Virus record (IMG/VR): IMGVR_UViG_3300035698_013589
Coordinates: 52,033-116,032 of that record
Source of the DNA: a virus
Taxonomy: Duplodnaviria > Heunggongvirae > Uroviricota > Caudoviricetes
Length of the DNA: 64,000 bases
Strand: one strand, 5' to 3'
Shown: positions 1 to 64,000 of the stretch, in pieces
How the letters are laid out: every line of letters starts with the position of its first letter
Numbering within the stretch: position 1 is the first letter of the stretch
Program-made: the position numbers and the translations under genes
The notes under the pieces: generated by a model
The model's input: the letters and a program-made list of their open reading frames with translations, nothing else
Database searches by the model: none
Told to the model about the DNA's origin: nothing

Positions 1-1
1 T

Positions 2-352
2 ATGGAACATGTAACAACATTTAAAATCAAAGGAAAAGATGTTGCATCATTCTTGAAAGATGCACAAATGAACAAAGACACTGCTGTGTTATTTGAAACT
101 GTAGATGGTGGAGTTAAAGTATCAAACACAGGTAAATATAAGTTCACTTACAACTTTGATTCAGAAGGAACAAAAGGCGGAGAAAAGATTAAATTTGGTG
201 CACCATTACTTGGAGCATTAAATGGAATCAATACTGGGGAATTAGTATTTCATGCTAAAACAAACTATCCGCTTTTGATAGATGACAACACAGAACATTA
301 TGAGATAACATTCTTAGTTGCTCCATTAGTTGAAAACGAAACAACTGAGTGA
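2..352 (+). CDS. PCNA-like sliding clamp, C-terminal fragment (5' end lies outside window)
   Basis: ORF open to window edge; C-terminal tail ITFLVAPLVENE resembles PCNA C-terminus (YLAPKIEDE pattern); immediately upstream of clamp loader gene. Confidence 0.4.
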   Translation: MEHVTTFKIKGKDVASFLKDAQMNKDTAVLFETVDGGVKVSNTGKYKFTYNFDSEGTKGGEKIKFGAPLLGALNGINTGELVFHAKTNYPLLIDDNTEHYEITFLVAPLVENETTE

Positions 353-362
353 GGAATAAAGA

Positions 363-1259
363 ATGAACCCAATTGATAGTATGTGGACAGAGAAGTATAG
401 ACCTAAGAAGATTGATGAGATGGTTGGTAGTTTCAAAGCTAAAATCAAAAAGTATCTTGAAGAACCATCAAAGATGCAACACTTACTTCTACACTCTTCT
501 GTCCCAGGAACAGGAAAAACTACATTAGCGAAAGCTATAATCAATGAACTTGGCGCTGATAAATTAGTATTAAATTCTTCAGACGATAGAAAGATTGAAG
601 CTGTTAGAGAGAAAGTAAATTCTTTTGTTAAGACTAAATCATCAGTGGAAGGTATGAGAAGAATAGTTTTCATGGATGAAGCAGATGGATTGACAAATGC
701 AGCACAGGATGCTTTAAGAAATTTAATGGAAACATATTCTGAGAATGCTTTATTTATTTTGACATGTAATTATTTGTCTAAGATAAGTGATGCAATACAA
801 TCTCGATGTGCGAGTATTGAATTTACAACACCAGCAAAAACAGAAATCTTAACCTATCTTGAAATGATATGTAAGAATGAAAGCATGGAATACACAGAGG
901 ATGGATTGAAACGAATAATTGAAATCAACTATCCAAGTATAAGAAATTGTGTTCAGGTTTTACAATCATTAAACACAGAAGGTAAAGGTGCTACTGCTGA
1001 AACAGCAAAGAGTTCTGATGAAGAATACCAAATGTTGTGGGATAAGATTAATACCGACAAGGATTGGAAATTTGTCAAACAGCATCTGTTTGAGAATATT
1101 GTAGATATAAGACAACTTAATAAGTTCTTCTGGTTCAAAGCTGTTGAAGAAAGTTATGTTAAGATGATTCAGATAACTGCAGTAAACGAAGATAAGTTTA
1201 CAAGAGGTGGTGAAGCAATCATAGTGTTTGTATCATCATTAATTGATATGGCAAAGTAG
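363..1259 (+). CDS. RFC small-subunit-like clamp loader AAA+ ATPase
   Basis: N-terminal WTEKYRPKK box, Walker A VPGTGKTT, Walker B FMDEAD, sensor SRC motif; GAGG RBS upstream. Confidence 0.9.
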   Translation: MNPIDSMWTEKYRPKKIDEMVGSFKAKIKKYLEEPSKMQHLLLHSSVPGTGKTTLAKAIINELGADKLVLNSSDDRKIEAVREKVNSFVKTKSSVEGMRRIVFMDEADGLTNAAQDALRNLMETYSENALFILTCNYLSKISDAIQSRCASIEFTTPAKTEILTYLEMICKNESMEYTEDGLKRIIEINYPSIRNCVQVLQSLNTEGKGATAETAKSSDEEYQMLWDKINTDKDWKFVKQHLFENIVDIRQLNKFFWFKAVEESYVKMIQITAVNEDKFTRGGEAIIVFVSSLIDMAK

Positions 1260-1281
1260 TCATTAAAACTGGAGTTGAAAA

Positions 1282-1794
1282 ATGAATATATTCGAGATAT
1301 TGAAAAATCTTTACACAAACCCTAAAGCAGATTGGATTTTAAAGTTAGATGATAAATTTATTAATCCTGTAGTGATTCAGAGATTTTTAGTAATGAATAA
1401 ATCTTCAGCTAAGAAAACCTCTATCTTGAATAAATTTTCTTTTTCTTTAACACCGAAGATGTATTTAGCATCAGCTTGGTCTTTATTATTTTTTAATGGA
1501 AAAAAAGCACATAAAGCACCATACACTAAATACATCAAACAAAAGAAAGATGAACATAACTATAAACCATTGTTTGATAAAATCAAGAGAGAATTTGATA
1601 TGTCTGATAAAGATATTAAAATCATGATTCCATTCCTTGAAAAAGATATATTAGCAAACAAGGTTGATTGGTTTGCATACTATGGTATGGAAGAAAAATT
1701 CTGGATAGATAACGAAGGAACTTATGATAGTCTTAAACTATATGGGAGTCGTCCTAAGATTGAAGTCAAGAAGGGGTTAGATATGTGGTTCTAA
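1282..1794 (+). CDS. hypothetical protein (possible clamp-loader accessory subunit)
   Basis: ORF with RBS, directly follows RFC gene; no recognisable motif. Confidence 0.4.
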   Translation: MNIFEILKNLYTNPKADWILKLDDKFINPVVIQRFLVMNKSSAKKTSILNKFSFSLTPKMYLASAWSLLFFNGKKAHKAPYTKYIKQKKDEHNYKPLFDKIKREFDMSDKDIKIMIPFLEKDILANKVDWFAYYGMEEKFWIDNEGTYDSLKLYGSRPKIEVKKGLDMWF

Positions 1795-1795
1795 T

Positions 1796-2338
1796 ATGAA
1801 AACAGAGCATAAAGGTATAGAGATACCAGATTACTTGGTAGTCATGAAATGGCTTGAAGGTGGTGGTAAGTGTATGGCTGATTTGCATAAAGAGTTAGGC
1901 GTAACATACAAACATCTTCATGAACTCAAACACACCTTTTTGGCTCTTCAATGGATTACATTTAAAAAAGTAGATAGAAGACATAACCTTTATTTAACAA
2001 AGGAAGGGAAAGCTATTGTGAAAGCTTCCGACATTCTTCTTGATACGATGGGATTTAATATCCTAGAAATATTACGTTTAATGAAGAAATCAAAATTGAA
2101 GAAAGAAGAACCAGTGGATTTAGAACAACTTGAAAAAGAGATAGCTGAAGTTCCTTTCGATGAAGATTTTACTGATATAGAAACCGAACCTGAGCCAGAA
2201 CCTGAGCCAGAACCTGAGCCAGAACCTGAACCTGAACCATTGGTTATACCTGAACCAACAGAAGAAGATTTAATACCTTTTGATGATGATGAAGATGATA
2301 ATGAGTTCCTACCATTTGATGATGAGGATAAAGAATGA
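1796..2338 (+). CDS. putative winged-helix DNA-binding protein with acidic (EP)n repeat tail
   Basis: N-terminal helix-turn-wing-like segment (LHKELGVTYKHLHELKHTFLALQWI); 12-nt tandem repeats gaacctgagcca at ~2176-2235 encode EPEPEP; DE-rich C-terminus. Confidence 0.4.
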   Translation: MKTEHKGIEIPDYLVVMKWLEGGGKCMADLHKELGVTYKHLHELKHTFLALQWITFKKVDRRHNLYLTKEGKAIVKASDILLDTMGFNILEILRLMKKSKLKKEEPVDLEQLEKEIAEVPFDEDFTDIETEPEPEPEPEPEPEPEPEPLVIPEPTEEDLIPFDDDEDDNEFLPFDDEDKE

Positions 2339-2482
2339 TAACAATTAAGAAAGCATATTCAAATTTTTTTAAATGACATCTATGTAGGTGTCCGTGCATA
2401 TATAATTGAGTTATCTGATTTTGGTTATGCAGAAAAAGAAGAGATTGTAGCAAGAGATGCGGCATCGTTTTCGTATGTTCTT

Positions 2483-2929
2483 TTGACAGGAGAAGAACCA
2501 TTAAAACAAATGTCAGCAGTGGCTTTATTATGTAAAGAAATTCAGATCTTAAATCCTTATATTAAAATAGTAATTCATACAGATGGGATGACAAGGCCAG
2601 TTAATATGACTAATATTAAAGGTGCAGAGTTTATAGTTTTTCCAAAATTGAAAGAAACAGGATTAACATATGGAGAAAGAATCAACGAGAACGCTTTGAA
2701 ATGGTTAGGTAAATCTGGAGCCAAACTGGTTTTCAAAGTAACTGGTGAAGAAGATTATGAAGAAATAAATATAATATTGGCTGCTTTATTGATAAAAAAG
2801 AATCTGGTATATGTTGATATTAATAATGATAGGTTTGAAGAATTAGCATTCTTGGCTTGCAATCACGGTTTTAATTTGTTCATCTCATATGATGGAGTGT
2901 GGTTTGATGGCACAAAAGAAGAAGCATAA
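2483..2929 (+). CDS. hypothetical protein
   Basis: ORF in track, same-strand operon context. Confidence 0.4.
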   Translation: MTGEEPLKQMSAVALLCKEIQILNPYIKIVIHTDGMTRPVNMTNIKGAEFIVFPKLKETGLTYGERINENALKWLGKSGAKLVFKVTGEEDYEEINIILAALLIKKNLVYVDINNDRFEELAFLACNHGFNLFISYDGVWFDGTKEEA

Positions 2930-3458
2930 GGAAACCAAAAGTAAGTTAGATAAAGAAATACATAAATTGGTGTTAGCTCGTCGTGAGTTATATATTAAAG
3001 AAGACACACACAAAATATCAAAGAAGGAATATGCCAAACAAATAAAATTAGTTGACGATGAATGCAGAAGGTTAACACAAATCAAAATTAAACAAATGAC
3101 AAAAGAGTTTAAAGAACGAACAACCGAACAAGATAAAATGAAAAAAGATGTTATTAACAAAGAAGCTGAAGCAAGGCGAGAACGATTAAGTGAAGGTGCA
3201 TTAACTAGGAAACCAAGAACCGATACTTGCACAGCTTTGATATTAAAAGCATTGTCTCATCCGAAAATTGATAATGAATCAAAGGTTGCCGCTATAGTTA
3301 TGAAGTGGAAACCTGGAACTAATGAACAGAATGTTAGAAAGGAAACACAAAACATAATCGGTTATATCAAAAAGAAGAAACCACAAAGGTTTGCTTGTTA
3401 TGAATGGGATGAAGAAAATTATAAGGTGAGTAAAATATGTCAAACAAAACTATTATGA
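2889..3458 (+). CDS. hypothetical basic/charged coiled-coil protein
   Basis: K/E/R-rich ORF. Confidence 0.4.
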   Translation: MMECGLMAQKKKHKETKSKLDKEIHKLVLARRELYIKEDTHKISKKEYAKQIKLVDDECRRLTQIKIKQMTKEFKERTTEQDKMKKDVINKEAEARRERLSEGALTRKPRTDTCTALILKALSHPKIDNESKVAAIVMKWKPGTNEQNVRKETQNIIGYIKKKKPQRFACYEWDEENYKVSKICQTKLL

Positions 3459-3664
3459 ATAAGAAAGGTCAGTATTATCCAAAACCATCATATACGTCGG
3501 TACATCCAGTGTTAATACTTGGAATTATATTTTTTGTTATACCATTTTTTTTCCCTGTGATAAAATTTTATCCAGCACAATGGGTGAAGACTATATTTAC
3601 AACAGGGGGAATACTAACAATAATAATTGGTGGGGCATTATCAATATTTAAATCATCAAACTAG
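3437..3664 (+). CDS. small membrane protein
   Basis: two hydrophobic helices (LILGIIFFVIPFFF, GGILTIIIGGAL). Confidence 0.4.
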   Translation: MSNKTIMNKKGQYYPKPSYTSVHPVLILGIIFFVIPFFFPVIKFYPAQWVKTIFTTGGILTIIIGGALSIFKSSN

Positions 3665-3676
3665 GAGGAGATTAAT

Positions 3677-3919
3677 ATGAGAACAGAAGGTTTGCAAAGT
3701 TTAGAAGCAAGATATAAGAGATTCATTCGTGATATAGCATTAGTGTTTGTGTATGACGTAGTTGGTTTAGTTTTATTTGTATTAGCATTTATCACAGATT
3801 ATATGGAAGCATTCTTAATACTTGGAACATTCGCTGGAGTCTTTATTGGAATGGGATTCGGTCAAAAGCTTGTTATGTTATATAGAATTTTAAGGAGGAC
3901 AAAATGGAGAAAAGCGTAA
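3677..3919 (+). CDS. small membrane protein
   Basis: AGGAGG RBS (taggaggagattaatATG); two TM helices. Confidence 0.45.
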   Translation: MRTEGLQSLEARYKRFIRDIALVFVYDVVGLVLFVLAFITDYMEAFLILGTFAGVFIGMGFGQKLVMLYRILRRTKWRKA

Positions 3920-4129
3920 GGATAATTAAAGTAGTTACCAGAAACTTTGTTCTTGATTTCTTTGCTAATATTCAGAACATCTTTGGTTCTAATTTAACAT
4001 CATATGAGAAGATGGTTCAAAAAGCAATCACACAGATAGATGATGAACTAAAAGAAAAAGACATCACCCTACAATGGTATAGATATGAAATCACACAATT
4101 GACTAATGGTGCTGTAGCAGTGTTGTTGT

Positions 4130-4639
4130 ATGGAGATAAGAATGAAAGGGAGTAGGGTATTCTTTTTTGCTATAATAGTTCTAGCATTCATGGGATTGTA
4201 TAGTGGTAGCGAGATGTATAAACATGATGCTGAGAATGGTATCAGTCGAGACATATATAATTTAACTGAATCTAAAATGGTATGGAACTCATCTATATTC
4301 CCTATGGAAAGTTATAATGCTTCTATTCATAATGATAGTAATACTATAATGTATATTAGATTAAATAACATAATATATAAGATAGGAGATGCCATGGGGT
4401 TTTCTTTGTTTGAAGGAACTAAAATCTTTATGGAGATTGGGTATAACACTCAAGGCAAATACAATCTTGGGTTCTTTTTAGTATTAATCAAATTAGTTTT
4501 TTGGGCTGTAATTATAGGTGCAATGTTTTATCCTGCAATGTTTATTGGAATGGCTTGTTATGAGTTATTTAAATGGACAAGAAAGTTTATAAAATCAAGA
4601 AACTCTAAAGGAGAAGAGAATCAAAATGAAGACAAATAA
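4130..4639 (+). CDS. membrane protein
   Basis: N-terminal signal/TM and C-terminal TM segments. Confidence 0.4.
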   Translation: MEIRMKGSRVFFFAIIVLAFMGLYSGSEMYKHDAENGISRDIYNLTESKMVWNSSIFPMESYNASIHNDSNTIMYIRLNNIIYKIGDAMGFSLFEGTKIFMEIGYNTQGKYNLGFFLVLIKLVFWAVIIGAMFYPAMFIGMACYELFKWTRKFIKSRNSKGEENQNEDK

Positions 4640-6404
4640 AGGGTCAGTCTATATCCCACAAATGGACAAAGAAGAAGTATTAATATACGACATTGAGACA
4701 GCTGTAGTTGGACCAAAACCTGATGCAACTAAAGATAGACTTAAACTATTTGGGTTCTATTCATACAAGATAGGAAAGTTTGGTATCATTCCATTCACAG
4801 ATAAAGCATCAATTCAGAAGTTAATTGACAAACATAAGTTTATGGTTGGTTTTAACAACGAACAATATGATGACCCAATTCTGAAGAGGGAAGGAATATC
4901 CTTAGAATACAAAAGGATTGTAGACCTAAGAAAAATATTAAAACTTAGAGCAGGTGGAATGATTACTAAGAAAGGAATGCTTGGTAATGTTCTAATGAAA
5001 TATTCTCTGGATTACATTACAAGATTCTTAGATATTGTTGATGAGAACTCAGCTAAAGATGAGATTGATTATAACATATTTAAAAAAGATAGTTGGACTA
5101 AAGAAGAAGTTGCAACTATGAGAAAATATACTCAAAGAGATATTGAAGTAACAAAGAAACTATTTGAATGGGTAGAAGATTATTTTATCAGTTTCAAAGA
5201 TTTTGTTCCAAAGAAAGACGTTGATGGTAAATATTATCTAACAGATACTATTGCTAAGTTTGCTTACAAAGCCATTTGCCATGCGCTTGGTTGGGAGCCT
5301 GTTTATGATAGTGAGGGTTTCCAAAACACTAATCCTGAAGATAGAATCTCTGGTGGTTATGTAGCTTATCCTGCAGGTGAAAAGTTTGAAGGGGACATCT
5401 ATTGTTTAGATTTCAATTGTTTTCCTCCAAATACTAAAATACGAATGGCTGGAAAAGGTGGAGCTGATGGCCACTACCATGATAAAAATATTCAGAATAT
5501 TAAACCTGGCGATACAATAATAAACCAAGATGGTGTGCAGGTAGTTGGTGGTGTGCAGACACAAAATTATACTGGAGATTTGATAGTTATAGAATTAGAA
5601 AATGGTAGACAAATTAAGTGTACGCCAGACCATAAATTCCCAATAATTAGAGATGGGAAAGAGATGGTTGTTGAAGCACAAAACATAAGTGATACAGATG
5701 ATATGTTAACAACTAATTCAAAACATGGTAAACTAAATGGACATCATAAAGGAAAGATTCTAAAGATGTGTGAAGTATGTGGTTCAGAACATTCTGTGTT
5801 CCCATCACATGAACATATTAAAACTTGTTCAACAGAGTGTGCAAATGTATTAAGAGAATTAAATAGTCCAAAAACAAATCTTGGAAAGACTAAATACGAT
5901 ACACCACATCTTATGAGAATGTCTGAAGCGAGAACTGGTGTGCCTAGAACAGATGAACATAAAAATATAATTAGTAATGCTACAAAAGAAGCTATGAAAG
6001 ATGTCAACATGTCTGAAGTGAATAAACAAAGAGATATGTCATTCATGCAAACATCTGAATGGAGATTAAAAGTCGCTCAGTCAAAAATGAATAGTGTGAA
6101 GGCAGGAAAATTTAGATATAAAGATATAAATTTCAGGAGTAATTGGGAAGTTATTGTTGCAAAAAACCTAGACAAGAATAACATAGAGTGGAAATACGAA
6201 CCACAAGTGTTTAAGTTAGATGACGAAACATTCTATTTGCCAGATTTCTATATTCCTAAGTTCGATAAGTGGGTAGAAGTAAAAGGTTATATGTATGACC
6301 ATAGTAGAATAAAAATAGAAAAGTTTATGGAAACACATGAAAATTTTATATTGGTTAATGATTTGAATAGTGTAAAAGACGAGGATGTAAAATGGTTAAG
6401 ATAA
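4626..6404 (+). CDS. polB: Family B DNA polymerase, N-terminal part: exonuclease domain plus motif A half (DFN), fused to intein N-terminal region and endonuclease domain
   Basis: Exo I YDIET, Exo II VGFNNEQYDDPIL, Exo III YTQRDI, then YCLDFN / CFPPNTK (intein block A) and TPDHKF (block B); AGGAG RBS. Confidence 0.85.
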   Translation: MKTNKGSVYIPQMDKEEVLIYDIETAVVGPKPDATKDRLKLFGFYSYKIGKFGIIPFTDKASIQKLIDKHKFMVGFNNEQYDDPILKREGISLEYKRIVDLRKILKLRAGGMITKKGMLGNVLMKYSLDYITRFLDIVDENSAKDEIDYNIFKKDSWTKEEVATMRKYTQRDIEVTKKLFEWVEDYFISFKDFVPKKDVDGKYYLTDTIAKFAYKAICHALGWEPVYDSEGFQNTNPEDRISGGYVAYPAGEKFEGDIYCLDFNCFPPNTKIRMAGKGGADGHYHDKNIQNIKPGDTIINQDGVQVVGGVQTQNYTGDLIVIELENGRQIKCTPDHKFPIIRDGKEMVVEAQNISDTDDMLTTNSKHGKLNGHHKGKILKMCEVCGSEHSVFPSHEHIKTCSTECANVLRELNSPKTNLGKTKYDTPHLMRMSEARTGVPRTDEHKNIISNATKEAMKDVNMSEVNKQRDMSFMQTSEWRLKVAQSKMNSVKAGKFRYKDINFRSNWEVIVAKNLDKNNIEWKYEPQVFKLDDETFYLPDFYIPKFDKWVEVKGYMYDHSRIKIEKFMETHENFILVNDLNSVKDEDVKWLR

Positions 6405-6505
6405 ATAAAATAACACGGGAACCATATAATGGATTAGTGTATGATTTATCTTTAAAGAATGTAGCATCCCCATATTTTTATGCTAATAGAATACTGACAC
6501 ACAAT
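5418..6505 (+). mobile_element. intein in polB motif A (Hint blocks A,B,F,G) carrying a non-LAGLIDADG endonuclease region (CxxC...HxH, two NUMOD3-like repeats, PD-(D/E)xK-like LPDFYIP...WVEVKG)
   Basis: insertion exactly between DFN and SLYP of polymerase motif A; N-terminal Cys, C-terminal HN followed by Ser; length 1088 nt is not a multiple of 3 (frame change near 6392-6404). Confidence 0.75.
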
Positions 6506-7771
6506 AGTCTTTATCCACACATAATGATTCAATGTAATCTTTATTCAAGAAATAAGAAGGTGGCAGATGGATGGCATGGAAGTGACATGTGGAAAGTTGA
6601 AGGGTTCTATAATGATGAAAAACTAAGCCCTGTTTGTAAACTTATGAGAGCATGGTATCATCTAAGATTAAAATATAAAAGAAAATTTGTTACTGGTGAA
6701 GGTAAAGTTGTCAAGATGCTTGATGAAAAGAAAGGAACATCAGCTATGGATTATGTTGGAAAAGAATATCATAGAGTTGTTCAAAATTCAGAAGGGCAGA
6801 TTAAACTTGAGCTTGCAATGATGACTGAAGAGTCAGCAAAGGAATATGTTGAACTTGCAAAAGAAGGTGTGGACAGAAGAGAATACACAATCAAGATTAT
6901 CATTAATACAATTTATGGTTTATTGAATAATGCATACTACAAACTTGTATATGATTTAATGGCTGGTGGAGATTGCACAAGAATAGGAAGACAATGGACT
7001 AAGTATGCTCGTAAGATATTCAAAGAAGCTGGTTATAAAATTGTATATACCGATACAGATTCATGGTATGTTATTGACCATTTGAATGATAAAAAGAAAC
7101 TGCTTGAAGTTAATAAGCAAGTGATTGATAAGATAAAAGCCACTGTTCCGTTTCCGCAATTAACCTTTGATGCAGGTATAGATGATGAGATTAAATACAT
7201 GTTCTTCTTTAAAGGAACAAAGAATGAGGAAAAAGAAACTGATAGTGAGATGGACTCAGAGGATTTCTTGAACAAACCATTAGGACTGATGAAGAAAAAC
7301 TATATCTATGTCACTAAAGAAAATAAGGTTAAGATAAAGAACTTAGGAATCAAGAAGAAAAATATAAGTGCTTTATCAAAAGAAATCTTTTGGAATCATT
7401 TAGTTCCTGTTATTAAATCAGAAGGGCGAGTTAAGTTTAGTGCTGTTGAGATTGAAAACCTTATGCGTAGATTGTTGAAAGATAACATTGAACTATCATA
7501 CATGAGAAAAGAAGTGTCTCCTATATCAGCATATTCTAAATCAATCAATGGCATCCAAGCACAAATATCTAAAGCATATGGACCAGGAATACATTTCCTT
7601 ATACCAAACAAAAGAAACATTGGTGTTGGGAAGAAAGTTAAATATTGTAATGTTGATGAGTTCCAGAAATATAAGATGGAGATTTCTGATATAGATTTCT
7701 CAAACTTCTGGAAAGAACTTAACTATTTTGTCAAAGCAAGGAAACAACCAAACTTATTTGATTGGAATTAA
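6392..7771 (+). CDS. polB: Family B DNA polymerase, C-terminal part: 38-aa intein C-terminal segment (blocks F,G ...ILTHN) followed by SLYPHIM (motif A), KIIINTIYG (motif B), YTDTDS (motif C)
   Basis: starts 13 nt before stop of previous ORF in another frame; GAGGA RBS-like sequence upstream of ATG. Confidence 0.85.
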   Translation: MVKINKITREPYNGLVYDLSLKNVASPYFYANRILTHNSLYPHIMIQCNLYSRNKKVADGWHGSDMWKVEGFYNDEKLSPVCKLMRAWYHLRLKYKRKFVTGEGKVVKMLDEKKGTSAMDYVGKEYHRVVQNSEGQIKLELAMMTEESAKEYVELAKEGVDRREYTIKIIINTIYGLLNNAYYKLVYDLMAGGDCTRIGRQWTKYARKIFKEAGYKIVYTDTDSWYVIDHLNDKKKLLEVNKQVIDKIKATVPFPQLTFDAGIDDEIKYMFFFKGTKNEEKETDSEMDSEDFLNKPLGLMKKNYIYVTKENKVKIKNLGIKKKNISALSKEIFWNHLVPVIKSEGRVKFSAVEIENLMRRLLKDNIELSYMRKEVSPISAYSKSINGIQAQISKAYGPGIHFLIPNKRNIGVGKKVKYCNVDEFQKYKMEISDIDFSNFWKELNYFVKARKQPNLFDWN

Positions 7772-7898
7772 ACATGGGATATAAAACAGAACGAGAACAA
7801 ACACAAAGAACTATAAGTGATGTTGTAGATAAAGATATAGTTAAATGGAATAAAGAACATCCTGGTGTGATACGAACAGGAAAATTTGAGTTACCAAG

Positions 7899-8399
7899 AT
7901 GGATGAGACCAGAAAAACCAAATACTACATCGGAATAGATAATGGTAATGCGGGAGGCATTGTTGTTTTAGATAGACAGCAGAATATTGTAGAGAAGATA
8001 ATCATGCCTGTGCTTGGAAAAACTAAGAAGGAATATGATATTCAAATCATATATGCATTCCTTAGTAAGTATACTAATTCTTTTGCAATACTGGAGAAAG
8101 CCCAACCACAATTCAGAGATGGTCGTAAACAGGCATTTAAGACAGGATACGGCTACGGAGTTATGCAGGGCATACTAACAGCCCTAAAGATTTCTTTTCA
8201 AGTAGCAGCCCCTAAAACGTGGCAGAGTAAAGTGTTCAAAGGACTAGAAGCTGATGATACTAAGACAGCTAGTATATTGTTCTGCAAAAGGAAATGGCCA
8301 GAGGAAGATTGGACAGCTACAGAAAGAAGCCAGAAAGCACATGATGGTATGACGGATGGTGCATGCATGGCTTATTATGGAGTGATTACTAATGTATGA
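7899..8399 (+). CDS. RuvC-like Holliday junction resolvase
   Basis: YYIGIDNGNAGG (first catalytic Asp), EKAQP (Glu), HDGMTDGAC (C-terminal acidic residues). Confidence 0.7.
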   Translation: MDETRKTKYYIGIDNGNAGGIVVLDRQQNIVEKIIMPVLGKTKKEYDIQIIYAFLSKYTNSFAILEKAQPQFRDGRKQAFKTGYGYGVMQGILTALKISFQVAAPKTWQSKVFKGLEADDTKTASILFCKRKWPEEDWTATERSQKAHDGMTDGACMAYYGVITNV

Positions 8400-9024
8400 G
8401 AAGATGATTATAATAATACTTGTATTGTTATTTTCATTGGGAGCTGTAGCAGGAGAAGAATATAAGTCTGGTGGTGTTGTCACTTTATATGAAATAGAAC
8501 AATGCCAAGGTCCAGTTAAAATAAAAGCCACATCTGAAGCAGGAATTAAAGCAAGTGAGATGCGTATTGAGAAATGTAAACTAGAAAACAATATATGGGA
8601 ATGTTCTTGTGGTGGTGGTTTTTTCAATGTTAAATTATTAACTCCAGGAGATACTAAAAACATATATGATTTCACAATTCAATATTACACACAATATGAA
8701 ACAGCAACAGTTGTTGGAAATGAAACACCATCAATTGATGAGCTTCAACGAGACAATTATTTAAAAACAGAGAAGATGCTTAATGTAATAATACAACCAG
8801 GGAAACCGATTAAACGAATGTTCAAGATTGATATGGAAACAAAAAATGCAGTTCTCTTTTCAATATTATTGTTTATATTTATTATAGGGATTGTGTTTTT
8901 TAAAGGAAAGAAAATGTTTGGTGGCAGTGCCAAAAAAAATAGTAATGATGTGTTAAGTTATAAGGTTACAAGAGACAAAGAATTAGACGACGATGTTAAC
9001 GAGATATTAAATCAGATAAAATAG
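8392..9024 (+). CDS. secreted/membrane-anchored Cys-containing protein
   Basis: N-terminal signal peptide, C-terminal TM (LFSILLFIFIIGIVFF). Confidence 0.45.
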   Translation: MYEKMIIIILVLLFSLGAVAGEEYKSGGVVTLYEIEQCQGPVKIKATSEAGIKASEMRIEKCKLENNIWECSCGGGFFNVKLLTPGDTKNIYDFTIQYYTQYETATVVGNETPSIDELQRDNYLKTEKMLNVIIQPGKPIKRMFKIDMETKNAVLFSILLFIFIIGIVFFKGKKMFGGSAKKNSNDVLSYKVTRDKELDDDVNEILNQIK

Positions 9025-9060
9025 CAACATTTATATACTACTAATCATTATAATATAGAA
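9022..9060 (+). promoter_or_regulatory. BRE/TATA-type promoter copy (gcaaCATTTATATActactaatcattataatatag)
   Basis: matches recurring promoter consensus seen before at least 12 genes in window. Confidence 0.5.
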
Positions 9061-9075
9061 GATGGGTGATAAAAA

Positions 9076-9444
9076 ATGAGCAAGGATTCAGGCGTAGATA
9101 TACTTTTAGAAGACTTAGATGAGAATGATATTGGTTCTATTTTAACAGTATACAATGATGTTAATCTTGTTAAGAAAGCAATTGAGGAACAAATCAACAT
9201 GCTTAGAGATAAGTTAAAAGTTCAATTGAAAGAACGAAAATGGGATTCATACATGGATGAGGGTAGTAAAATTTCTGTGTCGATAACCACACAACAACGG
9301 GAAAGTGTAAACAAGAAAGCACTGAAAATGTTATTGAACGATGAGCAATATGCTCAGGTAATAACAAAAACATCCTTTGAAAAGATGTTGATAATTAACC
9401 CAAAAGATAGGGAGAGGTTGAAACAATATGGCAACAAAAAATAA
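9076..9444 (+). CDS. hypothetical protein
   Basis: ORF downstream of promoter copy, GGGTG RBS. Confidence 0.45.
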   Translation: MSKDSGVDILLEDLDENDIGSILTVYNDVNLVKKAIEEQINMLRDKLKVQLKERKWDSYMDEGSKISVSITTQQRESVNKKALKMLLNDEQYAQVITKTSFEKMLIINPKDRERLKQYGNKK

Positions 9445-10402
9445 CTTCTTTTCATCCTTGTTTGGTGGAAAAGAAAAGAAATTACTTAAACAATTAAAAA
9501 AATTAAAGAAAGAGCACGACGCTCTTGATACAAAATTATTAAGTGGGAAAATAACAAAAAAGGAACTCGATAAGTATTATGAGTTAAAGGAGGATATTAC
9601 CAAAATGGCTAAGAAATTTATGTTAAAAGATGGAAAACTTGTTCTAAACACAGAGCAAAACAAAGGTGAAACAATGGACACAAAAATAGATGAAAGTAAA
9701 GTAAGTGCGCCAGCTCCTGTGCCACAACAAGCACCACAAGAGATGCCGCTACCACCAGCACCTGAACCTGTTCAACAACAAATACATGAACCTGTTCAAG
9801 AACCTGCGCCAATGAGAACAAGTCCTGCATATGTAGAAGCACAAATGAGAGCTGATGAAGATGCACAACAGCAAGCTATGATGCAAGCTCAACAACAAGC
9901 TCAAGCACAACAGCAAGCTATGGCTCAAGCACAACAGCAAGCTCAGATGCAAGCACAACAACAAGCTCAGATGCAAGCACAGGCACAACAACAAGCTCAG
10001 ATGCAAGCACAACAGGAAGCTCAGATGCAAGCACAACAACAAGCTCAGATGCAAGCACAACAGCAAGCTCAGATGCAAGCACAACAGGAAGCTCAGTATA
10101 GAGCACAACAAGAACAGGAACAACTTGAACTTCAAGCACAGCAAGAAGCACAAGCAAGAGTTGAACAGAGCAGTCAAATAAAATATGCTACTCAACAACA
10201 AACACCACCACAACAACCTGAAGGAAGAGCTTTAGTATATTTATCTGTTACTGATTTACCAGAACTTAATTTAGGAATAAACAAAGAAGCAATACCTGTT
10301 TTTGTAGATAAAATAAACAAAGCAATGCAGGATGCAACACCATTTCAGTTTGGTCCATACACAGTTAATGGAGCAAAGATATTAATGTACAGATTTGAAT
10401 AG
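9428..10402 (+). CDS. Q/A-rich low-complexity repeat protein
   Basis: tandem ~27-30 nt repeats (caacaagctcagatgcaagcacaa) at ~9890-10090 encode QQQAQMQAQ units. Confidence 0.5.
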   Translation: MATKNNFFSSLFGGKEKKLLKQLKKLKKEHDALDTKLLSGKITKKELDKYYELKEDITKMAKKFMLKDGKLVLNTEQNKGETMDTKIDESKVSAPAPVPQQAPQEMPLPPAPEPVQQQIHEPVQEPAPMRTSPAYVEAQMRADEDAQQQAMMQAQQQAQAQQQAMAQAQQQAQMQAQQQAQMQAQAQQQAQMQAQQEAQMQAQQQAQMQAQQQAQMQAQQEAQYRAQQEQEQLELQAQQEAQARVEQSSQIKYATQQQTPPQQPEGRALVYLSVTDLPELNLGINKEAIPVFVDKINKAMQDATPFQFGPYTVNGAKILMYRFE

Positions 10403-10550
10403 AGATGGAGAGAAGAATGAGCGGGTCACTAAAGGATTTTTTAACAGAAAAGAAACTTGTCGGTAGATGGATGATACTTGCTGCAGCCTTAGTAGGAGGA
10501 TTTGCAGGAGCGATTTTAATGTTTTTAGTGGCTCTGTTAGGTTTGGTATC

Positions 10551-11054
10551 ATGAAGATAAATAGTAAGTTATTGTGGGGCCTTATAATCGCATTTGGTAT
10601 TGCAAACTTACTTGATGTATCTACAGCTATGTTTATATTAGATGGAGAATCAAACCCAATTTATTTATTAACCCAATCTGTAGCAGTGTTGTGGATTATG
10701 AAAATAGGATTCATGATGTTGATTGGATGGATATATTTTAAAAACGAATATCCATCAAGATTTTGGTTATACTCATTCATATACATTTTAACAATTGGTA
10801 CATTTATTGTGAGTTTAGGTGTTTACAGTAACGTGTTAGGTATATTAAACCCAGCAATAGTTGAATCAGCAGCAGGAATATCATCAGCAGAAAAAGTAAA
10901 TTATTATACATATCTGATTAGTATTCTGATGGTCATACCATACATAATTTCAATGGTGGCATTCAAAATATATGATGTTGTTGAATCAAAAATCAAATAC
11001 AAATCACAGGTGGATGAGGAACTATGGGACTTAATGTCACAGGAAAAGAAGTAG
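10551..11054 (+). CDS. polytopic membrane protein
   Basis: 4-5 hydrophobic helices; start overlaps (ATGA) a 45-aa TM mini-ORF at 10417-10554. Confidence 0.45.
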   Translation: MKINSKLLWGLIIAFGIANLLDVSTAMFILDGESNPIYLLTQSVAVLWIMKIGFMMLIGWIYFKNEYPSRFWLYSFIYILTIGTFIVSLGVYSNVLGILNPAIVESAAGISSAEKVNYYTYLISILMVIPYIISMVAFKIYDVVESKIKYKSQVDEELWDLMSQEKK

Positions 11055-11165
11055 CAACAGGAGTACAAGACCCAATGGTAATGTTCTATATTGTTGCTGG
11101 TATATTTGGTGTTGGTGTGATTGTGATGATAGGATACTACTTGTACTCTTTACTAGGTAAATAAG

Positions 11166-11480
11166 ATGGAAGATGAACCTGATATTAAAATCCCAATAGA
11201 CAAAATAAACATCAAACTAAATTCTCTTTCAACAGGGAAAAAGGTATTCATAATAATTTTTTTGTTAGCAATACTTGGCTCATTATATTACATGACAACA
11301 ATAGATACATATGAAACAGTTAATTATATGCATCACGATACGATAGTATGCACAGAGCATTATGTTAATGGAGAGCTGAATGGCTCATCATGTGAAGAAT
11401 ATTACCCGAAACAAAAATGGCAGATAAACCAGCAATTACCAACCTTCGAAAATTGGACATTGACCCAGAATCAGAGTTAG
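11166..11480 (+). CDS. hypothetical protein with N-terminal TM
   Basis: ORF in track. Confidence 0.3.
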   Translation: MEDEPDIKIPIDKINIKLNSLSTGKKVFIIIFLLAILGSLYYMTTIDTYETVNYMHHDTIVCTEHYVNGELNGSSCEEYYPKQKWQINQQLPTFENWTLTQNQS

Positions 11481-11659
11481 GACAATCTTTACTTAAACTT
11501 GATGCTGTGTATGAACAACTCGAAAATATCGACAAACAAGTAGAATTTTTAAAAGATAAAAAGGTTCAACTTACTGAGGATGCCGACATGATGGAAATGT
11601 TATTGATGCATAAATTCAATAAGGATACGAGGATGGCTAAATGGGTCTCAAACAAATAG
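11417..11659 (+). CDS. hypothetical protein
   Basis: ORF in track. Confidence 0.3.
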   Translation: MADKPAITNLRKLDIDPESELGQSLLKLDAVYEQLENIDKQVEFLKDKKVQLTEDADMMEMLLMHKFNKDTRMAKWVSNK

Positions 11660-11788
11660 CAGCAGTTCTTATAATTATGGCTTCGTTGATGGTCATGTTC
11701 AAACAATATTTTGTAATTCTATTATTAATTTTCATAGGGTTGATAATATTATTTTTTATCATAAGATTGTTAGCTGATTTATATTGGT

Positions 11789-12865
11789 TTGGAAAAGACA
11801 GAGGTAACTGGTAATCAAATGAAACTTGGTGTTATTATTCTTTTATTATTGTTTCTTGCTAGCTGTACATATGTTGTTGATATACAAGTCTCAGACCAGG
11901 TTATGGATAATGTTGATACTTCGATAGAACAAGTAGAAGAGGAACCACAATATATAGTTAAACTTCTTCCAGGAGATACCATAACAAAAGAACTAACTTT
12001 CAAAGTTTATAACGATAAAGAATACACAGTCACATATGATTTGCATGAAAACTATTTAACATACTATGATTCATTACAACCTAATCTTGAAGCACCATTA
12101 GAAGATTTCTATCAACCATTCTTTGAAGAACAATATGGACAGGATATATTTGATGATATTTTATCCCAAGTAAAAGACATGACATCTGATGACAGAGAAA
12201 CAATTATTTATTTAATGCATCTTGTCGGCGGCATAGAATATAAAGAAGACTCAGAGTTTTATTATCCTTATACAATTTTGAATAATCAATTTGGAATGTG
12301 CACAGACAAATCATTTCTTATGGTAGAGTTCCTAAGACGTATGGGATATGGTGTAGCAATGTTAGAATTTTTAGATAACAATCACGTCGCTGTTGGTATC
12401 AAATGTGATTACAAACAATACGATGATTATTGTTTCATTGATACAACTTACGGATACAGAATAATTACAGACAACAAAGTAACATTCAAAAACAAAACTC
12501 CTTTATCTGAAGACGTTGATATTCTCTTTCTCTTTGATGGAAAAGAATATGATGCATCTTTAGATGTTAAAGAGTCAAAGGCTCTTCAATCCAACATATC
12601 ACGTTACTATGATATTTATGATGAGGCTTCAGGATACACTGAGTTCTTTGATGCAGTCAAAGACACAGGGTGTTTAGATGGTCGTGTGCTTGACCCAGTG
12701 CTAATGCCTGGTAGCATTATCATAATGGAGCTCAATGATATGAGCCCTTCATGCCGTGATATTATAATCAGACACAACGACAGAGTTGATGATTATAACA
12801 CTCTTATCGACGAGGGTGAGGCTATTGAGTCGTTGCTTGCTCGTTACAGTGGCTACAACGGATGA
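11789..12865 (+). CDS. transglutaminase-like cysteine protease lipoprotein
   Basis: lipobox LLFLASC; GMCTDKSFLMVEFLRRMGYGV (Cys motif), NNHVAVGIKCD (His) and downstream Asp fit transglutaminase-like core. Confidence 0.5.
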   Translation: MEKTEVTGNQMKLGVIILLLLFLASCTYVVDIQVSDQVMDNVDTSIEQVEEEPQYIVKLLPGDTITKELTFKVYNDKEYTVTYDLHENYLTYYDSLQPNLEAPLEDFYQPFFEEQYGQDIFDDILSQVKDMTSDDRETIIYLMHLVGGIEYKEDSEFYYPYTILNNQFGMCTDKSFLMVEFLRRMGYGVAMLEFLDNNHVAVGIKCDYKQYDDYCFIDTTYGYRIITDNKVTFKNKTPLSEDVDILFLFDGKEYDASLDVKESKALQSNISRYYDIYDEASGYTEFFDAVKDTGCLDGRVLDPVLMPGSIIIMELNDMSPSCRDIIIRHNDRVDDYNTLIDEGEAIESLLARYSGYNG

Positions 12866-13449
12866 GGCTGATGACCCTGAGTATACTCTAGTATATATTT
12901 GAAAAAAGAAAGAAAACCACAATACAAAAGAAATATATATATAAACGAGGTTCACTTTCCTCATCATAACAAGAGTACCTTACCATGCAGCGAAGTCGGC
13001 ATGGTTAGTATAGTAGGTGGAAATTTAATTTTCATAAGGCATACAAAACTGTGGATTTATGTGGTTTCACATATTAAGCATTGTATAACCTTGATACCAA
13101 AATTAACTTTTTGACGAAAAAATTTGAGCTAACCGAAGCCAAATAATTATTTCCCACCATTCTCAATAGTTTTCAATCCATCAGGATTTTCTCCAGGGAA
13201 AAAAACTTTTTTTTCTAAATAAAGGCCCTTTTCAAAAGACTCATGGTAATCTAATCCTCACTGTTTTTTGGGGGGTACGGTAGGCCCTTTCTGTGTTACT
13301 TGATTCAACTTAAATTTTTAATTTTGAAATCTGCAGCAGCACTTTCCTGGATAATGTATATACAATAAAACAATAGTTATAGAATATAACGTATAGTATA
13401 TATTTATTATTGTGTTACTTATCTTGGGCTGATTTGTGGCTGTGTTACC

Positions 13450-13492
13450 TGTGTTACCGCAGTAACACAAGTTACCTGCAAAAGCAGGTAAC
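13450..13492. repeat. twin perfect palindromes TGTGTTAC-cgca-GTAACACA and GTTACCTGC-aaaa-GCAGGTAAC
   Basis: read directly from sequence; share GTAACAC core with the cassette hairpins. Confidence 0.85.
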
Positions 13493-13499
13493 ACAGGGT

Positions 13500-13790
13500 G
13501 AACTTTGAAATTTGAAACTTCGTATTCAAATACAATATTGAATTTGGACTTTAAATTTAGAATTGATTTTTGGGGTTGAATTTTCAATAAAAGAATTGAA
13601 TTTTGAAAGATTGAATATTCAAAATTAGCTTCAATTTTGAATTTTAAAAAATTGGCTTTTGAAAATTGAATTTTTTTAGCTTTAAATTTTGAAATTGAAA
13701 ACCTTTTCAAAATTGAATCAGATTTCAATTTTAAAGGGGTTTAAATGGCTCAAAATTGAATCTTTTTTAATTTCTGATATTTGATATATC
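13500..13790. repeat. degenerate iteron field (TTGAATTTTGAAA / CAAAATTGAAT units, >15 copies, both orientations)
   Basis: visible tandem/inverted AT-rich repeats. Confidence 0.6.
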
Positions 13791-13839
13791 AAAATTTAAT
13801 CATGTAAGATTTAACATAAAAAGAGGAGTTAAAAACCAA

Positions 13840-14100
13840 AGTATCAAAGTAACACACTTGAAATGATGATACTTTGATACTTTGATATTTTTTACTACTT
13901 CTAAGTGTAGCTAAAATATTAAATAAACCACTCACTTTTTATATATTTGAAAGTGGGGTTTTATCGTGGTGAAATGGCAAAAATTAACAGCGAATTTTTT
14001 TTAAATCCTATTAGAAAACTATTAAAAAAATAGACTAATTTTAACTAAAAAATTTAGTATCATTTAGTATCATTTTTGGCGAAATGATACTAAACCTTTA
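13840..14100. repeat. short direct repeats (gatactttgata x2; tttagtatcat x2 plus inverted atgatactaaa)
   Basis: read from sequence. Confidence 0.5.
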
Positions 14101-14116
14101 TAAAGGGCTTTTATAA

Positions 14117-14238
14117 GTGTGTTACTTTTTTCTGACTTTTGAATTTTGAACATTAAAACGAAACATTTATATAGTAGTTAGTATATCCTAATTAATATAA
14201 AAGGTTATCATTAGCCATAAATTAATGATGGGGCAAAA
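14117..14238 (+). promoter_or_regulatory. leader module copy 1 (GTGTTACTTTT half-site, BRE/TATA 14166-14173, IR, conserved 5'UTR)
   Basis: near-identical to six downstream copies. Confidence 0.6.
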
Positions 14239-14550
14239 ATGGAAAAACAGAACAAATTTAGTTTATATATTGGTTTATTAAAATCAGACATGGAAACGGC
14301 TTTAAATTCTGAAAGTGTTTTAAATGTTGTATCAGACAATTTTTTAAAATTGGGAATCATGGGTTTTAATTCTGAAAATATAAAAGGTTTTTGGAACGGC
14401 AAACCTGAAGGGGCTTTAAAAATTTCTTTTATTAATACTTTTGATATTCATTTTAAAGATTTTTTAAAAGTGGTTGAATCTTTAAAAATTCAATTAGAGC
14501 AAGAATCTATTTTAATAGAGCAAGAGCAAGTTTTATATAATTTTGCTTAA
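14239..14550 (+). CDS. cassette gene 1, hypothetical small protein
   Basis: starts at ATGGAAA of conserved leader; ends at oligo-T. Confidence 0.6.
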   Translation: MEKQNKFSLYIGLLKSDMETALNSESVLNVVSDNFLKLGIMGFNSENIKGFWNGKPEGALKISFINTFDIHFKDFLKVVESLKIQLEQESILIEQEQVLYNFA

Positions 14551-14685
14551 ATTTTTTTTTCTCATGAAGCGTGTTACTTTCCTTGAATCCATGCAACAAA
14601 GTAACACAGATATATTTATATAGTAGTTAGTATATCCTAATTACATAAGGTTATCATTAACCATAAAATAATGATGGGGCAAAAA
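14551..14685 (+). promoter_or_regulatory. leader module copy 2: oligo-T, hairpin GTGTTACTTT...AAAGTAACAC, BRE/TATA, IR ATCATTAA-n7-TTAATGAT, GGGG RBS
   Basis: sequence identity with other copies. Confidence 0.7.
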
Positions 14686-15072
14686 ATGGAAACAATAAAA
14701 GAAAATAGCGAATATAAAATATTTGCAGTTAGTAGCTTTATGGCACATACAACAGCACAAATTTTTAAAGTTGTGGGTTTTCAGGAAAGTAAACCAATAG
14801 TAGTTTTTAAAAATCATAAAGGAAATTATGAAAGAAAAAAAAGACTTTTGGACATGGACAAAAAAGATATTATTATAATTCCTTTAAATGATTGTATTTT
14901 GAAAGCAGACAGCGAAACAGGGAATTTTTTTGGTAATGCGTGTTTTAATTTCTTAAATTCTGAATCACAAATTATAGAGCAATTAAAACTTAATTTAATT
15001 CAGGGTTTTGAATCAAGATGGAAATTTAACAGCGTGGACGAAAACCGAAATTATACAGAACTTTCTATTTAA
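14686..15072 (+). CDS. cassette gene 2, hypothetical protein (true start ATGGAAAC; track start MMGQK is leader read-through)
   Basis: conserved leader analysis; in copy 1 and copy 3 the upstream ATGATGGGG is out of frame or hits a stop. Confidence 0.6.
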   Translation: METIKENSEYKIFAVSSFMAHTTAQIFKVVGFQESKPIVVFKNHKGNYERKKRLLDMDKKDIIIIPLNDCILKADSETGNFFGNACFNFLNSESQIIEQLKLNLIQGFESRWKFNSVDENRNYTELSI

Positions 15073-15208
15073 TTTTTTTTTTTCGTTTCAGGCGTGTTAC
15101 TTCTCCTGAATCAAGCAAAAAGTAACACGGATAAGTTTATATAGTAGTTAGTATATCCTAATTATAAGAAAAGGTTATCATTAACCATAAATTAATGATG
15201 GGGTAAAA
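15073..15208 (+). promoter_or_regulatory. leader module copy 3
   Basis: hairpin GTGTTACTT...AAAGTAACAC 15094-15128, TATA 15136-15143. Confidence 0.7.
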
Positions 15209-15460
15209 ATGGAAATATGCGAAACGGCAACCGATAAAAAAGGCAGTTATTCAGAATTTGACAATAATGAAGAAAGGGTTTATATTTTTAATAAAAGTGA
15301 TGAATGTATAAACTATTTTGAAGCTTACGACCTTGAAGAATTGGCTTTAAATAATCACAAAAAAAGCGAACACTTATATTAATTTTTTTTTCTTGAATCA
15401 TGTGTTACTTTGTAAACGAATCAGGATAAAAGTAACACGGAAACATTTATATAGTAGTTA
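15209..15460 (+). CDS. cassette gene 3 (not in supplied track); ORF reads through oligo-T and next leader, possibly decayed
   Basis: ATGGAAATATGC start after leader (leader ATGATGGGG hits TAA here); manual translation gives 83 codons ending TAG at 15458. Confidence 0.3.
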
Positions 15461-15516
15461 GTATATCCTAATTACATAAGGTTATCATTAACCATAAATT
15501 AATGATGGGGCAGAAC
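15383..15516 (+). promoter_or_regulatory. leader module copy 4
   Basis: hairpin 15401-15437, TATA ~15445. Confidence 0.7.
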
Positions 15517-15888
15517 ATGAAAAAATCAGAACTTAAAACAACAACTTTAAAAAAGTTAATGACAGCACACAGAATAAACCAACAATGGCACAATAAAAAT
15601 AAATCAGGTGGCAATTTTGGTTTAAATTTCTATTTTGGCGAAACTTTTGAAAGGGGAAGAGATAAAAGTTTAAGTGGCTATTATAATGTAGATGGCGATT
15701 TATACAGCTTATCTTATGGTAATGCTTACGGCGTGGGGCAGAAAATACCAAAAGAAATTCTAAAAGATATTAACCTATTAGCTAAATATTTATTACACTT
15801 AAATAATAATGGTGATTGGTTGAAATTTCTCCAAGATAATAATTTATTTGAAGAGTATCAAGAAAGACAGGGGCTTAAAAATGAATAA
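15517..15888 (+). CDS. cassette gene 4, hypothetical protein
   Basis: start ATGAAAAAATCA following conserved GGGGCAGAAC. Confidence 0.55.
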   Translation: MKKSELKTTTLKKLMTAHRINQQWHNKNKSGGNFGLNFYFGETFERGRDKSLSGYYNVDGDLYSLSYGNAYGVGQKIPKEILKDINLLAKYLLHLNNNGDWLKFLQDNNLFEEYQERQGLKNE

Positions 15889-15902
15889 AAGAAATTTAGA
15901 AT

Positions 15903-16214
15903 ATGAGGAGAAATTTAAAAAATATCTTTTTAAATTTGATTTGCAGACACATAAAGAAATCTGTAAAAATATCAATGTTAGACATAATCAGGGTGGTAAA
16001 ATTGATTAGTAAACAATATATCAAAGAATTAGAATTTAAAGACATTTTTGAATTTTATAATTATGTTGTGGAATCAAAAATAAATGGCAATTACAGACAG
16101 ACAAAAGACTTTATTAACAAAATGAATCAAGAACAAAAACGGCAGTTTTTAGGGTTTTTAGTTTGTGAGGGGCATAGCGAACACATAGCAGAATTTAACA
16201 AAATGTTAATTTAG
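15903..16214 (+). CDS. hypothetical protein
   Basis: ORF in track, no own leader. Confidence 0.35.
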   Translation: MRRNLKNIFLNLICRHIKKSVKISMLDIIRVVKLISKQYIKELEFKDIFEFYNYVVESKINGNYRQTKDFINKMNQEQKRQFLGFLVCEGHSEHIAEFNKMLI

Positions 16215-16222
16215 GGGGCAAA

Positions 16223-16498
16223 ATGACAGATAAAAAAGAAGAGCCAAAACCTGAATATATCACAATTGTTGATATTAGAAAAAGCAATTTAACCAATAAA
16301 ATCTTTATTGTATCACAAGATTATATAATGCAAACTGATTTTTGTAATGGTGGATTTTATCAGGAACAAAGCACAGAATTAGAATTTGTAAACAGGAAAG
16401 ACCTTTTATTTACTATTCAGAAAAAAAAGGAACTTTCAAACAACACTATAAAAGAAGTGGGGCAGTTAGAAAAACTTTTAACAGGGGGCAAAAAATGA
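16223..16498 (+). CDS. hypothetical protein
   Basis: GGGGGCAAAATG RBS/start identical in style to leader RBS. Confidence 0.5.
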   Translation: MTDKKEEPKPEYITIVDIRKSNLTNKIFIVSQDYIMQTDFCNGGFYQEQSTELEFVNRKDLLFTIQKKKELSNNTIKEVGQLEKLLTGGKK

Positions 16499-16668
16499 AA
16501 ACATTTAGAGTAGAAATTTTTGAATATGCAACAGGAAAAACAGAAGCCGTTATTGGAACAGGATTAAACGAAGATAGGGCAGAAAAAAGAGCCATGACAG
16601 GTTTAAGCCGTTGTAATTCAGATTATGGAACAAGAAGCATAGACGAAAAAACAGGCGAAGTTTTGTAA
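16495..16668 (+). CDS. small hypothetical protein (57 aa, not in track)
   Basis: ACAGGGGGCAAAAAATG RBS/start; ATGA overlap with previous stop; ends at oligo-T. Confidence 0.4.
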   Translation: MKTFRVEIFEYATGKTEAVIGTGLNEDRAEKRAMTGLSRCNSDYGTRSIDEKTGEVL

Positions 16669-16802
16669 TTTTTTTTCTCAATAATGTGTTACTTTTTTTG
16701 TGAATCAGGATAAAAGTAACACGGAAACATTTATATATTAGTTAGTATATCCTAATTATAAGAAATGGTTATCATTAACCACAAATAATGATGGGGCATA
16801 AA
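16669..16802 (+). promoter_or_regulatory. leader module copy 5
   Basis: hairpin 16686-16722, TATA 16731-16738. Confidence 0.7.
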
Positions 16803-17180
16803 ATGGAAACTAAAAAGTTAATAGTAGGGCTTAATAAGTTGTTTAAGCATAAAGTAGATGATGGTGAAGAGATACCACAAAAAGAATTAAAGGGCTATTT
16901 AGAGCAGTCTAATGTTATTATGGTAATACCAAAAATTAGAGAACTAAAAAATTATTTAGTTGAAAATTTTGATGTTTCGGAATCAAAAATTCCTGAATTA
17001 AATTATAGTTCTGAAAATAGTGGAACTTCTAAATATTCATGTGATTTTATGAAAATGATTTTGGAACTATTAAAACACACAGAATTAGAAAGTTTTAAAC
17101 TTTCAGTTGCAAAAGATTACCCAATGACAATAGAAACTAAAGAGTATAAAGTTATTATTGCACCAAGAGTAGATAATTAA
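16803..17180 (+). CDS. cassette gene 5, hypothetical protein
   Basis: starts ATGGAAACT after leader. Confidence 0.6.
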   Translation: METKKLIVGLNKLFKHKVDDGEEIPQKELKGYLEQSNVIMVIPKIRELKNYLVENFDVSESKIPELNYSSENSGTSKYSCDFMKMILELLKHTELESFKLSVAKDYPMTIETKEYKVIIAPRVDN

Positions 17181-17314
17181 TTAATTTTTTTTCTCAACAA
17201 TGTGTTACTTTTCTTGAATCAGGATAAAAGTAACACGGAAACATTTATATAGTAGTTAGTATATCCTAATTACATAAGGTTATCATTAACCATAAATTAA
17301 TGATGGGGCAAAAA
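17181..17314 (+). promoter_or_regulatory. leader module copy 6
   Basis: hairpin 17202-17236. Confidence 0.7.
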
Positions 17315-17992
17315 ATGGAAACAATAAATGTTTATGAAAACGGCGTATTAATTGAATATGCAGAATGGGAAAAATTAGAGGAATCAGAACAAACCAATTT
17401 CTTAACTACTGATGACTTTGCAGATTGTGATTTTTTAAAAATTAAGGGCGAAATTGCAGTAAATTTTATTAATCATGATGACAAAATATTTTATATAATC
17501 TTTCCTGAATTTGAAGAGCATGAGGACATTATTAAATTTATTCTATTAAGATTTTTTTCAGATGATTTTAAGAAATCATTTACTGAATTGGATACATGGC
17601 ATACAGACCAAAAAGAAAAACAACAATATAAAGCTATATTAGAGACCAATATAGTCTTATTTTATAGGGGTGGCGTGGGTTATTCTTATGGGGTTCATAG
17701 ATTAGAGCCATTAAAATTAAATGAAGCTATTGGCTATTTAAACGGCTTTTGTGGGTATATTGATGTTGAGAATGATGAAGATTATAAAGAATCTGAAATT
17801 ATTGAGACAGCAAACAAAAAACTTTTTTCTGATTTTGAGTTAGATTATACATATATAGGGCATGAGACTATTAATAAATGCAAAAATTGTAATAGTTTTT
17901 TGCATAAAGAAATCCATGAGACAAAAGATAAATACCCTTTTGTTTGCTTAAATTGTGATGAAAATATGTTTGAATTTGAGGTTGAAAAATGA
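17315..17992 (+). CDS. cassette gene 6, hypothetical protein with C-terminal zinc ribbon (CKNC...CLNC)
   Basis: starts ATGGAAACA after leader. Confidence 0.6.
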   Translation: METINVYENGVLIEYAEWEKLEESEQTNFLTTDDFADCDFLKIKGEIAVNFINHDDKIFYIIFPEFEEHEDIIKFILLRFFSDDFKKSFTELDTWHTDQKEKQQYKAILETNIVLFYRGGVGYSYGVHRLEPLKLNEAIGYLNGFCGYIDVENDEDYKESEIIETANKKLFSDFELDYTYIGHETINKCKNCNSFLHKEIHETKDKYPFVCLNCDENMFEFEVEK

Positions 17993-18108
17993 AAATTAAA
18001 ACAAAATGTAAAAGTTGTGAAAGTGGTTTTTCAAAAGAAAAATTTTTATTCAATTGTTGTCCTATTTGTAAAGGAAAAAATTTAATAGAGGTTGAAAATG
18101 AAAACTGA
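17989..18108 (+). CDS. 39-aa zinc-ribbon mini-protein (CKSC...CPIC)
   Basis: ATGA overlap with upstream stop; four Cys in two CxxC pairs. Confidence 0.35.
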   Translation: MKIKTKCKSCESGFSKEKFLFNCCPICKGKNLIEVENEN

Positions 18109-18448
18109 ACAAATGCAAAACTTATTAATTGGGGCTTTTGAGGGTGGTTCTAATTATTGGTATCAAATAAAAGAATTTATCAACAGAAAACCAAAACAGG
18201 AAACTCCTGAATATTTGCCGTCCTATATAACTACTCCTTTTAGTAAAGATGGGGCTTTAATAATTTCAGATATTGAGGGAGATGAAGAGGACAAAACTTT
18301 AAATTTGAAAGCGTTAAAATCAGGGGCAAAAATCATGCATGAAAAATATCCTAAACATTATGCAGATGTTTTAAATGAAGATGATGATTGTATAACAGCA
18401 GATGTATATTTACAATGTTGTCTTTTTGGAGAAATTATTTTTGGTTAA
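18098..18448 (+). CDS. hypothetical protein (track start 18092 is a TTG; ATG at 18098 preferred)
   Basis: ORF ends at oligo-T before leader copy 7. Confidence 0.5.
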   Translation: MKTEQMQNLLIGAFEGGSNYWYQIKEFINRKPKQETPEYLPSYITTPFSKDGALIISDIEGDEEDKTLNLKALKSGAKIMHEKYPKHYADVLNEDDDCITADVYLQCCLFGEIIFG

Positions 18449-18540
18449 TTTTTTTTTCTTTAATCATGTGTTACTTTTCTTTGAATCAGGATAAAAAAGT
18501 AACACGGAAACATTTATATATTAGTTAGTATATCCTAATT
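18449..18540 (+). promoter_or_regulatory. leader module copy 7 (hairpin 18468-18505, TATA 18513-18520) followed by a second tandem promoter copy (TATA 18588-18595)
   Basis: sequence identity. Confidence 0.65.
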
Positions 18541-18671
18541 ATATGAATGGGATAACAAATAAAAAAATGGGATACACAAACGAAACATTTATATATTAGT
18601 TAGTATATCCTAATTACAACAAAGAAAAAAGTGTTTTTGGACACTCAAAAAATCCAAAGGTGGAAAATAAA

Positions 18672-19265
18672 ATGCGAAAAGAAATCATTGAAAAAACAAT
18701 TAAAAAGTTTGAAGAATTTTCAACAGAAGAGCAAGAAGAAATCATTGAAAATTACAGAGATATTAATACTGATTTCCAAGATTGGAACGATTATATATTA
18801 TCTGATTTTGTTGAATCAGTAAAAAAACAAACAGATTTAGAAATAGAGCCAAAAGATATTTTATGGGCAGTTGGTGATAGAAATGCTAAATTTGGGGTTT
18901 ATTCTAAAGTTATTATAAATCAATTAATCAGTAGATTTGAAGATAAAGGAGTTTACGATATTAATACTCCTGAAAAATTGGGTAGTTTTCTAAATCATTT
19001 AGGTGGTGGTATGTGTAACAAAAATAGCACAGAAACAGGGTTAGCAGACGTTTATTTTGAAGAGGATACAGATAAACAGGCAGACCAAAACAAAGCCGTT
19101 AAAGAGCAAATAAACGATATTATAGACACTATTATAGAGTTATGTAGTAAATATCACACACAGAACGAAGAAGCTTTTAATCATTCCATGAGTGATGAAG
19201 CCGTTAAGGATACTCTTATTGCTAATGAATATGAGTTTGAAGTAGAAACAAAGAGGATTTACTAA
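18672..19265 (+). CDS. acidic protein, tentatively ArdA-like antirestriction/DNA-mimic
   Basis: very acidic; DFQDWNDYILSDFVE resembles the FQDWEG region of ArdA N-domain; preceded by promoter, IR AGTGTttttggACACT and GGTGG RBS; track start at 18660 is GTG. Confidence 0.35.
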   Translation: MRKEIIEKTIKKFEEFSTEEQEEIIENYRDINTDFQDWNDYILSDFVESVKKQTDLEIEPKDILWAVGDRNAKFGVYSKVIINQLISRFEDKGVYDINTPEKLGSFLNHLGGGMCNKNSTETGLADVYFEEDTDKQADQNKAVKEQINDIIDTIIELCSKYHTQNEEAFNHSMSDEAVKDTLIANEYEFEVETKRIY

Positions 19266-19266
19266 A

Positions 19267-19512
19267 ATGGAATCTGATTATTTAAAAGACAAATTAAGAG
19301 AAATCAAAGATTTGCAGACCAAAGTTACAAGGAGTGATTTACAGGGTATTGTTATGGTTGAAGCAAAAAATCTGAACAAAGAAAAATCAGACGAAATTGA
19401 AAATATATTTTTACTTTTTTGTGATGAAGAACTTAATATCAATGAAGCAAAAAGGTATTTGTTGGATTTGGTGGATTTGTCAGTAATAGATAAATTACAG
19501 GTGGAAAAATGA
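19267..19512 (+). CDS. hypothetical protein
   Basis: ORF in track, ATGA-type coupling. Confidence 0.4.
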   Translation: MESDYLKDKLREIKDLQTKVTRSDLQGIVMVEAKNLNKEKSDEIENIFLLFCDEELNINEAKRYLLDLVDLSVIDKLQVEK

Positions 19513-19892
19513 AAATTGAAAAAGAAATGTTTAAGGATAGCCATTTTTTGATGGCTCAGGAAAAATATCAGATAGCAAAACACTTTCAAAGATTTGTGAA
19601 GAATGGATTTAAACCTAATGATTTTTTAAAAAGGGTTTATGAACATTTACATTTACATTGTGGATTTATTGCACACTATAATATCAATGGTTTTTATCAG
19701 ACATATTTTAATGGTAGTAAATCAGATTTGAGGACATTTGCAGAGCATTTTGTGAATCCTGAAAAACTCATGCCATTTGGAGATACATATAATAATTATG
19801 CAGTAAGTGGCGAATATGAGGACATTAACAAAGTTATAGCAGATATTTTGCTTGAAAACAATATATTGGAGATGATTCAAAATGAAAATTGA
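19509..19892 (+). CDS. hypothetical protein
   Basis: ORF in track. Confidence 0.4.
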   Translation: MKIEKEMFKDSHFLMAQEKYQIAKHFQRFVKNGFKPNDFLKRVYEHLHLHCGFIAHYNINGFYQTYFNGSKSDLRTFAEHFVNPEKLMPFGDTYNNYAVSGEYEDINKVIADILLENNILEMIQNEN

Positions 19893-20275
19893 TATTGAAA
19901 AGGCAAAAATCCATGCAAAAATAATGGAACATTTACAAAAATATTTCAAAGATTATGGAATGTTATCCAAAGATGATTTTTTGGGAATGATTATTCAAAG
20001 TGGTAAAGAAATCAAAGAGGAAAAGGACAATGAATAAACGAAAAGAAGAACGGATACAGGGGATTATAGACGACCTTTTAGAAGTGTTATCTTATGAAGA
20101 TTTGGAACAAAAACTCAAAGAAATTGCAGAGCATGAAGCAATTTCATTAAGAAGTTTAGAGGGCGAAAATGAAGATTGAAGAACTTGAAGAAAGGGAATT
20201 TATGGTAAATTCCAAAGGAAAAGTTTTGATAATTCAGGTAATGAATACAGGAACGAAAACGGAGAAATTGAGTAT

Positions 20276-20518
20276 TTGGATTCAGGAATGAAATTTAAAA
20301 TATTCTGTTATCAAAGAAGTTGTTATTTTGGAGATGATTCAGTTTTTGATTCATTGGAAGATATTAAAGAGCAATTAATATCTTATCACAGCAACGATTG
20401 GGAAGAGGACATAAAAGTATTGGAAAACATGGCTTTACATACACTTTTAGAATTTTTTGAGTGGGCTATACATGACGAATCAGAAAATCATATTGTTTTG
20501 ATTGGTGGAGATGAATAA
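20276..20518 (+). CDS. hypothetical acidic protein
   Basis: ORF in track. Confidence 0.35.
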   Translation: MDSGMKFKIFCYQRSCYFGDDSVFDSLEDIKEQLISYHSNDWEEDIKVLENMALHTLLEFFEWAIHDESENHIVLIGGDE

Positions 20519-20520
20519 AA

Positions 20521-21363
20521 ATGGAAATTGAAAAATTTAAAATAAGTATTGAGTTGTTAAAACGGCTTAATAACAGGAAATCAGAAGCACAAGAAATCAG
20601 GGGCAAAGCTATTGAAAAAGCACACACTAAAAAGTGGGAAAATGAAAGAAAAGTTCATCAGGTTTTTTATGATGAAGAAAGAAAAGCCAATGATATTTAT
20701 GAGAAGCTTGAAAAACAGATTGATTTTGAAAGTTCTTCTTATAGAGCCGACATTTTACAATACAACAGAGTTTTATCTTTCATGAAAATTGTAGAGGAAT
20801 CTATAAAAGAAAAACAAGATGTATCAGATTATGAAGTTTATCATTTTGATTATTTGAAAGATGAACAAGGACATAATGATTACTCACAGGAAAGACAGCA
20901 AGTAAACTATAAGGAAATTGGAACTCTTGAAGATAAGCACACTTTGAATATTAAAGTTTACATAACTGAAAACAGAAAACCAAAAAATAAGTTTTCTTTG
21001 ATTGTTGCAGGACGGAGTTTTTTCAATACTGATGTTATAGAAATTCCTTATGAATATGGTATAAATGCACATAATCATAATGCTAATATCTTTAAATTAG
21101 TAAGGGATATGCCGACAGAAAAATCATTAATTGCTTATTTTGAAAACAATAAGGACAAGATTTTAGCAGATTTCAGAAAAGAGCATACAAAACTTGATAC
21201 TGAATTTATCAATATTGTTGAAGAAGTCAAGGACAGCAAAGAGTGGCGAATTGCTTATCTTGAAAAAAGAAAAAGATACTTTGAAAATTCAGTATCAAAT
21301 CACACAGAAGAAAAGGAATATATCCACATTTTAAAATTCCTAAAGGAGTTGCAAGAATGTTAG
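20521..21363 (+). CDS. hypothetical protein
   Basis: 280-aa ORF, charged. Confidence 0.5.
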   Translation: MEIEKFKISIELLKRLNNRKSEAQEIRGKAIEKAHTKKWENERKVHQVFYDEERKANDIYEKLEKQIDFESSSYRADILQYNRVLSFMKIVEESIKEKQDVSDYEVYHFDYLKDEQGHNDYSQERQQVNYKEIGTLEDKHTLNIKVYITENRKPKNKFSLIVAGRSFFNTDVIEIPYEYGINAHNHNANIFKLVRDMPTEKSLIAYFENNKDKILADFRKEHTKLDTEFINIVEEVKDSKEWRIAYLEKRKRYFENSVSNHTEEKEYIHILKFLKELQEC

Positions 21364-21847
21364 AAATTATAAAATCAGTCAGGATTTGCGACACCTTTAA
21401 TCTATCTTTAGTTAGATTTGACAGCACACAAGGTTATGAGGTGCAATATAGTAATGATGACACAATATTAGACACAGACGGAATTTACAGCACTAAAAGA
21501 AGTGGACTAATAGCATTCAATGATTTTTTAAAATCATTAATCAAGGTGGTGGAACAATGAAAGTAAGCCAATTAATTCAGGAACTCCAAAAGGTAAAAAA
21601 CAAAGATGTAGAGGTTTACATTTTTGTAGGAGATGAAGCACAGATTAACAGCGAAATAATGCCTATTGACATGGTGGACGACAGCATGGACGATAGAGTA
21701 GATTTGAATATGGGGTTTTAAAGATGACAAAATTTGATAGCAGATTAAAGGAAAATATTGACGAATGGTTTGAGTTGAGAAAAGTCATGAGTAAAGACGA
21801 TTACAATATGATAAGAAGTTTTACACATAAGACGGAGAACAAATAAA

Positions 21848-22429
21848 ATGGGATACGAAACGACAGCACTATTTATTTCAGGTGGATACAGAAAAGAAGG
21901 ACACAAAGGATATTGTGGAGTAGAAGCCACTCTTGAAATGGGCAAAATTGCTTATGGGGAACTTCATGAATTAATGAAAAAATATACACTTCCAAAAGAA
22001 GAAAAAGACCAAATTAACAAAGAATTAGAGCAATATAAAACACAACATAAATATTGTTTTACAGCAGAGGGCGATTACACAGAAGCACTTAATGACATGA
22101 CAGAAGCACAAAAGAAAGTTCAGATTAATAAATTGAATAGGTTTGAAAAAGTTTTAGATAAAAAACTTCCTTATGTTTATCATGGCGACCACAACAAACA
22201 ACAATATGAGGATTGTTACGGAGATATTTTATTGGTTGTTGGACTTGAAGAATTAAAAATTGCAGTTATCAAAGAACAAGCAAGATTAATCACTAAAGGC
22301 GATTATGTGTTTGGATATAGACGATTTAATATTATCTTGAAAATGATTGAGGAATTTTCAGATGTTAAACAATGGGGAAGTTCAAAGATTGTAAAAGATA
22401 AAATAAAAGTAGTTTTGTGGGGGCATTAG
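21848..22429 (+). CDS. hypothetical protein
   Basis: ORF in track. Confidence 0.5.
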   Translation: MGYETTALFISGGYRKEGHKGYCGVEATLEMGKIAYGELHELMKKYTLPKEEKDQINKELEQYKTQHKYCFTAEGDYTEALNDMTEAQKKVQINKLNRFEKVLDKKLPYVYHGDHNKQQYEDCYGDILLVVGLEELKIAVIKEQARLITKGDYVFGYRRFNIILKMIEEFSDVKQWGSSKIVKDKIKVVLWGH

Positions 22430-22432
22430 AAA

Positions 22433-22633
22433 ATGGCAGAAAAAAATATACATAATTATGAAGCAGATGTTAGCAAAATAGATTCAAAATGTTTGTTATG
22501 CAAAACAAAAATCACAGACACAGAATTTGAATATGAAGATTATTTTATTGTATTCAGAGGATTTACAAAAGAATGTGTTGAGGGTTTTATTTGTTTCAAA
22601 TGTTTAAAAGAATCCATGAGGTTAAAAAAATGA
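22433..22633 (+). CDS. small zinc-ribbon protein (CLLC...CFKC)
   Basis: paired CxxC motifs. Confidence 0.45.
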   Translation: MAEKNIHNYEADVSKIDSKCLLCKTKITDTEFEYEDYFIVFRGFTKECVEGFICFKCLKESMRLKK

Positions 22634-22833
22634 ATATGTTTGAACAATTAAGTAAGGAAATAGTAGTTTTTTGCAAGAATCCAAAAAACTCACATCAAAA
22701 ATGTGTAGAGTTTGTTCAGTATGAATTATATTTACGAACAATAAGCAAGAACTATTTACAAGAAATAGCAAGACAACGAGAGCCAAAAGGCGATATAATC
22801 TTCCATGAAGAAGATAAAAGATTGGGGAAATGA
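22630..22833 (+). CDS. hypothetical protein
   Basis: ATGA overlap with upstream stop. Confidence 0.4.
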   Translation: MNMFEQLSKEIVVFCKNPKNSHQKCVEFVQYELYLRTISKNYLQEIARQREPKGDIIFHEEDKRLGK

Positions 22834-22836
22834 AAA

Positions 22837-23265
22837 ATGGGAACAAGAAGCACAACAAAAATATATCAGGAATTTGAAGATAAACATTTAGAAGATGGCG
22901 ACGACAGAACCGAATTAGTATTATCACTCTATAAACAGATGGACGGATATACTGATGGTTGGGGTCAAGAATTAAAAGATTTCATTGAAAAATGTATTAT
23001 TGTTAATGGGTTTAATGATAGTAAACGAAAGGACGACAAAATTTTATGTAACGGAGTAGGTTGTTTTGCATTACAATTAGTGAAAGAATTTAAGGACGGC
23101 ACAGGAAATTTATACGCAACAGGCAAAGACGATTCACAGCAATATAATTATGAATTAACTTTTGTTTCAAAAGATGGAAAATTTACAGAACTTAAATTTG
23201 TTTGTCTTGAAGAATCAGCGTTTAATCATGATTACAAAATTGCAGATGATGGAGTAGTAAATTAA
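22837..23265 (+). CDS. hypothetical protein
   Basis: ORF in track. Confidence 0.45.
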   Translation: MGTRSTTKIYQEFEDKHLEDGDDRTELVLSLYKQMDGYTDGWGQELKDFIEKCIIVNGFNDSKRKDDKILCNGVGCFALQLVKEFKDGTGNLYATGKDDSQQYNYELTFVSKDGKFTELKFVCLEESAFNHDYKIADDGVVN

Positions 23266-23274
23266 TAATTTAAG

Positions 23275-23547
23275 GTGAATACAATGACAGAAAAAGAACA
23301 AATAACAATCTCAAAAGACAAGTTAGTCTTATTGAGCAAACTACTAAAAGAAATTAAAGCTGTATATAAAGATGTTGAGGGTAAGGAATTACTTTCTTAT
23401 AAATACAAAACTCAGCGACGGATTGTAGAGACTTTTTTTGAAGAAAAACAGATTGATGATTTTATCAATAATCTTAAAGATAGATTATACAAAGCAAAAA
23501 TTAAATCACAGATAAAAGGAGAAATAAAAAATGACAAAGCCGTTTGA
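23275..23547 (+). CDS. hypothetical protein
   Basis: GGTG RBS. Confidence 0.4.
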   Translation: MNTMTEKEQITISKDKLVLLSKLLKEIKAVYKDVEGKELLSYKYKTQRRIVETFFEEKQIDDFINNLKDRLYKAKIKSQIKGEIKNDKAV

Positions 23548-23779
23548 AGTAGGAGACAGGATTTATGGTTTTTGTAATGGTTTCTTTGGTAGAGATTGTT
23601 ATGATAACAAAATTTGCATATTTGCTAATGATAGATACGCAGTTTTTGAAGATTTAGATGATGGATTTGCAAGAGCATTAAATTACCCATCAGAAGAAGA
23701 ATCAAAAGAAAAATGGGGAGATGAAAAATATTTTTTCAATGCTTGTCAGGAATGGAAAAATCAAGAGGAATCAGAATGA
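23531..23779 (+). CDS. hypothetical protein
   Basis: AAGGAG RBS. Confidence 0.4.
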   Translation: MTKPFEVGDRIYGFCNGFFGRDCYDNKICIFANDRYAVFEDLDDGFARALNYPSEEESKEKWGDEKYFFNACQEWKNQEESE

Positions 23780-23924
23780 TTTGTCAAGATTGTGCAGACA
23801 ATGTAGAACACCACATAACAGGGTTATGTTTACATTGTAGAGAAGAAAAAATCAAGGAGTTAGAAGCCCAAATAAAAGAACTTAGTTTATGATTTTGGGA
23901 TAAAACAATGAAAAATAGGATAAA

Positions 23925-24022
23925 TATAACGAAACATTTATATATTAGTTAGTATATCCTAATTACATCAAAGAAAAAAAGTGTTATTGAACACTAAAAA
24001 AATATCAATGGGGAAAAATAAA
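23925..24022 (+). promoter_or_regulatory. promoter (TATA 23937-23944) plus IR AGTGTT-attg-AACACT (23980-23995) leader
   Basis: same architecture as leader before 18672. Confidence 0.6.
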
Positions 24023-24517
24023 ATGGAAATAAAAAAAGCAGAAAAATTGGCAAAAGAACTTATTGCCGAACATTGCCCTGAATATGCATTTCAGTTTGAC
24101 AATGCCAAAGTTAGATTTGGTTATTGCAGTTGGCGAAAAAAACTAATTTCTTTATCAAGATATTTGGTTTTGTTGAATGACGAGCCAAAAGTATTAGATA
24201 CAATATTACATGAGATAGCCCACGCCTTAACAAAAGGTGAAGGACACAACAGAATATGGAGAGCAAAAGCTATTCAGTTGGGTTGTGATGGGCATAGATG
24301 TTATGACAGCAAGGAAGTAAATTACATCAAAGGCAAATTTGTTTATCAATGCCCAGCTTGTAAAAAACAATTTTATTATCATAGAAAAAAAAGAAGAAAA
24401 ACAGCTTGTGGCGATTGTTGTAATAAATTTAATTTCGGAAAATACTCAACTGATTTTCAGATGGTCTTTTTAGGAATCAAAAAACAGGATAATGTGGGTG
24501 GTATCAATGAATCTTAA
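24023..24517 (+). CDS. SprT-like zinc metalloprotease
   Basis: HEIAHAL (HExxH) plus C-terminal Cys cluster (CPACKK...CGDCC); track start 23981 is a GTG inside the leader IR. Confidence 0.65.
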   Translation: MEIKKAEKLAKELIAEHCPEYAFQFDNAKVRFGYCSWRKKLISLSRYLVLLNDEPKVLDTILHEIAHALTKGEGHNRIWRAKAIQLGCDGHRCYDSKEVNYIKGKFVYQCPACKKQFYYHRKKRRKTACGDCCNKFNFGKYSTDFQMVFLGIKKQDNVGGINES

Positions 24518-25010
24518 ACAAGTAGGTGGCGATATATCATATAAACAATATGGTGGTATTTTTGCGACTAAAAAACAGAACAATTCAGACTTTGATTATT
24601 GGCTTTTTGTTGAGTTAATCAATATGGAAGAAGCGACAGGCGAAACAGATAACGGCACATACATGATTACAATTAAAGCTGTAAGCCCATCAGAGCCATC
24701 TGAGGACACTAAAAAAAGTGCAATGGAATGTTTAGGGCTTGATGAAGAAGTGCCTGAAATGAGCAAAATTAAGCCGTTTAAGATGGCTAAAATCTTGAAT
24801 GAATACGGCACAGGGGCAGTTGTGTATAGTGAGATGGGTAATAATGCCGATAAACTATTCAAATTAGCAAGAGAAGAATGTGAAAAAATCCCAATGTTGT
24901 TTGGTTTTTATATGGATAGACAGCAAAACATGATAGGAAATACAGGGTGGGATTTTATCAAAGGAGAAATAGGATTTAAAAAATTAACAGGTGAAAACAA
25001 TGAAAACTGA
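24507..25010 (+). CDS. hypothetical protein
   Basis: ORF in track (start ambiguous 24492/24507). Confidence 0.4.
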   Translation: MNLKQVGGDISYKQYGGIFATKKQNNSDFDYWLFVELINMEEATGETDNGTYMITIKAVSPSEPSEDTKKSAMECLGLDEEVPEMSKIKPFKMAKILNEYGTGAVVYSEMGNNADKLFKLAREECEKIPMLFGFYMDRQQNMIGNTGWDFIKGEIGFKKLTGENNEN

Positions 25011-26103
25011 ACAAAAAATGAATGTTATATTTAAAGATAGTGAGAATGTGAGATACGATATTGATATTGAAATCACTCACAGAAACGGATACCCTGAATT
25101 TTCAATGTCAGGACAAGGAAACGGCAGTTGTGGTCAATGCGATACTGGTATAAAACCATCAAATAAGGCACAAAAAGAATTGCTTGATGTTTGGACTGAA
25201 TACCATTTAAACGGCATGAATGCAGGAACTCCAAAGCAGTCAGCGAAACTTAAAGACATGAAAGAATCTTATGAATATGATAGGGCTTGTAGTTTTCTGA
25301 ATAGTTTTAGTCCTGATGGTAAACCGATTTCAGCTTATGATTTAAAAAATATTGAATCAGAAAGGGAAGAACTTAAAACAAAAATTTCAGACCTTAACAG
25401 CGAGTTGTTTATTCTTCAAGAACAAGAGCCAATACATAAAGCTAAATGGAGAAGTGGTGGCGATTGGGTTATTATTAAAGACCTTGATGTTAAAGAGTGT
25501 TGTCATACTGATTTGAAGCGAAATCAACTATTCAAAAAGTTAAATTTAATCAGAACTAAAAGACTTGAAGTTTTAAATAAAGAATTTGAAACAGCAAACG
25601 AAAAAACAATGCTTTTTGATAGACAAGAGGACGGCACATTATACCAATATGGTCATGGGTGGATTAAGAAAGATTTACCTAAAACACTTTGGGCAGATGT
25701 TAAAAAATTGGTTAAGAAAATTGAAGATATTGAAGAAGCCAATAAAAAAACTGGTGGCTCTTGGGATAACATTTCAGATGATAAAATCATTCAACTTGGT
25801 AAACATTTGGAACTTGAACCATCAGAAGCAGAGGAAGATATTGAAGAATCATCAGACGGAATTTACTCCTATTGTGGAACTGAATATCATGTTTTAACAG
25901 ATAATGAAGCATACGATAAAGCAATGGATTATTTGGGAGATGAATTATGGCAGATGGCAGTTTCAGATGGACGGACAGAATTAGGCATGAAAGAATGGTG
26001 CGAAATGGTTATTGATACCGACGGATACGGAAGTATTCTTAATGGTTGGGACGGCTCAAAAGACGATTCAGAAAATGGCGAATATGTCATCATGAGGTGT
26101 TAA
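24991..26103 (+). CDS. hypothetical protein (370 aa)
   Basis: ORF in track. Confidence 0.5.
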   Translation: MKTMKTEQKMNVIFKDSENVRYDIDIEITHRNGYPEFSMSGQGNGSCGQCDTGIKPSNKAQKELLDVWTEYHLNGMNAGTPKQSAKLKDMKESYEYDRACSFLNSFSPDGKPISAYDLKNIESEREELKTKISDLNSELFILQEQEPIHKAKWRSGGDWVIIKDLDVKECCHTDLKRNQLFKKLNLIRTKRLEVLNKEFETANEKTMLFDRQEDGTLYQYGHGWIKKDLPKTLWADVKKLVKKIEDIEEANKKTGGSWDNISDDKIIQLGKHLELEPSEAEEDIEESSDGIYSYCGTEYHVLTDNEAYDKAMDYLGDELWQMAVSDGRTELGMKEWCEMVIDTDGYGSILNGWDGSKDDSENGEYVIMRC

Positions 26104-26229
26104 AATGGCGAATAAATGTTCAATATGTGGGAAAAATATGGTATCAGGACGAAAACATCAACCAACAGGAGAATTGATTTGTGATTCTCAGAATTGTTGG
26201 AGTGAATGGTTTATCAATAATACTAATCA

Positions 26230-26520
26230 ATGGGGGCGAATGTGATGAAAGAAGTAGATGAAGAACGAATCAGAGAAATTGTTTCAGAAGAACTTGAGGG
26301 TTCAATTTTTCAATGTTTTAAAGATGAAATCAAAGACTTAATTAAAACAATGATTGAGGACGGAGATTTTGACAAATTAAAAGAAGAAATGATTGAAGAA
26401 TCAAAAGACGAAATTGTTGATGCAGTTAGAGAGGACATTCCAATGTTAGATGTGTTTGAACAACATTTCAGATTGAACAACGGAACATTACATTTAGAAA
26501 ATGTGAGGATTGAAGATTAA
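26230..26520 (+). CDS. hypothetical acidic protein
   Basis: ORF in track. Confidence 0.4.
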   Translation: MGANVMKEVDEERIREIVSEELEGSIFQCFKDEIKDLIKTMIEDGDFDKLKEEMIEESKDEIVDAVREDIPMLDVFEQHFRLNNGTLHLENVRIED

Positions 26521-26932
26521 AATGGGATTAGATATGTATTTATCAGCAAAAGTGTATCTTTCTTCTCATATTCAAGAAGAAAAAACAGCAAGGAAAGAAA
26601 TCATAAAATTGTTTCCTGAGTTTGCGAACCTTAAAGTTACAAATGTAACATTTGCATTAGGGTATTGGCGAAAAGCTTATGCTATTCATGATTGGTTTGT
26701 AGAAATTATTGGGTGGGAAGACGATTACACAAGTGTTGATTTAAAGCAGTTGGAAGAATTAAAATCATTATGTGAACAGGTCATAAAAGACCCATCAAAA
26801 GCAAAAGAATTATTGCCGATTGAAGATAATGATTACAACAAATATTATTTTGATGATTTGAAAGAAACCATCAAGATTGTAGATGAAGCATTGAGTTTAC
26901 CTGAATGTCAATTCATCTACTTTGCAGGATAA
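26510..26932 (+). CDS. hypothetical protein
   Basis: ORF in track. Confidence 0.4.
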   Translation: MKIKMGLDMYLSAKVYLSSHIQEEKTARKEIIKLFPEFANLKVTNVTFALGYWRKAYAIHDWFVEIIGWEDDYTSVDLKQLEELKSLCEQVIKDPSKAKELLPIEDNDYNKYYFDDLKETIKIVDEALSLPECQFIYFAG

Positions 26933-26949
26933 TTGGGGGAAAAAAGAAA

Positions 26950-27561
26950 ATGCCAAACTGGTGCAATAACTCTATATGGGTTAAAGGAAAAATTGAAGAT
27001 TTAGAGAAGTTAAAAACTTTTGTTAAAGGAGAGAAAACTTGTTTTGATTTAGAGAAAGTTATACCATTAACAGATACACATAACAAATCAAAAGTTTTAT
27101 GGGATAAACTTTCCAAAGAAGAACAAAAGGAAAAATGGGATAACGATTTTGAACATTTTTGGTTTAATGTTGGAAAAGGTCATGGTTGGTGTGCAGAGCA
27201 TTGGGGAACTAAATGGAATACTGAATGTGAAGAGCCAAGAGATTACAAAGATGGAATCATATATGGTTTTGAAACGGCATGGTCGCCATGCGAACCAGTT
27301 GTTAAAAAACTTATTGAGATGTTTCCAAATTTAGAATTTACCCATGAATATGACGAATGTGGAATGGAATTTGGGGGAATACTTGCAGGTAAAAATGGAG
27401 AAATCACAGATGAAAGAACATGGGAAACTGAAAGTTTTGATTGCCCTGAATGTGAGCATTGGATTAACTTACCAAAAACAGATGAAGATGAAATAGAATG
27501 CGACGATTGTGGTCATAAATTCATGAGAAATGAGGTAGATAAAGATGACGGCGATAACTAA
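26950..27561 (+). CDS. hypothetical protein with C-terminal zinc ribbon (CPEC...CDDC)
   Basis: GGGGG RBS then ATG at 26950 (MPNW...); WGTKWN motif. Confidence 0.5.
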   Translation: MPNWCNNSIWVKGKIEDLEKLKTFVKGEKTCFDLEKVIPLTDTHNKSKVLWDKLSKEEQKEKWDNDFEHFWFNVGKGHGWCAEHWGTKWNTECEEPRDYKDGIIYGFETAWSPCEPVVKKLIEMFPNLEFTHEYDECGMEFGGILAGKNGEITDERTWETESFDCPECEHWINLPKTDEDEIECDDCGHKFMRNEVDKDDGDN

Positions 27562-27898
27562 AAGACAGGTTGGAACAATATTAAGACGGCTTGGAAAGAA
27601 GTTAAATTTTGATTATTATTCAGGATTTACTTGTTGTAATAGTTGTTTCACAGCAGAATTGCCTGAAAATAAGCCGTATGTTTACATGAAACATGGGCTT
27701 AAAGGCATGAATTATACATCATCAAAGCAGTTTAACGAGCAGAATGATTGGTATTTAGCTTACGATTTGCCTGATTACATGAAAGTGTTTAAGGCATTTA
27801 AACAAGAAGCAGAAAAAATTGGAAAAACAAAAGTCATGATTCCTGAATCAAGCAGTAAATGTTTGGCAATAATAAGGAATGGAGATGAAAAAAAATGA
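27545..27898 (+). CDS. hypothetical protein
   Basis: ORF in track. Confidence 0.4.
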   Translation: MTAITKRQVGTILRRLGKKLNFDYYSGFTCCNSCFTAELPENKPYVYMKHGLKGMNYTSSKQFNEQNDWYLAYDLPDYMKVFKAFKQEAEKIGKTKVMIPESSSKCLAIIRNGDEKK

Positions 27899-28784
27899 AA
27901 TTTTTGGTGCATTTTGAACAAACAAATTCAGTAGAATTGGAAGTTGAAGCAGACGACAAAGAAGAAGCACAACAAAAAGGCATAGACCTATTAGGCGAAT
28001 ATTCACATGAACAACTATTAGATAAAAGTCAAGTTGGTTATTGGGAATTTTGTTATACAGACGAGGACGAAAACAATGATGTTTAAAGATGGAATTAAGG
28101 TAAAAGAATTGATTGCACACTTACAAAAATTGCCACAGGATAAATTATTTTTTGTGTCAAGTGATGAAGAACAAAATCAGATATTCAAAGGTGTTTTTAT
28201 TGAACATTATGACGATTGCGTTTTGATTGCAGGGTTAAGTGGTTGTGAGGCAGAAGAATGAGAATTAATGTAACCACAACATTAGAAATTGACAAAGATG
28301 AATCAGAAAATTTCAAGCAAGAAGAAATTGATAAGATTTATGATGATTTCAAAGAAATCATAAAAGATGCACATGAATCAGGAGATTTAACTGGTTTTTT
28401 GTTTATTAATCCTGATACAAATATGCAAATTGAAGACGAGGTTGATGAACAATGAAAATCCAAATTTCAGGTGAAGATTTTGTTGCGTTTGTTGAAGCAG
28501 ACAGCAACGAGGAAGCTTATTTTAAATTAAAGAATGGGCTTGATAGTGAAGATGTAAAATATCATGAGGTAGAAAAAAAATGAAATACAAATTTAATTTT
28601 TTCAGGACAAGAGAAGAATCAGACAAATATGTTGAGATTGAAGCAGACAATGACAGAGAGGCAGTTCTTAAATTTTTTGAGAGCAATGGTAATTGTGAAT
28701 TTGGTTGTATCAGAGAAGATGGAACTTTTTTCACAGATGATAAATTTCCAAAGGAAAGAGAAGTCATCATGAATGGGTGTTAAT

Positions 28785-29216
28785 ATGAAAATCACAAGTT
28801 GGAACATTAATGTTCAGTTGGAAGATGGAAGAAGTGTAGAGGTTGCAGATATGCCTGATGATGTTTCACAAGGTGTTGATGATTATTTAACAGAACTTGA
28901 AGAGAAAGGAGAGTTCAAACTAAATTGTCCGATTCCTGAAGACAAATTAAAGAAATTATCTGATGATGTTGGATTGAAGTTTTTGTATGGCAATGCTTTA
29001 CATAAACTTAATGGTGGATATGCCAATGCAGAATTTGACGAGTGCGAGACAGAACTTGCAAATGATGAAAACGAGACACCTGAAGAAACTACATTTTTAG
29101 TTTTTAACATGGATTATGGAGAGCAAGACACAGGAGATGGTGGAAATACATCTTCTTGCAGAGTTATTGTAACGATAGATAAAGACTACAAAATAGTCAA
29201 GGTGGACGATTATTAA
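28785..29216 (+). CDS. hypothetical acidic protein
   Basis: ORF in track (ATG 28785 preferred). Confidence 0.4.
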   Translation: MKITSWNINVQLEDGRSVEVADMPDDVSQGVDDYLTELEEKGEFKLNCPIPEDKLKKLSDDVGLKFLYGNALHKLNGGYANAEFDECETELANDENETPEETTFLVFNMDYGEQDTGDGGNTSSCRVIVTIDKDYKIVKVDDY

Positions 29217-29471
29217 GATGACATTAACAACAAGAAAGTGGAAAACCACAAAAGAAGATTTTAGGGCGAGACAGGAAAAAGCAATTCAACTCATTAAAGA
29301 TGTTGAGTTCATTTCCACGCCAAAAACAAGATTTATGTTTTCAGAAAAACAACTCCGAGAAGAGTTTGCATTTGAAGATATTGACAAACTTTATGACAAA
29401 TATGATAATGTTTTTTTCAATGGTGATTATGTGGTTTATCCATTAGAAAAAATCATTTGGGTGTAGATAAA

Positions 29472-29909
29472 ATGCCATATAAATTTGATACTGATAAAAA
29501 GAAAGTCGGCAGAAAGAACGACAAACGAATAAAATTATCACTTCAAGATAGAAAGGAAATCAAAGATTTATATGGTAAAATATCACAGAGAAAATTAGCA
29601 AAAGCATACGGAGTATCAAGACGATTAATCATATTTATAGGGTGTCCTGAAAAGTATATTCAAAATTTAAAAGACCGAGCAGACAGAGGTGGTAGCAAAT
29701 TTTACTATCACCCTGACACTCAAAAAGAATATATGAAGAAGCACAGGCATTATAAAAAATCATTAAATGAGGACGAGAAATTAGAGCAAGGTGGCAAAGA
29801 AATGGAAGTCAAACAAAGGTGTAGGATTTGCAAAGAGTGGTTTATTAATCATAACGCTAACAGAGTTTATTGTTATGAATGCAGTCCTAAAACAAGCGTA
29901 AACAGATGA
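29472..29909 (+). CDS. putative HTH DNA-binding protein with C-terminal zinc ribbon
   Basis: QRKLAKAYGVSRRLI helix-turn-helix-like; CRIC...CYEC. Confidence 0.4.
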   Translation: MPYKFDTDKKKVGRKNDKRIKLSLQDRKEIKDLYGKISQRKLAKAYGVSRRLIIFIGCPEKYIQNLKDRADRGGSKFYYHPDTQKEYMKKHRHYKKSLNEDEKLEQGGKEMEVKQRCRICKEWFINHNANRVYCYECSPKTSVNR

Positions 29910-29916
29910 GGGAAAA

Positions 29917-30231
29917 ATGGAAAAAAAAATAATTACATTGAAACTTAATAGTAGAATTTTTGAAGTTAATATTGATAAAAATATTACTGATGAAGATGAG
30001 ATAATGGAAGAAGCACATACTCAAGTTGAAGAACAACTTGGCAGAAATAACGAGGCAGTTACAAATGTGTTTTTTGAAGAGTTGGAAATTGTTGATACAG
30101 AAGCAAACGACGAATACAGACAATGCAGTTATTGTGTTCATAGACATAGCAAAAGTCCATGTCCTTGTGATAGTTGCGACCAAAACACACCAACAAATTT
30201 ATCAGAAAACGAGGATGATTTAAATGAATAG
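29917..30231 (+). CDS. hypothetical acidic protein with Cys cluster
   Basis: ORF in track. Confidence 0.4.
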   Translation: MEKKIITLKLNSRIFEVNIDKNITDEDEIMEEAHTQVEEQLGRNNEAVTNVFFEELEIVDTEANDEYRQCSYCVHRHSKSPCPCDSCDQNTPTNLSENEDDLNE

Positions 30232-30374
30232 AACAGAAACAATTTACAAAATTATTGAACATTCAGATGATGAAGTTTTACGAGATTATGCATACTCACA
30301 TCTTGATACTTGGAATGATGAATCATTGAAAGAACAAGTTGAAAACATTGATTGTGCAGACGAGGATGACTAAA

Positions 30375-30707
30375 ATGGGTTGGAATGTTATAGCGTTTGG
30401 AAACATAGAAGTAGAAGAAAAACACAACGAAAAAGTGTTAGCAAAATTAAAGGAAATAAAAGAAAATCCTGATAGTGCTATTTGGAGAGTTGAAACAGAT
30501 TTAAGTTTTGAGATGTCAGGAAACAAAGGAGTTCCTTATGGTCATCTTGAGATTTTAGGTGAATGGGCAATAGAACAAAATATCCCAATGACAATTACAA
30601 CAAATGAATATTCGGAAAGTGGCGACGGATTTTATTTTGATACCGAAGAAAAGAAAGAAGAACTTGAAGTTGAAGAAGAAAAAGATGAGAAGAGGATGAG
30701 TGATTAA
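30375..30707 (+). CDS. hypothetical acidic protein
   Basis: GAGGA RBS before ATG 30375. Confidence 0.4.
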   Translation: MGWNVIAFGNIEVEEKHNEKVLAKLKEIKENPDSAIWRVETDLSFEMSGNKGVPYGHLEILGEWAIEQNIPMTITTNEYSESGDGFYFDTEEKKEELEVEEEKDEKRMSD

Positions 30708-31658
30708 TATGGCAGATGGAACTTATGTAGCAATAAATGGAAAATTCACATTTGAAATTAATCAGAATGGTTTGGATTATGATAACGAAAAAGAAAGACA
30801 ACAGGCAGTAGATGATTTCAGAGATTGTTGGGACAATTTTTTAGAGAGTATCAAACATTTAGACCATATACCAACATTTGAGTTTGATGAAGCAGAAGTT
30901 GAAGTTAATGAGGGTGAATGAGAAATGAAATCAGAATCAGAATTGAATGAAAAGGCAGAAGAAATCAAAGTTATGCTTACGGAAAAAGATTACACCATAG
31001 CAGAACAAGATAAAATAATTGCTCTTTTGATTGACAAAATGGAGAACGATTAATATGACTAAAATAGGACAATTAAGATTATGGCACTTTTCAAATCTTG
31101 GAAGCAAAACATATTTTCATGCAGACGTTGAATCAGTTGAAGAGGCAAAATCAAAATTAAAATTATTGGCAGACTATGACCTTGTTTTAGGTGATTTGAT
31201 TGAATCAAACGCACAGGGACTTGAAATTTATGTTGGTCTTGATGTTGATTATGAAACCAATGACGGATGGGAAGAGTGGATGGATGATGACGGAAACGAT
31301 ATTGGTGAACAAGATGAGTAAAGTTAAGGAAGGAACAACTTGCGAAATTGAAGCTGAAACTGGAAAAGGATTTCAAGAATACAAATACGCTGACGGCTCA
31401 AAAGTTCCATCAGGAACACCAATAGGAAAAGAGATTTTTTCAAATGGTGAATGGAAATTAAAATTATATGATGGGATATTTTTTTCAGATGAAGCAGGTG
31501 ATGATGATGAGTGATATATTTGTAAAAAACATTGATATTGATTTGATGCGAGAACAAAGAGATTGGCTTCTTGAGACATTTGAAGCTGGAACTAATGACA
31601 ATGCAGATGGGCTTGTTAATATGCTTGATGAGATGCTTGACATAGCAGAGGGACACAA

Positions 31659-32009
31659 ATGAAATTTAACGAATTGACTAAGGTTGCGAAAGCAGTAGCA
31701 GTAAATGATTACATGAATGGTTGGAAAGAAACTCATCCTGATGAGGAATTATCAATAAAAGAAGCAACTGAATTATGTATAGATACAAATGAAGATGTAA
31801 ATTATAATCATAAAGGTGTGTTAGTCTCAACACTTGATGTTAAAGTTGGGGATATTGTTGAGATAAATTCACCATTAACAAAAAGATGGTGTAGAGGAAC
31901 TTTTGAGGTTAAAGAAATAATCACAGAACACGCATTTTCAACAGGTGGAACAATATTCACAAATGAAGAAATCACAAAAATTATTTCAAGAGGTAAAAAT
32001 GATAATTGA
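31659..32009 (+). CDS. hypothetical protein
   Basis: ORF in track. Confidence 0.4.
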   Translation: MKFNELTKVAKAVAVNDYMNGWKETHPDEELSIKEATELCIDTNEDVNYNHKGVLVSTLDVKVGDIVEINSPLTKRWCRGTFEVKEIITEHAFSTGGTIFTNEEITKIISRGKNDN

Positions 32010-32225
32010 ACTTAAAATACAACATGATGAGATTTATCCTGATGGAGATTGGAGAAAAATCGCACATGAAGAAGATAAAAAAGATTTCACAGATGAACAA
32101 GACGAAATGATATATCATTATATCAATGAAGACGACGATTGTTATGATTTTGAAGCATTAAAAGTCGGTGATATAATCATGCTTGACGAAGAATTTAAGA
32201 TATTAGAAATCGGAGAATTACAAAA

Positions 32226-33053
32226 ATGAAAAACACAGAAAAACAGATAGATAGAATCAAACAAAAACTTTCAATAACATTCAAGAAATATCATTTGGAT
32301 ATTTATAATTTAATGAAGTCAATTTATGATATTAGAATAAAGGAAAAATCAAAATACACAATAATGGATTTGAGCAAAGAAAGTGTAATATCTGAAATGT
32401 TTGATTATCATTATGTTGCAACTATTATGAATATATCTCATATAGGAAAAAGAACAATGCGACTTGTTGATAATGGCACATTTACATTGTTTGAGGTTGC
32501 AAACACTTTACGGAAAAGCACAAGATTGCATAAACCAATGGAGCAATATAAATTTTTCAAGAAGAACGCTGATAAAATTGAAGCAGGAGAAATGACTAAA
32601 ACTGAGTTCAGAGAACAAATTGTTTTACAAAATGACGGCAGTAAGAAAAACATGAGTGATGAACAAATTTGGTTACTTCAAACTATTTATGAAATTAAAA
32701 GTGTTGCTAAATATGTGAAGACAAGATTCAATAAATTATCACCTTTAAATCAAGCTAAAGTTAAGAAAGAAGTTGTAAATTTATACAATTTTATTAAAGG
32801 AAAACAGAACAAAGAATTAAGTTTAGTTCCAATGAAGCATGATACATTGAAGCGATTAAGATTAATAAAAATCAAAGGTATTGGTGGGCTTAATAATAGT
32901 GCTAAAGTTGAAAGATTGATTGAGCATTATACAACAAAAGATGTTATGGTTTGTAAAAATTGTAAAAATCCATTTACTAAGAAAAGAGCAGACCAAATAT
33001 TTTGTAAACCTACTTGTAAAAGTGCATTTGGCAACAAACAGAGGAAAAAATGA
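32226..33053 (+). CDS. hypothetical protein with C-terminal zinc ribbon (CKNC...CKPTC)
   Basis: ORF in track. Confidence 0.5.
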   Translation: MKNTEKQIDRIKQKLSITFKKYHLDIYNLMKSIYDIRIKEKSKYTIMDLSKESVISEMFDYHYVATIMNISHIGKRTMRLVDNGTFTLFEVANTLRKSTRLHKPMEQYKFFKKNADKIEAGEMTKTEFREQIVLQNDGSKKNMSDEQIWLLQTIYEIKSVAKYVKTRFNKLSPLNQAKVKKEVVNLYNFIKGKQNKELSLVPMKHDTLKRLRLIKIKGIGGLNNSAKVERLIEHYTTKDVMVCKNCKNPFTKKRADQIFCKPTCKSAFGNKQRKK

Positions 33054-33275
33054 AAGTTACAAAAGACACGCACCTTTGGGTGCAACATCACAGGAAAAGC
33101 GACTTCAAGGGAATCGCTTTAAAGGATTTTGATACAGAAGCAGATGAATGGTATCCTATTGCAACATTAGAAGCGACAGAGAGCAATGTAACAGGAAAAG
33201 TTTGGGAAGCAGGGGAAGAGACACCATGTAGAAAAGGACTCTGTAAAGTGCATCTATTGAAGGATGTAGCGACAG

Positions 33276-33674
33276 GTGAAAAAGATGAATAAATATGAAG
33301 AAGAATCAAATGAGATAATTGAACTTGTATCAAGTGTTATTGAAGAACATTATGGTATTGAACCAAAAAATATCACAGATGACGATATTGAAAGTCCAGC
33401 TTTGATAAATGGAACTATTTATTATGATTTAGAATCGGCTATTGCAGACAAGATAAAAAATCTTGTTGAGAAAAAACCAGTATATTTGGTTAAATATATT
33501 GATTGTAATGATAGTAAAAACAACTCTCTTGAGGGTTATGCAATAACAGAAGAAGCATTCAAAGAATGGTTAAAACAACACAATGCAGAAAGAAAAGCTG
33601 ATGGTGAAATTGAAGAGCATGAAGACGAATTTCAACTTATTGAAGTGCATAATTTAGAGGTAAAAGAAACATGA
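33276..33674 (+). CDS. hypothetical acidic protein
   Basis: ORF in track. Confidence 0.4.
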   Translation: MKKMNKYEEESNEIIELVSSVIEEHYGIEPKNITDDDIESPALINGTIYYDLESAIADKIKNLVEKKPVYLVKYIDCNDSKNNSLEGYAITEEAFKEWLKQHNAERKADGEIEEHEDEFQLIEVHNLEVKET

Positions 33675-33851
33675 AATGCATGAAAGAAGAATGTGAGGGT
33701 GTGTTGGAACATACAGACACAGATAACAGAGATGAGTGGATGGAACAAAGGTATGTTTGTAAGACTTGTGGGCAAATTCATGTTCTTAGAACAGAATTTC
33801 AAACACAAAGCAGTTTAATAGAAAATCAAGAATTGAATATGGAGGATTAAA

Positions 33852-34238
33852 ATGGGAATGAATGAAGCAGAAAAATTTTGGAAACATTACGCTGAAATGC
33901 CAGATGAAGTTCAGTTAAAATACATGAATGAACGATTTGGTGATTTATCTTGGGATATTTCAAGAGATTGGGAAGATTATGATTGTGAACATGAAGAACT
34001 TGAAAAGTTAAAATCAAAGACAGAGTTTTTTAATATTCCTTCAATGGTAGTTCACAGGGACGATATTGTTGCACAATTTGAAGGACGAGATGACTTTACA
34101 GAAATGCAGGAAAAAATAAAGAAATTAACTTACGACCAAATGGATTCAATCGCACACAGAATGACTGATATGATGATGGAACAATTTAATTTAGCAGTCA
34201 AAGAATCATTTGATTGGGAGATGGAAAAAAATGAATAA
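33852..34238 (+). CDS. hypothetical protein
   Basis: GGAGG RBS. Confidence 0.45.
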   Translation: MGMNEAEKFWKHYAEMPDEVQLKYMNERFGDLSWDISRDWEDYDCEHEELEKLKSKTEFFNIPSMVVHRDDIVAQFEGRDDFTEMQEKIKKLTYDQMDSIAHRMTDMMMEQFNLAVKESFDWEMEKNE

Positions 34239-35255
34239 AGAAGCAGTAATGATTGGTAATTTTAAAACCAAAACAAAGACAAAGTTAGTTGATAAACCTA
34301 AAAAGAAGTTTAGGATAATCATTCAGGAACGGCTTTCAAAAGGTAATAGTGTAGAGAAAGCAAGGTCTTTTATGATATATGATTTCACAGGTAGGACAAC
34401 AATAGATTCACTTAAAAGAAGACTTGAGAACGGGATGAAAAAATGAAAGCATACGACAAAGAAGATTTACAAACTGATGTAGATTGGCTTATAGGTCAAG
34501 GTGTGGATGAAGCAGAAGCAGAACCTTTTATCATGACTCTTTTAAAAAGTGAATGGAGTGAAAAATGAGTTTTGAACAACAAATAAAAAGAAAATTGATA
34601 TTAGAATTAGATGATTTGTTTGACAAATTTAGTGATTATAATTTTAAACAGATTAACAATGGCGAAGAGGTTTCTGACGAAGAAGCTGATGAGATTGAAA
34701 CTATTTTCATGGCATTTAGAAATGTTATTGCAGGGACAGAAGTTGATGGGTCTTTGAAGTTAGAATATGAAAAATATCAGGTGTAAAAATGGAAGATAAA
34801 AAACCAATATTAAAAATATTACGAAAACCATTCATGGAATGGTATTTTCAAGATAAGGACGATTTCAAAACAATTCATGAGGATATGTATAACACTTTAA
34901 TTAAAGGTGGAACATACGAAATATCATTAGAATCTATTTGGAGCAATTTAGGATATATTGAAATGCGAATGATTGCAAATCCTGAAATTGTATCATCTGA
35001 TGATATTAAAGATAATGAAATTGCAGAACCATCATCAAGTTATGATGTAGAGTTTATTTCAGAAAAATAACAACAGAAGGTGGCAAAATAAAATGAGTGA
35101 AATGAAAATAATATGTGCAAATAAAGATTGCCCAAACAAAAATTCAATGAAACCAGTTGATATTGAACCAATGTTATTATTGATTGGGGATAGTTATAAA
35201 TGTCCATATTGTAGAGAGTATAAGTTTTTCCTTGTGGCAGTCAAAAAGGTGAAAA

Positions 35256-35855
35256 ATGATAATTAGTAGAGCAGAATTTCATAAACGAATGGGAACTTTC
35301 ACTCAAACAACAATCATTGAAGAAAAAGATGAATTGATGTCAGTTGAAAGGTTATTCAAAGAAATAATGGCAGACGCACCTTTTAGAAATCATAATTATA
35401 TGTTCAATGAAAAAATAGATTGGAAGAATTTGGAACTTCAAGAAGATAGTGTTGGTATTAAGAATAAATTTCCTGATATTAAAACTGAAGGAGAAAGGTA
35501 TGCTAAAATCAAAGAAGAAATGATTGCAGATACTTATGAGGCAATTCCAGTTTCAAAAGACATTGATTATAATGATGTAATTTATGTTAATGATGGTTTT
35601 CATCGGATTTACATAGCACAAGAATTAGGTTATAAAACAATAAGAGTTAAGGCAAAATACGGAAAGTATTTCCTTGAAAAAAGTATAACAATGAAAGATA
35701 TTACTACTTTAATTCCAATGATGATTGGAGTATTTGGAAAAAATTTAACATTAGAAAAATTGAAAGTTGGTTTAGAAAAAGCAATAGAAAAGAAACCTGA
35801 ACTTGCAAACCAATATTCAATAAGTTATGGAAGTTATAAAGAAAACGGAAGGTAA
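35256..35855 (+). CDS. ParB/Srx-like nuclease-domain protein
   Basis: VNDGFHRIYIAQELGYKTIRV fits DGxHR...G...I.V ParB N-domain signature. Confidence 0.5.
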   Translation: MIISRAEFHKRMGTFTQTTIIEEKDELMSVERLFKEIMADAPFRNHNYMFNEKIDWKNLELQEDSVGIKNKFPDIKTEGERYAKIKEEMIADTYEAIPVSKDIDYNDVIYVNDGFHRIYIAQELGYKTIRVKAKYGKYFLEKSITMKDITTLIPMMIGVFGKNLTLEKLKVGLEKAIEKKPELANQYSISYGSYKENGR

Positions 35856-36212
35856 AAAATGACAGATGAATTAACATTAGAACAAAAACGAATATTAAAA
35901 ATTTTAGTTAGCAGAGAAAAAGAATGTGCATCTGATGTAGCAGAATTTTTAACAGAGGGTGAATGGAGAAAATATAATAGTAATTTGGATGCTATTAACA
36001 ATTTTTTAGGAGATATAGAATGAAGATTTTGATGTTGAATAGAATCATTAATTATGAAATTGGGTATCTTGGAAAAGAATACACACTTCAAGAATTATTT
36101 GATGCAAACACCAACACAGAGCATTCTGTATTATATGATGAACAAGGGCATGATATAACAGACACACCGAAAGGTAAAGAGGTCTTATTACAATACAAAC
36201 GAGAAAGTTAAT

Positions 36213-36548
36213 ATGATTTTAGAAAAACAGGAGTGGGATAATGCAGTCAGTAAATGGCTCATTCAGAAGAAGAAACATTCAAGATTGATGTATGCACATT
36301 TTTTGATTTCAATACCCATGTTACTTTGGATTATGACGAGAGTAAACACAGGAGATTATGAATTAAATTTTATTGGTGGTAGCATTGTCAATGTATCATT
36401 TTTGTTTGGAATACTTATAATAATTACATTTTTTCAAATTGAAAAACAGAGGAAATATTTGATAGCTTCTCATAAGATGTTATCAATGATTGAAAAACCA
36501 AAAAATCAATGGGGGTTTACTGAAGATGGAAATAAAACAGATGCTTGA
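36213..36548 (+). CDS. membrane protein
   Basis: two TM helices. Confidence 0.4.
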   Translation: MILEKQEWDNAVSKWLIQKKKHSRLMYAHFLISIPMLLWIMTRVNTGDYELNFIGGSIVNVSFLFGILIIITFFQIEKQRKYLIASHKMLSMIEKPKNQWGFTEDGNKTDA

Positions 36549-36971
36549 TGTTATAATTGTTTGGAGAAGATGTGAACACTTCAAAGATTGGAGTATTGAA
36601 AGAGTTATTCCAACAGAGCATGAAGGACGAGGAAAAAAATTCATTAAAGACGAATTGAAGAAAGAAGCAGACCGATATATCAGAACCACATTGGTTGCAG
36701 GAAATACAGGGGCTTTTATCAAGCTTGAATACAAAGTATCTTATGGAAAATTAGAAATTGGAAAACGAGCAATCTTTTCAAAAGGATACAAGGATATTAA
36801 AACAAAAACAAGAAAGCGTGTCGTCAAAGATGTTACTCATTATGTGAAATAGATTAGGAGGATGAACAATGAATGCATGGTTAATAGGAATAGGACTTTA
36901 CATTTTGTTTTTAATAGGAATATTAATTTTTATCAGAATAGCAAAAACAAGAGACATAGAGGATTACAAAC

Positions 36972-37322
36972 ATGACAAAGAATAAAGGAAAAGGCGATTG
37001 TTATGAAGTTCATGGCAACATGATTGTTGAGAAATACATGGCACATACTGGTGATGGTTGGTTTTTATGTCATGGTCAAGCAATAGGTAGAGGTCTCATT
37101 GAAGGTATCAAACATGGTCATTCATGGCTTGAATATGGAGATGTAGCATTTGATTACAGCAATGGCATAAATGGTGCTATCAGGAAACAAAAATACTACG
37201 AATTAGGTCAGATTACAAAGGTTGTGAAATACACACCAAAACAAGCTTCAATGTTGATGTTAAAGACTGAACATTATGGGGCTTGGAATAAAAAAGAAAG
37301 ATTATTAGTGGGGTTAAAATGA
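36972..37322 (+). CDS. hypothetical protein
   Basis: ORF in track. Confidence 0.4.
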   Translation: MTKNKGKGDCYEVHGNMIVEKYMAHTGDGWFLCHGQAIGRGLIEGIKHGHSWLEYGDVAFDYSNGINGAIRKQKYYELGQITKVVKYTPKQASMLMLKTEHYGAWNKKERLLVGLK

Positions 37323-37867
37323 ACACAATAAGAATAGGAAATTATGATGTTAGTAAAGATGATGCATGGATTTATATTCAGCATTTTGGTAGAGATAAAT
37401 CTAATCTTCATGCATGGGAAAAAATGCGAAAGTATCTACATGATTATATTTTTGAGAATCTTGAGTTAGATAGAACATCTGATGAAGGTATAAAATTTGG
37501 TAGAGCGTTTGACAAATGGGCAGAACCACACATTTTAAAATATGACCCAATATCAGCAAAGGCAAAATCATTAGTAAATGCTAAAACAGATGTAGAAATA
37601 AAACATTCACAAATGCAACTAATGGCAGAAATGAAAAGAGAAGAAATGTTAAATAAAATGGGTGGAAGACATTTCAGTTCTGATGACAGCAATCTTTGTA
37701 GAATTTGTAAGAAAGATATGGTTGAAGGAATCGCAAGAGTGAATGACCATCTAATGTGTCCAACAGGATTTGATGATATTAATTCACCAATATGCATGAA
37801 ATGTGGAGAAGAAACTCCTGACGAATATCATACAGCATTTAGAAAACAATTTTGGAGTAAAAAATGA
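37319..37867 (+). CDS. hypothetical protein with Cys cluster
   Basis: ORF in track. Confidence 0.45.
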   Translation: MNTIRIGNYDVSKDDAWIYIQHFGRDKSNLHAWEKMRKYLHDYIFENLELDRTSDEGIKFGRAFDKWAEPHILKYDPISAKAKSLVNAKTDVEIKHSQMQLMAEMKREEMLNKMGGRHFSSDDSNLCRICKKDMVEGIARVNDHLMCPTGFDDINSPICMKCGEETPDEYHTAFRKQFWSKK

Positions 37868-38679
37868 AAAGTTCAAGTAAATTAGTAGAATCACATGAGC
37901 ATATAATTCCAGTAAAGGAATTTATGGAAAAGTTTAATATCAAAGGAGATTCAGATACATTAAGAGTTCACAGAGGACTTGATTCAATGAATGTGATTGT
38001 TGAAATTGATGAAAGAAAAAAATAAGGGCAAACAATATGGAACGAATTGAAGAGCAGAAATTAGAAATTATTATAGAAAAAGAAAAGATACCAATAGTCA
38101 AATTTCAACAATATGCAGATGATGAACAATTTTTTGCATACGGAAATGATGGGCATTTGTATTATAGAACAGGAAACAACGGAAAAAAACAATATCAAGT
38201 TTTATCAAGAGATTTTTGGGATGCAAAATCAGGAGAAGTGTATCATTAGGATGGTGAAAAAATGAGAGTATATGGAGATGTTTGGTTTTCTTTGATGACA
38301 GGGGAAACCATAGGAATAATAACAATGAATAATGGTCATGAAGATAAAGCATATATTGGGCTTTCAATCACAGGCGACAAAGAAGCAGATATTAAACATA
38401 TCTTGGAAAGGGGAACACCTTTTCCATTTGAAGAAGCAATAAAATTAACAGGTGGTAAACTTGACTAATGAAGAATTAAGTAAATTGGTAAAAACATATC
38501 ATGCAACAGAAGTAAAAATCCTTGACATACTTGATGGTATGGAAATGGACGAGTGTAGTTGTGATGATTGTGAGACCATTGATTTTATACATGATGGTGA
38601 ATGGGCAGAGATTATAACAAGATGCATTAATTGTGGTGGTGCTATAATGAGTGTTAGATAAAAAAGCATAAAAACGAAA

Positions 38680-38738
38680 GTTTTATATAGTAACTATATT
38701 GTATTAATCAGTATATTAGAGATGGTGGTTTTTACAAT
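38680..38738 (+). promoter_or_regulatory. BRE/TATA promoter copy (cgaaagTTTTATATAgtaactatatt)
   Basis: consensus match, 77-nt intergenic gap. Confidence 0.55.
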
Positions 38739-39560
38739 ATGCGAAATACACAGATGGAAACATACAGGGATTATATAAATATGCTAATTAAAGGGCATGT
38801 TCATAGCGTTCTGTGTCATTCAAAAGCTGGGTTTGGAAAAACACACACGACAATCACATTGTTAAAAGAGCATGGGGTGGATTATAGTTATAGTAGTGGT
38901 GTTGCAACAGCAGTAGCATTATTCAAATTACTTTACGAGCATAAAGATAAAATATTGATACTGGATGATATTGAAACCATCTTTCAAGATGATAGGATAA
39001 TAAATCTCTTGAAATCGGCATTATGGGATGTTGATGGAAAGCGAATAGTAGCATACAAAACAACATCAAAAGTGTTACAGGATTATCCTGATTCATTTCA
39101 ATACAAGGGCAAACTCATCATTCTTGCGAATGAATTGCGAGGCAGAAATGATGAATCATATAGAGCATTGATAAGTCGGTGTTTGAAATATGAACTTGTT
39201 TATTCATTAGAAGAATTAAAAGAAATATCAAAAGAGATTGTGTATGCAAGAAACGACATATCACAAAAACAAAAAGCGAAAGTGCTATTAATTATGGATA
39301 GTAACATAAAGGTGCAACACAATTTTAATTTTAGATTGTTGATGCGACTTATTGCAATGGTGAAGTATGACTTTGATAAATCAGAAGATTTGTTTCTGAA
39401 TAGTTTAGATGTGGACGAGGAAACAGAAATATTACTTGAAATATTAGAAAAGCATAGTGAATCATCAAAGCAAGTTGCTGTGTATCATGAGATGACAGGA
39501 AAAAGTAGAATGACATTTTTCCGTAAGAAAAAGAAACTTAAATCAGAGGGATTGATATGA
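38739..39560 (+). CDS. AAA+/P-loop ATPase (DnaC/IstB-like or Orc-like loader?)
   Basis: Walker A AGFGKTHT, Walker B ILILDD, SRC arginine finger-like, basic C-terminus. Confidence 0.55.
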   Translation: MRNTQMETYRDYINMLIKGHVHSVLCHSKAGFGKTHTTITLLKEHGVDYSYSSGVATAVALFKLLYEHKDKILILDDIETIFQDDRIINLLKSALWDVDGKRIVAYKTTSKVLQDYPDSFQYKGKLIILANELRGRNDESYRALISRCLKYELVYSLEELKEISKEIVYARNDISQKQKAKVLLIMDSNIKVQHNFNFRLLMRLIAMVKYDFDKSEDLFLNSLDVDEETEILLEILEKHSESSKQVAVYHEMTGKSRMTFFRKKKKLKSEGLI

Positions 39561-39799
39561 CATTTTTCACAAAAAAATATAAAAAAAGTAACATGATAAA
39601 AGTATTTTTTGCAAAACTTAAAGCAAGAGATGAACAAGAAGCAAAATATATATTGCGTGAAAAACATCCTTTTTGTAAAATATTAACATACAGATTTGAA
39701 AAAGATTTTAAATTTGTGCCTAAAGAAAAAAGAGATTATACAAAGAGAATTATTGAAGTTGTGTTTGTGAAAAATATAAAAGATATATGGAACGATTAA
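39557..39799 (+). CDS. hypothetical basic protein
   Basis: ORF in track. Confidence 0.35.
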   Translation: MTFFTKKYKKSNMIKVFFAKLKARDEQEAKYILREKHPFCKILTYRFEKDFKFVPKEKRDYTKRIIEVVFVKNIKDIWND

Positions 39800-41139
39800 A
39801 AATGAAATTACCTGAACAAATAACAAACATCATGGCTCATATAATTAGTCATGGATACAAGGCGTATGTAGTTGGTGGTGCAATAAGAGATTTCAAGATG
39901 AATTTTGAACCACACGATTATGATATTTTCACAAATGCCAGAGGAGAAGAATTGCTGCAACTTTTTCCAGATGGTCATGTTATTGGAAATGAAGAACGAC
40001 AGAACAAGATTTTAACCGTAATGGTTGATGATGTAGAGGTATCTACTTTCAGGCTTAACGGCGACAGAACTGAAATTGGTAACACGCTTGAAGACCATCA
40101 AAAGACTTGTGATTTCACAATGAACTCTATTGCTTGTGATATTAATGGAACTATTGATTTAGAGAATCCTTACAATGAACAAGGAGTTAAAGACATTGCA
40201 GGTAACATGCTAAGGTTTGTTGGTGAAGCTAAAGATAGGATTGAAGAAGACCAATTGAGGATATTGCGAGGACTTAGATTCTTGTTAAAATATAACATGA
40301 TGTGTGATAAAAACACAATGAACTTATTAGAACATCATGAAGTAGATGTTCCTAAAGAACGAATCAGAGAAGAACTTTTGAAGATATTTTCATTAAATCT
40401 TTATAGTGGTTTTTTAAGATTCATATTAAGATTTATGCCTAAATGTATGGCTCATTCACAGAATTTTTCATCAGGCGGAAAATGGCATGATGAAATGCCT
40501 TATGCACATTTTGAAAGTTCTTTTTTAGAGGTATCTAAGATAACATCAAACCCATTATTAAGAATGGCAGTGTTATTACATGATTCAGGAAAAGGTATCA
40601 CAAGAACTGAAGATGACGGCGAAGTTCATTTTTATGAGCATCAAAAAGTTGGTGCTGATGAAGTTAGAGCATGGATGAATGAACATAAATTTAGTAATGA
40701 TGATATTAATTATGTAACTACATTTATCTATAATCATATGCATGGATATGCAGAGAAAGAACCAAGTAAGAAATCATACATCAAATTGTTTGTTGCTCTT
40801 GATGGTGCAGGTATTTCGATAGAAGAATATGTAATGCATCTTTATGGAGATAATCAAGGTAATCATGCTAAACCAAGAATCAAGTTTGGTGATTTTGTTA
40901 AAGATAGTTTATACATCAAAAAGTATTATGAACTTAAATTCACAAATGAACCTTTCAAAATACATGACATGGAAATCTCTGGAAAAGATTTGATTGAAAA
41001 ACATGGAATGAAAGCAGGTAAACAACTTGGTGGCGTATTGAAAGAGATTTTTAATTTGATACTTGAAGGCGATTTGAAGAACGAAAAAGCTGAACTTAAT
41101 AATTATGTGAAGACAAAGGTGATTCCAAATGGAAAGTGA
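39787..41139 (+). CDS. cca: class II tRNA nucleotidyltransferase (CCA-adding enzyme) with C-terminal HD domain
   Basis: GGAIRD head motif, DYDIFT, TFRLNGDR, ERIREE; HD motif LLHDSGKG. Confidence 0.8.
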   Translation: MERLKMKLPEQITNIMAHIISHGYKAYVVGGAIRDFKMNFEPHDYDIFTNARGEELLQLFPDGHVIGNEERQNKILTVMVDDVEVSTFRLNGDRTEIGNTLEDHQKTCDFTMNSIACDINGTIDLENPYNEQGVKDIAGNMLRFVGEAKDRIEEDQLRILRGLRFLLKYNMMCDKNTMNLLEHHEVDVPKERIREELLKIFSLNLYSGFLRFILRFMPKCMAHSQNFSSGGKWHDEMPYAHFESSFLEVSKITSNPLLRMAVLLHDSGKGITRTEDDGEVHFYEHQKVGADEVRAWMNEHKFSNDDINYVTTFIYNHMHGYAEKEPSKKSYIKLFVALDGAGISIEEYVMHLYGDNQGNHAKPRIKFGDFVKDSLYIKKYYELKFTNEPFKIHDMEISGKDLIEKHGMKAGKQLGGVLKEIFNLILEGDLKNEKAELNNYVKTKVIPNGK

Positions 41140-41515
41140 AATAGAATACAAACAATTTGTTGTAGTGCCTAAACATCCTAAGATGAGTACTGGTAAGATT
41201 GCAAGTCAAGTGGCTCATGCTACTTTTATGGCTCTATCTAAGAATGAAGATGGTATAATCAAAGGATGGAAAAAATCAGGAATGTGTGTTATTGTGCTTG
41301 AATGCCCAACACAAACAGAACTTATGGGTATTGCTAAATATTGTGAACAATGGGATATTCCACATCATATTTATATTGATGAAGGTATGACTGAAATACC
41401 TATGGGAACAGCAACAGCATTTGCAACAGGTGTAGTGCCTAAACATCAACATTGGATGTTTGGTCAATTAAAATTATTCACTGATAAAAAAATCAAAAAA
41501 AGAACATTTTTTTAA
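41129..41515 (+). CDS. pth2: peptidyl-tRNA hydrolase Pth2 (archaeo-eukaryotic type), copy 1
   Basis: FVVVPKHPKMSTGKIASQVAHA ... CVIVLE ... IDEGMTEIPMGTATAFA matches PTH2 fold signature. Confidence 0.8.
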   Translation: MESEIEYKQFVVVPKHPKMSTGKIASQVAHATFMALSKNEDGIIKGWKKSGMCVIVLECPTQTELMGIAKYCEQWDIPHHIYIDEGMTEIPMGTATAFATGVVPKHQHWMFGQLKLFTDKKIKKRTFF

Positions 41516-41521
41516 TTCAAC

Positions 41522-41863
41522 ATGGCACTATCATTAAAAGAAGCAAAAAAACTTGGAAATCAGTTTGCTGAAGAGTTGCAGGAAGAGTTTAAAGCTGAAC
41601 TTTCATGGTGGTTTGTCGGCTCAATAAAGGAAGGCAAATATAATGCAGGAACTTCCGATATTGATATGGTCATAATTCCAAAACATGAAGGGATGTTTGG
41701 TTATGAAGCAATAAAACGTGTTCTTGCAAAGATGGAAGAATACAAAAAATACGGAATGGTTTTTAAGAAAGGTAGAGACATTTCACTGATTGATGTAGTA
41801 ATATTTTTAAACTTAGAAACCGTAAATACTATTAGAAAAATGAACAAGGAAGTGAAAAAATGA
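41522..41863 (+). CDS. minimal nucleotidyltransferase (Pol beta superfamily MNT domain)
   Basis: GSIKEGKYNAGTSDIDMVI = GSx9-13 DxD signature. Confidence 0.55.
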   Translation: MALSLKEAKKLGNQFAEELQEEFKAELSWWFVGSIKEGKYNAGTSDIDMVIIPKHEGMFGYEAIKRVLAKMEEYKKYGMVFKKGRDISLIDVVIFLNLETVNTIRKMNKEVKK

Positions 41864-42004
41864 ATAAATTTCATTGCTTTAATTGTAAGCTATGGCACAA
41901 CGTAGAAGGTAATCAGGAAGAAGGTATGGTAAGTATCGTAAAATGTCCAAATTGCAAAAGTTTAAATAGTATTAATATTTAATCTTATTAAATAAGAGTG
42001 GTAT

Positions 42005-42385
42005 ATGATGAGAACAGGAGAAGACAAAGGATTTGACAAACTAAAGTTGGTGTGTTACATATTCGGTACTTTATTTGGACTCATGGCGTTAGGCATTCAT
42101 TTCTTTGGATTACCAAATTTTACAAATTTAGAAGAGCAAAGAGAGTTCTGTTTAGAAAATAATGGCATGATTATAGAACCAACAAGAGATAATCATAATA
42201 TAATGCTTTGTGGATTTAATCATGACGGCATGTTAGTTGAGTATGCAATGGATGAAGTGGTCAATGAAGAATGGGCTGAAGCAGTCGGTTTTGAAGTTGG
42301 TGATTATTGTTTTGGTTGTTGGGATTCTAATTCTTGTGGTTCGCCACATAATAATATTTTAAGAGAAGCAGGGGTGCATTGTTAA
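42005..42385 (+). CDS. membrane-anchored Cys-rich protein
   Basis: ORF in track. Confidence 0.4.
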   Translation: MMRTGEDKGFDKLKLVCYIFGTLFGLMALGIHFFGLPNFTNLEEQREFCLENNGMIIEPTRDNHNIMLCGFNHDGMLVEYAMDEVVNEEWAEAVGFEVGDYCFGCWDSNSCGSPHNNILREAGVHC

Positions 42386-42861
42386 TGGACGATAAATATT
42401 GTAAAGCTAAATGTCAAAATTGTGGTGATGAAGTTACAATTTTAAAAAATCATCCTTATTTTGGGATTTTATGTTCCAAATGTATGAAGGGTGGAAAGGT
42501 GTATTCAAAATGAATTGTAATAAATGCGGGAAGAGAATTATAGGTGCGGCAGTTATGTCGCCGACAACAGTTGAATCAGAAAGACAAATGTGTCCTAAAT
42601 GTGCAAAGAAAGTAATGGGTATGCATACATTTCATATTCAAGGTGGTGGTGATTCTGATGTAGGTCTTGCTGACACAGATGCACAGGTTATGATAGTAGA
42701 TAACATGGATTGGACTGAAGATATGAAAAAGGAAATGAAGTCGCTTCTAAGCGAGTTTTATGATGTTCCACAAGATTGCGTTGAAACTGATGAAGAGTAT
42801 GAAAAATTACTTGAATATGAAAGAGAAATGGAAGCGAAAGTTGAAGCTGAAGAGGTCAAAA

Positions 42862-43362
42862 ATGAAAACAATAACTGATGTAGTAAAATTATTAGGTAAA
42901 ACTAAACATAATGGAATAGCTGAACTAAGTCAAGCAGTCTATGAGAAATGCAAAGAATTTGGTATTGAAAAAACAAAAGCCAAGAGAGAAATCACAATTT
43001 TAATTGTTGATAAAACAGTAAGAAGTATTTTGAGCTGTATCAAGACAGGAAAGGGAAAATGGGAGCAATGGTCGTATAGACATGGTAAGAATTATATCAA
43101 ACTCTATGACAACGCAGTTGTGGACATATTAAGCGCCAATAAGACCACTTTGGAAGCATTTGAATATGTTGATGCACCTGAGATTAAAGTGCGTGTAAAC
43201 CCTAAGAAAGAGGGTGTGGACGCAGAACCATTTTACCATGTGTGCAAGACATTATCTGAAGCACAAGAGTATTATGAAAAAGAAGAATTTACGACAGGGA
43301 TATTCGTAGCAGTTGGCAATATTATTATCCCATTAGATGATATTGAAAAACGAAACATTTAA
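42862..43362 (+). CDS. hypothetical protein
   Basis: ATG 42862 preferred over track start inside upstream gene. Confidence 0.4.
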   Translation: MKTITDVVKLLGKTKHNGIAELSQAVYEKCKEFGIEKTKAKREITILIVDKTVRSILSCIKTGKGKWEQWSYRHGKNYIKLYDNAVVDILSANKTTLEAFEYVDAPEIKVRVNPKKEGVDAEPFYHVCKTLSEAQEYYEKEEFTTGIFVAVGNIIIPLDDIEKRNI

Positions 43363-43459
43363 ATATATGTTGTATTATACTAATTAATACAACACATATA
43401 TTAAATTACATATAAGAAAATAACGGTCAAATATGACAAGATATACGAGGTAGAACAAA
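43350..43459 (+). promoter_or_regulatory. promoter copy with 10-bp IR TGTTGTATTA-n7-TAATACAACA at start-site region
   Basis: consensus cgaaaCATTTAAATATA at 43351-43367; IR 43368-43394. Confidence 0.5.
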
Positions 43460-43795
43460 TGGAAGACATATTAGAATACACTGAAATACAAGGTTTCAAC
43501 AACGAAGACATCGTGCCAGACATCGACCCACAAGGGATTATTGATGATATTTTAGGCACAGATACGGAGTGAGGTAAAACAAAATGGAAGAAAGAAAATT
43601 GACCAACATTGAGATGTTTTTAATGTTTGTAGGACTTGCATGTCTAATTCTTGCAGTAGGATACCAAAATATAATTCTTGGTGGAGTATTTGCAGTATGT
43701 GGATTTTTTGTAGTTGCAAGTATCGTTCTTAGACGAAGCAAACAGAAAAAACAAGAAGAAGAAGGCGACAAAGAATTTTATTAAGATGAGATAAA

Positions 43796-44659
43796 ATGGA
43801 AAAATCAAGAAGGTTTGTTATAGGCGACATTCACGGCAGATTTAATCCTTTGAAAAAAGTATTAAAATTAGCCAAGTTCGATAAGGACAAGGATTTATTA
43901 ATTGTTCTTGGAGATATAGTGGATGGTGGTTTTAATACTGACAAAGTGTTAGAGCAGTTGTTGAAAATTAAAAATGTTGTGTTTATAACAGGCAACCATG
44001 ACCAATGGTTTATTGATTACACCTTTAAGGGTAGAACACCATCAGAATGGATTAATCAGGGTGGTGCTAATACTCTCAATAGTTATGGTGGAAAAGTAAT
44101 TCCAGGGAAACGGTTTCGAGATAAACCCATTTTAATTGATGTTAATGGTGTGAAAATACCAAAGAAACATATAGAATTTTTTGCGAATAGATTGTATTAT
44201 TTTGAGTTTGAGGGAATGTTGTTTGTGCATGGTGGGTATGACCCATCAAAACCGATAGCAGAACAAACACATGACATTTTGTTATGGGACAGGGATTTGA
44301 TAGCATTTGCAGGTCATTCAAAGATTCCAAAGTATGAAAAAGTTTTCATAGGTCACACAACAACACAACACATTGAAAGAGAATGGGTTAATTATAAATG
44401 TCGTGATTGTGAAAAAGAATGGTCATTAGAAATTAACACATTTGAAGATTTGCGTAATAGCAAACAAGATATTTCTTGTGAAAAATGTAGTTCAACAAAC
44501 ATATTTCAGGCGTTAGGATGTGTGAATCCAATAAAGATTGGTAATTTATTTTGTTTAGATACAGGGGCAGGATGGAATGGAAAATTATCCATCATGGATA
44601 TTGATTCAGAAGAATTTTATCAGTCGGAATTACAAGAACCAGCGATAACAAAAGAGTGA
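43796..44659 (+). CDS. PPP-family metallophosphatase (calcineurin-like) with C-terminal zinc ribbon
   Basis: GDIHG, GDIVDGG, GNHD motifs; CRDC...CEKC. Confidence 0.8.
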   Translation: MEKSRRFVIGDIHGRFNPLKKVLKLAKFDKDKDLLIVLGDIVDGGFNTDKVLEQLLKIKNVVFITGNHDQWFIDYTFKGRTPSEWINQGGANTLNSYGGKVIPGKRFRDKPILIDVNGVKIPKKHIEFFANRLYYFEFEGMLFVHGGYDPSKPIAEQTHDILLWDRDLIAFAGHSKIPKYEKVFIGHTTTQHIEREWVNYKCRDCEKEWSLEINTFEDLRNSKQDISCEKCSSTNIFQALGCVNPIKIGNLFCLDTGAGWNGKLSIMDIDSEEFYQSELQEPAITKE

Positions 44660-44907
44660 GTAGGAGGACAAGCAAATGGAAAAGTTTATGGCAATAGTGT
44701 ATAAGGAAATGGAATTGATACAACTTAAAAGTTCTGAAGAATTAGATAATTTATATCAAATCATTGAAAGTGAAGAAAATTTTATTTTACAATGGACTGA
44801 AGGGGAGAAATTAAAATCAGAAGTAATCATAGTAACGAATATCTCCAGTAAAGTAAAAACAGGAGAAATGAAATTAACTGCTCAAGAGCAGAACGGAGGA
44901 AAATAGA

Positions 44908-46317
44908 ATGATACCATTAATATTAATAGGAATTGGAATAGTAATTTTAATCGCAATTATATGCTCATTTGCATGGTATAGAATTGTAGACCCAAGTGAA
45001 GCACATTTGGTAGTAACACCATCAGGAAAATTTGTAGTATCACCTGACGAGAAAGTTGGAGAACGAAGAACATATTTCGCAATTCCAAGTTGGTTGCCAT
45101 TTGTCGGTAGAGCAATTAGAATCATGGATGTAACAATCAAAGAAATTCTAATTGAACAAGAAACAATTGAAAAGAATCAAGCAAGATACAGCGTTAAATC
45201 ATCTACAAAATATAGAGTTAAAGATGTTAAAGTTTCAGCAGAAACATTCATTAGTGATAAAGACCTACAAGAACAATTAAAAGAAATTGTTAGAGCAGGT
45301 GTAAGAGCAATCTCGGTTCAGTATGATGTTGTTGATGCAAGAGGAAACAAAAGAGACATTGAGAAAAAAATCAGAGAAGAAATTGTTGATGACTTACAAA
45401 AATGGGGTCTTGAATTAATTAACTTCCAGTTAGTTGAATTTAAAGATACTGCAGATAGTAAGATTATTTCTAACATATCACGAAGAAGTGAAGTAGAAAT
45501 TGAAGCAAGAACAAGAGAACAGAATGCTGAAAAATTAAAACAAGCTAAAATTAAAGAAGCTGAAGCTGACGAAAAATCAAAAGAAAGAGAAATTGCAAGA
45601 GATAAAGTAGTTGGTGAGAAAGAAGAGAACAAGAAACAAGCTATCGCCGAACAGCAAAAAATTGCTGAAGAAAAACGATTTGCAGTTGTTCAAGTTCAAG
45701 TAATTAAACAAGCTGAAATTGACAAAGAAAAAGCAATTGTTTTAGCAAACCAAAACAAAGAAACTGAAACTATCAACAAGGAACAGAAAAGACTTGAAGG
45801 AGAGGGTGACAGACTTAGAGCAGAAGAAGTTGCTAAGGGAGATGCCGCACCAATCTTACAGAAAGGTCTAGCTGAAGCTAAAGCAAAAGAAGCACTTCAG
45901 GAAGCTTTAAACAAGTTTGGTGATGATGCAATCAGAGCATTAGTTGCAGAGAAAGTTGTAGCTATGCAGGAAGTTGTTGGAGTTGAAACCGCTAAAGCAC
46001 TTATGAATGCTGATGTAAAAGTATTCGCAGGTGGCGGAAAAGCAGGAGAAGAAGGCTTTGAACTTGGTAAGATGATTCAGTCTATGGCTGTATCAAATTC
46101 CACAACAGCAGATGCAGTTCTGAATAAGATTGCAAGACCAAATGATTTGGGTCTTTCAGTGTTAGGTTTAGAATCTTTGAAAGATAAATCAGACAAAAAG
46201 GCAGAAGGAAAGGCTGATTTTGTGAAAAAATCACAAAAACAACCTAAACAGAGGCCAAATCAAGCTGAGTTAGCATCAAGGAATCAAAAACCTATGGGGA
46301 ACAAAAATAAGGCTTAA
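44908..46317 (+). CDS. flotillin-like SPFH/band-7 protein
   Basis: N-terminal TM, SPFH core, long EA-rich coiled coil. Confidence 0.7.
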   Translation: MIPLILIGIGIVILIAIICSFAWYRIVDPSEAHLVVTPSGKFVVSPDEKVGERRTYFAIPSWLPFVGRAIRIMDVTIKEILIEQETIEKNQARYSVKSSTKYRVKDVKVSAETFISDKDLQEQLKEIVRAGVRAISVQYDVVDARGNKRDIEKKIREEIVDDLQKWGLELINFQLVEFKDTADSKIISNISRRSEVEIEARTREQNAEKLKQAKIKEAEADEKSKEREIARDKVVGEKEENKKQAIAEQQKIAEEKRFAVVQVQVIKQAEIDKEKAIVLANQNKETETINKEQKRLEGEGDRLRAEEVAKGDAAPILQKGLAEAKAKEALQEALNKFGDDAIRALVAEKVVAMQEVVGVETAKALMNADVKVFAGGGKAGEEGFELGKMIQSMAVSNSTTADAVLNKIARPNDLGLSVLGLESLKDKSDKKAEGKADFVKKSQKQPKQRPNQAELASRNQKPMGNKNKA

Positions 46318-46340
46318 TTGCCTTAATTTTTTTATTTTTT

Positions 46341-46586
46341 ATGTCGCCTACACTGAGAAGAACATTATCTTTATTGATATTTACCATATTTAATTTAGTT
46401 GCAATCGTAGTATTACATTTGGGAGTATCAAACAAGAAGATAGTGTTTATAGGAACAATATCAATCATAATAATTCATGCATTAGAGTTAATTCATATAA
46501 CACATATGCAAGATTCATATGGTAATTTTAATATAAAAATACCATTACCGCCAAAACCAACAAACGATAAAAATGGACATAAATAA
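46341..46586 (+). CDS. small membrane protein
   Basis: TM helices. Confidence 0.4.
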   Translation: MSPTLRRTLSLLIFTIFNLVAIVVLHLGVSNKKIVFIGTISIIIIHALELIHITHMQDSYGNFNIKIPLPPKPTNDKNGHK

Positions 46587-46791
46587 TCCAAAAGACCGAA
46601 AGAATAGAGTAGAGCAGTTGCAGATATTCAACATAATACTATCTATATCAATGGCGATATACTATAGTAAAACTGGAGATATTAGATGGCCTGCATGGTT
46701 TTGGTTATTCAATATGATTATCAATATTGTATGGTTTGTAGGCAATTCACAGAGGCAAGGGAGGTTAAAACATGAAATCCAAAAAGGGTAG
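46573..46791 (+). CDS. small membrane protein
   Basis: TM helices. Confidence 0.4.
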   Translation: MDINNPKDRKNRVEQLQIFNIILSISMAIYYSKTGDIRWPAWFWLFNMIINIVWFVGNSQRQGRLKHEIQKG

Positions 46792-47143
46792 TGTAGAAGT
46801 ATGGGTAATAGGCATTTTCCTAATACTGTTAGCAATATCATTAGTATATAATGTAATTTATGCTTTCACATCAGGAAGCGAATCAATTACGATAGAAGAG
46901 AAGTGGGTTAAGTATAAAGGAGATAAAGCGAAATATCTTGTATCGACCACAAACGACCAAGTGTTTGAGATTTCAGATACTTGGATAAAAGGTAGATGGG
47001 ATAGTTCAAATCTTTATGCTAAACTTAAAGAAGGTCAAACATGTAAATTAGAAACTCAAGGCTGGCGTTTTCCGTTTTTGAGTGATTATAAAAATATAAT
47101 TACTGCAGAATGTAACGAAGCCATTGAGATGATAATACCATGA
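46772..47143 (+). CDS. membrane-anchored protein
   Basis: N-terminal TM. Confidence 0.4.
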   Translation: MKSKKGSVEVWVIGIFLILLAISLVYNVIYAFTSGSESITIEEKWVKYKGDKAKYLVSTTNDQVFEISDTWIKGRWDSSNLYAKLKEGQTCKLETQGWRFPFLSDYKNIITAECNEAIEMIIP

Positions 47144-48195
47144 ATCAACAAGAAAAGTTAAGACAAAGAAGACTTGAGCAAGAAGAAAAGCTTACACAAC
47201 GGCGTGCCGATTTAGGCATTGCAGGTCGTACAAAAAGGTTCTTTTTTGAAAAGAAAGAACAAGAAAAAATCATTGAGGATGTTCCTGTTGAAGATGTTGA
47301 AAGAGTTTTAGAAGAAAATCAAATTCAAGCTGAAGAACTTAAAAAAATTACTGAAGCGCCACCTGGCGAATCATCAGAAGAAAAAGTAAATAGGCTTAAA
47401 GTTGTTAGAACAAAGATTTTCATAAAACATAAAAAGGTCATCAACGATAGATATTCAGAAGCAACAAAAACACTTGATACTGAGTTTGGAAGAAGATTAA
47501 CTGAAGCTGAAACTGAGTATAAAGATACGATTAAAAGTCATAAGGAAGATTTAAAACAAGCTATTGAAGATGCTTATGATGTTAGCGATAAACGAGAAGC
47601 AAGAAATAATAATCGTGAATCCGTTGAGGAAGAAACTCAAGGGCATGAAGAAAATAAAGAAGCTATCGTTGAAGAACATAAAGGAAGTTTGAAAGAGTTA
47701 AAAGAAGAGCTTGAAACTAAACTTAAAGAACTTCAACAATCATTTGACAATGATATGTCAGATATTCAAGATGATACTTTTGGTGAAGCTGATATTCAAG
47801 AATGTAATAAAGAATTTGAAGCTGAAACTATCACATTTGATACACTTGAAGAATATGATTCAGGCGATGATAATTCCGATGATGATGATGATTCAAGCAG
47901 TTCAAGTTATTCAAGAGATTACAGCAGTTCAGGGCCAAACATATTTAGTATGGTGATTGGACTTATTGGGATTGCGATTGTCCTTATGGTAGGATTTACT
48001 GTTGTTAATAGTGTCACAGATGCACTAGAAGACTCAGGACAAATGACAAATTCAACAATGGAAGGAATGACATCAATATCATCATTGTTTGGTGGATTAA
48101 ATCAAACAGCATTATTGTTATTATTAGCACCATTAGGTCTTGTAATATTTTTTCAGATATTCAAGATTTTTGGTGGTAGAGGAGGATACATGTGA
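47140..48195 (+). CDS. acidic coiled-coil protein with C-terminal TM anchors
   Basis: E/K-rich, DDDDDSSSSS tract, hydrophobic C-terminus. Confidence 0.5.
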   Translation: MNQQEKLRQRRLEQEEKLTQRRADLGIAGRTKRFFFEKKEQEKIIEDVPVEDVERVLEENQIQAEELKKITEAPPGESSEEKVNRLKVVRTKIFIKHKKVINDRYSEATKTLDTEFGRRLTEAETEYKDTIKSHKEDLKQAIEDAYDVSDKREARNNNRESVEEETQGHEENKEAIVEEHKGSLKELKEELETKLKELQQSFDNDMSDIQDDTFGEADIQECNKEFEAETITFDTLEEYDSGDDNSDDDDDSSSSSYSRDYSSSGPNIFSMVIGLIGIAIVLMVGFTVVNSVTDALEDSGQMTNSTMEGMTSISSLFGGLNQTALLLLLAPLGLVIFFQIFKIFGGRGGYM

Positions 48196-48403
48196 TACCA
48201 GACTTAAAACGATTTGGAAGATATTGGGCAACATTACTAATTGCAAAAGAATTTTTGTATTTACTATTTGCCTTTGTTTTCAAGATTAGCATAAACATTG
48301 ACCATATTAGATGGACGATAGGAATTAGTTTTATTGGGGCATGGATTTGGTATGGTATTTGGTATGTAGAACATTCTGATAAAGACGAGGGGAGTAAAAC
48401 ACA

Positions 48404-48652
48404 ATGAAAACACCGATATGGATGAGATTTATACTTCATATAGAGAGCGACAACATGAGCAGATTATCATTCAAGATGGATGTGACATATTCACATTTAT
48501 CAAAAACAGCAAAAGAAATGGAAGCTAAAGGATGGTTAACAAGAATTAAACGTGGACGAGTTAATCAGTTTGCGTTAACACAAAAAGGTATTGAAATGCG
48601 ACAAGCTTGTCAAATAATAGCACAAGAAATTGGTAACGCATATCTAAAATGA
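48404..48652 (+). CDS. winged-helix transcription regulator (MarR/TrmB-like)
   Basis: SHLSKTAKEMEAKGWLTRIKRGRVNQFALTQKG. Confidence 0.45.
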   Translation: MKTPIWMRFILHIESDNMSRLSFKMDVTYSHLSKTAKEMEAKGWLTRIKRGRVNQFALTQKGIEMRQACQIIAQEIGNAYLK

Positions 48653-49005
48653 CATACACACATAAGTTAGTTGTTGTCGTTGATAACAACGTAAAGATGC
48701 CAAAGGGTAAACTTGCAAGAGAAGTAGCTGGAGCTGTGACACATGTAATTATGTATCATTGGAGCTTTTTTAAGTTTGCATCAATGCTTGCTTGGTATAA
48801 GAATGGCATGAAAACTGTCGTGCTTAAAACAGATGACATGGGTAAATTTATGGAAGATTTAAAGGTGTTTAGGATAAAACATTTTCCTATGGTAGATGCA
48901 GGTGACACAGTATTTGATGGTGTTGCAACAATGACTTGTATTGGGTTTCCTATCTGTAAAGAAGAGAAAACACCAGTAATATTACAGGAGTTAAAATTAT
49001 TATAA
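48649..49005 (+). CDS. pth2: peptidyl-tRNA hydrolase Pth2, copy 2
   Basis: KLVVVVDNNVKMPKGKLAREVAGA ... KTVVLK ... DAGDTVF...TMTCIGFP. Confidence 0.7.
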   Translation: MTYTHKLVVVVDNNVKMPKGKLAREVAGAVTHVIMYHWSFFKFASMLAWYKNGMKTVVLKTDDMGKFMEDLKVFRIKHFPMVDAGDTVFDGVATMTCIGFPICKEEKTPVILQELKLL

Positions 49006-49714
49006 AATGGTATCAGAAGCAACTAAGAAACGCTGGAAGCAGAATGAAGAGTTAGCTAAAGAGGAGAAGGAAAAGGTTATTGATTTCATATTATTTTTAA
49101 TGGAAAAATATGACCTTGATGGGATAAATCCTTTGGAATTAAAATGACTAAAATATTAGAATATTTACGGAAATTGAAAGGTCACAAGACACTCAGAAAT
49201 GTATTTGTTTGGAGAGTGGTCGGTGGTATAGAAATGGCATTTAATTTCATATATAAAATAACAGTTCCTCTTATTCCAGCTATAGTATTTTTCATAATTG
49301 GTCAGGATTTTCTTGGAATTATATTACTTATCTGTGGAATGTTAAGAATCATATACGGAGCATTCAATAGATACTCAATCAAAGAGATTTGGCTTTTAAT
49401 GAGATGGAAGCGTGAAGGCAGATGATTGAAGAAATATTAGAAGGAATTGTAGCATTTTGGGATATGATAACAAGTATATTCAAGAGGGATGATGATGACT
49501 GAGAAGAAACCACGGACATATGTAAATAGAGTATTAGTGAAACAATTAGAGAATGAAGTGCAATGCGCACTTGGTGAAAATTTTGGGATTAGAAAAGGCA
49601 TAGAAGCAATGAACACTTTAATTGCAAAAAATAAAAGACGTATTAAAAAAATACAGGATAGAATTAAAGACGAGAAAAAGGGAACTCTTAGAGGAACTCC
49701 AATAGAACTTAAAA

Positions 49715-50032
49715 ATGATAATAGCAATAAATGATAACAAATGTTGGGTGTGTGATAAAACAAAAGGTGTTACAATGCATCACGCTATTCCTCAACATAT
49801 CAAACCTAAACAGAATATCATGATACCAATTTGTAGAGGATGCCATGATAAAATACATTATGATGATGTCACAGGCATGTATTCATATCTTCATAAGATA
49901 GAAAAAGTGTTTGAAGATGGTGGACGAAACATATCAATTTTGAAGAAAATGCTTGGTGAAAATACTAAATATAAACAAGATTTAGAGAAACTTATGAAAG
50001 GAAAAAAAGTAAGTTTGAGTGGTCAAAAATGA
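49715..50032 (+). CDS. HNH endonuclease
   Basis: CWVCDK...HHAIPQH...CRGCHDKIH. Confidence 0.65.
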   Translation: MIIAINDNKCWVCDKTKGVTMHHAIPQHIKPKQNIMIPICRGCHDKIHYDDVTGMYSYLHKIEKVFEDGGRNISILKKMLGENTKYKQDLEKLMKGKKVSLSGQK

Positions 50033-50672
50033 AGTCTCAAATATTTATGCAAATATTTATGATGTGTTTATCTGTATTTATAGTAGGATTAGTTGGATTT
50101 TTTGTAACTGATGCTATGTTGGATTCAGCAGTTGGTGAACATTATACTGAAGAAAAATGGTTTGCTGCAGAACAAATACATTGTGTATCACAAGGCATGG
50201 AAGCTGTTGAATATGTAGGACAGAATTGTGGATTGTTTGGTTGTATTGATGTTGAGAAAACTAAATGTGTTGGAACTAATAGAGAAAAATTGATTGATTA
50301 TGATGATAAGATTTTTTGCAAATATAAACTTGCAGGAGATTATGGATGGTGCTAAAATGGTAGAAAATATAAAAGGAATATATGATATTAGTGGAATGGG
50401 AGAAGGTTATGAAGAAGCATGTCAAACAATGCTTCAGTCAGGATATGAATGGTTAGTTGAGAACGGCAAAGAAGCTGATTTAAAGGCTACTACAATTAAG
50501 AATGTTTATGGTATCCTAACACCAGAAAGTGACGATGCTAAGGCTTTATCAAAGGCTGTGACATCTAAGGTAGACGATTGCTCAGGTGCTATGCATCAAG
50601 CAGTTATGGGACATTTATTTTTTATCAATAAAAACGGCATAACTAAGTGGAAAGAAGAAGTTCAAAAGAAGA

Positions 50673-50945
50673 ATGGAAAAAAAGACTAAGGCGAAAGTGT
50701 TCAGTATAATTACTATTGTAGTAATGGTAGTTATTATTACATTTGTACTTAGTATAATTATGCCAGGGCCAAATTGTTGTATGTGTGGAGACACAGCTAA
50801 CAAATGTTGTCCTTGTCCAAACCCAGAGCTTATTGATTTAGTTGAAGACCATACAGGTCAAAGAGCTTCATCAGCAGGGTCATGGTTATCAATGTGTGAA
50901 AAATATCAAAGAGATACTAACGACACAAGGATGTGTTTTGAGTAG
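50673..50945 (+). CDS. TM plus Cys-rich small protein
   Basis: ORF in track. Confidence 0.4.
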   Translation: MEKKTKAKVFSIITIVVMVVIITFVLSIIMPGPNCCMCGDTANKCCPCPNPELIDLVEDHTGQRASSAGSWLSMCEKYQRDTNDTRMCFE

Positions 50946-51705
50946 AGTAGGTGGAAATATATGGGAAAAAAATTAAACAATAAACAAGCTAACATGTTAT
51001 TTGATGATGTGTTGGAAGGTGATGTTCAACGATTCGGTAACTTTAAGATTGGTAAATATAGCGTGACAATATATAGAAATGCTACTGATACAGGAACACA
51101 AAGAACAAGAGCTTTAAATGATAGAAGAAAAGAAGCTGGTGTTTGTGTTGATTGTGAAGCTCCTTTAACTAAGGTTGTAAGATGCAGAGTTTGTCTTGAT
51201 AAAGTAAACAAAAGACGAGCTGAACGATTATTAAAAAAACCTAGAAAGAATAGTAATTCTGAGGCGTACTATTAAGATGAGATGTCCAATTTGTGGTGGA
51301 GGATTAGACCTAAATGATGACGAACTTATTTGTTGTGGTTGTGGTGGTGTGTTTGGCTTACAATATTTAGGTGTATATCCTGAACCTGTAAGTGAACGAT
51401 TAGATGAAGGATTCGAACCTGAATGGTGGAAGGAGAAATATTATGACCGATTACGAAAATCTGGAACAAGACTTTGATAAAAAAGTTAAGGAATTGCAAG
51501 ATACTTGCCCACATAAGAAAACCCATTGGGCAGAACATTGGTGGGCGATAGCTCATTCATCAGGATATAGTGTGCTTGTATGTGACAACTGCAGGAAGAC
51601 TTTAGAAGAAAAACCAACTAAAGAAGAACGAGAAAAAACTAAGCAGAAATGGTTAGATGAGCACAAACATGAATTTAATAAAATTACAAAGGGGAAAAAG
51701 AAAAA

Positions 51706-52143
51706 ATGAGCGCAGATAATTGGACAATATGCCCTGACTGTCAAAAGAGAGTTAAAGGTATGAAAGAAGCTTTTGTTAAGAAGTATTATGGAGAGTTAGA
51801 CGCTTTTGTGTATGGACAGATGCTTGATGAAGTCTCTAAAGCTGTGGAACATATGGCAAGTTATTCCTCTGATGAACATAAACCAGACGAAAAGATATTG
51901 GCCCTGATGGAAGAGCGTGATATATCTGTCAAATGGAGTGGTCATGATTATGACGCTGGTGAAATCTTATGTCAATGCTGTATTTCATGCTGTTTAAGAG
52001 AAGATTACGAGCAGGGTGTTAATGATGATGGTTGTATATATTTTTATTACACATGCTCATGTGATTGCGGATTTGGCGACGATGTTAAATATGAAGCAAG
52101 TAAACACAAAATAGTAGAAAAGACCGATGGAACTAAACAATGA
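51706..52143 (+). CDS. Cys-rich hypothetical protein
   Basis: ORF in track. Confidence 0.4.
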   Translation: MSADNWTICPDCQKRVKGMKEAFVKKYYGELDAFVYGQMLDEVSKAVEHMASYSSDEHKPDEKILALMEERDISVKWSGHDYDAGEILCQCCISCCLREDYEQGVNDDGCIYFYYTCSCDCGFGDDVKYEASKHKIVEKTDGTKQ

Positions 52144-52581
52144 AATGAGTATAACTGACATAGTTCAAAGAGCTATGACAGACAAAAAGATGCCTGTATT
52201 GTTGCCTATCATAGCTAAATATGATAAAGAATATAAAGGTGTTTCAATGACAGGCCAAAAATATGATGAGTATGTTGGGAAAGTATTTAAGGAATATATG
52301 ACGGAGACACAAAATGACACATGATTTTGAATGCCCTTATTGTGGAGCAGAAGACGATTATTGTGACGACCCAGTGGGTGAAGGCGACCCAATAGAAATA
52401 GAATGCCATAAATGTGAAAAGAACTTCATTATCAGACCATCATATTCAATAGATTATTCAAGCGAAAAAGCACCATGTCTTAATGGCGGAAAACATGAAT
52501 GGAGACCACAATGTGGCGCACCAAAAGAGTTTTTTGAAGGTAAGTTTGAGTGCATAATTTGCGATAAGAGGAAGAACGAAA

Positions 52582-52851
52582 ATGTGCAAAAAAACTGAAT
52601 ATAAGATACCAAATCCACGGATTGATAAGTGCATGAGAGTGTTCATGCATAATCTATCTCAAGGATGTGACGGAACATACGAAATACTCGGATGTTGTTG
52701 CGGACACGGAAAGTACCCAATGACGATTGTTACAAAAAATAAACGAGGACAAATCTTCGATATGGTCAGTAACGTCGATATACCAAGAAAAAGAAAGTTT
52801 TACAAACGAGATAAAGATGGTTATTATTACATTCCAGAGATATTAAAATAG
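52582..52851 (+). CDS. Cys-rich hypothetical protein
   Basis: ORF in track. Confidence 0.4.
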   Translation: MCKKTEYKIPNPRIDKCMRVFMHNLSQGCDGTYEILGCCCGHGKYPMTIVTKNKRGQIFDMVSNVDIPRKRKFYKRDKDGYYYIPEILK

Positions 52852-52889
52852 AAACCTTTATATATTAGTTATCTTATACTAATTACATT
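52852..52889 (+). promoter_or_regulatory. BRE/TATA promoter copy (gaaaccTTTATATAttagttatcttatactaattaca)
   Basis: consensus match; TATA 52858-52865. Confidence 0.55.
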
Positions 52890-53205
52890 ACACTCACAGG
52901 CTACCCATCTAGCCTCACCTGATGGGAGTTTACGTTTTTTGCTCTGAAAAAAACAGTCTTCAGCAGGTTGCAACTACATCAACCGCAGTTCGGAGTGAAT
53001 TGACCATCTGAGCAATCAGGAGTGACCAACAGCTTGTGGGCGTGTCACGTCAGGTCTTTTTACATCTACAAGCCCAGACATTTGGATGCAATACTCCATT
53101 TGTTTTCATACTCACATTAAAGATGTGGGCTAAGAGCAGAGTTGATGGCCATGATTGTGAGATTGTGGAACCCCTGATGAGTTGCTCTCCATGTCTTTAA
53201 TCATG
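52890..53205 (+). ncRNA. candidate structured non-coding RNA (GC-enriched, promoter-driven, ~315 nt)
   Basis: no ORF; nested helices 53116-53128/53189-53201 and 53134-53138/53183-53187; pseudoknot candidate 52898-52926; several other hairpins. Confidence 0.4.
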
Positions 53206-53211
53206 ATTAAA

Positions 53212-53340
53212 ATGGAAAAAACAAACAAACAGAAACTACACTCTTGCACACATAGAACATATTGTAAAAAAAGTGCATTTGATTGCAAGGAATGTAATGA
53301 TTGGGAACATGACAAAAGAGTTGTGATTTCAAAGATATAG
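53212..53340 (+). CDS. 42-aa zinc-ribbon mini-protein (CTHRTYC...CKEC)
   Basis: manual ORF, four Cys plus His. Confidence 0.3.
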   Translation: MEKTNKQKLHSCTHRTYCKKSAFDCKECNDWEHDKRVVISKI

Positions 53341-53350
53341 GGGGATATAT

Positions 53351-53581
53351 ATGGAAAATAAACCAAAAAGCAAATTAACATTTACTATTATTATGATTGT
53401 CTTGGTTGCTACTATGATTGTAATTGCAGGATTTTTAGGCGGTGCAATCAAGCATAAAGAGATACAAAATAACCTTAAAGTTGGCATTGATACTTGTGCT
53501 GATGTAGAATCAGAAGCACGGCTTGAAACGGCTGAAGGTAGCAAAGATATAATCTGGCGATGTGTAAAACCAGCTAATTAA
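53351..53581 (+). CDS. TM protein, paralog family member (KHxEIQxNL...IIWRC)
   Basis: similarity to 54485-54802. Confidence 0.5.
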   Translation: MENKPKSKLTFTIIMIVLVATMIVIAGFLGGAIKHKEIQNNLKVGIDTCADVESEARLETAEGSKDIIWRCVKPAN

Positions 53582-53619
53582 TTTTTTTTATTTCACAAAT
53601 ATTAGAGTAGGTAAACAAT

Positions 53620-54252
53620 ATGGGAATAATAGGTTCAAGACAAATAAAATTCGGAACAGCATCCGTACCACCAATCAAATACAATGAAAGCGTTAACATT
53701 GATGGATACGAGAAAGTTGTTACAGTTTTTTCTAAATTGTTTTTAGCAAGATTCTCTGCAGAATCAGAATTTTATCCTGATTCATCAGATAGATACAATG
53801 ATTACATTAAACAAACTATAGGATTCTTGACCAAGATTAATGCCTTACATAAAGTATCAAATAAACATCTCAGGAAAGTAAAGCTATGGAAAGAACGTGT
53901 TGAGATGCCACCTTTTTATGAAGGTATCGCAGTATCACTAAAAAGTATGTTGATTAAGAAACATTTTCCATCTATGGACAAGGCAATGAATGAAGGTGCG
54001 GTTTATAGTCATTATTCACTAACTGTTGTAGGTGAATGTGTTGAATATATTATGGAGTTTTTTCAGTCTCATAAAATGTTCAAAGATGTAGATGTGGTGA
54101 TTAAAAACCCAGTAGTTATCAAATGGGTTGATGACCATAATAAATATCTTGAAGAAAATAAGGAACGGCTTGAAAAGGAAGAGAAACAACGAGAAGATAA
54201 ACGAGCTAAGGATTTCGAAGAAATTAACAAAAAGCTTGACGAATTAAAATGA
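53620..54252 (+). CDS. hypothetical protein
   Basis: ORF in track. Confidence 0.45.
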   Translation: MGIIGSRQIKFGTASVPPIKYNESVNIDGYEKVVTVFSKLFLARFSAESEFYPDSSDRYNDYIKQTIGFLTKINALHKVSNKHLRKVKLWKERVEMPPFYEGIAVSLKSMLIKKHFPSMDKAMNEGAVYSHYSLTVVGECVEYIMEFFQSHKMFKDVDVVIKNPVVIKWVDDHNKYLEENKERLEKEEKQREDKRAKDFEEINKKLDELK

Positions 54253-54484
54253 CTAAAGAATTTGAATTTAAACCAATTACTTATGTTGTTGGTTTTGTTA
54301 TAGGATATTCACCATCATTTTTCATGTCAGATTTGACAATTACACGATTTGGTTACAAACTTGGAATCTTATTTGTAACATTAGGTATGTTTTTATTTCT
54401 GATGTATCTTTTAGATAAGAAATTTTATAATGACCGAATTAAGAGGCAAAAGAAAAAAAAATTATTAAATAATGAGGATGAATA

Positions 54485-54802
54485 ATGAGTGTACATGATA
54501 AACCTTGGAGACCACAAGCTCGTGAAATATTAGAGCATTTAGAAGAAGAAGAATACAAAAATTTAATGGTTATTCGAAAGCCAAACATTATAACTGGTAT
54601 ATGTTTTATTATTATTATCGGTTGTATTGCAATGTTTGGTAGTCTCGTTGGTGAATCAAACAAACATGCAGAAATTCAAAAAAATCTTGCTAATGGTATC
54701 AAAACATGCGGTGAACATTCAGCAGAAGCACGGCTTGAAATTGATGTTAATGGAAGCATTATTTGGCGATGCATGATACCTTCAAACTACACAGGTGATT
54801 GA
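54485..54802 (+). CDS. TM protein, paralog of 53351-53581
   Basis: shared NKHAEIQKNLANGIKTCGEHSAEARLE...IIWRC. Confidence 0.5.
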   Translation: MSVHDKPWRPQAREILEHLEEEEYKNLMVIRKPNIITGICFIIIIGCIAMFGSLVGESNKHAEIQKNLANGIKTCGEHSAEARLEIDVNGSIIWRCMIPSNYTGD

Positions 54803-54988
54803 TAATGAATAAAGATTACGACAATGCAGTAAACGATTATGAACAGGTACAAGGAGATGCAAGTTTAGAGACATCGGACTCTTATATATTACTATTAATC
54901 TTAGCTGAATTGAAAGGCATGAGGCGTGAGATTAGAGCAACTAACAACAAAATCGGTAGGTATTACCAATAAAAATTGAGGATGAAAT

Positions 54989-55345
54989 ATGAAGACAGTA
55001 TTAATCGTGGAAGACACTGAGGCATTAGCTTTTTTGTACGAAGAAGTAATAGAAGATTTAGGGTATAATGTCATACTTGCAGAAAATGGTGTTGAAGGGT
55101 TTAAAAAATACAACGTGAATAAACCTGATGCGGTTATCACAGATAGTAAAATGCCTATCATGGCAGGACAGGAATTGGTTGACATCATAAGAGAAATTGA
55201 TGGGAAAACACCAATCTTGTTTCATAGTATGGATGACTTACCAACTGTGTATGGAATACCAAATTTATACACAGCAAAGAAAGACCCATGCCAAGATTAT
55301 ATAGTTGAATTTTTAGAAAGAACAATAGGTAAATGTGATGTTTAA
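54989..55345 (+). CDS. standalone CheY-like response-regulator receiver domain
   Basis: VLIVEDTE, DAVITDSKMPIMAGQEL, KTPILFHS (Thr and Lys positions). Confidence 0.7.
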   Translation: MKTVLIVEDTEALAFLYEEVIEDLGYNVILAENGVEGFKKYNVNKPDAVITDSKMPIMAGQELVDIIREIDGKTPILFHSMDDLPTVYGIPNLYTAKKDPCQDYIVEFLERTIGKCDV

Positions 55346-55690
55346 ATGATAGTTTGTTTTGATTGTGGGAACACTAAAGTGTGTTCTATATGGGATAGAG
55401 AAAAATATCTTTGCAAGAAATGTTGGGAAAAGAGAATGGCCGCAATGAAAAAAGATTTTGAAGAAGATTCAGGGTATTATTAATGAGAAAATGTGAAGTA
55501 TGTGGGGACGATGCAGAAAAGTGTATTCTTTTCAAACCATCAGATGTATTCGTATTTTTATGCTACCCACACATGGCTAAAGTGTTAAGAGAAAAACCAG
55601 GAGAAATGCCTATTGCAAGCTGGTTAAAGACACAAAAAGCTAAACATGAATCATTACAAGCATTTTTAAAAACAATCGCTAAAGCGAACT

Positions 55691-56179
55691 TTGAGGATAC
55701 ACACAATGGATAGAGATATGAACGCACCAAATGAATGGCAATGTAGCCATTGTAAGAAAACTTACACATTCAACGAATTTATCAAGCTAAAGACTGAATA
55801 CGTCAATCCTGACAAACCTGAAGAATATGGTAAGCGATGTATCTGTGAATGCGGAAAGCCATTTCACAAGGGTAAATGGAGCATTGTAGAAGACTTTACA
55901 ACATTCCCTCATTGGTTCACTTGTCTATTATATCCTAAGATTAGGTTATCTACTGTTCATTTAGAACTTAATCACTTTGGTCATTGGTATGAAACTATGG
56001 TATTTGCAGAAGATAGATTTTTTCCTGCATTGTTACCAGTTGAAATATACATTCAAGATAGATATAAAACTCAAGATGAAGCAATTAAAGGTCATGAAGA
56101 GATACTTAGAAAACTCAGGATTGGTCAATACACTCTTACACATAATGATGACGGAAAAAGAGAGTTGAGGCTACAATGA
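55691..56179 (+). CDS. hypothetical zinc-binding protein
   Basis: ORF in track. Confidence 0.4.
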   Translation: MRIHTMDRDMNAPNEWQCSHCKKTYTFNEFIKLKTEYVNPDKPEEYGKRCICECGKPFHKGKWSIVEDFTTFPHWFTCLLYPKIRLSTVHLELNHFGHWYETMVFAEDRFFPALLPVEIYIQDRYKTQDEAIKGHEEILRKLRIGQYTLTHNDDGKRELRLQ

Positions 56180-56405
56180 ACTGGAAACATTTGTTTTGGA
56201 TTGTGCCTTTAGTATTAATTATTGGAGCACTTATCGGACTGAGATTTTTTTCTTTTACACTTGGTGTTTTAGATGATATGGTGCAAACTGTAGACAAATG
56301 CTCAATGCAGACATTGACTTATGTTGCAGAACAAAACGAAGATTGTCAAATTTTAATTAGTGGGTATTTAACACAATGTGTAGAAGATACCTCTGGGAGT
56401 TAACG

Positions 56406-56861
56406 ATGGAAGCAAAAATAAAACAAGGTATGCCAAAGTCTATAATGGGCTCAGAAAAATTAGCAGGTAGCGTTGCTATGCTTGGAGTTACGGCAGGGAT
56501 TACAGGTTTACTTTTAGGAGGAATGGAAAAAATGTTTGGAAGTTTAGGAGAAAACGAAAAAGTCCCAAAGGGCGTAGTTAAGGAAATGATGCACGGAATG
56601 GTTTTAGGTTTTGTAGATTTAATTAATGAAAAAGATGCAGAAATCAAGAACTTGCAACAAAAGATTCAAATGAAAGAAGTTGAAGCTAATGAAGCATGTG
56701 CAGACAAAGAATCAGCAGACAGAAGATACGAAGAAGTAATGGGATTCTTGCAAGATGCTAAGAAAAGAGAAGCTGAAGCAATGAAGAAAACTCGAAAGAA
56801 GCCAGGGCCAAAACCAAAATACAAAGGTAACAAACCAGGGCCTAAACCTAAGAAGAAGTGA
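56406..56861 (+). CDS. coiled-coil protein with basic PGPKPK tail
   Basis: ATG 56406 preferred. Confidence 0.4.
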   Translation: MEAKIKQGMPKSIMGSEKLAGSVAMLGVTAGITGLLLGGMEKMFGSLGENEKVPKGVVKEMMHGMVLGFVDLINEKDAEIKNLQQKIQMKEVEANEACADKESADRRYEEVMGFLQDAKKREAEAMKKTRKKPGPKPKYKGNKPGPKPKKK

Positions 56862-56865
56862 TTTA

Positions 56866-57246
56866 ATGGCAGTCACAACAGGAAGCGGATTTTTAGCTAA
56901 AAAAAGTAAGCTAAAAATGTTTGAGTATGACATCACGTTTTATGCTATTTGGATTTTTATTGGACTTGGTATCTGGTTAAGTTTAGGACTTTTTAGTAGT
57001 TTAATAGGCTACTCTAAATCATTTCACATGATTGAACGAATGTTTTGGTGGTTATGGTTTTTAGTATCAGCAATGGCATTTAACATGAGAGTGTCATCAT
57101 TGACACACAAACACAACATGCAAGTCATTGATGCAGATTTTAGAGAACTATTTGATGCAAGAATTAACAGAGATTTGATTAGAGAAGTGCTTGAACAGAG
57201 AAGAGCAGAGGAAAAGAAGAAGAATGTCAAAAGAAGAAAAAAATAA
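56866..57246 (+). CDS. membrane protein
   Basis: ORF in track. Confidence 0.4.
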   Translation: MAVTTGSGFLAKKSKLKMFEYDITFYAIWIFIGLGIWLSLGLFSSLIGYSKSFHMIERMFWWLWFLVSAMAFNMRVSSLTHKHNMQVIDADFRELFDARINRDLIREVLEQRRAEEKKKNVKRRKK

Positions 57247-57625
57247 AAAACCTTTTCCCATGGTTCACCCTGAACATTTTCAGGTAAAATTATCGAGCTG
57301 TGGGGTTAGTTCTTTTTCAGGTAGTTACAAGATTATGAAGGAAAAGGATGGGTTAGATTTGTTATTACTTGCAACACATGTAATGGCAAAAGACTTTGTT
57401 GGTAAAGACCAATCACCTACCTTAAAGTATCATTTAGCTTGTTGTTTACTTAACGGAATAAACTTCCCTGCAGAAAAGCTTTTAAAGGACATTGAGGACT
57501 CTAAAAAGTTCATGGGGCGTTGGGTTCACATTCCTAAAGAAGAGGCAGAGAAGCGACGTGAAGAAGCTGAATTGGTTGATGAGAAAGCTTTAAAAGAATT
57601 AAAGAAGACTAAAACAGGTAAATAA
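57224..57625 (+). CDS. hypothetical protein
   Basis: ORF in track. Confidence 0.4.
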   Translation: MSKEEKNKKPFPMVHPEHFQVKLSSCGVSSFSGSYKIMKEKDGLDLLLLATHVMAKDFVGKDQSPTLKYHLACCLLNGINFPAEKLLKDIEDSKKFMGRWVHIPKEEAEKRREEAELVDEKALKELKKTKTGK

Positions 57626-57764
57626 TGGTAGAAGTAGATAATTTCGAAATAGGAAAACATTTCATACAGAAGCGTTGGGTTTGTTCATGTGGAGCATCCA
57701 ACCCAGACACAAAGACATTTTGTTCTGTGTGTAAAAAGGATAGATACAAGAAAGGAAAAACAAA

Positions 57765-58034
57765 ATGAACATCTTAGAAGAAGCTAACAAAATCACGTCA
57801 GATGATAGGCAAAAGGCTTACGGCAAGCCTAAAGAGAACTTTAATCACATTGCTAAGATTGCATCGTCAATACTTGGTAAGGAAATCACTGCAAAAGAGA
57901 TTGTAATGATTATGTTTGCTACAAAATTGAGCAGGGAAATGCATTGTTCAAAACATGATAATCATGTTGATTTAGCAGGATACTCTTGGGTTTTGAATCA
58001 AGTTGTTGAAGAAGAAATACCAAAAACAGAGTAA
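57765..58034 (+). CDS. hypothetical protein
   Basis: ORF in track. Confidence 0.4.
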   Translation: MNILEEANKITSDDRQKAYGKPKENFNHIAKIASSILGKEITAKEIVMIMFATKLSREMHCSKHDNHVDLAGYSWVLNQVVEEEIPKTE

Positions 58035-58095
58035 AAACGAAACATTTAAATATAAGTTACATTATACTAACTATTATACATGGAGGTGTATACAA
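58030..58095 (+). promoter_or_regulatory. BRE/TATA promoter copy plus GGAGGTG RBS upstream of Ro60 gene
   Basis: aaacgaaaCATTTAAATATAagttacattatactaactatta; TATA-like 58045-58054. Confidence 0.55.
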
Positions 58096-59691
58096 ATGAG
58101 TAGGTTCAATAAAACAAGCGTAAGCGACAAGATTACAACAAACAAAGAAGGTTCAAAAGCATTCAAGCTAACTTCTGATTATGAATTATATACATTAGTT
58201 GCAACATCAGCACTAAATAACAAATTCTATGAAAAAACAGATGAAAGAATTGAAAGATTAAGAACTCTGATTAAGAAATGCGACCCTATGTTCGTGGCTA
58301 AATTAGCTGTGTATGCAAGGGAATCAATGTATTTGAGAAGTATTCCATTAGTATTAACTGTGGAACTTAACAAACATCTTAATGAAATCAAAGCTAAGAA
58401 AAGCATGATTACAACATTATCAACAAGAGTAATCCAAAGAGCTGATGAAATTACTGAAATCCTAGCATATTACTCACTTGCTAACAAAGCAAATGAGAAA
58501 GCTGGTGAAGCTGGTCAAGTTAAGAAATTAGCTAAATTATCAAAGGCACTTCAAAAAGGTGTAGCTAATGCTTTCCACAAATTTGATGAATATCAATTTG
58601 CAAAGTATAATAGGAAAACTGACATCAAATTAAAAGATGCATTATTCCTTACACACCCAAAACCTGAAAGTTCTACAGAAACAGAACTCTTTAAGAAAAT
58701 TGCAAGTGATACTTTGGAAACTCCTAAGACTTGGGAAGTTGAAATGTCTACTGCAAAAGGTAAAGACAAAACACCTAAACAAGTTTGGGAAGATATGATT
58801 GATTCAGGTAAACTTGGTTACATGGCTCTAATGAGAAATTTGAGAAACATTCTGCAAGCAGATGTATCCCAAAAACATGTATTCAAAGTAGCTGATATGT
58901 TAGAAAACAAAGAACTTGTTGTGAAAGCTAAACAATTACCATTCAGATTTTTGGCAGCATATAACGAACTGAAAAAGGCTTCAGGCGACTATCCTAGTGG
59001 TAGATACTCCTATTCCGATGAAACAGAAGTGACATTAAAAAATAAAGCAAATGTCACAATCATCTTGGAAGCCCTTGACAACGCAATCAAAGCATCTGTT
59101 GAAAACTTAAAAGGATTCAGCAGAGACATGAATGTAATGATTGCTTGTGATGTTTCAGGTAGTATGATGTCAAAAATCAGTCCTCAAAGTTCAATCGAAA
59201 TGTATGACATTGGATTAACTTTAGGTATGATTTTACAACATAAATGCAAGTATGTAGTTACTGGTATCTTCGGTGATACTTTCAAAACTAAAGCATTCCC
59301 AAGAGATAGTATCCTTGAAAATGTAATGAAGTTTAAGAAAATCGAAGGTGAAGTAGGTTACAGCACTAACGGATACAAAGTACTTGATTACCTAATCCAA
59401 GCAGGCGATAAAGTAGACAAAGTAATGATGTTTACTGATTGTCAAATGTGGAACAGCTCTGGATATAATAGAGATAATCTTATTCCTGCAAGATGGAACA
59501 GATACAAAGAAATTAATCCAGAAGCTAAACTTTACTTGTTCGACATGCAAGGTTACGGAGATACACCAATTGACATGATTCAAAAGGATGTATTCTTGAT
59601 TGCAGGTTGGTCTGACAAAGTGTTTGACATACTTGAAAGTCTTGAAAATGGTGAAGATGCGATTAAAGTAATTAATGACATCAAATTATAA
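58096..59691 (+). CDS. rsr: Ro60 orthologue (TROVE domain plus vWA domain; Rsr-like)
   Basis: TROVE features (RSIPLVLTVEL, LPFRFLAAYNEL like Ro60 PFHILIA...Y), vWA MIDAS MIACDVSGSM and MMFTDCQMW; ~530 aa typical size; true start ATG 58096 after GGAGGTG. Confidence 0.85.
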   Translation: MSRFNKTSVSDKITTNKEGSKAFKLTSDYELYTLVATSALNNKFYEKTDERIERLRTLIKKCDPMFVAKLAVYARESMYLRSIPLVLTVELNKHLNEIKAKKSMITTLSTRVIQRADEITEILAYYSLANKANEKAGEAGQVKKLAKLSKALQKGVANAFHKFDEYQFAKYNRKTDIKLKDALFLTHPKPESSTETELFKKIASDTLETPKTWEVEMSTAKGKDKTPKQVWEDMIDSGKLGYMALMRNLRNILQADVSQKHVFKVADMLENKELVVKAKQLPFRFLAAYNELKKASGDYPSGRYSYSDETEVTLKNKANVTIILEALDNAIKASVENLKGFSRDMNVMIACDVSGSMMSKISPQSSIEMYDIGLTLGMILQHKCKYVVTGIFGDTFKTKAFPRDSILENVMKFKKIEGEVGYSTNGYKVLDYLIQAGDKVDKVMMFTDCQMWNSSGYNRDNLIPARWNRYKEINPEAKLYLFDMQGYGDTPIDMIQKDVFLIAGWSDKVFDILESLENGEDAIKVINDIKL

Positions 59692-59788
59692 TTTTTTTTT
59701 ATTTATATTCATAATCGAAAGAAATAAAAAGGAGAACAACTCCTGTTCATGTTAATGAAGACTGAACCTCTTCATTATTTGTTTGTTT

Positions 59789-60250
59789 AATGGCGTAGAA
59801 TACGGATACTTCAAATCTGGAAAAAAACCGTATTTGTTCTTTCCTTAAATAACCTACTCATGGTGGCGTAGGTTGGTAATACTTCGAAACTGAAAATATC
59901 GTTGGGAGCAATCCCAAAACCTTACCAATCGTTTGTTCCCCTTCATTATCCTAACCAGCTATGGTGGATTATGGGAGCCAAGGATGTGCACACTAACTTG
60001 GTAAACTCAAATAGTAAACAATGGTGGCGTAGAGCACGATTTCATCGAAACTGAAACCAAATTTCAACTAAAAACTTCGTGTTTGATTGTTCCCCACTCA
60101 TATTCAAAAGGTGGCGTAGTAAAGAGTTACTTCGACATGTAATCGAGAGGCCACGGGTTCAAATCCCGTTGCATCCTTCGGGATGTATAGCTCAGTCTGG
60201 TAGAGCGCTAAAATCTCTCTTTACGATTGTTCCCCTTTCATATTCAATCA
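59789..60250 (+). ncRNA. array of five tandem structured RNA-like units (candidate Y RNAs) with conserved junction motif ...GATTGTTCCCCWYTCATATTC...(A)GGTGGCGTAG
   Basis: units start at ~59789, 59862, 59963, 60023, 60110; each has a different but internally complementary helix (ATACGG/CCGTAT, TTGGTAA/TTACCAA, GCACGA/TCGTG, TAAAGAG/CTCTTTA). Confidence 0.5.
60110..60235 (+). ncRNA. YrlA-like Y RNA candidate with circularly permuted tRNA-like module (T-arm 60153-60169, acceptor hairpin closed by TTCG 60170-60187, D-arm 60190-60206)
   Basis: ACGGG-TTCAAAT-CCCGT, TGCATCC-ttcg-GGATGTA, TA-GCTC-AGTCTGGT-AGAGC all readable; enclosed by helix TAAAGAG/CTCTTTA. Confidence 0.55.
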
Positions 60251-60409
60251 AAAAGGTGTATATACGATGAAAAAGAAAGACATAACAATGTTACCAGGTA
60301 ATGTAAAAATCACTCCTGAATTAAGAATTTTAAAACGTAATAATTATCTTAAATATCTAAGTGAGTATCAAAAACTTCTTCTATCTAATAATAAAAAGGT
60401 GCAAAAACA

Positions 60410-60742
60410 ATGGTAGAGTTTAAAGAACATCCAACTAAATGGGAATGCCCATATTGTAATGATGTGTACGATGATGAAGACGAAGCTGAAGATTGTGCAA
60501 GAGATTGTGTGTTAGATGATGTAGATTCTCCAAGAGAAGTAGAGGGGTCTGCAGACGAACACATTTGTGAATACTGCAGCAAATCATATAGAAGTAATAG
60601 TAGTGCAGTAGAGTGTGAGGAAAAGCATATTGAAAAAGAAGATATGCATTTCCAAGAAAAAGAGAGGAGAGATTCAATGCAAAAATTAGCTGAAGCTGCG
60701 GAACATCCGTCGCAAATTACACTAGAATCTTTTTCTAAATAG
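60410..60742 (+). CDS. acidic zinc-binding protein
   Basis: CPYC...CARDC...CEYC...CEEKH. Confidence 0.4.
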   Translation: MVEFKEHPTKWECPYCNDVYDDEDEAEDCARDCVLDDVDSPREVEGSADEHICEYCSKSYRSNSSAVECEEKHIEKEDMHFQEKERRDSMQKLAEAAEHPSQITLESFSK

Positions 60743-60753
60743 GTTAATTTAAA

Positions 60754-62598
60754 ATGTATTGGAACCAAGTATTTACTGAAAACGGACAGGCTTTAACGCC
60801 AAGAAAATACTCTTCTGGAAAAACTCAAGAAGATGTTATTAAAGAATGTGTAGAATATTTCTTAGAAACTCCTATAAAATTTGATGCTGAAGATAATATC
60901 AGACCTACATTTTTATTGTTAAAAGGTGGGGTTGGTTCAGGTAAAAGTTCAATCGGGTTAGGTGTTGCAAGTTTCTTTAAAAAAACACAACTTGTAGTGC
61001 CAACAAAGATTCTACAAGACCAATATAGAAATGATTATGCAGGCGACAAACCAAGAATATATATCAAAAAACCTGAAACTGGTGAAGTAGTAAAAATAAC
61101 TACACCGAAAGGGAAGAGTAATTTTAAATGTATTTTTGAAGATAGAGACATGCACGATATGAAATGCGATAATATATTATTGCCTTGTAATGTTGAATTA
61201 ATGAAGAATGAAAAGCGTGTTGATATGGCAGTTGAATGTCCGCATTGGTCTCCTGTGTATCCTGTGATTGATGAGATTAAGAATGAAAATCTTATAGAAG
61301 TTGATAACAGAAGCAAACCTATTATCTTTGAAGCTATGCGTGATTGTAAGACATATTACAGAGCTGAGAACCCTTGCAAATATAATAAACAATACGATGA
61401 AATTTTGGATTATGATGTCTTAGTTCTAAACAATGAAAAGTTTAAGATAGAGCAAATGATAGGCAGGCTTCCTCAAACAGATATTGTTATTATAGATGAA
61501 GCAGATAAGTTCCTTGACGATTTAACAGAAAAAACAGAAATTAGTATCAATCTCCTTCTCAAGAAAATTGAGAAAAAAACATTCTTGTCAAAAGATGTGT
61601 TTGAAGCAAAGCTTAATCTCCTTAAAGGATGGTGCGAAATGCATTCATATAAGAATAATGAGTCTGATGTTTTCAACATGAAAAATAGTGAATTATTAGA
61701 CCTAATAGATTTCATGGTTAATGATAAAGAAATATGTAAATTAGATGAGCTGGAACAAACAATGGCAAAAATCCAGTTCATTAAAAGGTATGTTGATGAT
61801 GCAATATTTGTAATAAAAAGAAATGAATACAATGGTAAAATATATATCAAATTCGAGATATATATCTTAAATTTTACTGAGTATATGCAAGACTTATTCA
61901 AAGGGTTCAAACATGTATTATTCATGAGTGGAACTTTTATTGAAGATAGAAATCTGTTGAAAGAGATGTATGGTATAGATAAAATCAAAACAATCAGAAC
62001 AGAGAAAACTATATCAGGTAAACTGAATGTTATGATGTCAAAGAACGCAAAATCTTATAGCAGTGCAGTAACAAAAGCTAATAGAGCCACATACCTTAAA
62101 AGTTATAATTCAGCCATAGAGTTTTGTAAACAACATGGGAAAACTCTTGTTCATGTGAAGGCATTTAAAACTGATTGTAAACAGAAAAATGATGATATAG
62201 ATAATACTAAATATCCACATATTATATATGAAGAAGACTTACGAAAATATCAAGAAGATAATGTTCCTCAAAACATTTTGAAAGATTTTAAAACAGGTGA
62301 TAATAATGTTTTATTTTCAACCAATTTTGTTAGAGGTGTGGATTTACCTGGAGACCAATGTAGATTTATAATCGTACCAAGAGCGCCATATTCATACATG
62401 GATGCTTTCTGGAAAGGATTGGCCGAAAAGTATAAAATACAAAGAAGAATAAATATATATTGGAGCTTGTATAAAGATAAGATGTGCAGAGAACTAACAC
62501 AAGCAGTTGCAAGAGGATTAAGAAGTAATGCCGATGAAGTTACTGTCGTATGTTTTGATACAAGATTGCATGAACCTTTAAATAAAATAAAGACTTAA
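60754..62598 (+). CDS. SF2 helicase, XPD/Rad3/DinG-like with putative Fe-S cluster insert
   Basis: motif I GGVGSGKS, four Cys between motif I and II (CIFED...KCDN...LPCN...ECPHW), motif II VIIDEADKF, motif VI TQAVARGLRS. Confidence 0.6.
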   Translation: MYWNQVFTENGQALTPRKYSSGKTQEDVIKECVEYFLETPIKFDAEDNIRPTFLLLKGGVGSGKSSIGLGVASFFKKTQLVVPTKILQDQYRNDYAGDKPRIYIKKPETGEVVKITTPKGKSNFKCIFEDRDMHDMKCDNILLPCNVELMKNEKRVDMAVECPHWSPVYPVIDEIKNENLIEVDNRSKPIIFEAMRDCKTYYRAENPCKYNKQYDEILDYDVLVLNNEKFKIEQMIGRLPQTDIVIIDEADKFLDDLTEKTEISINLLLKKIEKKTFLSKDVFEAKLNLLKGWCEMHSYKNNESDVFNMKNSELLDLIDFMVNDKEICKLDELEQTMAKIQFIKRYVDDAIFVIKRNEYNGKIYIKFEIYILNFTEYMQDLFKGFKHVLFMSGTFIEDRNLLKEMYGIDKIKTIRTEKTISGKLNVMMSKNAKSYSSAVTKANRATYLKSYNSAIEFCKQHGKTLVHVKAFKTDCKQKNDDIDNTKYPHIIYEEDLRKYQEDNVPQNILKDFKTGDNNVLFSTNFVRGVDLPGDQCRFIIVPRAPYSYMDAFWKGLAEKYKIQRRINIYWSLYKDKMCRELTQAVARGLRSNADEVTVVCFDTRLHEPLNKIKT

Positions 62599-62692
62599 TA
62601 CTCATGAGATTATCAATGACGGAGCGTGGTTGTAGCAATACTTGGAAGGTTTACACCTCTTTTTCCCTACGAGCATCTATGAACCGATGAAA

Positions 62693-62800
62693 GATACGAG
62701 AAGGCTTTCGCTTTCTTTCGTATGCATCAAATGCAGAAAAGAGTATACCACACCTCATGCGGTAAACCCACCCTTAATTTATTTGATGCATACGTCTTTT
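62693..62800 (+). promoter_or_regulatory. structured leader with mutually exclusive helices; 14-bp perfect IR CGTATGCATCAAAT(62719-62732)/ATTTGATGCATACG(62781-62794) followed by T-tract
   Basis: read from sequence; alternative helix ATACGAGAAGG/CTTTCTTTCGTAT shares the CGTAT segment. Confidence 0.35.
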
Positions 62801-62806
62801 TAATGA

Positions 62807-63118
62807 ATGAAAATGGAAAATAACAAAATACAAATCAACGGAATGAATAAGAAACACTTATTTTGGATAATTCCAGTAGTGCTTATAGTTGGATTCTTTA
62901 TGGGGTCTTATGTAGTTGCATCAGGCACAGCTATCGCTATGGAACATTATCCTATAATGAGTTGCATACAAAATCTTGATATGGCACTAAATCCTATGTC
63001 TAACAAAATGCCAATCACTAAAGAAAGTCAGTATGAAGCTATTCAGTGGCGTTGTGCTAAAGAAACGGTAGATTTTAATATAACTGATTATGCAGATATT
63101 TTCGTGATGATTGAATAA
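62807..63118 (+). CDS. TM protein of IIWRC/IQWRC paralog family
   Basis: KKHLFWIIPVVLIVG TM, C-terminal AIQWRC. Confidence 0.45.
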   Translation: MKMENNKIQINGMNKKHLFWIIPVVLIVGFFMGSYVVASGTAIAMEHYPIMSCIQNLDMALNPMSNKMPITKESQYEAIQWRCAKETVDFNITDYADIFVMIE

Positions 63119-63251
63119 TGCCATTTGTGGAAAACACACCACTTAGACCTGCATTCTGTCCCTATTGTATAGATGGGTATGTTGTCTTAGATAGACATAC
63201 AAAGATTCCTTGTTGCGCAGTTTGTAATCAAAAAATTCTATTAGAAGAACG

Positions 63252-63500
63252 CTAATCAGCAATCGCTGCAATAATTATAACTCCTAATAAAAAGATTAAC
63301 AATCCTACTATAATTGTAACGAACATTATTGTTGGGAACCATACAACCCACCAAGGCATTGTGTATTTCAGTCCATAGTGTAAGAAAAACATCACACATT
63401 GAATCAATACATAACCTGGTTTTGGTATCAATGAATTAGTAACATTATTTTTAACTTTTTCTTTGTCTATCTTAATCACCTTTGTGTTCTGGGTCTTCAT
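63252..63500 (-). CDS. small membrane protein
   Basis: ORF in track, minus strand, two TM helices. Confidence 0.4.
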   Translation of the reverse strand: MKTQNTKVIKIDKEKVKNNVTNSLIPKPGYVLIQCVMFFLHYGLKYTMPWWVVWFPTIMFVTIIVGLLIFLLGVIIIAAIAD

Positions 63501-64000
63501 ATGAAACTAATGCTTTAAATCCGCATAAATAATTCTTTATTTGTTCATCAGTAAATTTGTTGCCAGTTGTGATTTTTTGAACCATCAGTCCTGGAAAATA
63601 AATTATTTTGTTATACCATTTGTCGCCACTAGCTCTTAAAAATAGCTCATATCCTATCGTTGGAAATAGCAGCCATACAAATGCTGATGGTAAGTTAAAT
63701 AACCCTACCCATATAATCTCAATAATGATTGCAATACCTAATAAAGTTCCGCCACATCTTGGTGTTTCTTTTGGCTGCTTTCTAACATTTTCAACTGTCA
63801 ATGGCAATCCTTTATTATATGCTGCAATTATTTTATGTTCAAGACCATGCAAATTTCTAATAGATATTATGTAAGTAAATATCCCTGCAACCATTACAAA
63901 ATTTAATACTATCCATATCACATCAAACATTGTATAAACTTTATCTGCAGTTGGAACTGGTTCGCCAATAAACAGACCGAGAATGAATGATACTAAAGCC
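63472..64000 (-). CDS. membrane protein with HGLEHK...PRCGG motif (possible metal-dependent membrane enzyme), 5' end beyond window
   Basis: reading frame stays open upstream of the Met at 63930 to the window edge. Confidence 0.4.
   Translation of the reverse strand, partial: ALVSFILGLFIGEPVPTADKVYTMFDVIWIVLNFVMVAGIFTYIISIRNLHGLEHKIIAAYNKGLPLTVENVRKQPKETPRCGGTLLGIAIIIEIIWVGLFNLPSAFVWLLFPTIGYELFLRASGDKWYNKIIYFPGLMVQKITTGNKFTDEQIKNYLCGFKALVSYEDPEHKGD

What the first reader, a model, noticed from the sequence alone, without database searches (positions are those of the whole stretch)
52852..53205. Promoter-driven GC-enriched structured RNA candidate with pseudoknot and nested helices
Directly after a canonical promoter copy (TATA 52858-52865) lies ~315 nt with no ORF. 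Its GC content is visibly higher than its surroundings. I could read several structures:
- a 13-bp helix, ATTAAAGATGTGG (53116-28) pairing CCATGTCTTTAAT (53189-201), with two G-U pairs
- stacked on an inner GAGCA/TGCTC helix
- a hairpin AGGCTA-CCCATC-TAGCCT whose loop (CCCATC) is complementary to GATGGG 6 nt downstream, an H-type pseudoknot candidate at 52898-52926
- hairpins GGTTG-n9-CAACC and TGGGC-n30-GCCCA

This looks like a dedicated non-coding RNA gene of unknown class. It could be a regulatory RNA or a mimic of a host RNA. A 42-aa zinc-ribbon ORF follows at 53212.
Basis: seen in the sequence. Interest (0 to 1): 0.6.

Follow-up and report, generated by a model that had tools for sequence, protein, structure and literature searches.

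The report
Conserved structured viral RNA, class unknown
Just after a repeated viral promoter lies a roughly 317-base stretch that codes for no protein but is conserved and folds the same way in the only related virus found, so it is very probably a real structured RNA of a family not yet described, with unknown function.

Summary
Window 52887-53203 (+) has no credible ORF and is 44.5% G+C against 32% for the window. It starts where a 12-copy promoter cassette ends.

One homologue was found, in Logan contig L001, behind the same cassette. It is better conserved than the flanking genes (77% against 68-69% nucleotide identity). Its substitutions show no codon periodicity and its indels are not multiples of three. 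All 56 modelled base pairs are kept in both copies, through 4 double and 4 single compensating changes.

Consensus folding beats column shuffles: z -4.7 overall and -5.3 for the 3' rod, but only -0.4 for the rod's reverse complement. The full-length single sequence alone is not significant (z -1.05).

No Rfam family matches. Every other search for a further copy came back empty.

The proposed pseudoknot is unproven. The same CCCAUC:GAUGGG pairing also fits a plain nested hairpin.

The element is probably an archaeal virus. It also carries Ro60 with its own YrlA-like RNAs, so this RNA is not the Y RNA.

Whether it acts as a free RNA or as an operon leader is unresolved. I favour a protein-binding RNA.

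The parts
52851..52887 (+). Promoter cassette copy: BRE-like GAAACC, TATA box TTTATATA (52857-52864), conserved spacer, and CA at 52886-52887 as the inferred start site.
   Evidence: There are 12 copies in the window, all on the + strand and upstream of ORFs, against 1.1 expected by chance. The same cassette precedes the homologue at L001:747. The geometry fits an archaeal promoter with its TATA box centred near -26; that fit rests on established knowledge, not on a test. The start site is inferred.
52887..53203 (+). Conserved non-coding structured RNA, about 317 nt.
   Evidence: The homologue is at L001:777-1087. Identity is 77% against 68-69% in the flanking genes. Substitutions by phase are 19/14/18, against 14/9/45 and 61/23/96 in the genes. 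Indels are 1, 2, 3 or 4 nt long. Consensus fold z is -4.70. All 56 pairs form in both copies. No Rfam hit.
52898..52926 (+). 5' hairpin AGGCUA-CCCAUC-UAGCCU plus GAUGGG. It can be read as a pseudoknot or as the nested hairpin AGGCU-A-CCCAUC / GAUGGG-AGUUU (to 52931).
   Evidence: This block is 100% identical in both copies, so covariation cannot test it. The nested form scores -12.3 to -14.1 kcal/mol, against -7.1 to -7.3 for the small hairpin alone.
52918..53020 (+). Long-range helix: CCUGAU (52918-23) pairs with AUCAGG (53015-20) and closes the 5' multi-helix domain.
   Evidence: Three consecutive pairs change on both sides, CCU:AGG in the window to UUC:GAA in L001.
52934..52954 (+). A/U hairpin G-U6 / A6-C with the 7-nt loop GCUCUGA. 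Its U6 run is also a possible archaeal termination or pause tract.
   Evidence: L001 has C-U5 / A5-G with the loop GCUCUAA, so the closing pair is flipped and the stem is one pair shorter (read). The stem is weak: -3.7 and -2.8 kcal/mol.
52963..52994 (+). Hairpin GC-GGUUG / CAACC-GC with a variable loop, followed by the invariant AGUUCGGA.
   Evidence: The stem is invariant. In L001 it gains a U-A pair where the window has C/U.
53037..53076 (+). Hairpin UGGGC...GCCCA with conserved flanks and a variable interior.
   Evidence: It forms in both copies, and the interior differs in sequence and length.
53076..53113 (+). Sequence-variable hairpin followed by a U-rich tail; terminator-like.
   Evidence: The window has AGACA..UGGA/UCCA..UGUUU (-8.3 kcal/mol). 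L001 has an 11-bp stem at 962-987 followed by UUAUAUU, which the terminator scan flagged. The shape is kept but the sequence is not.
53116..53201 (+). 3' rod. From the base upwards: 13-bp helix, 4-nt bulge GCUA, 7-bp helix, symmetric 7x7 internal loop (AGUUGAU / UGAUGAG), 2 bp, 4-nt bulge AACC, 8-bp helix, GUGA (GNRA) tetraloop at 53157-60.
   Evidence: z is -2.57 in the window and -2.76 in L001, against -0.49 for the minus strand. Consensus z is -5.32 with a structure conservation index (SCI) of 1.05, against -0.38 for the reverse complement. The helices keep pairing through two A-U to G-U changes, one double change and two further single changes. In the loop, U.G becomes U-A in L001 (read).
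53212..53589 (+). Probable remainder of the transcription unit: a 42-codon Cys-rich ORF (53212-53340), a 76-codon membrane-protein ORF (53351-53581), and a T8 tract (53582-53589).
   Evidence: In L001 a different 52-codon membrane ORF follows the RNA, and then a hairpin plus T7. That these ORFs share a transcript with the RNA is inferred.

Best explanation
Window 52887-53203 encodes a structured non-coding RNA that is under purifying selection. It is transcribed on the + strand from one copy of the element's own repeated promoter cassette.

The RNA has two parts:
- A 5' multi-helix domain, closed by a covarying long-range helix.
- A roughly 86-nt 3' rod. The rod carries a GNRA tetraloop and a 7x7 internal loop that can stack as non-canonical pairs (tandem sheared G.A flanked by U.U).

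My preferred reading is that it works as an RNA in its own right. It would be a stable scaffold or decoy bound by viral or host proteins, with the rod's internal loop and tetraloop as docking sites. It would not be a switch dedicated to the gene that happens to follow it.

Shown here: non-coding status, conservation, strand, and conserved secondary structure.
Inferred: the start site, the transcript ends, protein binding, and action in trans.
For: Non-coding and under selection:
- The RNA is 77% identical between the window and L001, and 88% (80 of 91 positions) in the 3' rod.
- The flanking genes are 68-69% identical overall, and about 45-50% of their third codon positions differ.
- The RNA shows no codon periodicity, and its indels are 1-4 nt long.

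Structure:
- 56 of 56 pairs form in both copies, through 4 double and 4 single compensating changes. Controls with the partners slid by 1-3 columns pair only 36-44%.
- Consensus-fold z is -4.70 for the whole RNA and -5.32 for the rod, with SCI 1.05.

Strand:
- Two A-U to G-U changes and several fixed G.U pairs make sense only on the + strand.
- The rod's reverse complement gives z -0.38 and -0.49.
- All genes and all 12 cassette copies are on the + strand.

Independence from the downstream gene:
- The RNA and both outer neighbours (the 89-aa and 210-aa proteins) are shared by the two genomes.
- The ORFs directly downstream differ. The window has a 42-aa Cys-rich ORF plus a 76-aa membrane ORF; L001 has a 52-aa membrane ORF.
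- The most conserved part, the rod, lies after a terminator-like hairpin. That is not where a riboswitch places its conserved part.

No known family matches.
Against: - Only two copies are known, and the structure model was partly derived from them. The covariation rests on few events.
- No terminator follows the rod. In the window the next ORF begins 8-10 nt later, so the RNA may never exist apart from the mRNA.
- The full-length single-sequence fold is not better than shuffles (z -1.05).
- No expression data are available.
- No protein partner is identified, and no complementary target of 12 nt or more lies in the window.
- U5-U6 runs inside the RNA could end archaeal transcription early.
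Confidence: 0.45

Rival explanations
1. It is a cis-acting leader, such as an attenuator or riboswitch-like sensor, for the short operon that follows. The conserved 5' domain would sense a signal. It would then choose between the small hairpin plus long-range helix and the extended hairpin followed by U6. It would also govern the variable hairpin plus U-rich tail at 53076-53113, and so control read-through into the small membrane-protein ORFs.
For: - The RNA sits between a promoter and ORFs, with no terminator after the rod.
- Two mutually exclusive folds share CCCAUC/GAUGGG.
- The structure-conserved but sequence-variable hairpin with a U-rich tail behaves like an expression platform. It was flagged as terminator-like in L001.
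- In both genomes the unit ends, after small membrane-protein ORFs, at a T-rich terminator.
Against: - The ORFs directly downstream are not homologous in the two genomes.
- The best-conserved block, the rod, lies downstream of the putative terminator.
- At 317 nt it is very long for a leader, and no riboswitch or T-box model matches even at E up to 10.
- The elements that would switch are invariant, so nothing tests the switch.
Confidence: 0.28
2. There are two separate elements. A roughly 215-nt small RNA would run from 52887 to the terminator-like hairpin near 53105. The 3' rod would be an independent element of the read-through mRNA, such as a processing site or a translational-operator hairpin for a viral protein.
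For: - A hairpin plus U-rich tail lies at the domain boundary in both copies.
- The rod folds on its own with SCI 1.05.
- About 20 bp of near-continuous helix is a typical length for a double-strand-specific nuclease site (established knowledge).
Against: - The tail is weak in the window (UUUUCAUAC).
- The rod's loops are as conserved as its stems, which is more than a simple cleavage site needs.
- If the host is archaeal, RNase III is generally absent (established knowledge).
- No data on transcript ends.
Confidence: 0.12
3. It is a partner or substrate of the element's Ro60 protein, that is, a Y-RNA-like or quality-control RNA.
For: - Both genomes that carry the RNA also carry Ro60, 5-7.4 kb downstream.
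- The Ro60 gene has a variant of the same promoter cassette.
- The invariant GUUCGGA at 52988-52994 loosely resembles the vertebrate GGUCCGA (PMC4201824).
Against: - It is 317 nt long, against 80-130 nt for Y RNAs.
- It has no GNCGAAN0-1G motif and no tRNA-like arms.
- It gives no YrlA model hit, whereas the array directly after Ro60 does: 35.7 bits, E 3.9e-6 at 60146-60209.
- The relative L042, with Ro60 79% identical, lacks the RNA within 10 kb.
Confidence: 0.06
4. It is not a functional RNA. It would be a decayed gene, recently shared DNA, or a DNA-level site such as an origin or a packaging signal.
For: Only two copies are known, both in closely related genomes. Inverted repeats also occur in DNA-level sites.
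Against: - It is better conserved than the neighbouring coding sequence, although third codon positions there differ at about 45-50%.
- Compensating changes and G.U pairs are specific to one strand.
- The block pattern, with conserved stems and loops beside variable hairpin interiors, is not what decay produces.
Confidence: 0.07

Closest known systems
Orphan structured RNA motifs of phages and metagenomes found by comparative genomics (the kind catalogued in Rfam without a known function)
   Same: An intergenic island richer in G+C than its AT-rich surroundings. Conserved blocks alternate with variable hairpin interiors. There are compensatory changes and a GNRA tetraloop. No function can be assigned from context.
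   Different: It matches none of the 4227 Rfam models. Only two copies are known, far fewer than is usual for defining a motif.
Bacterial and phage Y RNAs (YrlA, Rfam RF02553) that partner Ro60
   Same: It is encoded in a genome that carries Ro60, and it is a virus-encoded structured RNA with a long stem.
   Different: It is three times longer. It has no tRNA-like T and D arms, no GNCGAA motif and no model hit. The genuine YrlA-like modules lie directly after the Ro60 gene at 59.8-60.2 kb.
Riboswitch and attenuator leaders
   Same: It lies between a promoter and ORFs. It has alternative 5' folds and a terminator-like hairpin with a variable sequence.
   Different: The downstream genes are not conserved. 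The most conserved domain lies after the terminator-like hairpin. No known aptamer class matches.
Phage phi29 packaging RNA (pRNA, Rfam RF00044)
   Same: It is a virus-encoded, promoter-driven structured RNA. It has a hairpin loop (CCCAUC) that is exactly complementary to a nearby segment it would have difficulty pairing with inside the same molecule. In pRNA, complementarity of that kind drives pairing between molecules. This is recalled knowledge and a lead only.
   Different: No model hit. It is not at a genome end or near packaging genes in the window. The complementarity also fits a simple nested hairpin.
Hammerhead ribozyme
   Same: The window contains the core heptamer CUGAUGA at 53174-53180.
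   Different: L001 has CUGAUAA, which changes the conserved G. There is no stem II followed by GAAA, and no Rfam hit. The heptamer is better read as one strand of the 7x7 internal loop.

Membership tests
Y RNA / YrlA (RF02553) | Length 80-130 nt, with a long stem formed by the 5' and 3' ends (PMC4201824) | tested here: not met
   The conserved unit is about 317 nt. Its 5' and 3' ends do not pair with each other.
Y RNA / YrlA (RF02553) | GNCGAAN0-1G (or GGUCCGA) Ro60-binding motif near the 5' end | tested here: not met
   No GNCGAA motif lies in window 52887-53203. The only partial resemblance is the invariant GUUCGGA (reading).
Y RNA / YrlA (RF02553) | tRNA-like T and D arms, and a covariance-model match | tested here: not met
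   ARAGORN and Rfam find nothing here. The same tools hit 60109-60209, next to Ro60.
Riboswitch / cis-regulatory leader | Position in the 5' untranslated region of the regulated gene | tested here: met
   The promoter cassette ends at 52887, and the first ORF starts at 53203-53212.
Riboswitch / cis-regulatory leader | Recurrent association with the same gene family or pathway | tested here: not met
   The ORFs directly downstream differ between the window and L001. With only two genomes this is a weak test.
Riboswitch / cis-regulatory leader | Mutually exclusive terminator and anti-terminator folds, supported by covariation | tested here: inconclusive
   Alternative folds exist and a terminator-like hairpin is present. 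The competing segments are invariant.
   Both 6-nt complementarities are present and invariant. Loops L1 and L2 would be 0 nt. A nested fold using the same CCCAUC:GAUGGG pairs is more stable than the small hairpin alone.
Hammerhead ribozyme | Conserved CUGANGA...GAAA core around three stems | tested here: not met
   CUGAUGA in the window is CUGAUAA in L001. There is no stem II/GAAA arrangement and no Rfam hit.
Group I intron; SRP, RNase P, 6S, tmRNA, pRNA, T-box | Match to the family covariance model | tested here: not met
   No hit even at E up to 10 with permissive filters, in either copy. The upstream ORF ends in a stop codon before the cassette, so there are no flanking exons.
Archaeal-type promoter (BRE/TATA/initiator) | A-rich BRE directly upstream of an 8-bp TATA box centred about 26 nt before a pyrimidine-purine start | tested here: met
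   GAAAC(A/C) + TTTATATA + 21 nt + CA, and cassette conservation stops at that CA in 12 copies. This is a sequence match only; transcription was not tested. Archaeal affinity is supported by the RFC small subunit and PolB best hits.

The most novel reading that the evidence does not exclude
This is the founding member of a new class of virus-encoded structured RNA in an uncultivated, probably archaeal, virus lineage. It would be either the RNA core of a ribonucleoprotein or a ribozyme. It would be expressed from the virus's own early-type promoter and would act in trans on host RNA metabolism, alongside the same virus's Ro60/Y-RNA and CCA-adding functions.
Probability: 0.25. Interest if true: 0.8.

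Novelty: new variant of a known kind. Interest (0 to 1): 0.52.

Why it matters
Very few non-coding RNAs are known from archaeal viruses or from deep-branching uncultivated virus lineages. Large structured RNAs with conserved tertiary-style motifs often turn out to be ribozymes, riboswitches or ribonucleoprotein cores.

This one sits in a genome that already invests heavily in RNA handling. It carries Ro60 with an array of Y-RNA-like genes and a CCA-adding enzyme. The RNA could therefore show how such viruses manipulate host RNA metabolism.

The finding is concrete. It gives defined ends, a testable secondary structure and a second copy for comparison. With only two copies and no expression data it remains a candidate.

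Tried and rejected
Known RNA families
- Rfam at gathering thresholds on the whole window, and at E up to 10 on both copies: no family for this region.
- ARAGORN: nothing here.

Searches for more copies
- blastn against 50,697 phage records: no match.
- Five RNA patterns against IMG/VR: four found nothing. The fifth gave five chance hits inside genes of unrelated high-G+C phages.
- One gapped pattern against JGI metagenomes: 11 chance hits, none homologous.
- Two patterns against 185,579 species genomes: nothing.

Protein-guided retrieval
- The 210-aa neighbour has 4 homologues. Only L001 carries the RNA.
- The 89-aa neighbour has 328 homologues. The contexts I fetched (L019-L041) lack the RNA.
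- Ro60 relatives L042/L043 (79% identical) and L044-L049 lack it by nhmmer and by a covariance model of the rod.

Readings rejected
- Coding: substitutions show no periodicity. In the one frame that stays open through the rod, 10 of 11 changes are non-synonymous. The 29-codon ORF at 52922 stops after 8 codons in L001.
- Antisense regulator of a window gene: no complementarity of 12 nt or more, and 11-mers occur at about the chance rate.
- A window-specific helix GCUCUGAA/UUCGGAGU and a CACUC/GAGUG closure: both are broken in L001.
- K-turn in the rod's internal loop: the flanking pairs required do not form, and a symmetric 7x7 register fits better.

Full report
**1. The observation**

Reading window 52400-53700 confirms every feature at the stated coordinates.
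- TTTATATA lies at 52857-52864.
- The hairpin AGGCUA/UAGCCU (52898-52915) has the loop CCCAUC, and GAUGGG follows at 52921-52926.
- GGUUG-n9-CAACC lies at 52966-52984.
- UGGGC-n30-GCCCA lies at 53037-53076.
- The 13-bp helix pairs 53116-53128 with 53189-53201 and has two G.U pairs.
- The inner helix is really 7 bp: AGAGCAG 53133-39 with UUGCUCU 53182-88.

Only ORFs of 29, 32 and 54 codons lie on the + strand. G+C is 44.5% against 32.0% for the window. The 200-nt maximum of 0.475 is one of the three highest in 64 kb.

**2. The promoter**

The TATA belongs to a longer cassette, (cg)AAACA-TTTATATA-(G/T)TAGTTA-n-CTAATTACA.
- It occurs 12 times in the window, always on the + strand, against 1.1 expected by chance.
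- All 64 kb of genes are on the + strand.
- The copies lie upstream of ORFs, including the Ro60 gene.
- Conservation among copies stops at the final CA, 31 nt after the first T of the TATA box. That geometry is what an archaeal BRE/TATA/initiator promoter predicts (established knowledge), and it puts the start near A52887.

An archaeal affinity of the element is supported by several results.
- The RFC small subunit (363-1259) best matches archaeal RFCS (1iqp, 2chg; E 1e-43 to 1e-41), above T4 gp44.
- The intein-split PolB best matches Thermococcales PolB. It has no tblastn match in 50,697 phage records.
- Homologues of the neighbouring 89-aa protein sit next to STT3 and S-layer genes.

One result points the other way: the nearest cellular Ro60 homologues are from Bacteroidota, at 52-55% identity. 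The host domain is therefore probable, not proven. "Promoter-driven" is an inference from sequence.

**3. A second copy**

No Rfam family matches. Searching with the 210-aa protein downstream (53620-54252) gave four homologues.

The best, at 68% identity, lies on Logan contig L001. L001 carries the same order: an 89-aa-type gene, the promoter cassette, a 311-nt gap with no called gene, and then the homologue of the 210-aa gene. The gap aligns with the window RNA along its full length.

Measured in the same way:

| Region | Nucleotide identity | Substitutions by phase |
|---|---|---|
| RNA | 77% | 19 / 14 / 18 |
| 89-aa gene | 68% | 14 / 9 / 45 |
| 210-aa gene | 69% | 61 / 23 / 96 |

- The RNA's indels are 1, 2, 3 or 4 nt long.
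- The L001 copy is also G+C-enriched, 42.8% against 29.2% for its contig.
- About 45-50% of third codon positions differ in the neighbouring genes, so the RNA is under purifying selection and is not coding.
- The ORFs directly downstream differ. The window has a 42-aa Cys-rich ORF with no Shine-Dalgarno-like motif, then a 76-aa membrane protein. L001 has a 52-aa membrane protein.

**4. Structure**

RNAalifold on the two sequences, plus manual inspection, gives the model listed under parts. Counting pairs on that model gives the following.
- 56 pairs form in 100% of cells in both copies.
- Four pairs change on both sides. Three are consecutive in the long-range helix 52918-23/53015-20 (CCU:AGG to UUC:GAA). 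One is in the rod's apical helix.
- Four pairs change on one side and keep pairing. Two of these are A-U to G-U.
- With the 3' partners slid by 1-3 columns, only 36-44% of cells pair, and 0-1 pairs change on both sides.

The model was partly derived from these same sequences, so these numbers lean in its favour.

An independent test compared the consensus fold energy with column-shuffled alignments.

| Region | z, + strand | z, reverse complement |
|---|---|---|
| Whole RNA | -4.70 (0 of 200 shuffles as good) | -2.37 |
| 5' domain | -3.30 | not run |
| Middle | -2.11 | not run |
| 3' rod | -5.32 (SCI 1.05) | -0.38 |

Single-sequence folds give z -2.57 and -2.76 for the rod in the two copies, and -0.49 for its minus strand. 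The whole 331-nt single sequence gives only -1.05. The domain and comparative tests overturn it.

Further structure-preserving differences:
- An A/U hairpin reads G-U6/A6-C in the window and C-U5/A5-G in L001, with the loop GCUCU(G/A)A.
- A hairpin at 53076-53105 keeps its shape but not its sequence, and is followed by a U-rich tail. The L001 version was flagged as terminator-like.
- In the rod, the 7x7 internal loop AGUUGAU/UGAUGAG can stack as U.U, A.G, G.A, U.U, U.G, G.A, A.G.
- The only substitution in that loop turns the U.G into U-A in L001.
- The apical loop is GUGA, a GNRA tetraloop, in both copies.

**5. The pseudoknot**

CCCAUC and GAUGGG are complementary, but both are invariant, so nothing tests the pairing. 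As an H-type pseudoknot it would have zero-length loops L1 and L2.

The same CCCAUC:GAUGGG pairing also forms within a plain nested hairpin, AGGCU-A-CCCAUC / GAUGGG-AGUUU. That form scores -12.3 to -14.1 kcal/mol, against -7.1 to -7.3 for the small hairpin alone.

GAU is also shared with the covarying long-range helix. This end of the RNA therefore has at least two mutually exclusive folds. That is compatible with a switch but does not show one.

**6. How widespread it is**

Every other route to further copies failed.
- blastn against phage records found nothing.
- Five patterns against IMG/VR gave four empty results and one set of chance hits.
- One pattern against JGI metagenomes gave chance hits only.
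- Two patterns against species genomes found nothing.
- All fetched contexts of the 328 homologues of the 89-aa protein lack the RNA.
- So do the Ro60 relatives L042-L049. L042, with Ro60 79% identical, has only 4.4 kb between Band_7 and Ro60, where the window has 11.8 kb.

The RNA therefore belongs to a narrow clade, and to a variable stretch of small genes within it.

**7. What it is not**

- Not the Ro60 partner. Directly after Ro60 (58096-59691) lies an array of modules that begin (U)GGUGGCGUAG and end UUGUUCCCC. The last of them gives a sub-threshold YrlA hit: RF02553, 35.7 bits, E 3.9e-6. The array is conserved in L001. The target RNA has none of the Y-RNA features described in PMC4201824.
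- Not a hammerhead. CUGAUGA in the window is CUGAUAA in L001.
- Not an intron. A stop codon and a promoter lie upstream, and no model matches.
- Not an antisense regulator of anything in the window.

**8. Most likely function**

Shown: the region is a conserved, + strand, non-coding structured RNA.

Inferred: it starts at about 52887. Because no terminator follows the rod, it is made as the 5' part of a short transcript. That transcript would end at T8 (53582-89) in the window, and at a hairpin plus T7 in L001.

I favour a stable protein-binding RNA acting in its own right (0.45), for three reasons.
- The RNA is conserved while its downstream genes are swapped.
- The most conserved module is a rod with a non-canonical internal loop and a GNRA loop. 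These are typical protein or RNA docking features.
- That rod lies after the terminator-like hairpin.

The rivals are a cis-acting attenuator or leader (0.28), two separate elements (0.12), a non-functional or DNA-level element (0.07) and a Ro60 partner or substrate (0.06).

**9. Verdict**

This is a real and apparently undescribed structured RNA, but it has only two members and no expression data. Interest is moderate at 0.52. It would be high if more copies or a transcript confirm it.

Noticed in passing
window 58096-60240; L001 8451-10510: A Ro60/TROVE gene (PF05731 1.8e-31, plus the vWA_Ro60 domain) is followed by about 500 nt of non-coding DNA. That DNA holds 4-5 tandem modules that begin (U)GGUGGCGUAG, contain ACUUCGAAAC, and end UUGUUCCCC. 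The last module gives a sub-threshold YrlA hit (RF02553, 35.7 bits) at 60146-60209. The 'tRNA-Thr' that ARAGORN and Rfam call at 60109-60179 is probably part of this Y-RNA-like array and not a decoding tRNA. The array is conserved in L001. A tandem array of Y-like RNAs in a probably archaeal virus looks unusual.
   Followed up: partly
window 14166, 14615, 15136, 15446, 16730, 17244, 18513, 18588, 23937, 52857, 58045: A roughly 45-nt promoter cassette with BRE/TATA-like geometry is repeated on the + strand. At 14-17 kb the copies are followed by a conserved 5' leader hairpin (GGUUAUCAUUAACC...UUAAUGAUGGGG) just before the start codon. Two copies lie 75 nt apart at 18513 and 18588.
   Followed up: partly
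window 4626-7771: The family B DNA polymerase is split over two ORFs. The first carries an intein-splicing domain (PF14890) and an HNH/resolvase-like endonuclease region. The polymerase part has no tblastn match in 50,697 phage records.
   Followed up: partly
window 363-1259: The RFC small-subunit homologue best matches archaeal RFCS structures (1iqp, 2chg; E about 1e-43 to 1e-41). This points to an archaeal virus or archaeal mobile element.
   Followed up: partly
window 39787-41139: A class II CCA-adding or poly(A) polymerase-type nucleotidyltransferase with an HD domain (PF01743, PF13735, PF01966). With Ro60 and the Y-like RNAs it suggests an RNA repair or quality-control module.
   Followed up: no
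L002 60-215: In a more distant relative of the 210-aa gene cluster, the position upstream of the small membrane ORF holds a different G+C-rich non-coding element. It has a tRNA-like T arm (GGUUCAAAUCC) and complementary ends, and ARAGORN does not call it.
   Followed up: no
window 53351-53581 and 54485-54802: Two paralogous small membrane proteins share a C-terminal motif (…EARLE…IIWRC…P.N). One of them lies in the transcription unit that follows the RNA.
   Followed up: no
window 54989-55345: A stand-alone response-regulator receiver domain protein (PF00072, 2.6e-15) is encoded in the viral genome.
   Followed up: no
L036 14634-19569; L026: Homologues of the 89-aa Cys-rich protein upstream of the RNA are embedded in large clusters of glycosyltransferase, radical-SAM, STT3 and S-layer genes, on low-G+C contigs of up to 129 kb. 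These may be archaeal chromosomes or giant elements.
   Followed up: no

What the first reader, a model, noticed from the sequence alone, without database searches (positions are those of the whole stretch)
58096..60250. Virus-encoded Ro60 (TROVE-vWA) gene followed directly by an array of Y-RNA-like structured repeats
Ro60 is the protein partner of Y RNAs. Y RNAs are normally encoded next to rsr in bacteria. Here a Ro60 orthologue with its own BRE/TATA-like promoter and a strong RBS is followed within 60 nt by about 460 nt of non-coding sequence. That sequence is organised as five tandem structured units. A Ro60 / Y RNA ribonucleoprotein module in what otherwise looks like an archaeal-type virus would be unusual. 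A five-copy tandem Y-RNA-like array is not a known arrangement. It could act in RNA quality control or decay during infection, or in hijacking host RNA surveillance.
Basis: partly seen in the sequence, partly recalled or inferred. Interest (0 to 1): 0.85.

Follow-up and report, generated by a model that had tools for sequence, protein, structure and literature searches.

The report
Viral Ro60 gene with four Y RNAs
A large, probably archaeal virus carries a gene for the RNA-binding ring protein Ro60, followed by four small RNAs that have the conserved Ro60-docking stem; this protein–RNA partnership is already known from bacteria and phages, so it is a solid new example rather than a new kind of system.

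Summary
Window 58096-59691(+) encodes a true Ro60 orthologue: TROVE 1.6e-31, Ro60-type vWA 1e-8, and a DVSGS MIDAS motif. It has a BRE/TATA-like box and a GGAGGTG ribosome-binding site.

Downstream lie four Y-RNA units, not five: 59785-59850, 59858-59945, 60019-60099 and 60106-60239. A 73-nt spacer between units 2 and 3 matches nothing.

Each unit has the same docking module:
- a terminal stem and a bulged U;
- GGCGUAG, one base off the published bacterial Ro60 motif GNCGAAN0-1G;
- a 7-bp variable stem;
- a WUACUUCG loop start;
- a 3' strand CGN-YUR-WW-N'C.

A covariance model built only from other loci finds exactly these four units in 64 kb (E 2e-12 to 6e-9). Across 68 non-redundant relatives, 94.6% of pair cells are paired, against 61.6% in shuffles, and 14 of 18 pairs show compensatory changes. 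The motif sits only on the Ro60 strand (277 vs 0).

Unit 4 is a YrlA-type tRNA mimic. Units 1-3 are mini Y RNAs.

Phage Ro60 with Y RNAs is already published, and I found arrays of up to 7 units in Bacteroidota chromosomes. What may be new is the likely archaeal host, suggested by 11 BRE/TATA boxes, an archaeal-type RFC and two PTH2 genes. The function is inferred, not shown.

The parts
58038..58052 (+). BRE/TATA-like promoter box CGAAACATTTAAATA upstream of Ro60
   Evidence: The pattern CGAAANNTTTAWATA occurs 11 times in the window, all on the + strand, against 0.85 expected. It sits about 45 nt before the ATG.
58082..58088 (+). Shine-Dalgarno-like GGAGGTG, 7 nt before the start codon
   Evidence: Read directly from the sequence. 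SD-like motifs of 5 nt or more precede 41 of 125 ORFs, against about 9 expected.
58096..59691 (+). Ro60/Rsr orthologue, 531 aa (TROVE ring plus vWA domain with MIDAS motif DVSGS)
   Evidence: Pfam TROVE 1.6e-31 and vWA_Ro60 1e-8, both above the curated cut-offs. PHROG 850, 1.8e-52. PDB: Thermus phage phiLo Ro60 (9L5Y/9KOP) 2.9e-24 and Xenopus Ro60 2.5e-5. Homologues align over residues 1-531.
59692..59700 (+). T9 run directly after the stop codon, followed by TTTATAT at 59702-59708
   Evidence: Read directly from the sequence. This could be an oligo-T terminator plus a weak TATA box for the RNA array. That is inference only: no copy of the strong promoter box lies before the array.
59785..59850 (+). 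Y RNA unit 1, a mini unit with an atypical 3' strand
   Evidence: Model R1, built without window sequences: 44.7 bits, E 5.5e-10, full length. It has GGCGUAG, the 7-bp stem AAUACGG/CCGUAUU and AUACUUCA. Its 3' strand is UGU-UCU-UU-CC, so the UAG/YUR pairs are mostly broken.
59858..59945 (+). Y RNA unit 2, a mini unit with an internal hairpin UUGGGAGCAAUCCCAA
   Evidence: R1: 46.5 bits, E 1.8e-10. The MFE fold shows the terminal stem, the variable stem and the inner hairpin.
59946..60018 (+).
   Evidence: No R1 hit, even with filters off. It starts AUGGUGGAUUAUG, which resembles a decayed AUGGUGGCGUAG. It folds into two hairpins at z = -1.1. Its identity is unresolved.
60019..60099 (+). Y RNA unit 3, a mini unit
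   Evidence: R1: 40.9 bits, E 6.4e-9. It has GGCGUAG, the stem AGCACGA/UCGUGUU, UUUCAUCG and 3' UGA-UUG-UU-CC.
60106..60239 (+). Y RNA unit 4, YrlA type: Ro60-docking stem plus a tRNA-like domain
   Evidence: R1: 53.5 bits, E 1.9e-12. Rfam YrlA gives a local match at 60146-60209 of 35.7 bits, E 4.5e-6, below the gathering score of 69.

The domain contains:
- a T arm at 60153-60169, with loop UUCAAAU;
- a 7-bp acceptor-like hairpin at 60170-60187, closed by UUCG;
- a D arm at 60190-60206.

The ARAGORN and Rfam 'tRNA-Thr' call at 60109-60179 is marginal (30 bits against a cut-off of 29) and has mismatches in the acceptor stem.
39787..41139 (+). Class II CCA-adding enzyme. It is distal, and its link to the Y RNAs is conjectural.
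   Evidence: Pfam PolyA_pol + HD + tRNA_NucTran2_2. NCBIfam CCA tRNA nucleotidyltransferase, 1.3e-45.
41129..41515 (+). PTH2-type peptidyl-tRNA hydrolase. A second copy lies at 48649-49005.
   Evidence: Pfam PTH2 matches 2 window ORFs, best 3.3e-22. NCBIfam arch_pth2 also matches 2. I assigned the coordinates from the KMxxGKxxAQ-type N-termini; that is my reading, not a per-ORF scan.
43796..44659 (+). Calcineurin-type metallophosphoesterase. Its homologue sits directly after the Y array in relative L127.
   Evidence: Pfam Metallophos 2.3e-17. It is 43.5% identical to L127 4975-5706.

Best explanation
This is a virus-borne Ro60 / Y RNA ribonucleoprotein module.

What is shown:
- The gene encodes a ring-shaped Ro60 (Rsr) orthologue.
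- The four RNAs downstream each carry the same docking module. It runs: terminal stem, bulged U, G-N-C-G-U-A-G, 7-bp variable stem, WUACUUCG, then on the return strand CGN, YUR, WW, N'C.
- This module is conserved with compensatory changes across many Ro60 loci.

What follows by analogy with published systems (Xenopus Ro60-Y RNA, D. radiodurans and Salmonella Rsr, and Thermus phage phiLo Ro60):
- The invariant 5' strand GNCGUAG is the surface that Ro60 reads.
- The units are probably made as one precursor, because they lie only 6-7 nt apart, then cut and trimmed back to the protected stems.
- Each RNA presents a different second module. Three present small loops or hairpins; one presents a tRNA-shaped domain with a closed 7-bp acceptor-like stem.
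- Those second modules would tether or gate Ro60 toward host partners. In bacteria the partner is PNPase. In an archaeal host the analogous candidates are the exosome or tRNA-handling enzymes.

The most likely purpose during infection is to redirect structured-RNA decay, or to support RNA or tRNA repair against host RNA-targeting defence. The same window encodes a CCA-adding enzyme, two PTH2 genes and a metallophosphoesterase, which fits that theme. This last step is inference.
For: Protein identity.

The RNAs:
- The motif GNCGTAG-N7-WTWCWTC occurs 4 times, only in the array, against 0.16 expected.
- Model R1, built from 68 units of other loci, finds exactly four full-length hits in the window at E 2e-12 to 6e-9, and the next hit scores 13.5 bits.

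Structure:
- 94.6% of cells are paired against 61.6 +/- 0.9% in shuffles.
- The covariation score is 0.896, against 0.224 in shuffles and at most 0.16 when partners are slid.
- 14 of 18 pairs change on both sides.
- Pairs that played no part in selecting the units also hold. The terminal stem is 91% paired against 49 +/- 1.5% with shuffled partners. The N:N' pair is 96% paired, using all four Watson-Crick types. The bulge is U in 121 of 127 units.

Link to Ro60:
- 277 anchors lie on the Ro60 strand and 0 on the opposite strand across 140 loci.
- Among 100 viral loci chosen without regard to Ro60, 11 of the 12 loci with a model hit encode Ro60. The twelfth is only 1.4 kb long. Only 2 of the 88 loci without a hit encode Ro60.

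Other points:
- The motif is one base off the published Rsr-recognition motif GNCGAAN0-1G (PMC4201824).
- Unit 4 matches the tRNA-like core of Rfam YrlA.
- Precedent: phage phiLo Ro60 binds two phage-encoded Y-like RNAs and host PNPase (PMC12135203).
Against: - There are no expression, processing or binding data. RNA ends are inferred from the model alignment only.
- Single units do not fold better than shuffled sequence (z = -0.6 to -1.6).
- Unit 4 reaches only half of the Rfam YrlA gathering score, and the Rfam model does not cover the Ro60 site at all.
- The stem-2 and UAG/YUR pairs were partly used to pick the units, so their pairing percentages are inflated.
- Unit 1 has a poor 3' strand.
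- A T9 run separates Ro60 from the array, and no strong promoter box precedes the array, so how the RNAs are transcribed is open.
- The host partner is unknown. If the host is archaeal, the PNPase analogy cannot hold as such, because most archaea lack PNPase.
- The tRNA-care genes lie 14-20 kb away, so their link to the module is only circumstantial.
Confidence: 0.82

Rival explanations
1. The units are real Y-like RNAs, but their main job does not depend on the viral Ro60. For example, the tRNA-shaped unit 4 could act as a decoy or sponge for host tRNA-targeting nucleases or tRNA-modifying enzymes, and the mini units could be processing by-products or decoys for a host Ro60.
For: - The T, D and acceptor-like arms of unit 4 are near-consensus tRNA.
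- The window holds a CCA-adding enzyme and two PTH2 genes.
- Published YrlA RNAs are substrates of tRNA enzymes, and M. smegmatis YrlA, which also has a 7-bp acceptor stem, is cut by RNase P and receives CCA (PMC4201824).
Against: - The invariant part shared by all four units is the Ro60-type docking motif, not the tRNA-like part. 70 of 127 related units have no T-loop at all.
- The module co-occurs almost exclusively with a Ro60 gene on the same strand.
Confidence: 0.1
2. The array is a set of tRNA genes or decayed tRNA pseudogenes. ARAGORN calls tRNA-Thr at 60109-60179.
For: - ARAGORN calls a tRNA-Thr, and Rfam tRNA scores 30 bits against a cut-off of 29.
- The 5' motif GGUGGCGUAG resembles an acceptor 5' strand followed by U8-A9-G10. 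A collection scan with this motif returned mainly loci that show no Y-module hit and no Ro60 gene; from the motif's form I presume these are ordinary tRNA genes, but I did not check them.
Against: - In the tRNA alignment, the acceptor stem has non-standard pairs and the D arm is defective.
- The good D arm lies 3' of the T arm, which is the permuted YrlA order.
- Units 1-3 have no T or D arm, yet they share the same conserved ends.
- The 3' strand CGN-YUR-WW-N'C covaries with the 5' motif across 127 units.
Confidence: 0.03
3. The repeats act at the DNA level or as cis-acting mRNA elements, for example protein-binding iterons, terminators or attenuators for the neighbouring genes. On this reading they are not stable small RNAs.
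For: - The repeats are tandem and lie in an intergenic region.
- Hairpins resembling terminators are picked up in the region.
Against: - The conservation is strand-specific: 277 anchors against 0.
- Helices are kept through G-U pairs and compensatory changes while the sequence varies. That is an RNA signature.
- The units occur upstream or downstream of Ro60 in different loci but always on its strand.
Confidence: 0.02
4. The module is as described, but the virus is a bacteriophage, for example of a low-GC bacterium, and not an archaeal virus. It would then be one more phage Ro60/Y RNA locus.
For: - The closest cellular Ro60 proteins are nearly all from Bacteroidota, at 47-53% identity.
- The CCA enzyme is the bacterial class II type.
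- Shine-Dalgarno use is strong.
- T4-like phages also encode RFC-like clamp loaders.
Against: - There are 11 copies of a BRE/TATA-like box and fewer sigma-70-like sites than in shuffles.
- The RFC small subunit is much closer to archaeal RFC (2e-43; NCBIfam 5e-58) than to T4 gp44 (4e-29) or DnaX (4e-24).
- There are two PTH2 genes of the archaeal/eukaryotic type.
- The best cultured-virus hit for Ro60 is the haloarchaeal virus HGTV-1.
- Relative L127 has tRNA genes with 32- and 45-nt anticodon-loop introns.
- Relative L258 is binned with a Thermoplasmatales genome.
- Bacteroidota hosts are unlikely, given the heavy SD use.
Confidence: 0.3

Closest known systems
Bacterial and phage Rsr (Ro60) with YrlA/YrlB Y RNAs (Chen et al. 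2014, RNA 20:1715, PMC4201824; Rfam RF02553)
   Same: - A Ro60 orthologue has small RNAs encoded next to it on the same strand.
- The 5' and 3' ends pair into a stem carrying a conserved 5'-strand motif.
- One RNA has a permuted tRNA-like domain: T arm, closed acceptor-like stem, D arm.
- A smaller second RNA lacks the full tRNA mimic.
- 22 phages were already listed as carrying YrlA.
   Different: - The motif here is GNCGUAG, against the published GNCGAAN0-1G.
- Here the 3' strand is also conserved (CGN-YUR-WW-N'C).
- There are four RNAs, where one or two were characterised.
- Unit 4 scores 35.7 bits against the Rfam gathering score of 69.
- No rtcB/rtcA genes lie next to it.
- The host is probably archaeal.
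Thermus phage phiLo Ro60 with Yrl1/Yrl2 (NAR 2025, PMC12135203; PDB 9KOP, 9L5Y)
   Same: - A phage-encoded Ro60 has phage-encoded Y-like RNAs beside the gene.
- It is the closest solved structure to the window protein (E 2.9e-24).
- It was shown to bind its RNAs and to form a ternary complex with host PNPase.
   Different: - phiLo has two RNAs, located upstream of the gene, with a CGAA motif. The window has four, located downstream, with CGUA.
- Only about half of the window protein aligns by sequence (residues 14-288).
- The phiLo host is a bacterium that has PNPase.
Ro60/TROVE genes of archaeal viruses and elements: Halogranum tailed virus 1 gp129, Asgard 'Nidhogg' viruses, Borgs
   Same: - HGTV-1 gives the best cultured-virus match to the window Ro60: 32.5% identity over 97% of the protein.
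- TROVE + vWA proteins are reported in Nidhogg viruses (bioRxiv 2021.07.29.454249), and a TROVE protein in Borgs (PMC11208441).
   Different: - The passages of those papers that mention Ro60 or TROVE, which are the only parts I read, identify no partner Y RNA.
- Here four partner RNAs are identified.
- Near its Ro60, HGTV-1 has only an annotated 'tRNA-Asp + intron' that carries the UUACUUCG motif. My model does not hit it.
Metazoan Y RNAs (hY1-hY5, Xenopus Y3) bound by Ro60
   Same: - The design is modular: a bulged terminal helix read mainly on its 5' strand (GGUCCGA), plus a variable effector loop.
- There are two to four paralogous Y RNAs per genome.
   Different: - There is no detectable sequence homology (no Rfam Y_RNA hit).
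- The bulge and internal-loop geometry differ.
- Metazoan Y RNAs are separate RNA polymerase III genes, not an array.

Membership tests
Ro60 / Rsr protein (TROVE + vWA) | TROVE (HEAT-repeat ring) domain above the Pfam curated score | tested here: met
   PF05731 scores 110.4 bits against a cut-off of 23, E 1.6e-31.
Ro60 / Rsr protein (TROVE + vWA) | C-terminal Ro60-type von Willebrand A domain with a MIDAS motif (DxSxS) | tested here: met
   PF25045 scores 35.7 bits against a cut-off of 27.7. DVSGS is present in the translation.
Ro60 / Rsr protein (TROVE + vWA) | Closed ring fold that binds Y RNA on its outer surface | not tested
   No structure prediction was run. The sequence matches solved Ro60 structures 9L5Y/9KOP and 1YVP.
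Y RNA (Ro60 partner RNA, general) | Encoded next to the Ro60 gene on the same strand (the rule in bacteria and phages) | tested here: met
   The four units lie 94-548 nt after the stop codon on the + strand. In relatives, 277 anchors lie on the Ro60 strand and 0 on the other.
Y RNA (Ro60 partner RNA, general) | The 5' and 3' ends pair into a stem holding a conserved Ro60-recognition motif on the 5' strand (GNCGAAN0-1G in bacteria, GGUCCGA in vertebrates) | tested here: met
   The stem is supported by covariation. The motif is GGCGUAG, which is GNCG-U-A-G: one position differs from the published consensus. The N position covaries with its 3' partner.
Y RNA (Ro60 partner RNA, general) | Physically bound and stabilised by Ro60 | not testable with these tools
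   This needs immunoprecipitation or EMSA.
YrlA (Rfam RF02553), unit 4 | Permuted tRNA-like core: T arm, closed acceptor-like stem, D arm | tested here: met
   Local alignment to model positions 24-84 gives 35.7 bits, E 4.5e-6, with all three hairpins formed. The MFE fold shows the same three hairpins.
YrlA (Rfam RF02553), unit 4 | Score at or above the Rfam gathering threshold (69 bits) | tested here: not met
   The score is 35.7 bits. Close relatives also score only 35-41 bits. The Rfam model starts after the Ro60 motif and appears tuned to other lineages.
YrlA (Rfam RF02553), units 1-3 | tRNA-like T and D arms | tested here: not met
   There is no Rfam YrlA or tRNA hit, and the loops are only 22-44 nt. 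These units resemble the smaller YrlB/Yrn2-type partners, not YrlA.
tRNA (the ARAGORN call at 60109-60179) | 7-bp acceptor stem formed by the two ends, plus a canonical D arm | tested here: not met
   cmscan marks non-standard pairs in the acceptor stem, and the D arm aligns with deletions. The score is 30 bits against a cut-off of 29.
Archaeal virus (host domain) | Archaeal-type promoters (BRE + TATA) instead of sigma-70 promoters | tested here: inconclusive
   CGAAACATTTAWATA occurs 11 times on the + strand against 0.85 expected. Sigma-70-like sites are fewer than in shuffles near the locus. The resemblance to the archaeal BRE/TATA consensus rests on my own knowledge, and no transcription start sites are known.
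Archaeal virus (host domain) | Direct host link (CRISPR spacer, provirus, isolate) | not testable with these tools
   The evidence is indirect only: an archaeal-like RFC and PTH2, intron-bearing tRNA genes in relative L127, and relative L258 binned with a Thermoplasmatales MAG.

The most novel reading that the evidence does not exclude
This would be the first Ro60 ribonucleoprotein of an archaeal virus for which the partner RNAs are identified. The host probably lacks PNPase. The four-member Y RNA set (three minimal docking RNAs and one tRNA mimic) would therefore have to couple the viral Ro60 to different effectors, such as the archaeal exosome or tRNA end-processing enzymes, including the virus's own CCA-adding enzyme. 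Relatives of this module have gone a step further and fused the docking stem into a complete tRNA frame.
Probability: 0.35. Interest if true: 0.62.

Novelty: new member of a known kind. Interest (0 to 1): 0.45.

Why it matters
Ro60/Y RNA particles are a conserved but poorly understood RNA-surveillance device. They are also a human autoantigen with bacterial mimics.

This locus adds three things:
- It gives a clean, comparatively validated consensus for the docking module, U-GNCGUAG ... CGN-YUR-WW-N'C with a WUACUUCG junction. The Rfam YrlA model does not cover this module, so it can be used to annotate partner RNAs in viruses and in Bacteroidota.
- It shows that loci with several Y RNAs, mixing tRNA mimics and minimal RNAs, are common.
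- If the host is archaeal, it offers a system for asking which enzyme Ro60 is tethered to when PNPase is absent.

It does not change the current picture of what Ro60 and Y RNAs are.

Tried and rejected
- **Rfam at gathering thresholds.** It found only a marginal tRNA in the whole window. The YrlA model matches only the tRNA-like core and starts after the Ro60 motif, so it cannot test the docking stem.
- **Folding energy as a test.** Single units are not significantly more stable than shuffles, so I did not rely on it.
- **Exact-protein look-up.** The collection holds no identical Ro60.
- **Exact 5' and 3' motifs in the first six viral relatives.** No matches, because the N position varies.
- **Collection scan with GTGGCGTAG...GGGTTCRA.** Most of the loci it returned show no Y-module hit and no Ro60 gene and are presumably ordinary tRNA genes. 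I reused them as a control set.
- **A fifth unit in the spacer, and a relic 'unit 0' at 59712-59775** (AUCGAAAG ... CUGAACC-UCUUCAUUAU). The model does not support either.
- **A pseudoknot between loop UCG and the CGN bulge.** No covariation: A29 pairs with C41 in 8 cases.
- **An alternative pairing of core C-G with the CGN bulge.** It cannot be told apart from the internal-loop model, because those columns barely vary.
- **Host assignment through PolB and helicase similarity to cultured phages.** PolB has no hit, and the helicase gives only weak hits to Lak phages.
- **Synteny with relatives.** Apart from Ro60 and its RNAs, only one nearby gene is shared with the closest relative.
Full report
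**1. The protein**

The ORF list gives a 562-aa frame starting at a TTG at 58003. The ATG at 58096 is the better start. It is preceded by GGAGGTG at 58082-58088, and homologues from other contigs align from residue 1 of that version.

The 531-aa product matches Pfam TROVE (110.4 bits, E 1.6e-31) and the Ro60-specific vWA domain (35.7 bits, E 1e-8). Both are above the curated cut-offs. It also matches PHROG 850, 'RNA-binding protein' (E 1.8e-52). The vWA part carries a DxSxS MIDAS motif, DVSGS.

The closest solved structures are the Ro60 of Thermus phage phiLo (9L5Y/9KOP, E 2.9e-24) and Xenopus Ro60 (1YVP). The protein half of the finding is confirmed.

**2. The RNA array**

The intergenic stretch after the stop codon contains four copies of GGCGTAG - 7 nt - WTWCWTC. 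These are the only matches in 64 kb on either strand, against 0.16 expected from shuffles. Three of them also share the 3' motif GATTGTTCCCC or a close variant.

Read together with relatives, each unit has this layout:
- a terminal stem of 2-6 bp;
- a bulged U;
- G-N-C-G-U-A-G;
- a 7-bp stem of free sequence;
- a loop that begins WUACUUCG;
- a variable domain;
- the return strand of the 7-bp stem;
- C-G-N;
- Y-U-R, pairing with U-A-G;
- two unpaired W;
- N'-C, pairing with G-N;
- the return strand of the terminal stem.

**3. Independent test**

I collected Ro60 loci from viral contigs, metagenomes and genomes. That gave 140 loci including the window.

A 5'-only anchor (GNCGYRG + 6-10 nt + NT[ACT]C[AT]TC) occurs 277 times on the Ro60 strand and never on the opposite strand. 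104 of the 140 loci have at least one copy, and some have up to seven.

From 127 non-redundant units:
- The terminal stem was not used to pick the units. It is 91% paired, against 49 +/- 1.5% when partners are shuffled.
- The bulge is U in 121 units.
- The N:N' pair is C-G 65, G-C 20, U-A 17, A-U 13, U-G 6, and unpaired in 5.

On 68 units that exclude the window, the counting tool gives:
- 94.6% of cells paired, against 61.6 +/- 0.9% in shuffles;
- a covariation score of 0.896, against 0.224 in shuffles and at most 0.16 for slid partners;
- 14 of 18 pairs with changes on both sides.

One caveat applies. The 7-bp stem and the UAG/YUR pairs were partly used as selection criteria, so their percentages are inflated. 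The terminal stem and N:N' are the unbiased part.

A covariance model built from those 68 units finds exactly four full-length matches in the whole window:

| Coordinates | Bits | E-value |
|---|---|---|
| 60106-60239 | 53.5 | 1.9e-12 |
| 59858-59945 | 46.5 | 1.8e-10 |
| 59785-59850 | 44.7 | 5.5e-10 |
| 60019-60099 | 40.9 | 6.4e-9 |

The next hit scores 13.5 bits. With filters off, nothing appears in the 73-nt spacer 59946-60018 or in 59692-59784. The array therefore has four units, not five. The spacer begins AUGGUGGAUUAUG and may be a decayed unit, but that is a guess.

Folding energies alone are unconvincing. Single units fold at z = -0.6 to -1.6, and the whole region at z = -2.2.

**4. Link to Ro60**

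I ran the same model on 100 viral loci fetched for an unrelated reason (882 kb). It hits 12 loci. Eleven of them encode a Ro60 homologue inside the fetched stretch, and the twelfth is only 1.4 kb long. Of the 88 loci without a hit, only two encode Ro60. The RNA module and the protein travel together.

**5. What the units are**

The invariant 5' strand GNCGUAG differs at one position from the motif GNCGAAN0-1G. [quoted passage not shown] As in that work, the 5' strand is invariant, while the 3' strand changes only in ways that keep pairing (U:G/A, G:U/C).

Unit 4 contains:
- a T arm with loop UUCAAAU;
- a 7-bp acceptor-like hairpin closed by UUCG;
- a D arm with loop AGUCUGGUA.

This is the permuted order typical of YrlA. 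Rfam YrlA aligns to it locally (35.7 bits, E 4.5e-6), but that is below the gathering score of 69. Relatives score similarly. The Rfam model starts only after the Ro60 motif.

The ARAGORN 'tRNA-Thr' call at 60109-60179 is a side effect of this mimicry. In that alignment the acceptor stem and D arm are defective.

Units 1-3 have short effector loops of 22-44 nt with no T or D arm. They correspond to the smaller second Y RNAs (YrlB, Yrn2, Yrl). Among relatives, 57 of 127 units have a T-loop and 70 do not.

**6. How it probably works**

Shown: a Ro60 orthologue, and four RNAs with a conserved, covarying docking helix that is tightly linked to Ro60 genes.

Inferred from published systems:
- Ro60 reads the GNCGUAG strand on its outer surface.
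- The second module of each RNA tethers or gates the ring. In D. radiodurans, Salmonella and phage phiLo, the partner is PNPase (PMC4201824; bioRxiv 10.1101/312249; PMC12135203).

The units lie 6-7 nt apart, except at the spacer. This suggests one precursor that is cut and trimmed, as in M. smegmatis, where YrlA and YrlB come from a single precursor.

No copy of the strong promoter box lies before the array, and a T9 run follows the Ro60 stop codon. Read-through transcription or a weak TATA box at 59702-59708 would be needed. This point is open.

The 7-bp acceptor-like stem of unit 4 matches the one feature that made M. smegmatis YrlA a substrate for RNase P and CCA addition. The window also encodes:
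- a CCA-adding enzyme (39787-41139);
- two PTH2 peptidyl-tRNA hydrolases;
- a small nucleotidyltransferase;
- a metallophosphoesterase, whose homologue sits directly after the Y array in relative L127.

A role in RNA or tRNA repair, or in counter-defence, is therefore plausible but only circumstantial.

**7. The virus**

All genes run on one strand, GC is 32%, and 85% of the window is coding. Most ORFs match no family: only 23 Pfam families are hit by the 106 ORFs scanned. PolB has no match in 50,697 phage records.

Evidence for an archaeal host:
- There are 11 copies of CGAAACATTTAWATA, all on the coding strand. From my own knowledge, this resembles the archaeal BRE + TATA consensus.
- The RFC small subunit is closest to Pyrococcus and Archaeoglobus RFC (2e-43; NCBIfam 5e-58), ahead of T4 gp44 (4e-29) and DnaX (4e-24).
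- There are two PTH2 genes.
- The best cultured-virus Ro60 match is the haloarchaeal virus HGTV-1.
- Relative L127 shares the four-unit array after Ro60 and has 57% Ro60 identity. It carries 15 tRNA genes, two of them with 32- and 45-nt introns in the anticodon loop.
- Relative L258 has four units directly upstream of its Ro60 and is binned with a Thermoplasmatales genome.

Evidence against:
- The nearest cellular Ro60 proteins are almost all from Bacteroidota.
- The CCA enzyme is the bacterial class II type.

I put an archaeal host at roughly 0.65-0.7.

**8. Novelty**

Phage Ro60 genes with adjacent Y RNAs were catalogued in 2014, when 22 phages were listed (PMC4201824). They were characterised biochemically and structurally in 2025 (PMC12135203). 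Jumbo-phage TROVE proteins with a tRNA-like partner have been noted (PMC7824862). TROVE or Ro60 genes have been reported in HGTV-1 (GenBank annotation), Asgard viruses and Borgs.

Multi-unit arrays are common. I found up to seven units per locus in Bacteroidota chromosomes and four in other viruses.

What seems not to have been described:
- partner RNAs for a probable archaeal virus Ro60;
- the full two-strand consensus of this docking module.

I did not find either in the papers searched, but the library is incomplete.

**Verdict**

This is a real, well-supported new member of a known kind. It is of moderate interest.

Noticed in passing
L003 6272-6410; L175 5037-5173; L164 3136-3269; L149 1447-1570; L150 1053-1178; L128 1884-2016 and 2772-2903; L260 (HGTV-1) 971-1102: Relatives carry tRNA/Y-RNA chimeras. 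Each has a complete tRNA frame: a 7-bp open acceptor stem, a D arm and a T arm, and three of them encode CCA. The anticodon arm is replaced by a hairpin-closed, circularly permuted Ro60-docking module (stem'-CGN-YURWWN'C-hairpin-U-GNCGUAG-stem-AUACUUCG). ARAGORN reads these as tRNAs with 49-62-nt 'introns'. The annotated 'tRNA-Asp + intron' of the archaeal virus HGTV-1, 2.9 kb from its Ro60 gene, carries the UUACUUCG junction too. None is present in the window. I found no description of this form in the papers searched.
   Followed up: partly
window, 11 sites: 14159, 15439, 16723, 17237, 18506, 18581, 23930, 38675, 43351, 52850, 58038 (+): A promoter-like box CGAAACATTTAWATA recurs only on the coding strand (0.85 expected). 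It resembles an archaeal BRE + TATA element. Between 12.9 and 18.7 kb it is part of a leader of about 35 nt (…TTTATATAGTAGTTAGTATATCCTAATTA…) that repeats in front of a series of small genes.
   Followed up: partly
window 39787-41139, 41129-41515, 41522-41863, 43796-44659, 48649-49005: There is a cluster of tRNA-care genes: a class II CCA-adding enzyme with an HD domain, an overlapping PTH2 peptidyl-tRNA hydrolase, a small nucleotidyltransferase, a calcineurin-type metallophosphoesterase and a second PTH2. The phosphoesterase is 43.5% identical to the gene directly after the Y RNA array in relative L127.
   Followed up: partly
window 363-1259 and 4626-7771: The replication genes are of the archaeo-eukaryotic type. 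The RFC small subunit has its best PDB hits in Pyrococcus and Archaeoglobus RFC. The family B DNA polymerase is encoded in two ORFs; the first holds an intein splicing domain and a homing-endonuclease-like segment. This PolB has no tblastn match in 50,697 phage records.
   Followed up: partly
L127 1691-1810 and 1815-1921: L127 is the closest relative of the Ro60/Y array. It carries 15 tRNA genes upstream of Ro60, two of which have short introns (45 and 32 nt) at the anticodon-loop position. That intron type points to archaeal (or eukaryotic) splicing, not to bacterial group I introns.
   Followed up: no
L243, L244/L162 (Bacteroidota chromosomal contigs of 0.78-1.2 Mb), about 4600-6200: Cellular Bacteroidota Ro60 loci carry up to seven anchors of the same Y RNA docking motif downstream of the gene. 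L162/L244 also has a tRNA gene array further downstream. Large Y RNA arrays are therefore not specific to viruses.
   Followed up: partly
window 59946-60018: A 73-nt spacer lies between units 2 and 3. It begins AUGGUGGAUUAUG, close to the AUGGUGGCGUAG that opens the real units, and folds into two hairpins. It has no 3' docking strand and no model hit. It could be a decayed unit or an unrelated small RNA.
   Followed up: partly
window 54989-55345: A stand-alone CheY-like response-regulator receiver domain (Pfam Response_reg, 2.6e-15) is encoded in the virus, with no output domain. I assigned the coordinates from the translated sequence.
   Followed up: no

What the first reader, a model, noticed from the sequence alone, without database searches (positions are those of the whole stretch)
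59789..60250. Five tandem units with invariant junction motif and covarying internal helices
Each unit begins with (A)GGTGGCGTAG (unit 3 has a variant). Each ends with TTTG(A)TTGTTCCCC-WY-TCAT(T)ATTC. Between these ends the sequences differ, but each contains its own perfectly complementary helix: ATACGG/CCGTAT, TTGGTAA/TTACCAA, GCACGA/TCGTG, TAAAGAG/CTCTTTA. This is compensatory covariation and argues for a conserved RNA fold. Several units share a central CTTCGAAACTGAAA element. The invariant junction could be a processing site that releases individual RNAs from one precursor.
Basis: seen in the sequence. Interest (0 to 1): 0.7.

Follow-up and report, generated by a model that had tools for sequence, protein, structure and literature searches.

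The report
Phage Y RNA genes beside Ro60
The repeats are four small non-coding Y RNA genes lying directly after a phage copy of the Ro60 RNA-binding protein; this is a known protein-RNA partnership, so it is a well-supported but fairly ordinary example that standard annotation tools miss.

Summary
Window 59784-60241 (+) holds four RNA units, not five. They start 93 nt after the stop codon of a Ro60/Rsr orthologue (58096-59691; TROVE + Ro60-vWA).

It is the two strands of each unit's closing stem: 5' U-GGCGUAG and 3' CG-N-UUGUUCC. This corresponds to the published Ro60-binding motif GNCGAA(N0-1)G with one base changed. The covarying helices are the 7-bp stem P2 just above it.

A covariance model built only from other phage contigs finds exactly these four units in the 64 kb (40-53 bits). 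It does not find "unit 3" (59948-60017). Units 1, 2 and 4 are short Y RNAs. Unit 5 is YrlA-like, with T arm, closed acceptor-like stem and D arm. ARAGORN and Rfam mis-call part of it as tRNA-Thr.

Across 85 units chosen by sequence pattern alone, 88.5% of cells pair (59% when shuffled). Of 66 loci fetched by RNA pattern alone, 62 encode Ro60, with every unit on its strand. Arrays of 4-8 units are common there.

Verdict: a new member of a known kind. Ro60 binding, processing and tethering to partner proteins are inferred.

The parts
58096..59691 (+). Ro60/Rsr orthologue (531 aa; TROVE ring + Ro60-type vWA domain with MIDAS-like DVSGS)
   Evidence: Pfam TROVE 1.8e-31 and vWA_Ro60 1.1e-8. PHROG 850 'RNA-binding protein' 1.8e-52. 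PDB phmmer hits to Thermus phage phiLo Ro60 (9L5Y/9KOP, 2.9e-24) and X. laevis Ro60 (1YVP, 2.5e-5). The start MSRFN is shared with the relative in L003.
59753..59777 (+). AU-rich hairpin (AAUGAAGA/UCUUCAUU) followed by AUUUGUUUGUUU, between Ro60 and unit 1. It could be a weak terminator or a stabilising/processing hairpin. Its 3' side, CCUCUUCAUUAUU, resembles the 3' ends of the units.
   Evidence: RNAfold of 59700-59790: -16.4 kcal/mol, z = -2.06. The terminator scan did not call it because it has few G-C pairs. Function not established.
59784..59852 (+). Y RNA unit 1 (short type). P1 59786-59790/59845-59849; bulged U 59791; GG 59792-93 with CC 59843-44; CGUAG 59794-98; P2 59799-59805/59828-59834; AUACUUC 59806-12. 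Its 3' strand UGUUCUUUCC diverges from the consensus.
   Evidence: R1 covariance model (built without any window sequence): 52.6 bits, E 2.4e-13, full-length match. RNAfold gives the same stems.
59857..59947 (+). Y RNA unit 2 (short type with an extra apical hairpin UUGGGAGCAAUCCCAA). Bulged U 59864; GGCGUAG 59865-71; P2 59872-59879/59922-59929 (8 bp); CGU-UUGUUCC 59930-39. P1 is weak, with two non-standard pairs.
   Evidence: R1 49.9 bits, E 1.5e-12; P2 7/7 pairs.
59948..60017 (+). It shares only ATGGTGG with units 2 and 4. It may be a decayed copy or plain spacer.
   Evidence: No R1 hit with default filters. With filters off the best score is -0.2 bits. No Rfam match at E up to 10. No similar sequence in any fetched locus. 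Fold z-score -0.99.
60018..60101 (+). Y RNA unit 4 (short type). Bulged U 60025; GGCGUAG 60026-32; P2 60033-39/60077-83; UGA-UUGUUCC 60084-93; V-like hairpin UUUCA-UCGAAAC-UGAAA 60040-56. P1 is weak.
   Evidence: R1 40.5 bits, E 9.8e-10; P2 7/7 pairs.
60105..60241 (+). Y RNA unit 5, YrlA-like (tRNA-like effector domain). P1 60107-11/60234-38; bulged U 60112; GGCGUAG 60113-19; P2 60120-26/60217-23; V hairpin 60131-47; T arm 60153-69; closed 7-bp acceptor-like stem with UUCG loop 60170-87; D arm 60190-60206; CGA-UUGUUCC 60224-33.
   Evidence: R1 53.3 bits, E 1.6e-13. Rfam YrlA partial hit 60146-60209, 35.7 bits, E 2e-5, below the gathering score of 69. It aligns full-length with 31 long-type units from other contigs; the consensus shows P1, P2, T, AS and D stems, and 23 of 31 pairs covary. 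ARAGORN 'tRNA-Thr' 60109-60179 and Rfam tRNA at 30 vs 29 bits are mis-calls of part of this RNA.

Best explanation
The region is an array of four Y RNA genes (three short, one YrlA-like) on the coding strand, starting 93 nt after the stop codon of a phage Ro60/Rsr gene.

Each RNA closes on itself. Its 5' end (P1, a bulged U, then GGCGUAG) pairs or packs against its own 3' end (CG-N-UUGUUCC, then P1'). This forms the conserved Ro60-binding module. Above it lie a 7-bp stem of variable sequence (P2), the conserved (U/A)UACUUC, and an apical 'effector' module that differs from unit to unit.

Shown here: the fold, its covariation, its family, and its strict linkage to Ro60 genes.

Inferred from published Ro60/Y RNA systems:
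- The phage Ro60 ring binds each RNA through the GGCGUAG strand.
- The RNAs are cut out of a longer transcript at the short U/A-rich linkers.
- The different apical modules gate Ro60 or tether it to different partners. Candidates are host PNPase, as in D. radiodurans, Salmonella and Thermus phage phiLo, and for unit 5 a tRNA-binding factor.
- The complexes reshape or repair RNA during infection.
For: - Context: TROVE + vWA_Ro60 protein at 58096-59691, same strand.
- Independent model: R1 was built from 38 non-window short units. It finds exactly four hits in 64 kb, all on the + strand, E 1e-9 to 1e-13.
- Covariation: on 85 cores chosen by sequence pattern with no pairing criterion, 88.5% of cells pair against 59.1% when shuffled. 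The covariation score is 0.762 against 0.208 (0 of 500 shuffles reach it), and slid registers give 43-52%. 13 of 15 pairs show double changes. My own partner-swap control gives P2 6.05 vs 4.10 and P1 5.22 vs 2.79 pairs.
- Linkage to Ro60: 62 of 66 loci fetched by RNA pattern alone encode a Ro60 homologue; 115 of 115 units lie on its strand, median distance 306 nt. All 121 R1 hits in 86 Ro60-fetched loci are on the Ro60 strand.
- Unit 5 has T, AS and D arms and aligns full-length with 31 long-type units.
- The motif GGCGUAG is the published Ro60-contact motif GNCGAA(N0-1)G with one change (PMC4201824). GGCGAAG variants occur in the same architecture (L129, L166, L190).
- Phage Ro60 binding adjacent Y-like RNAs and host PNPase has been shown for phiLo (PMC12135203).
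Against: - There are no expression, end-mapping or binding data for this phage.
- The motif is CGUA, not the canonical CGAA.
- Unit 5 does not reach Rfam's YrlA gathering score (35.7 vs 69).
- P1 of units 2 and 4 has two non-standard pairs each, and unit 1's 3' strand departs from the consensus at 3 of 10 positions, so some copies may bind weakly or be decaying.
- No convincing promoter for the array was found.
- Single-sequence fold z-scores are unremarkable, -0.7 to -1.95. Support for the fold therefore comes from comparison with homologues, not from thermodynamics.
Confidence: 0.9

Rival explanations
1. Unit 5 is a genuine tRNA-Thr(UGU) gene, and the other units are tRNA pseudogenes or fragments.
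For: ARAGORN calls tRNA-Thr at 60109-60179. Rfam tRNA scores 30.0 bits against a gathering score of 29. A homologous stretch in Xanthomonas phage 10KY502B is annotated tRNA-Thr in GenBank.
Against: The Rfam tRNA alignment marks four non-standard pairs in the 'acceptor stem' and a truncated D arm. The supposed acceptor 5' strand is the invariant GGUGGCG of all four units. The real D arm (60190-60206) lies downstream of the T arm, which is the YrlA order: T arm, closed acceptor-like stem, D arm. The whole 137 nt aligns with 31 long-type units, with covariation in P1, P2, T and AS. In 10KY502B the 'tRNA' is one of five R1 hits directly upstream of a TROVE gene.
Confidence: 0.02
2. The repeats are a structured RNA family of phages that travels with Ro60 genes but does not act through Ro60. 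Examples would be decoys for host anticodon nucleases or other tRNA-targeting defences, or processing/stability elements of the operon mRNA.
For: Unit 5 mimics the tRNA elbow. The window also encodes a CCA-adding enzyme, a calcineurin-like phosphoesterase and a Band-7 protein, genes tied to RNA repair. No binding data exist.
Against: The most conserved part of every unit, long or short, is not the tRNA-like part. It is the closing stem carrying the Ro60-contact-like motif. 94% of pattern-fetched loci carry Ro60 on the same strand, at a median distance of 306 nt. The short units have no tRNA-like domain at all.
Confidence: 0.06
3. The region is protein-coding (mechanical ORFs 59902-60054 and 60079-60270), or is a DNA-level repeat such as protein-binding sites or att/recombination sites.
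For: Two ORFs of 50 and 63 aa overlap the units on the + strand.
Against: Neither ORF has a Pfam match, even at E up to 1. Both start inside RNA stems and run across unit boundaries. Variation across the family is compensatory within the helices, which is a constraint on RNA rather than on a protein or on double-stranded DNA. The family occurs only on the Ro60 strand, which argues for a transcript.
Confidence: 0.01

Closest known systems
Salmonella Typhimurium YrlA and YrlB (rsr-yrlB-yrlA-rtcBA operon); Rfam RF02553 for YrlA
   Same: The RNAs lie 3' of the Ro60 orthologue on the same strand. One has a tRNA-like module in the order T arm, closed acceptor-like stem, D arm, and there are shorter companions. 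A G-N-C-G-x-A-G motif sits near the 5' end, and a conserved YUAY follows the stem (here UUAC/AUAC).
   Different: There are four RNAs instead of two. The motif is GGCGUAG rather than GNCGAAG. The 3' strand (CG-N-UUGUUCC) is also strongly conserved here, whereas Chen et al. could recognise only the 5' strand in Salmonella and M. smegmatis. Unit 5 falls below Rfam's gathering score, and no YrlA match reached it in any of 15 related loci. The setting is a phage, with no RtcB/RtcA/RtcR nearby.
Thermus phage phiLo Ro60 with Yrl1/Yrl2 (PMC12135203; PDB 9KOP, 9L5Y)
   Same: A phage-encoded Ro60 with adjacent Y-like RNAs. The proteins are homologous (phmmer 2.9e-24). A stem-bulge-stem RNA carries a CGxA motif. 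The phiLo RNAs were shown to bind phiLo Ro60 and host PNPase.
   Different: The phiLo RNAs lie upstream of the gene, number two, and carry CGAA. Here four lie downstream and carry CGUA, and one has a full tRNA-like domain, which that paper does not mention for Yrl1/Yrl2.
D. radiodurans Yrn1/Yrn2 and M. smegmatis YrlA/YrlB (PMC4201824)
   Same: Several Y RNAs are clustered next to rsr and made from one polycistronic precursor (with tRNA-Asp in Deinococcus). Related phage loci here likewise interleave Y RNAs with tRNAs (L229). The 7-bp closed acceptor-like stem of unit 5 resembles that of M. smegmatis YrlA, which is cut by RNase P and receives CCA.
   Different: Those RNAs lie upstream of rsr. 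The Deinococcus Ro-binding helix resembles the metazoan one. [quoted passage not shown]
Metazoan Y RNAs
   Same: The 5' and 3' ends pair into a stem with a bulged nucleotide and a conserved Ro60-contact strand (GGUCCGA there, GGCGUAG here). The apical region varies and is thought to recruit partners, and a species has several paralogues (2-4 in vertebrates).
   Different: There is no detectable sequence homology. Metazoan Y RNAs are separate Pol III genes with oligo-U tails that bind La, and none has a tRNA-like domain.

Membership tests
Bacterial/phage Y RNA (criteria of Chen et al. 2014, PMC4201824) | Encoded within about 4 kb of a Ro60/TROVE gene and on the same strand | tested here: met
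   The units lie 93-550 nt downstream of the Ro60 stop codon, on the + strand. The same holds across the family: 115/115 and 121/121 units on the Ro60 strand.
Bacterial/phage Y RNA (criteria of Chen et al. 2014, PMC4201824) | GNCGAA(N0-1)G motif near the 5' end (the presumed Ro60 contact strand) | tested here: not met
   All four units have GGCGUAG, with U in place of the first A. Members with GGCGAAG in an otherwise identical architecture exist (L129, L166, L190). This is therefore a one-base variant of the motif, not a different module, but the literal motif is absent.
Bacterial/phage Y RNA (criteria of Chen et al. 2014, PMC4201824) | The 5' and 3' ends pair into a long stem, with internal loop(s) and an apical module; size roughly 80-130 nt | tested here: met
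   P1, GG/CC and P2 are supported by covariation. Unit sizes are 69, 91, 84 and 137 nt including 1-2 flanking nt, so unit 1 is somewhat short.
Bacterial/phage Y RNA (criteria of Chen et al. 2014, PMC4201824) | Bound by Ro60/Rsr in vivo, with accumulation that depends on Ro60 | not testable with these tools
   Needs immunoprecipitation, EMSA or genetics.
YrlA (Rfam RF02553) | Score at or above Rfam's gathering threshold (69 bits) | tested here: not met
   35.7 bits, covering model positions 24-84 only. No YrlA match reached the threshold in any of 15 related phage loci either.
YrlA (Rfam RF02553) | tRNA-like effector domain in the order V arm, T arm (GGUUCRAAUCC), closed acceptor-like stem, UA, D arm (AGCUCAG..GGUAGAGC) | tested here: met
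   Unit 5: V 60131-47, T 60153-69, AS 60170-87, UA 60188-89, D 60190-60206. The stems are recovered by RNAalifold on 32 sequences, with covariation in T and AS.
YrlA (Rfam RF02553) | Modified by tRNA enzymes (TruB pseudouridine 55, DusA), with an L-shaped tertiary fold | not testable with these tools
   Experimental.
tRNA (Rfam RF00005 / ARAGORN) | Cloverleaf with a paired 7-bp acceptor stem formed by the RNA's own 5' and 3' ends, and the arm order D, anticodon, T | tested here: not met
   Rfam scores 30 against a gathering score of 29, but four acceptor pairs are non-standard and the D arm is truncated. The true D arm lies 3' of the T arm.
Ro60/Rsr protein | TROVE HEAT-repeat ring plus a C-terminal vWA domain with a MIDAS motif | tested here: met
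   Pfam TROVE and vWA_Ro60 both score above their cut-offs. DVSGS (a DxSxS motif) is present in the translation. PDB homologues are 9KOP/9L5Y and 1YVP.

The most novel reading that the evidence does not exclude
Tandem arrays of Y RNAs may be a general, so far undescribed feature of phage Ro60 loci. The window has four units, and up to eight R1 hits occur in other phage contigs. The units share one Ro60-binding module but carry different apical modules: a V hairpin only, a V hairpin plus an extra hairpin, or a full tRNA-like domain. Some relatives even have a circularly permuted form embedded in a tRNA with a CCA end. On this reading the array is a set of interchangeable adaptors that lets one phage Ro60 ring be directed to several host machines or substrates during infection. 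The short 'YrlB-like' class defined here (model R1) would be a large RNA family that is not in Rfam.
Probability: 0.35. Interest if true: 0.6.

Novelty: new member of a known kind. Interest (0 to 1): 0.35.

Why it matters
Ro60 with Y RNAs is a conserved RNA-surveillance module, known from humans (the lupus/Sjögren autoantigen) to bacteria and some phages. What the phage versions do is barely studied.

This locus adds a clean example with four co-linear Y RNAs. More usefully, working it out produced three practical results:

- A covariation-supported consensus for the Ro60-binding module (P1, bulged U, GGCGUAG / CG-N-UUGUUCC), together with a model that finds short Y RNAs. The published searches targeted only the tRNA-like YrlA type, and the authors noted that other Ro60-bound RNAs had eluded bioinformatic discovery.
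- Evidence that such arrays are common and unannotated. One sits in a cultured Xanthomonas phage, where a unit is labelled tRNA-Thr, so the predictions can be tested at the bench.
- A warning that tRNA finders produce false tRNA calls inside these RNAs.

Tried and rejected
- Tandem Repeats Finder finds no array at 58000-62000, because the units are too diverged.
- Megablast of 20 kb against GenBank phages found nothing, so there is no close cultured relative.
- Rfam at gathering thresholds reports only a marginal tRNA. YrlA appears only as a sub-threshold partial hit.
- Coding reading: ORFs 59902-60054 and 60079-60270 have no Pfam match.
- Junction tail as a window-wide promoter or signal: WATATTCA occurs 20 times against 19.3 expected, and TCATWATYC 9 times against 6.9. 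Rejected.
- Sigma-70 promoter and terminator scans gave nothing convincing for the array.
- 'Unit 3' as a divergent Y RNA: rejected.
- My first relaxed geometric scanner was non-specific (780 hits against 661 on reversed sequence). I dropped it in favour of the covariance model.
- The broad pattern TGGCGTAG-N6-10-TACTTC alone returned mostly chance matches, so longer three-block patterns were used. My own rough estimate of chance matches for those patterns is about 2-3, against 30 and 41 observed.
- A tRNA-like RNA next to the Band-7 gene (the 'b7a-tRNA' idea): nothing at E up to 1 in 39000-49000.
- The Annual Review on bacterial Ro60 (PMC10870794) is not held in the library. I therefore could not check what it says about the number of Y RNAs per locus.

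Full report
**What is in the sequence.** Window 59700-60260 is non-coding. It lies on the coding strand of a low-GC (about 32%) stretch in which every long ORF is on the + strand. That stretch carries phage-type replication genes: a DNA polymerase, a clamp-loader-like AAA protein and a helicase. GGCGTAG occurs six times in 64 kb against 0.6 expected. Four copies lie at 59792, 59865, 60026 and 60113. Exact TTGTTCCCC on the + strand occurs only at 59933, 60087 and 60227.

**The missed clue.** The ORF that ends at 59691 is a Ro60/Rsr orthologue. Pfam gives TROVE (1.8e-31) plus the Ro60-type vWA domain. It matches PHROG 850. It is homologous to the solved Ro60 of Thermus phage phiLo and to Xenopus Ro60. 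Its true start is the ATG at 58096, since the N-terminus MSRFN is shared with a relative. Ro60 proteins bind small non-coding Y RNAs. In bacteria and phages these are encoded next to the gene on the same strand (PMC4201824; PMC12135203).

**Anatomy of a unit.** Comparison with relatives gives this consensus:

- P1, a stem of 4-14 bp (mostly 4-9) with variable sequence
- one bulged U
- GG
- CGUAG
- P2, a 7-bp stem with variable sequence
- (U/A)UACUUC
- a variable apical part
- P2'
- CG-N-UUGUU
- CC, which pairs with the GG
- P1'
- a U/A-rich, G-poor tail of about 8 nt

They are not a junction signal. GGCGUAG is the published Ro60-contact motif GNCGAA(N0-1)G with U for A. GGCGAAG versions occur in the same architecture in L129, L166 and L190.

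**Test with an independent model.** I built covariance model R1 from 38 short units taken only from other contigs, with P1, GG/CC and P2 as the structure. On the whole window it gives exactly four hits, all on the + strand:

| Unit | Coordinates | Bits |
|---|---|---|
| U1 | 59784-59852 | 52.6 |
| U2 | 59857-59947 | 49.9 |
| U4 | 60018-60101 | 40.5 |
| U5 | 60105-60241 | 53.3 |

"Unit 3" (59948-60017) scores 0 bits or less even with filters off. It has no similar sequence in any fetched locus. It is a spacer or a decayed copy.

**Unit 1.** It keeps the exact geometry of the family. Its 10-nt 3' strand is UGUUCUUUCC instead of CGNUUGUUCC.

**Covariation.** To avoid circularity I took units chosen by sequence pattern alone (TGGCGTAG-N7-8-TACTTC...TTGTTCC), with no pairing criterion. 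I cut out the apical part and aligned the 58-nt cores without gaps (85 sequences). For the 15 pairs:

- 88.5% of cells are standard pairs, against 59.1% when partners are shuffled.
- The covariation score is 0.762 against 0.208, and 0 of 500 shuffles reach it.
- Registers slid by 1-3 columns give 43-52%.
- 13 pairs show changes on both sides.

Within the window, each 5' strand pairs 7/7 with its own partner and 2-4/7 with another unit's. Single-sequence folding energies are not exceptional, with z from -0.7 to -1.95. The support for the fold is therefore comparative.

**Linkage to Ro60.** Of 66 loci fetched purely by RNA pattern, 62 encode a Ro60 homologue in the stretch held. All 115 units there lie on its strand, at a median distance of 306 nt. 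In 86 loci fetched by Ro60 homology, all 121 R1 hits are on the Ro60 strand, directly flanking the gene.

**Unit 5.** This unit is the tRNA-like (YrlA-type) member. It has a V hairpin, a T arm, a closed 7-bp acceptor-like stem with a UUCG loop, a UA dinucleotide and a D arm. It aligns full-length with 31 long-type units, and RNAalifold recovers P1, P2, T, AS and D with covariation in 23 of 31 pairs. It does not reach Rfam's YrlA threshold (35.7 vs 69). No YrlA match reached that threshold in any of 15 related loci either. ARAGORN's tRNA-Thr and Rfam's 30-bit tRNA hit cover GGUGGCG through the T arm and are artefacts.

**Units 1, 2 and 4.** These are short.

**How common is this?** Arrays are the rule in this clade:

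- The closest Ro60 relative (57% identity, L194) has four units right after the gene: short, short, long, short.
- R1 gives 214 hits in 68 pattern-fetched loci. By my count from that table about 20 loci have four or more, and the maximum is eight, in L178.
- The cultured Xanthomonas phage 10KY502B has five hits directly upstream of an unannotated TROVE gene. One of them is labelled tRNA-Thr in GenBank.

In the papers I could read, phage Ro60 loci are described with one or two Y-like RNAs. I found no description of such arrays, but a key review was not available.

**Mechanism.**

- Shown: a conserved fold with a conserved closing module, present in four copies, strictly linked to Ro60.
- Inferred: Ro60 binds the GGCGUAG strand. 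The RNAs are excised from a longer transcript. Apart from the 70-nt gap between U2 and U4, the linkers are only 3-10 nt, no terminator separates the units, and the next ORF starts about 25 nt after U5. Polycistronic Y RNA precursors are known in Deinococcus and M. smegmatis.
- Also inferred: the different apical modules gate Ro60 or tether it to partners such as host PNPase, and for U5 to a tRNA-binding factor.
- Weak points: P1 of U2 and U4 has two non-standard pairs each, U1's 3' strand diverges from the consensus, and no promoter was identified.

**Verdict.** The interpretation needs correcting: four units, not five, and the "junction" is the Ro60-binding stem. This is a phage Ro60-Y RNA locus, a new member of a known kind and typical of a widespread, poorly annotated group.

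Noticed in passing
L003 6272-6410; L242 5037-5173: These are tRNA-shaped RNAs with a 7-bp acceptor stem plus ACCA, a D arm and a T arm (Rfam tRNA 45 and 52 bits over about 135 nt). The anticodon arm is replaced by a circularly permuted Y RNA Ro60-binding module: P2', CGU-UUGAACC, P1', a loop, P1, U-GGCGUAG, P2, AUACUUC and a V hairpin. They are conserved in two contigs and lie after two YrlA-like units. ARAGORN does not call them. I found no description of them in the papers I read.
   Followed up: partly
L274 (Xanthomonas phage 10KY502B, OQ622092.1) 2040-2630 and 2671-3990: Five Y RNA model hits in tandem lie directly upstream of a CDS annotated 'hypothetical protein' that is in fact TROVE + vWA_Ro60. 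GenBank labels one unit tRNA-Thr, and ARAGORN calls another tRNA-Glu. Ten related Xanthomonas/Xylella phages matched unit 5 as well. This is a cultured system in which the predictions could be tested.
   Followed up: partly
window 39787-41139, 43796-44659, 44908-46317: The window encodes a tRNA nucleotidyltransferase (CCA-adding enzyme; PHROG 2244, 8.6e-38), a calcineurin-like phosphoesterase and a Band-7/SPFH protein. Published comparative work links these gene types with Ro60 in RNA-repair systems. Yet no genuine tRNA gene is found in the 64 kb, and no tRNA-like RNA lies next to the Band-7 gene.
   Followed up: partly
L098 595-760, L113 3106-3273, L178 3774-3941, L155 5441-5588: Some long-type units carry CCACCA followed by an extra hairpin inside the acceptor-like stem-loop. 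This looks like an encoded CCA end, and suggests RNase P/CCA-type splitting into two halves, as reported for M. smegmatis YrlA.
   Followed up: no
L229 4600-6800; L194 25-2925; L060 4140-7490: Ro60/Y RNA loci in related phages sit beside, or are interleaved with, large tRNA gene arrays. L229 has at least six Y RNA units with tRNAs between and after them. L194 has 13 (ARAGORN) to 17 (Rfam) tRNAs upstream of Ro60.
   Followed up: no
15 related loci: Rfam's YrlA model (RF02553) reaches its gathering score in none of the phage loci that clearly contain YrlA-type units. Rfam has no family for the short type. Standard annotation therefore misses this whole group.
   Followed up: partly
window 59730-59782: Two hairpins lie between the Ro60 stop codon and unit 1. 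The 3' side of the second, CCUCUUCAUUAUU, closely resembles the 3' ends of units 2, 4 and 5 (CCCCUUCAUUAUC). It may be a remnant of a further unit or a shared 3'-end signal.
   Followed up: no
window 55346-55713, 57625-57768, 60410-60742, 63118-63255: Several small ORFs around the locus encode CxxC...CxxC zinc-ribbon-like peptides. Only 60410-60742 was scanned, and it gave just a sub-threshold zf-BED hit (E 0.008).
   Followed up: no
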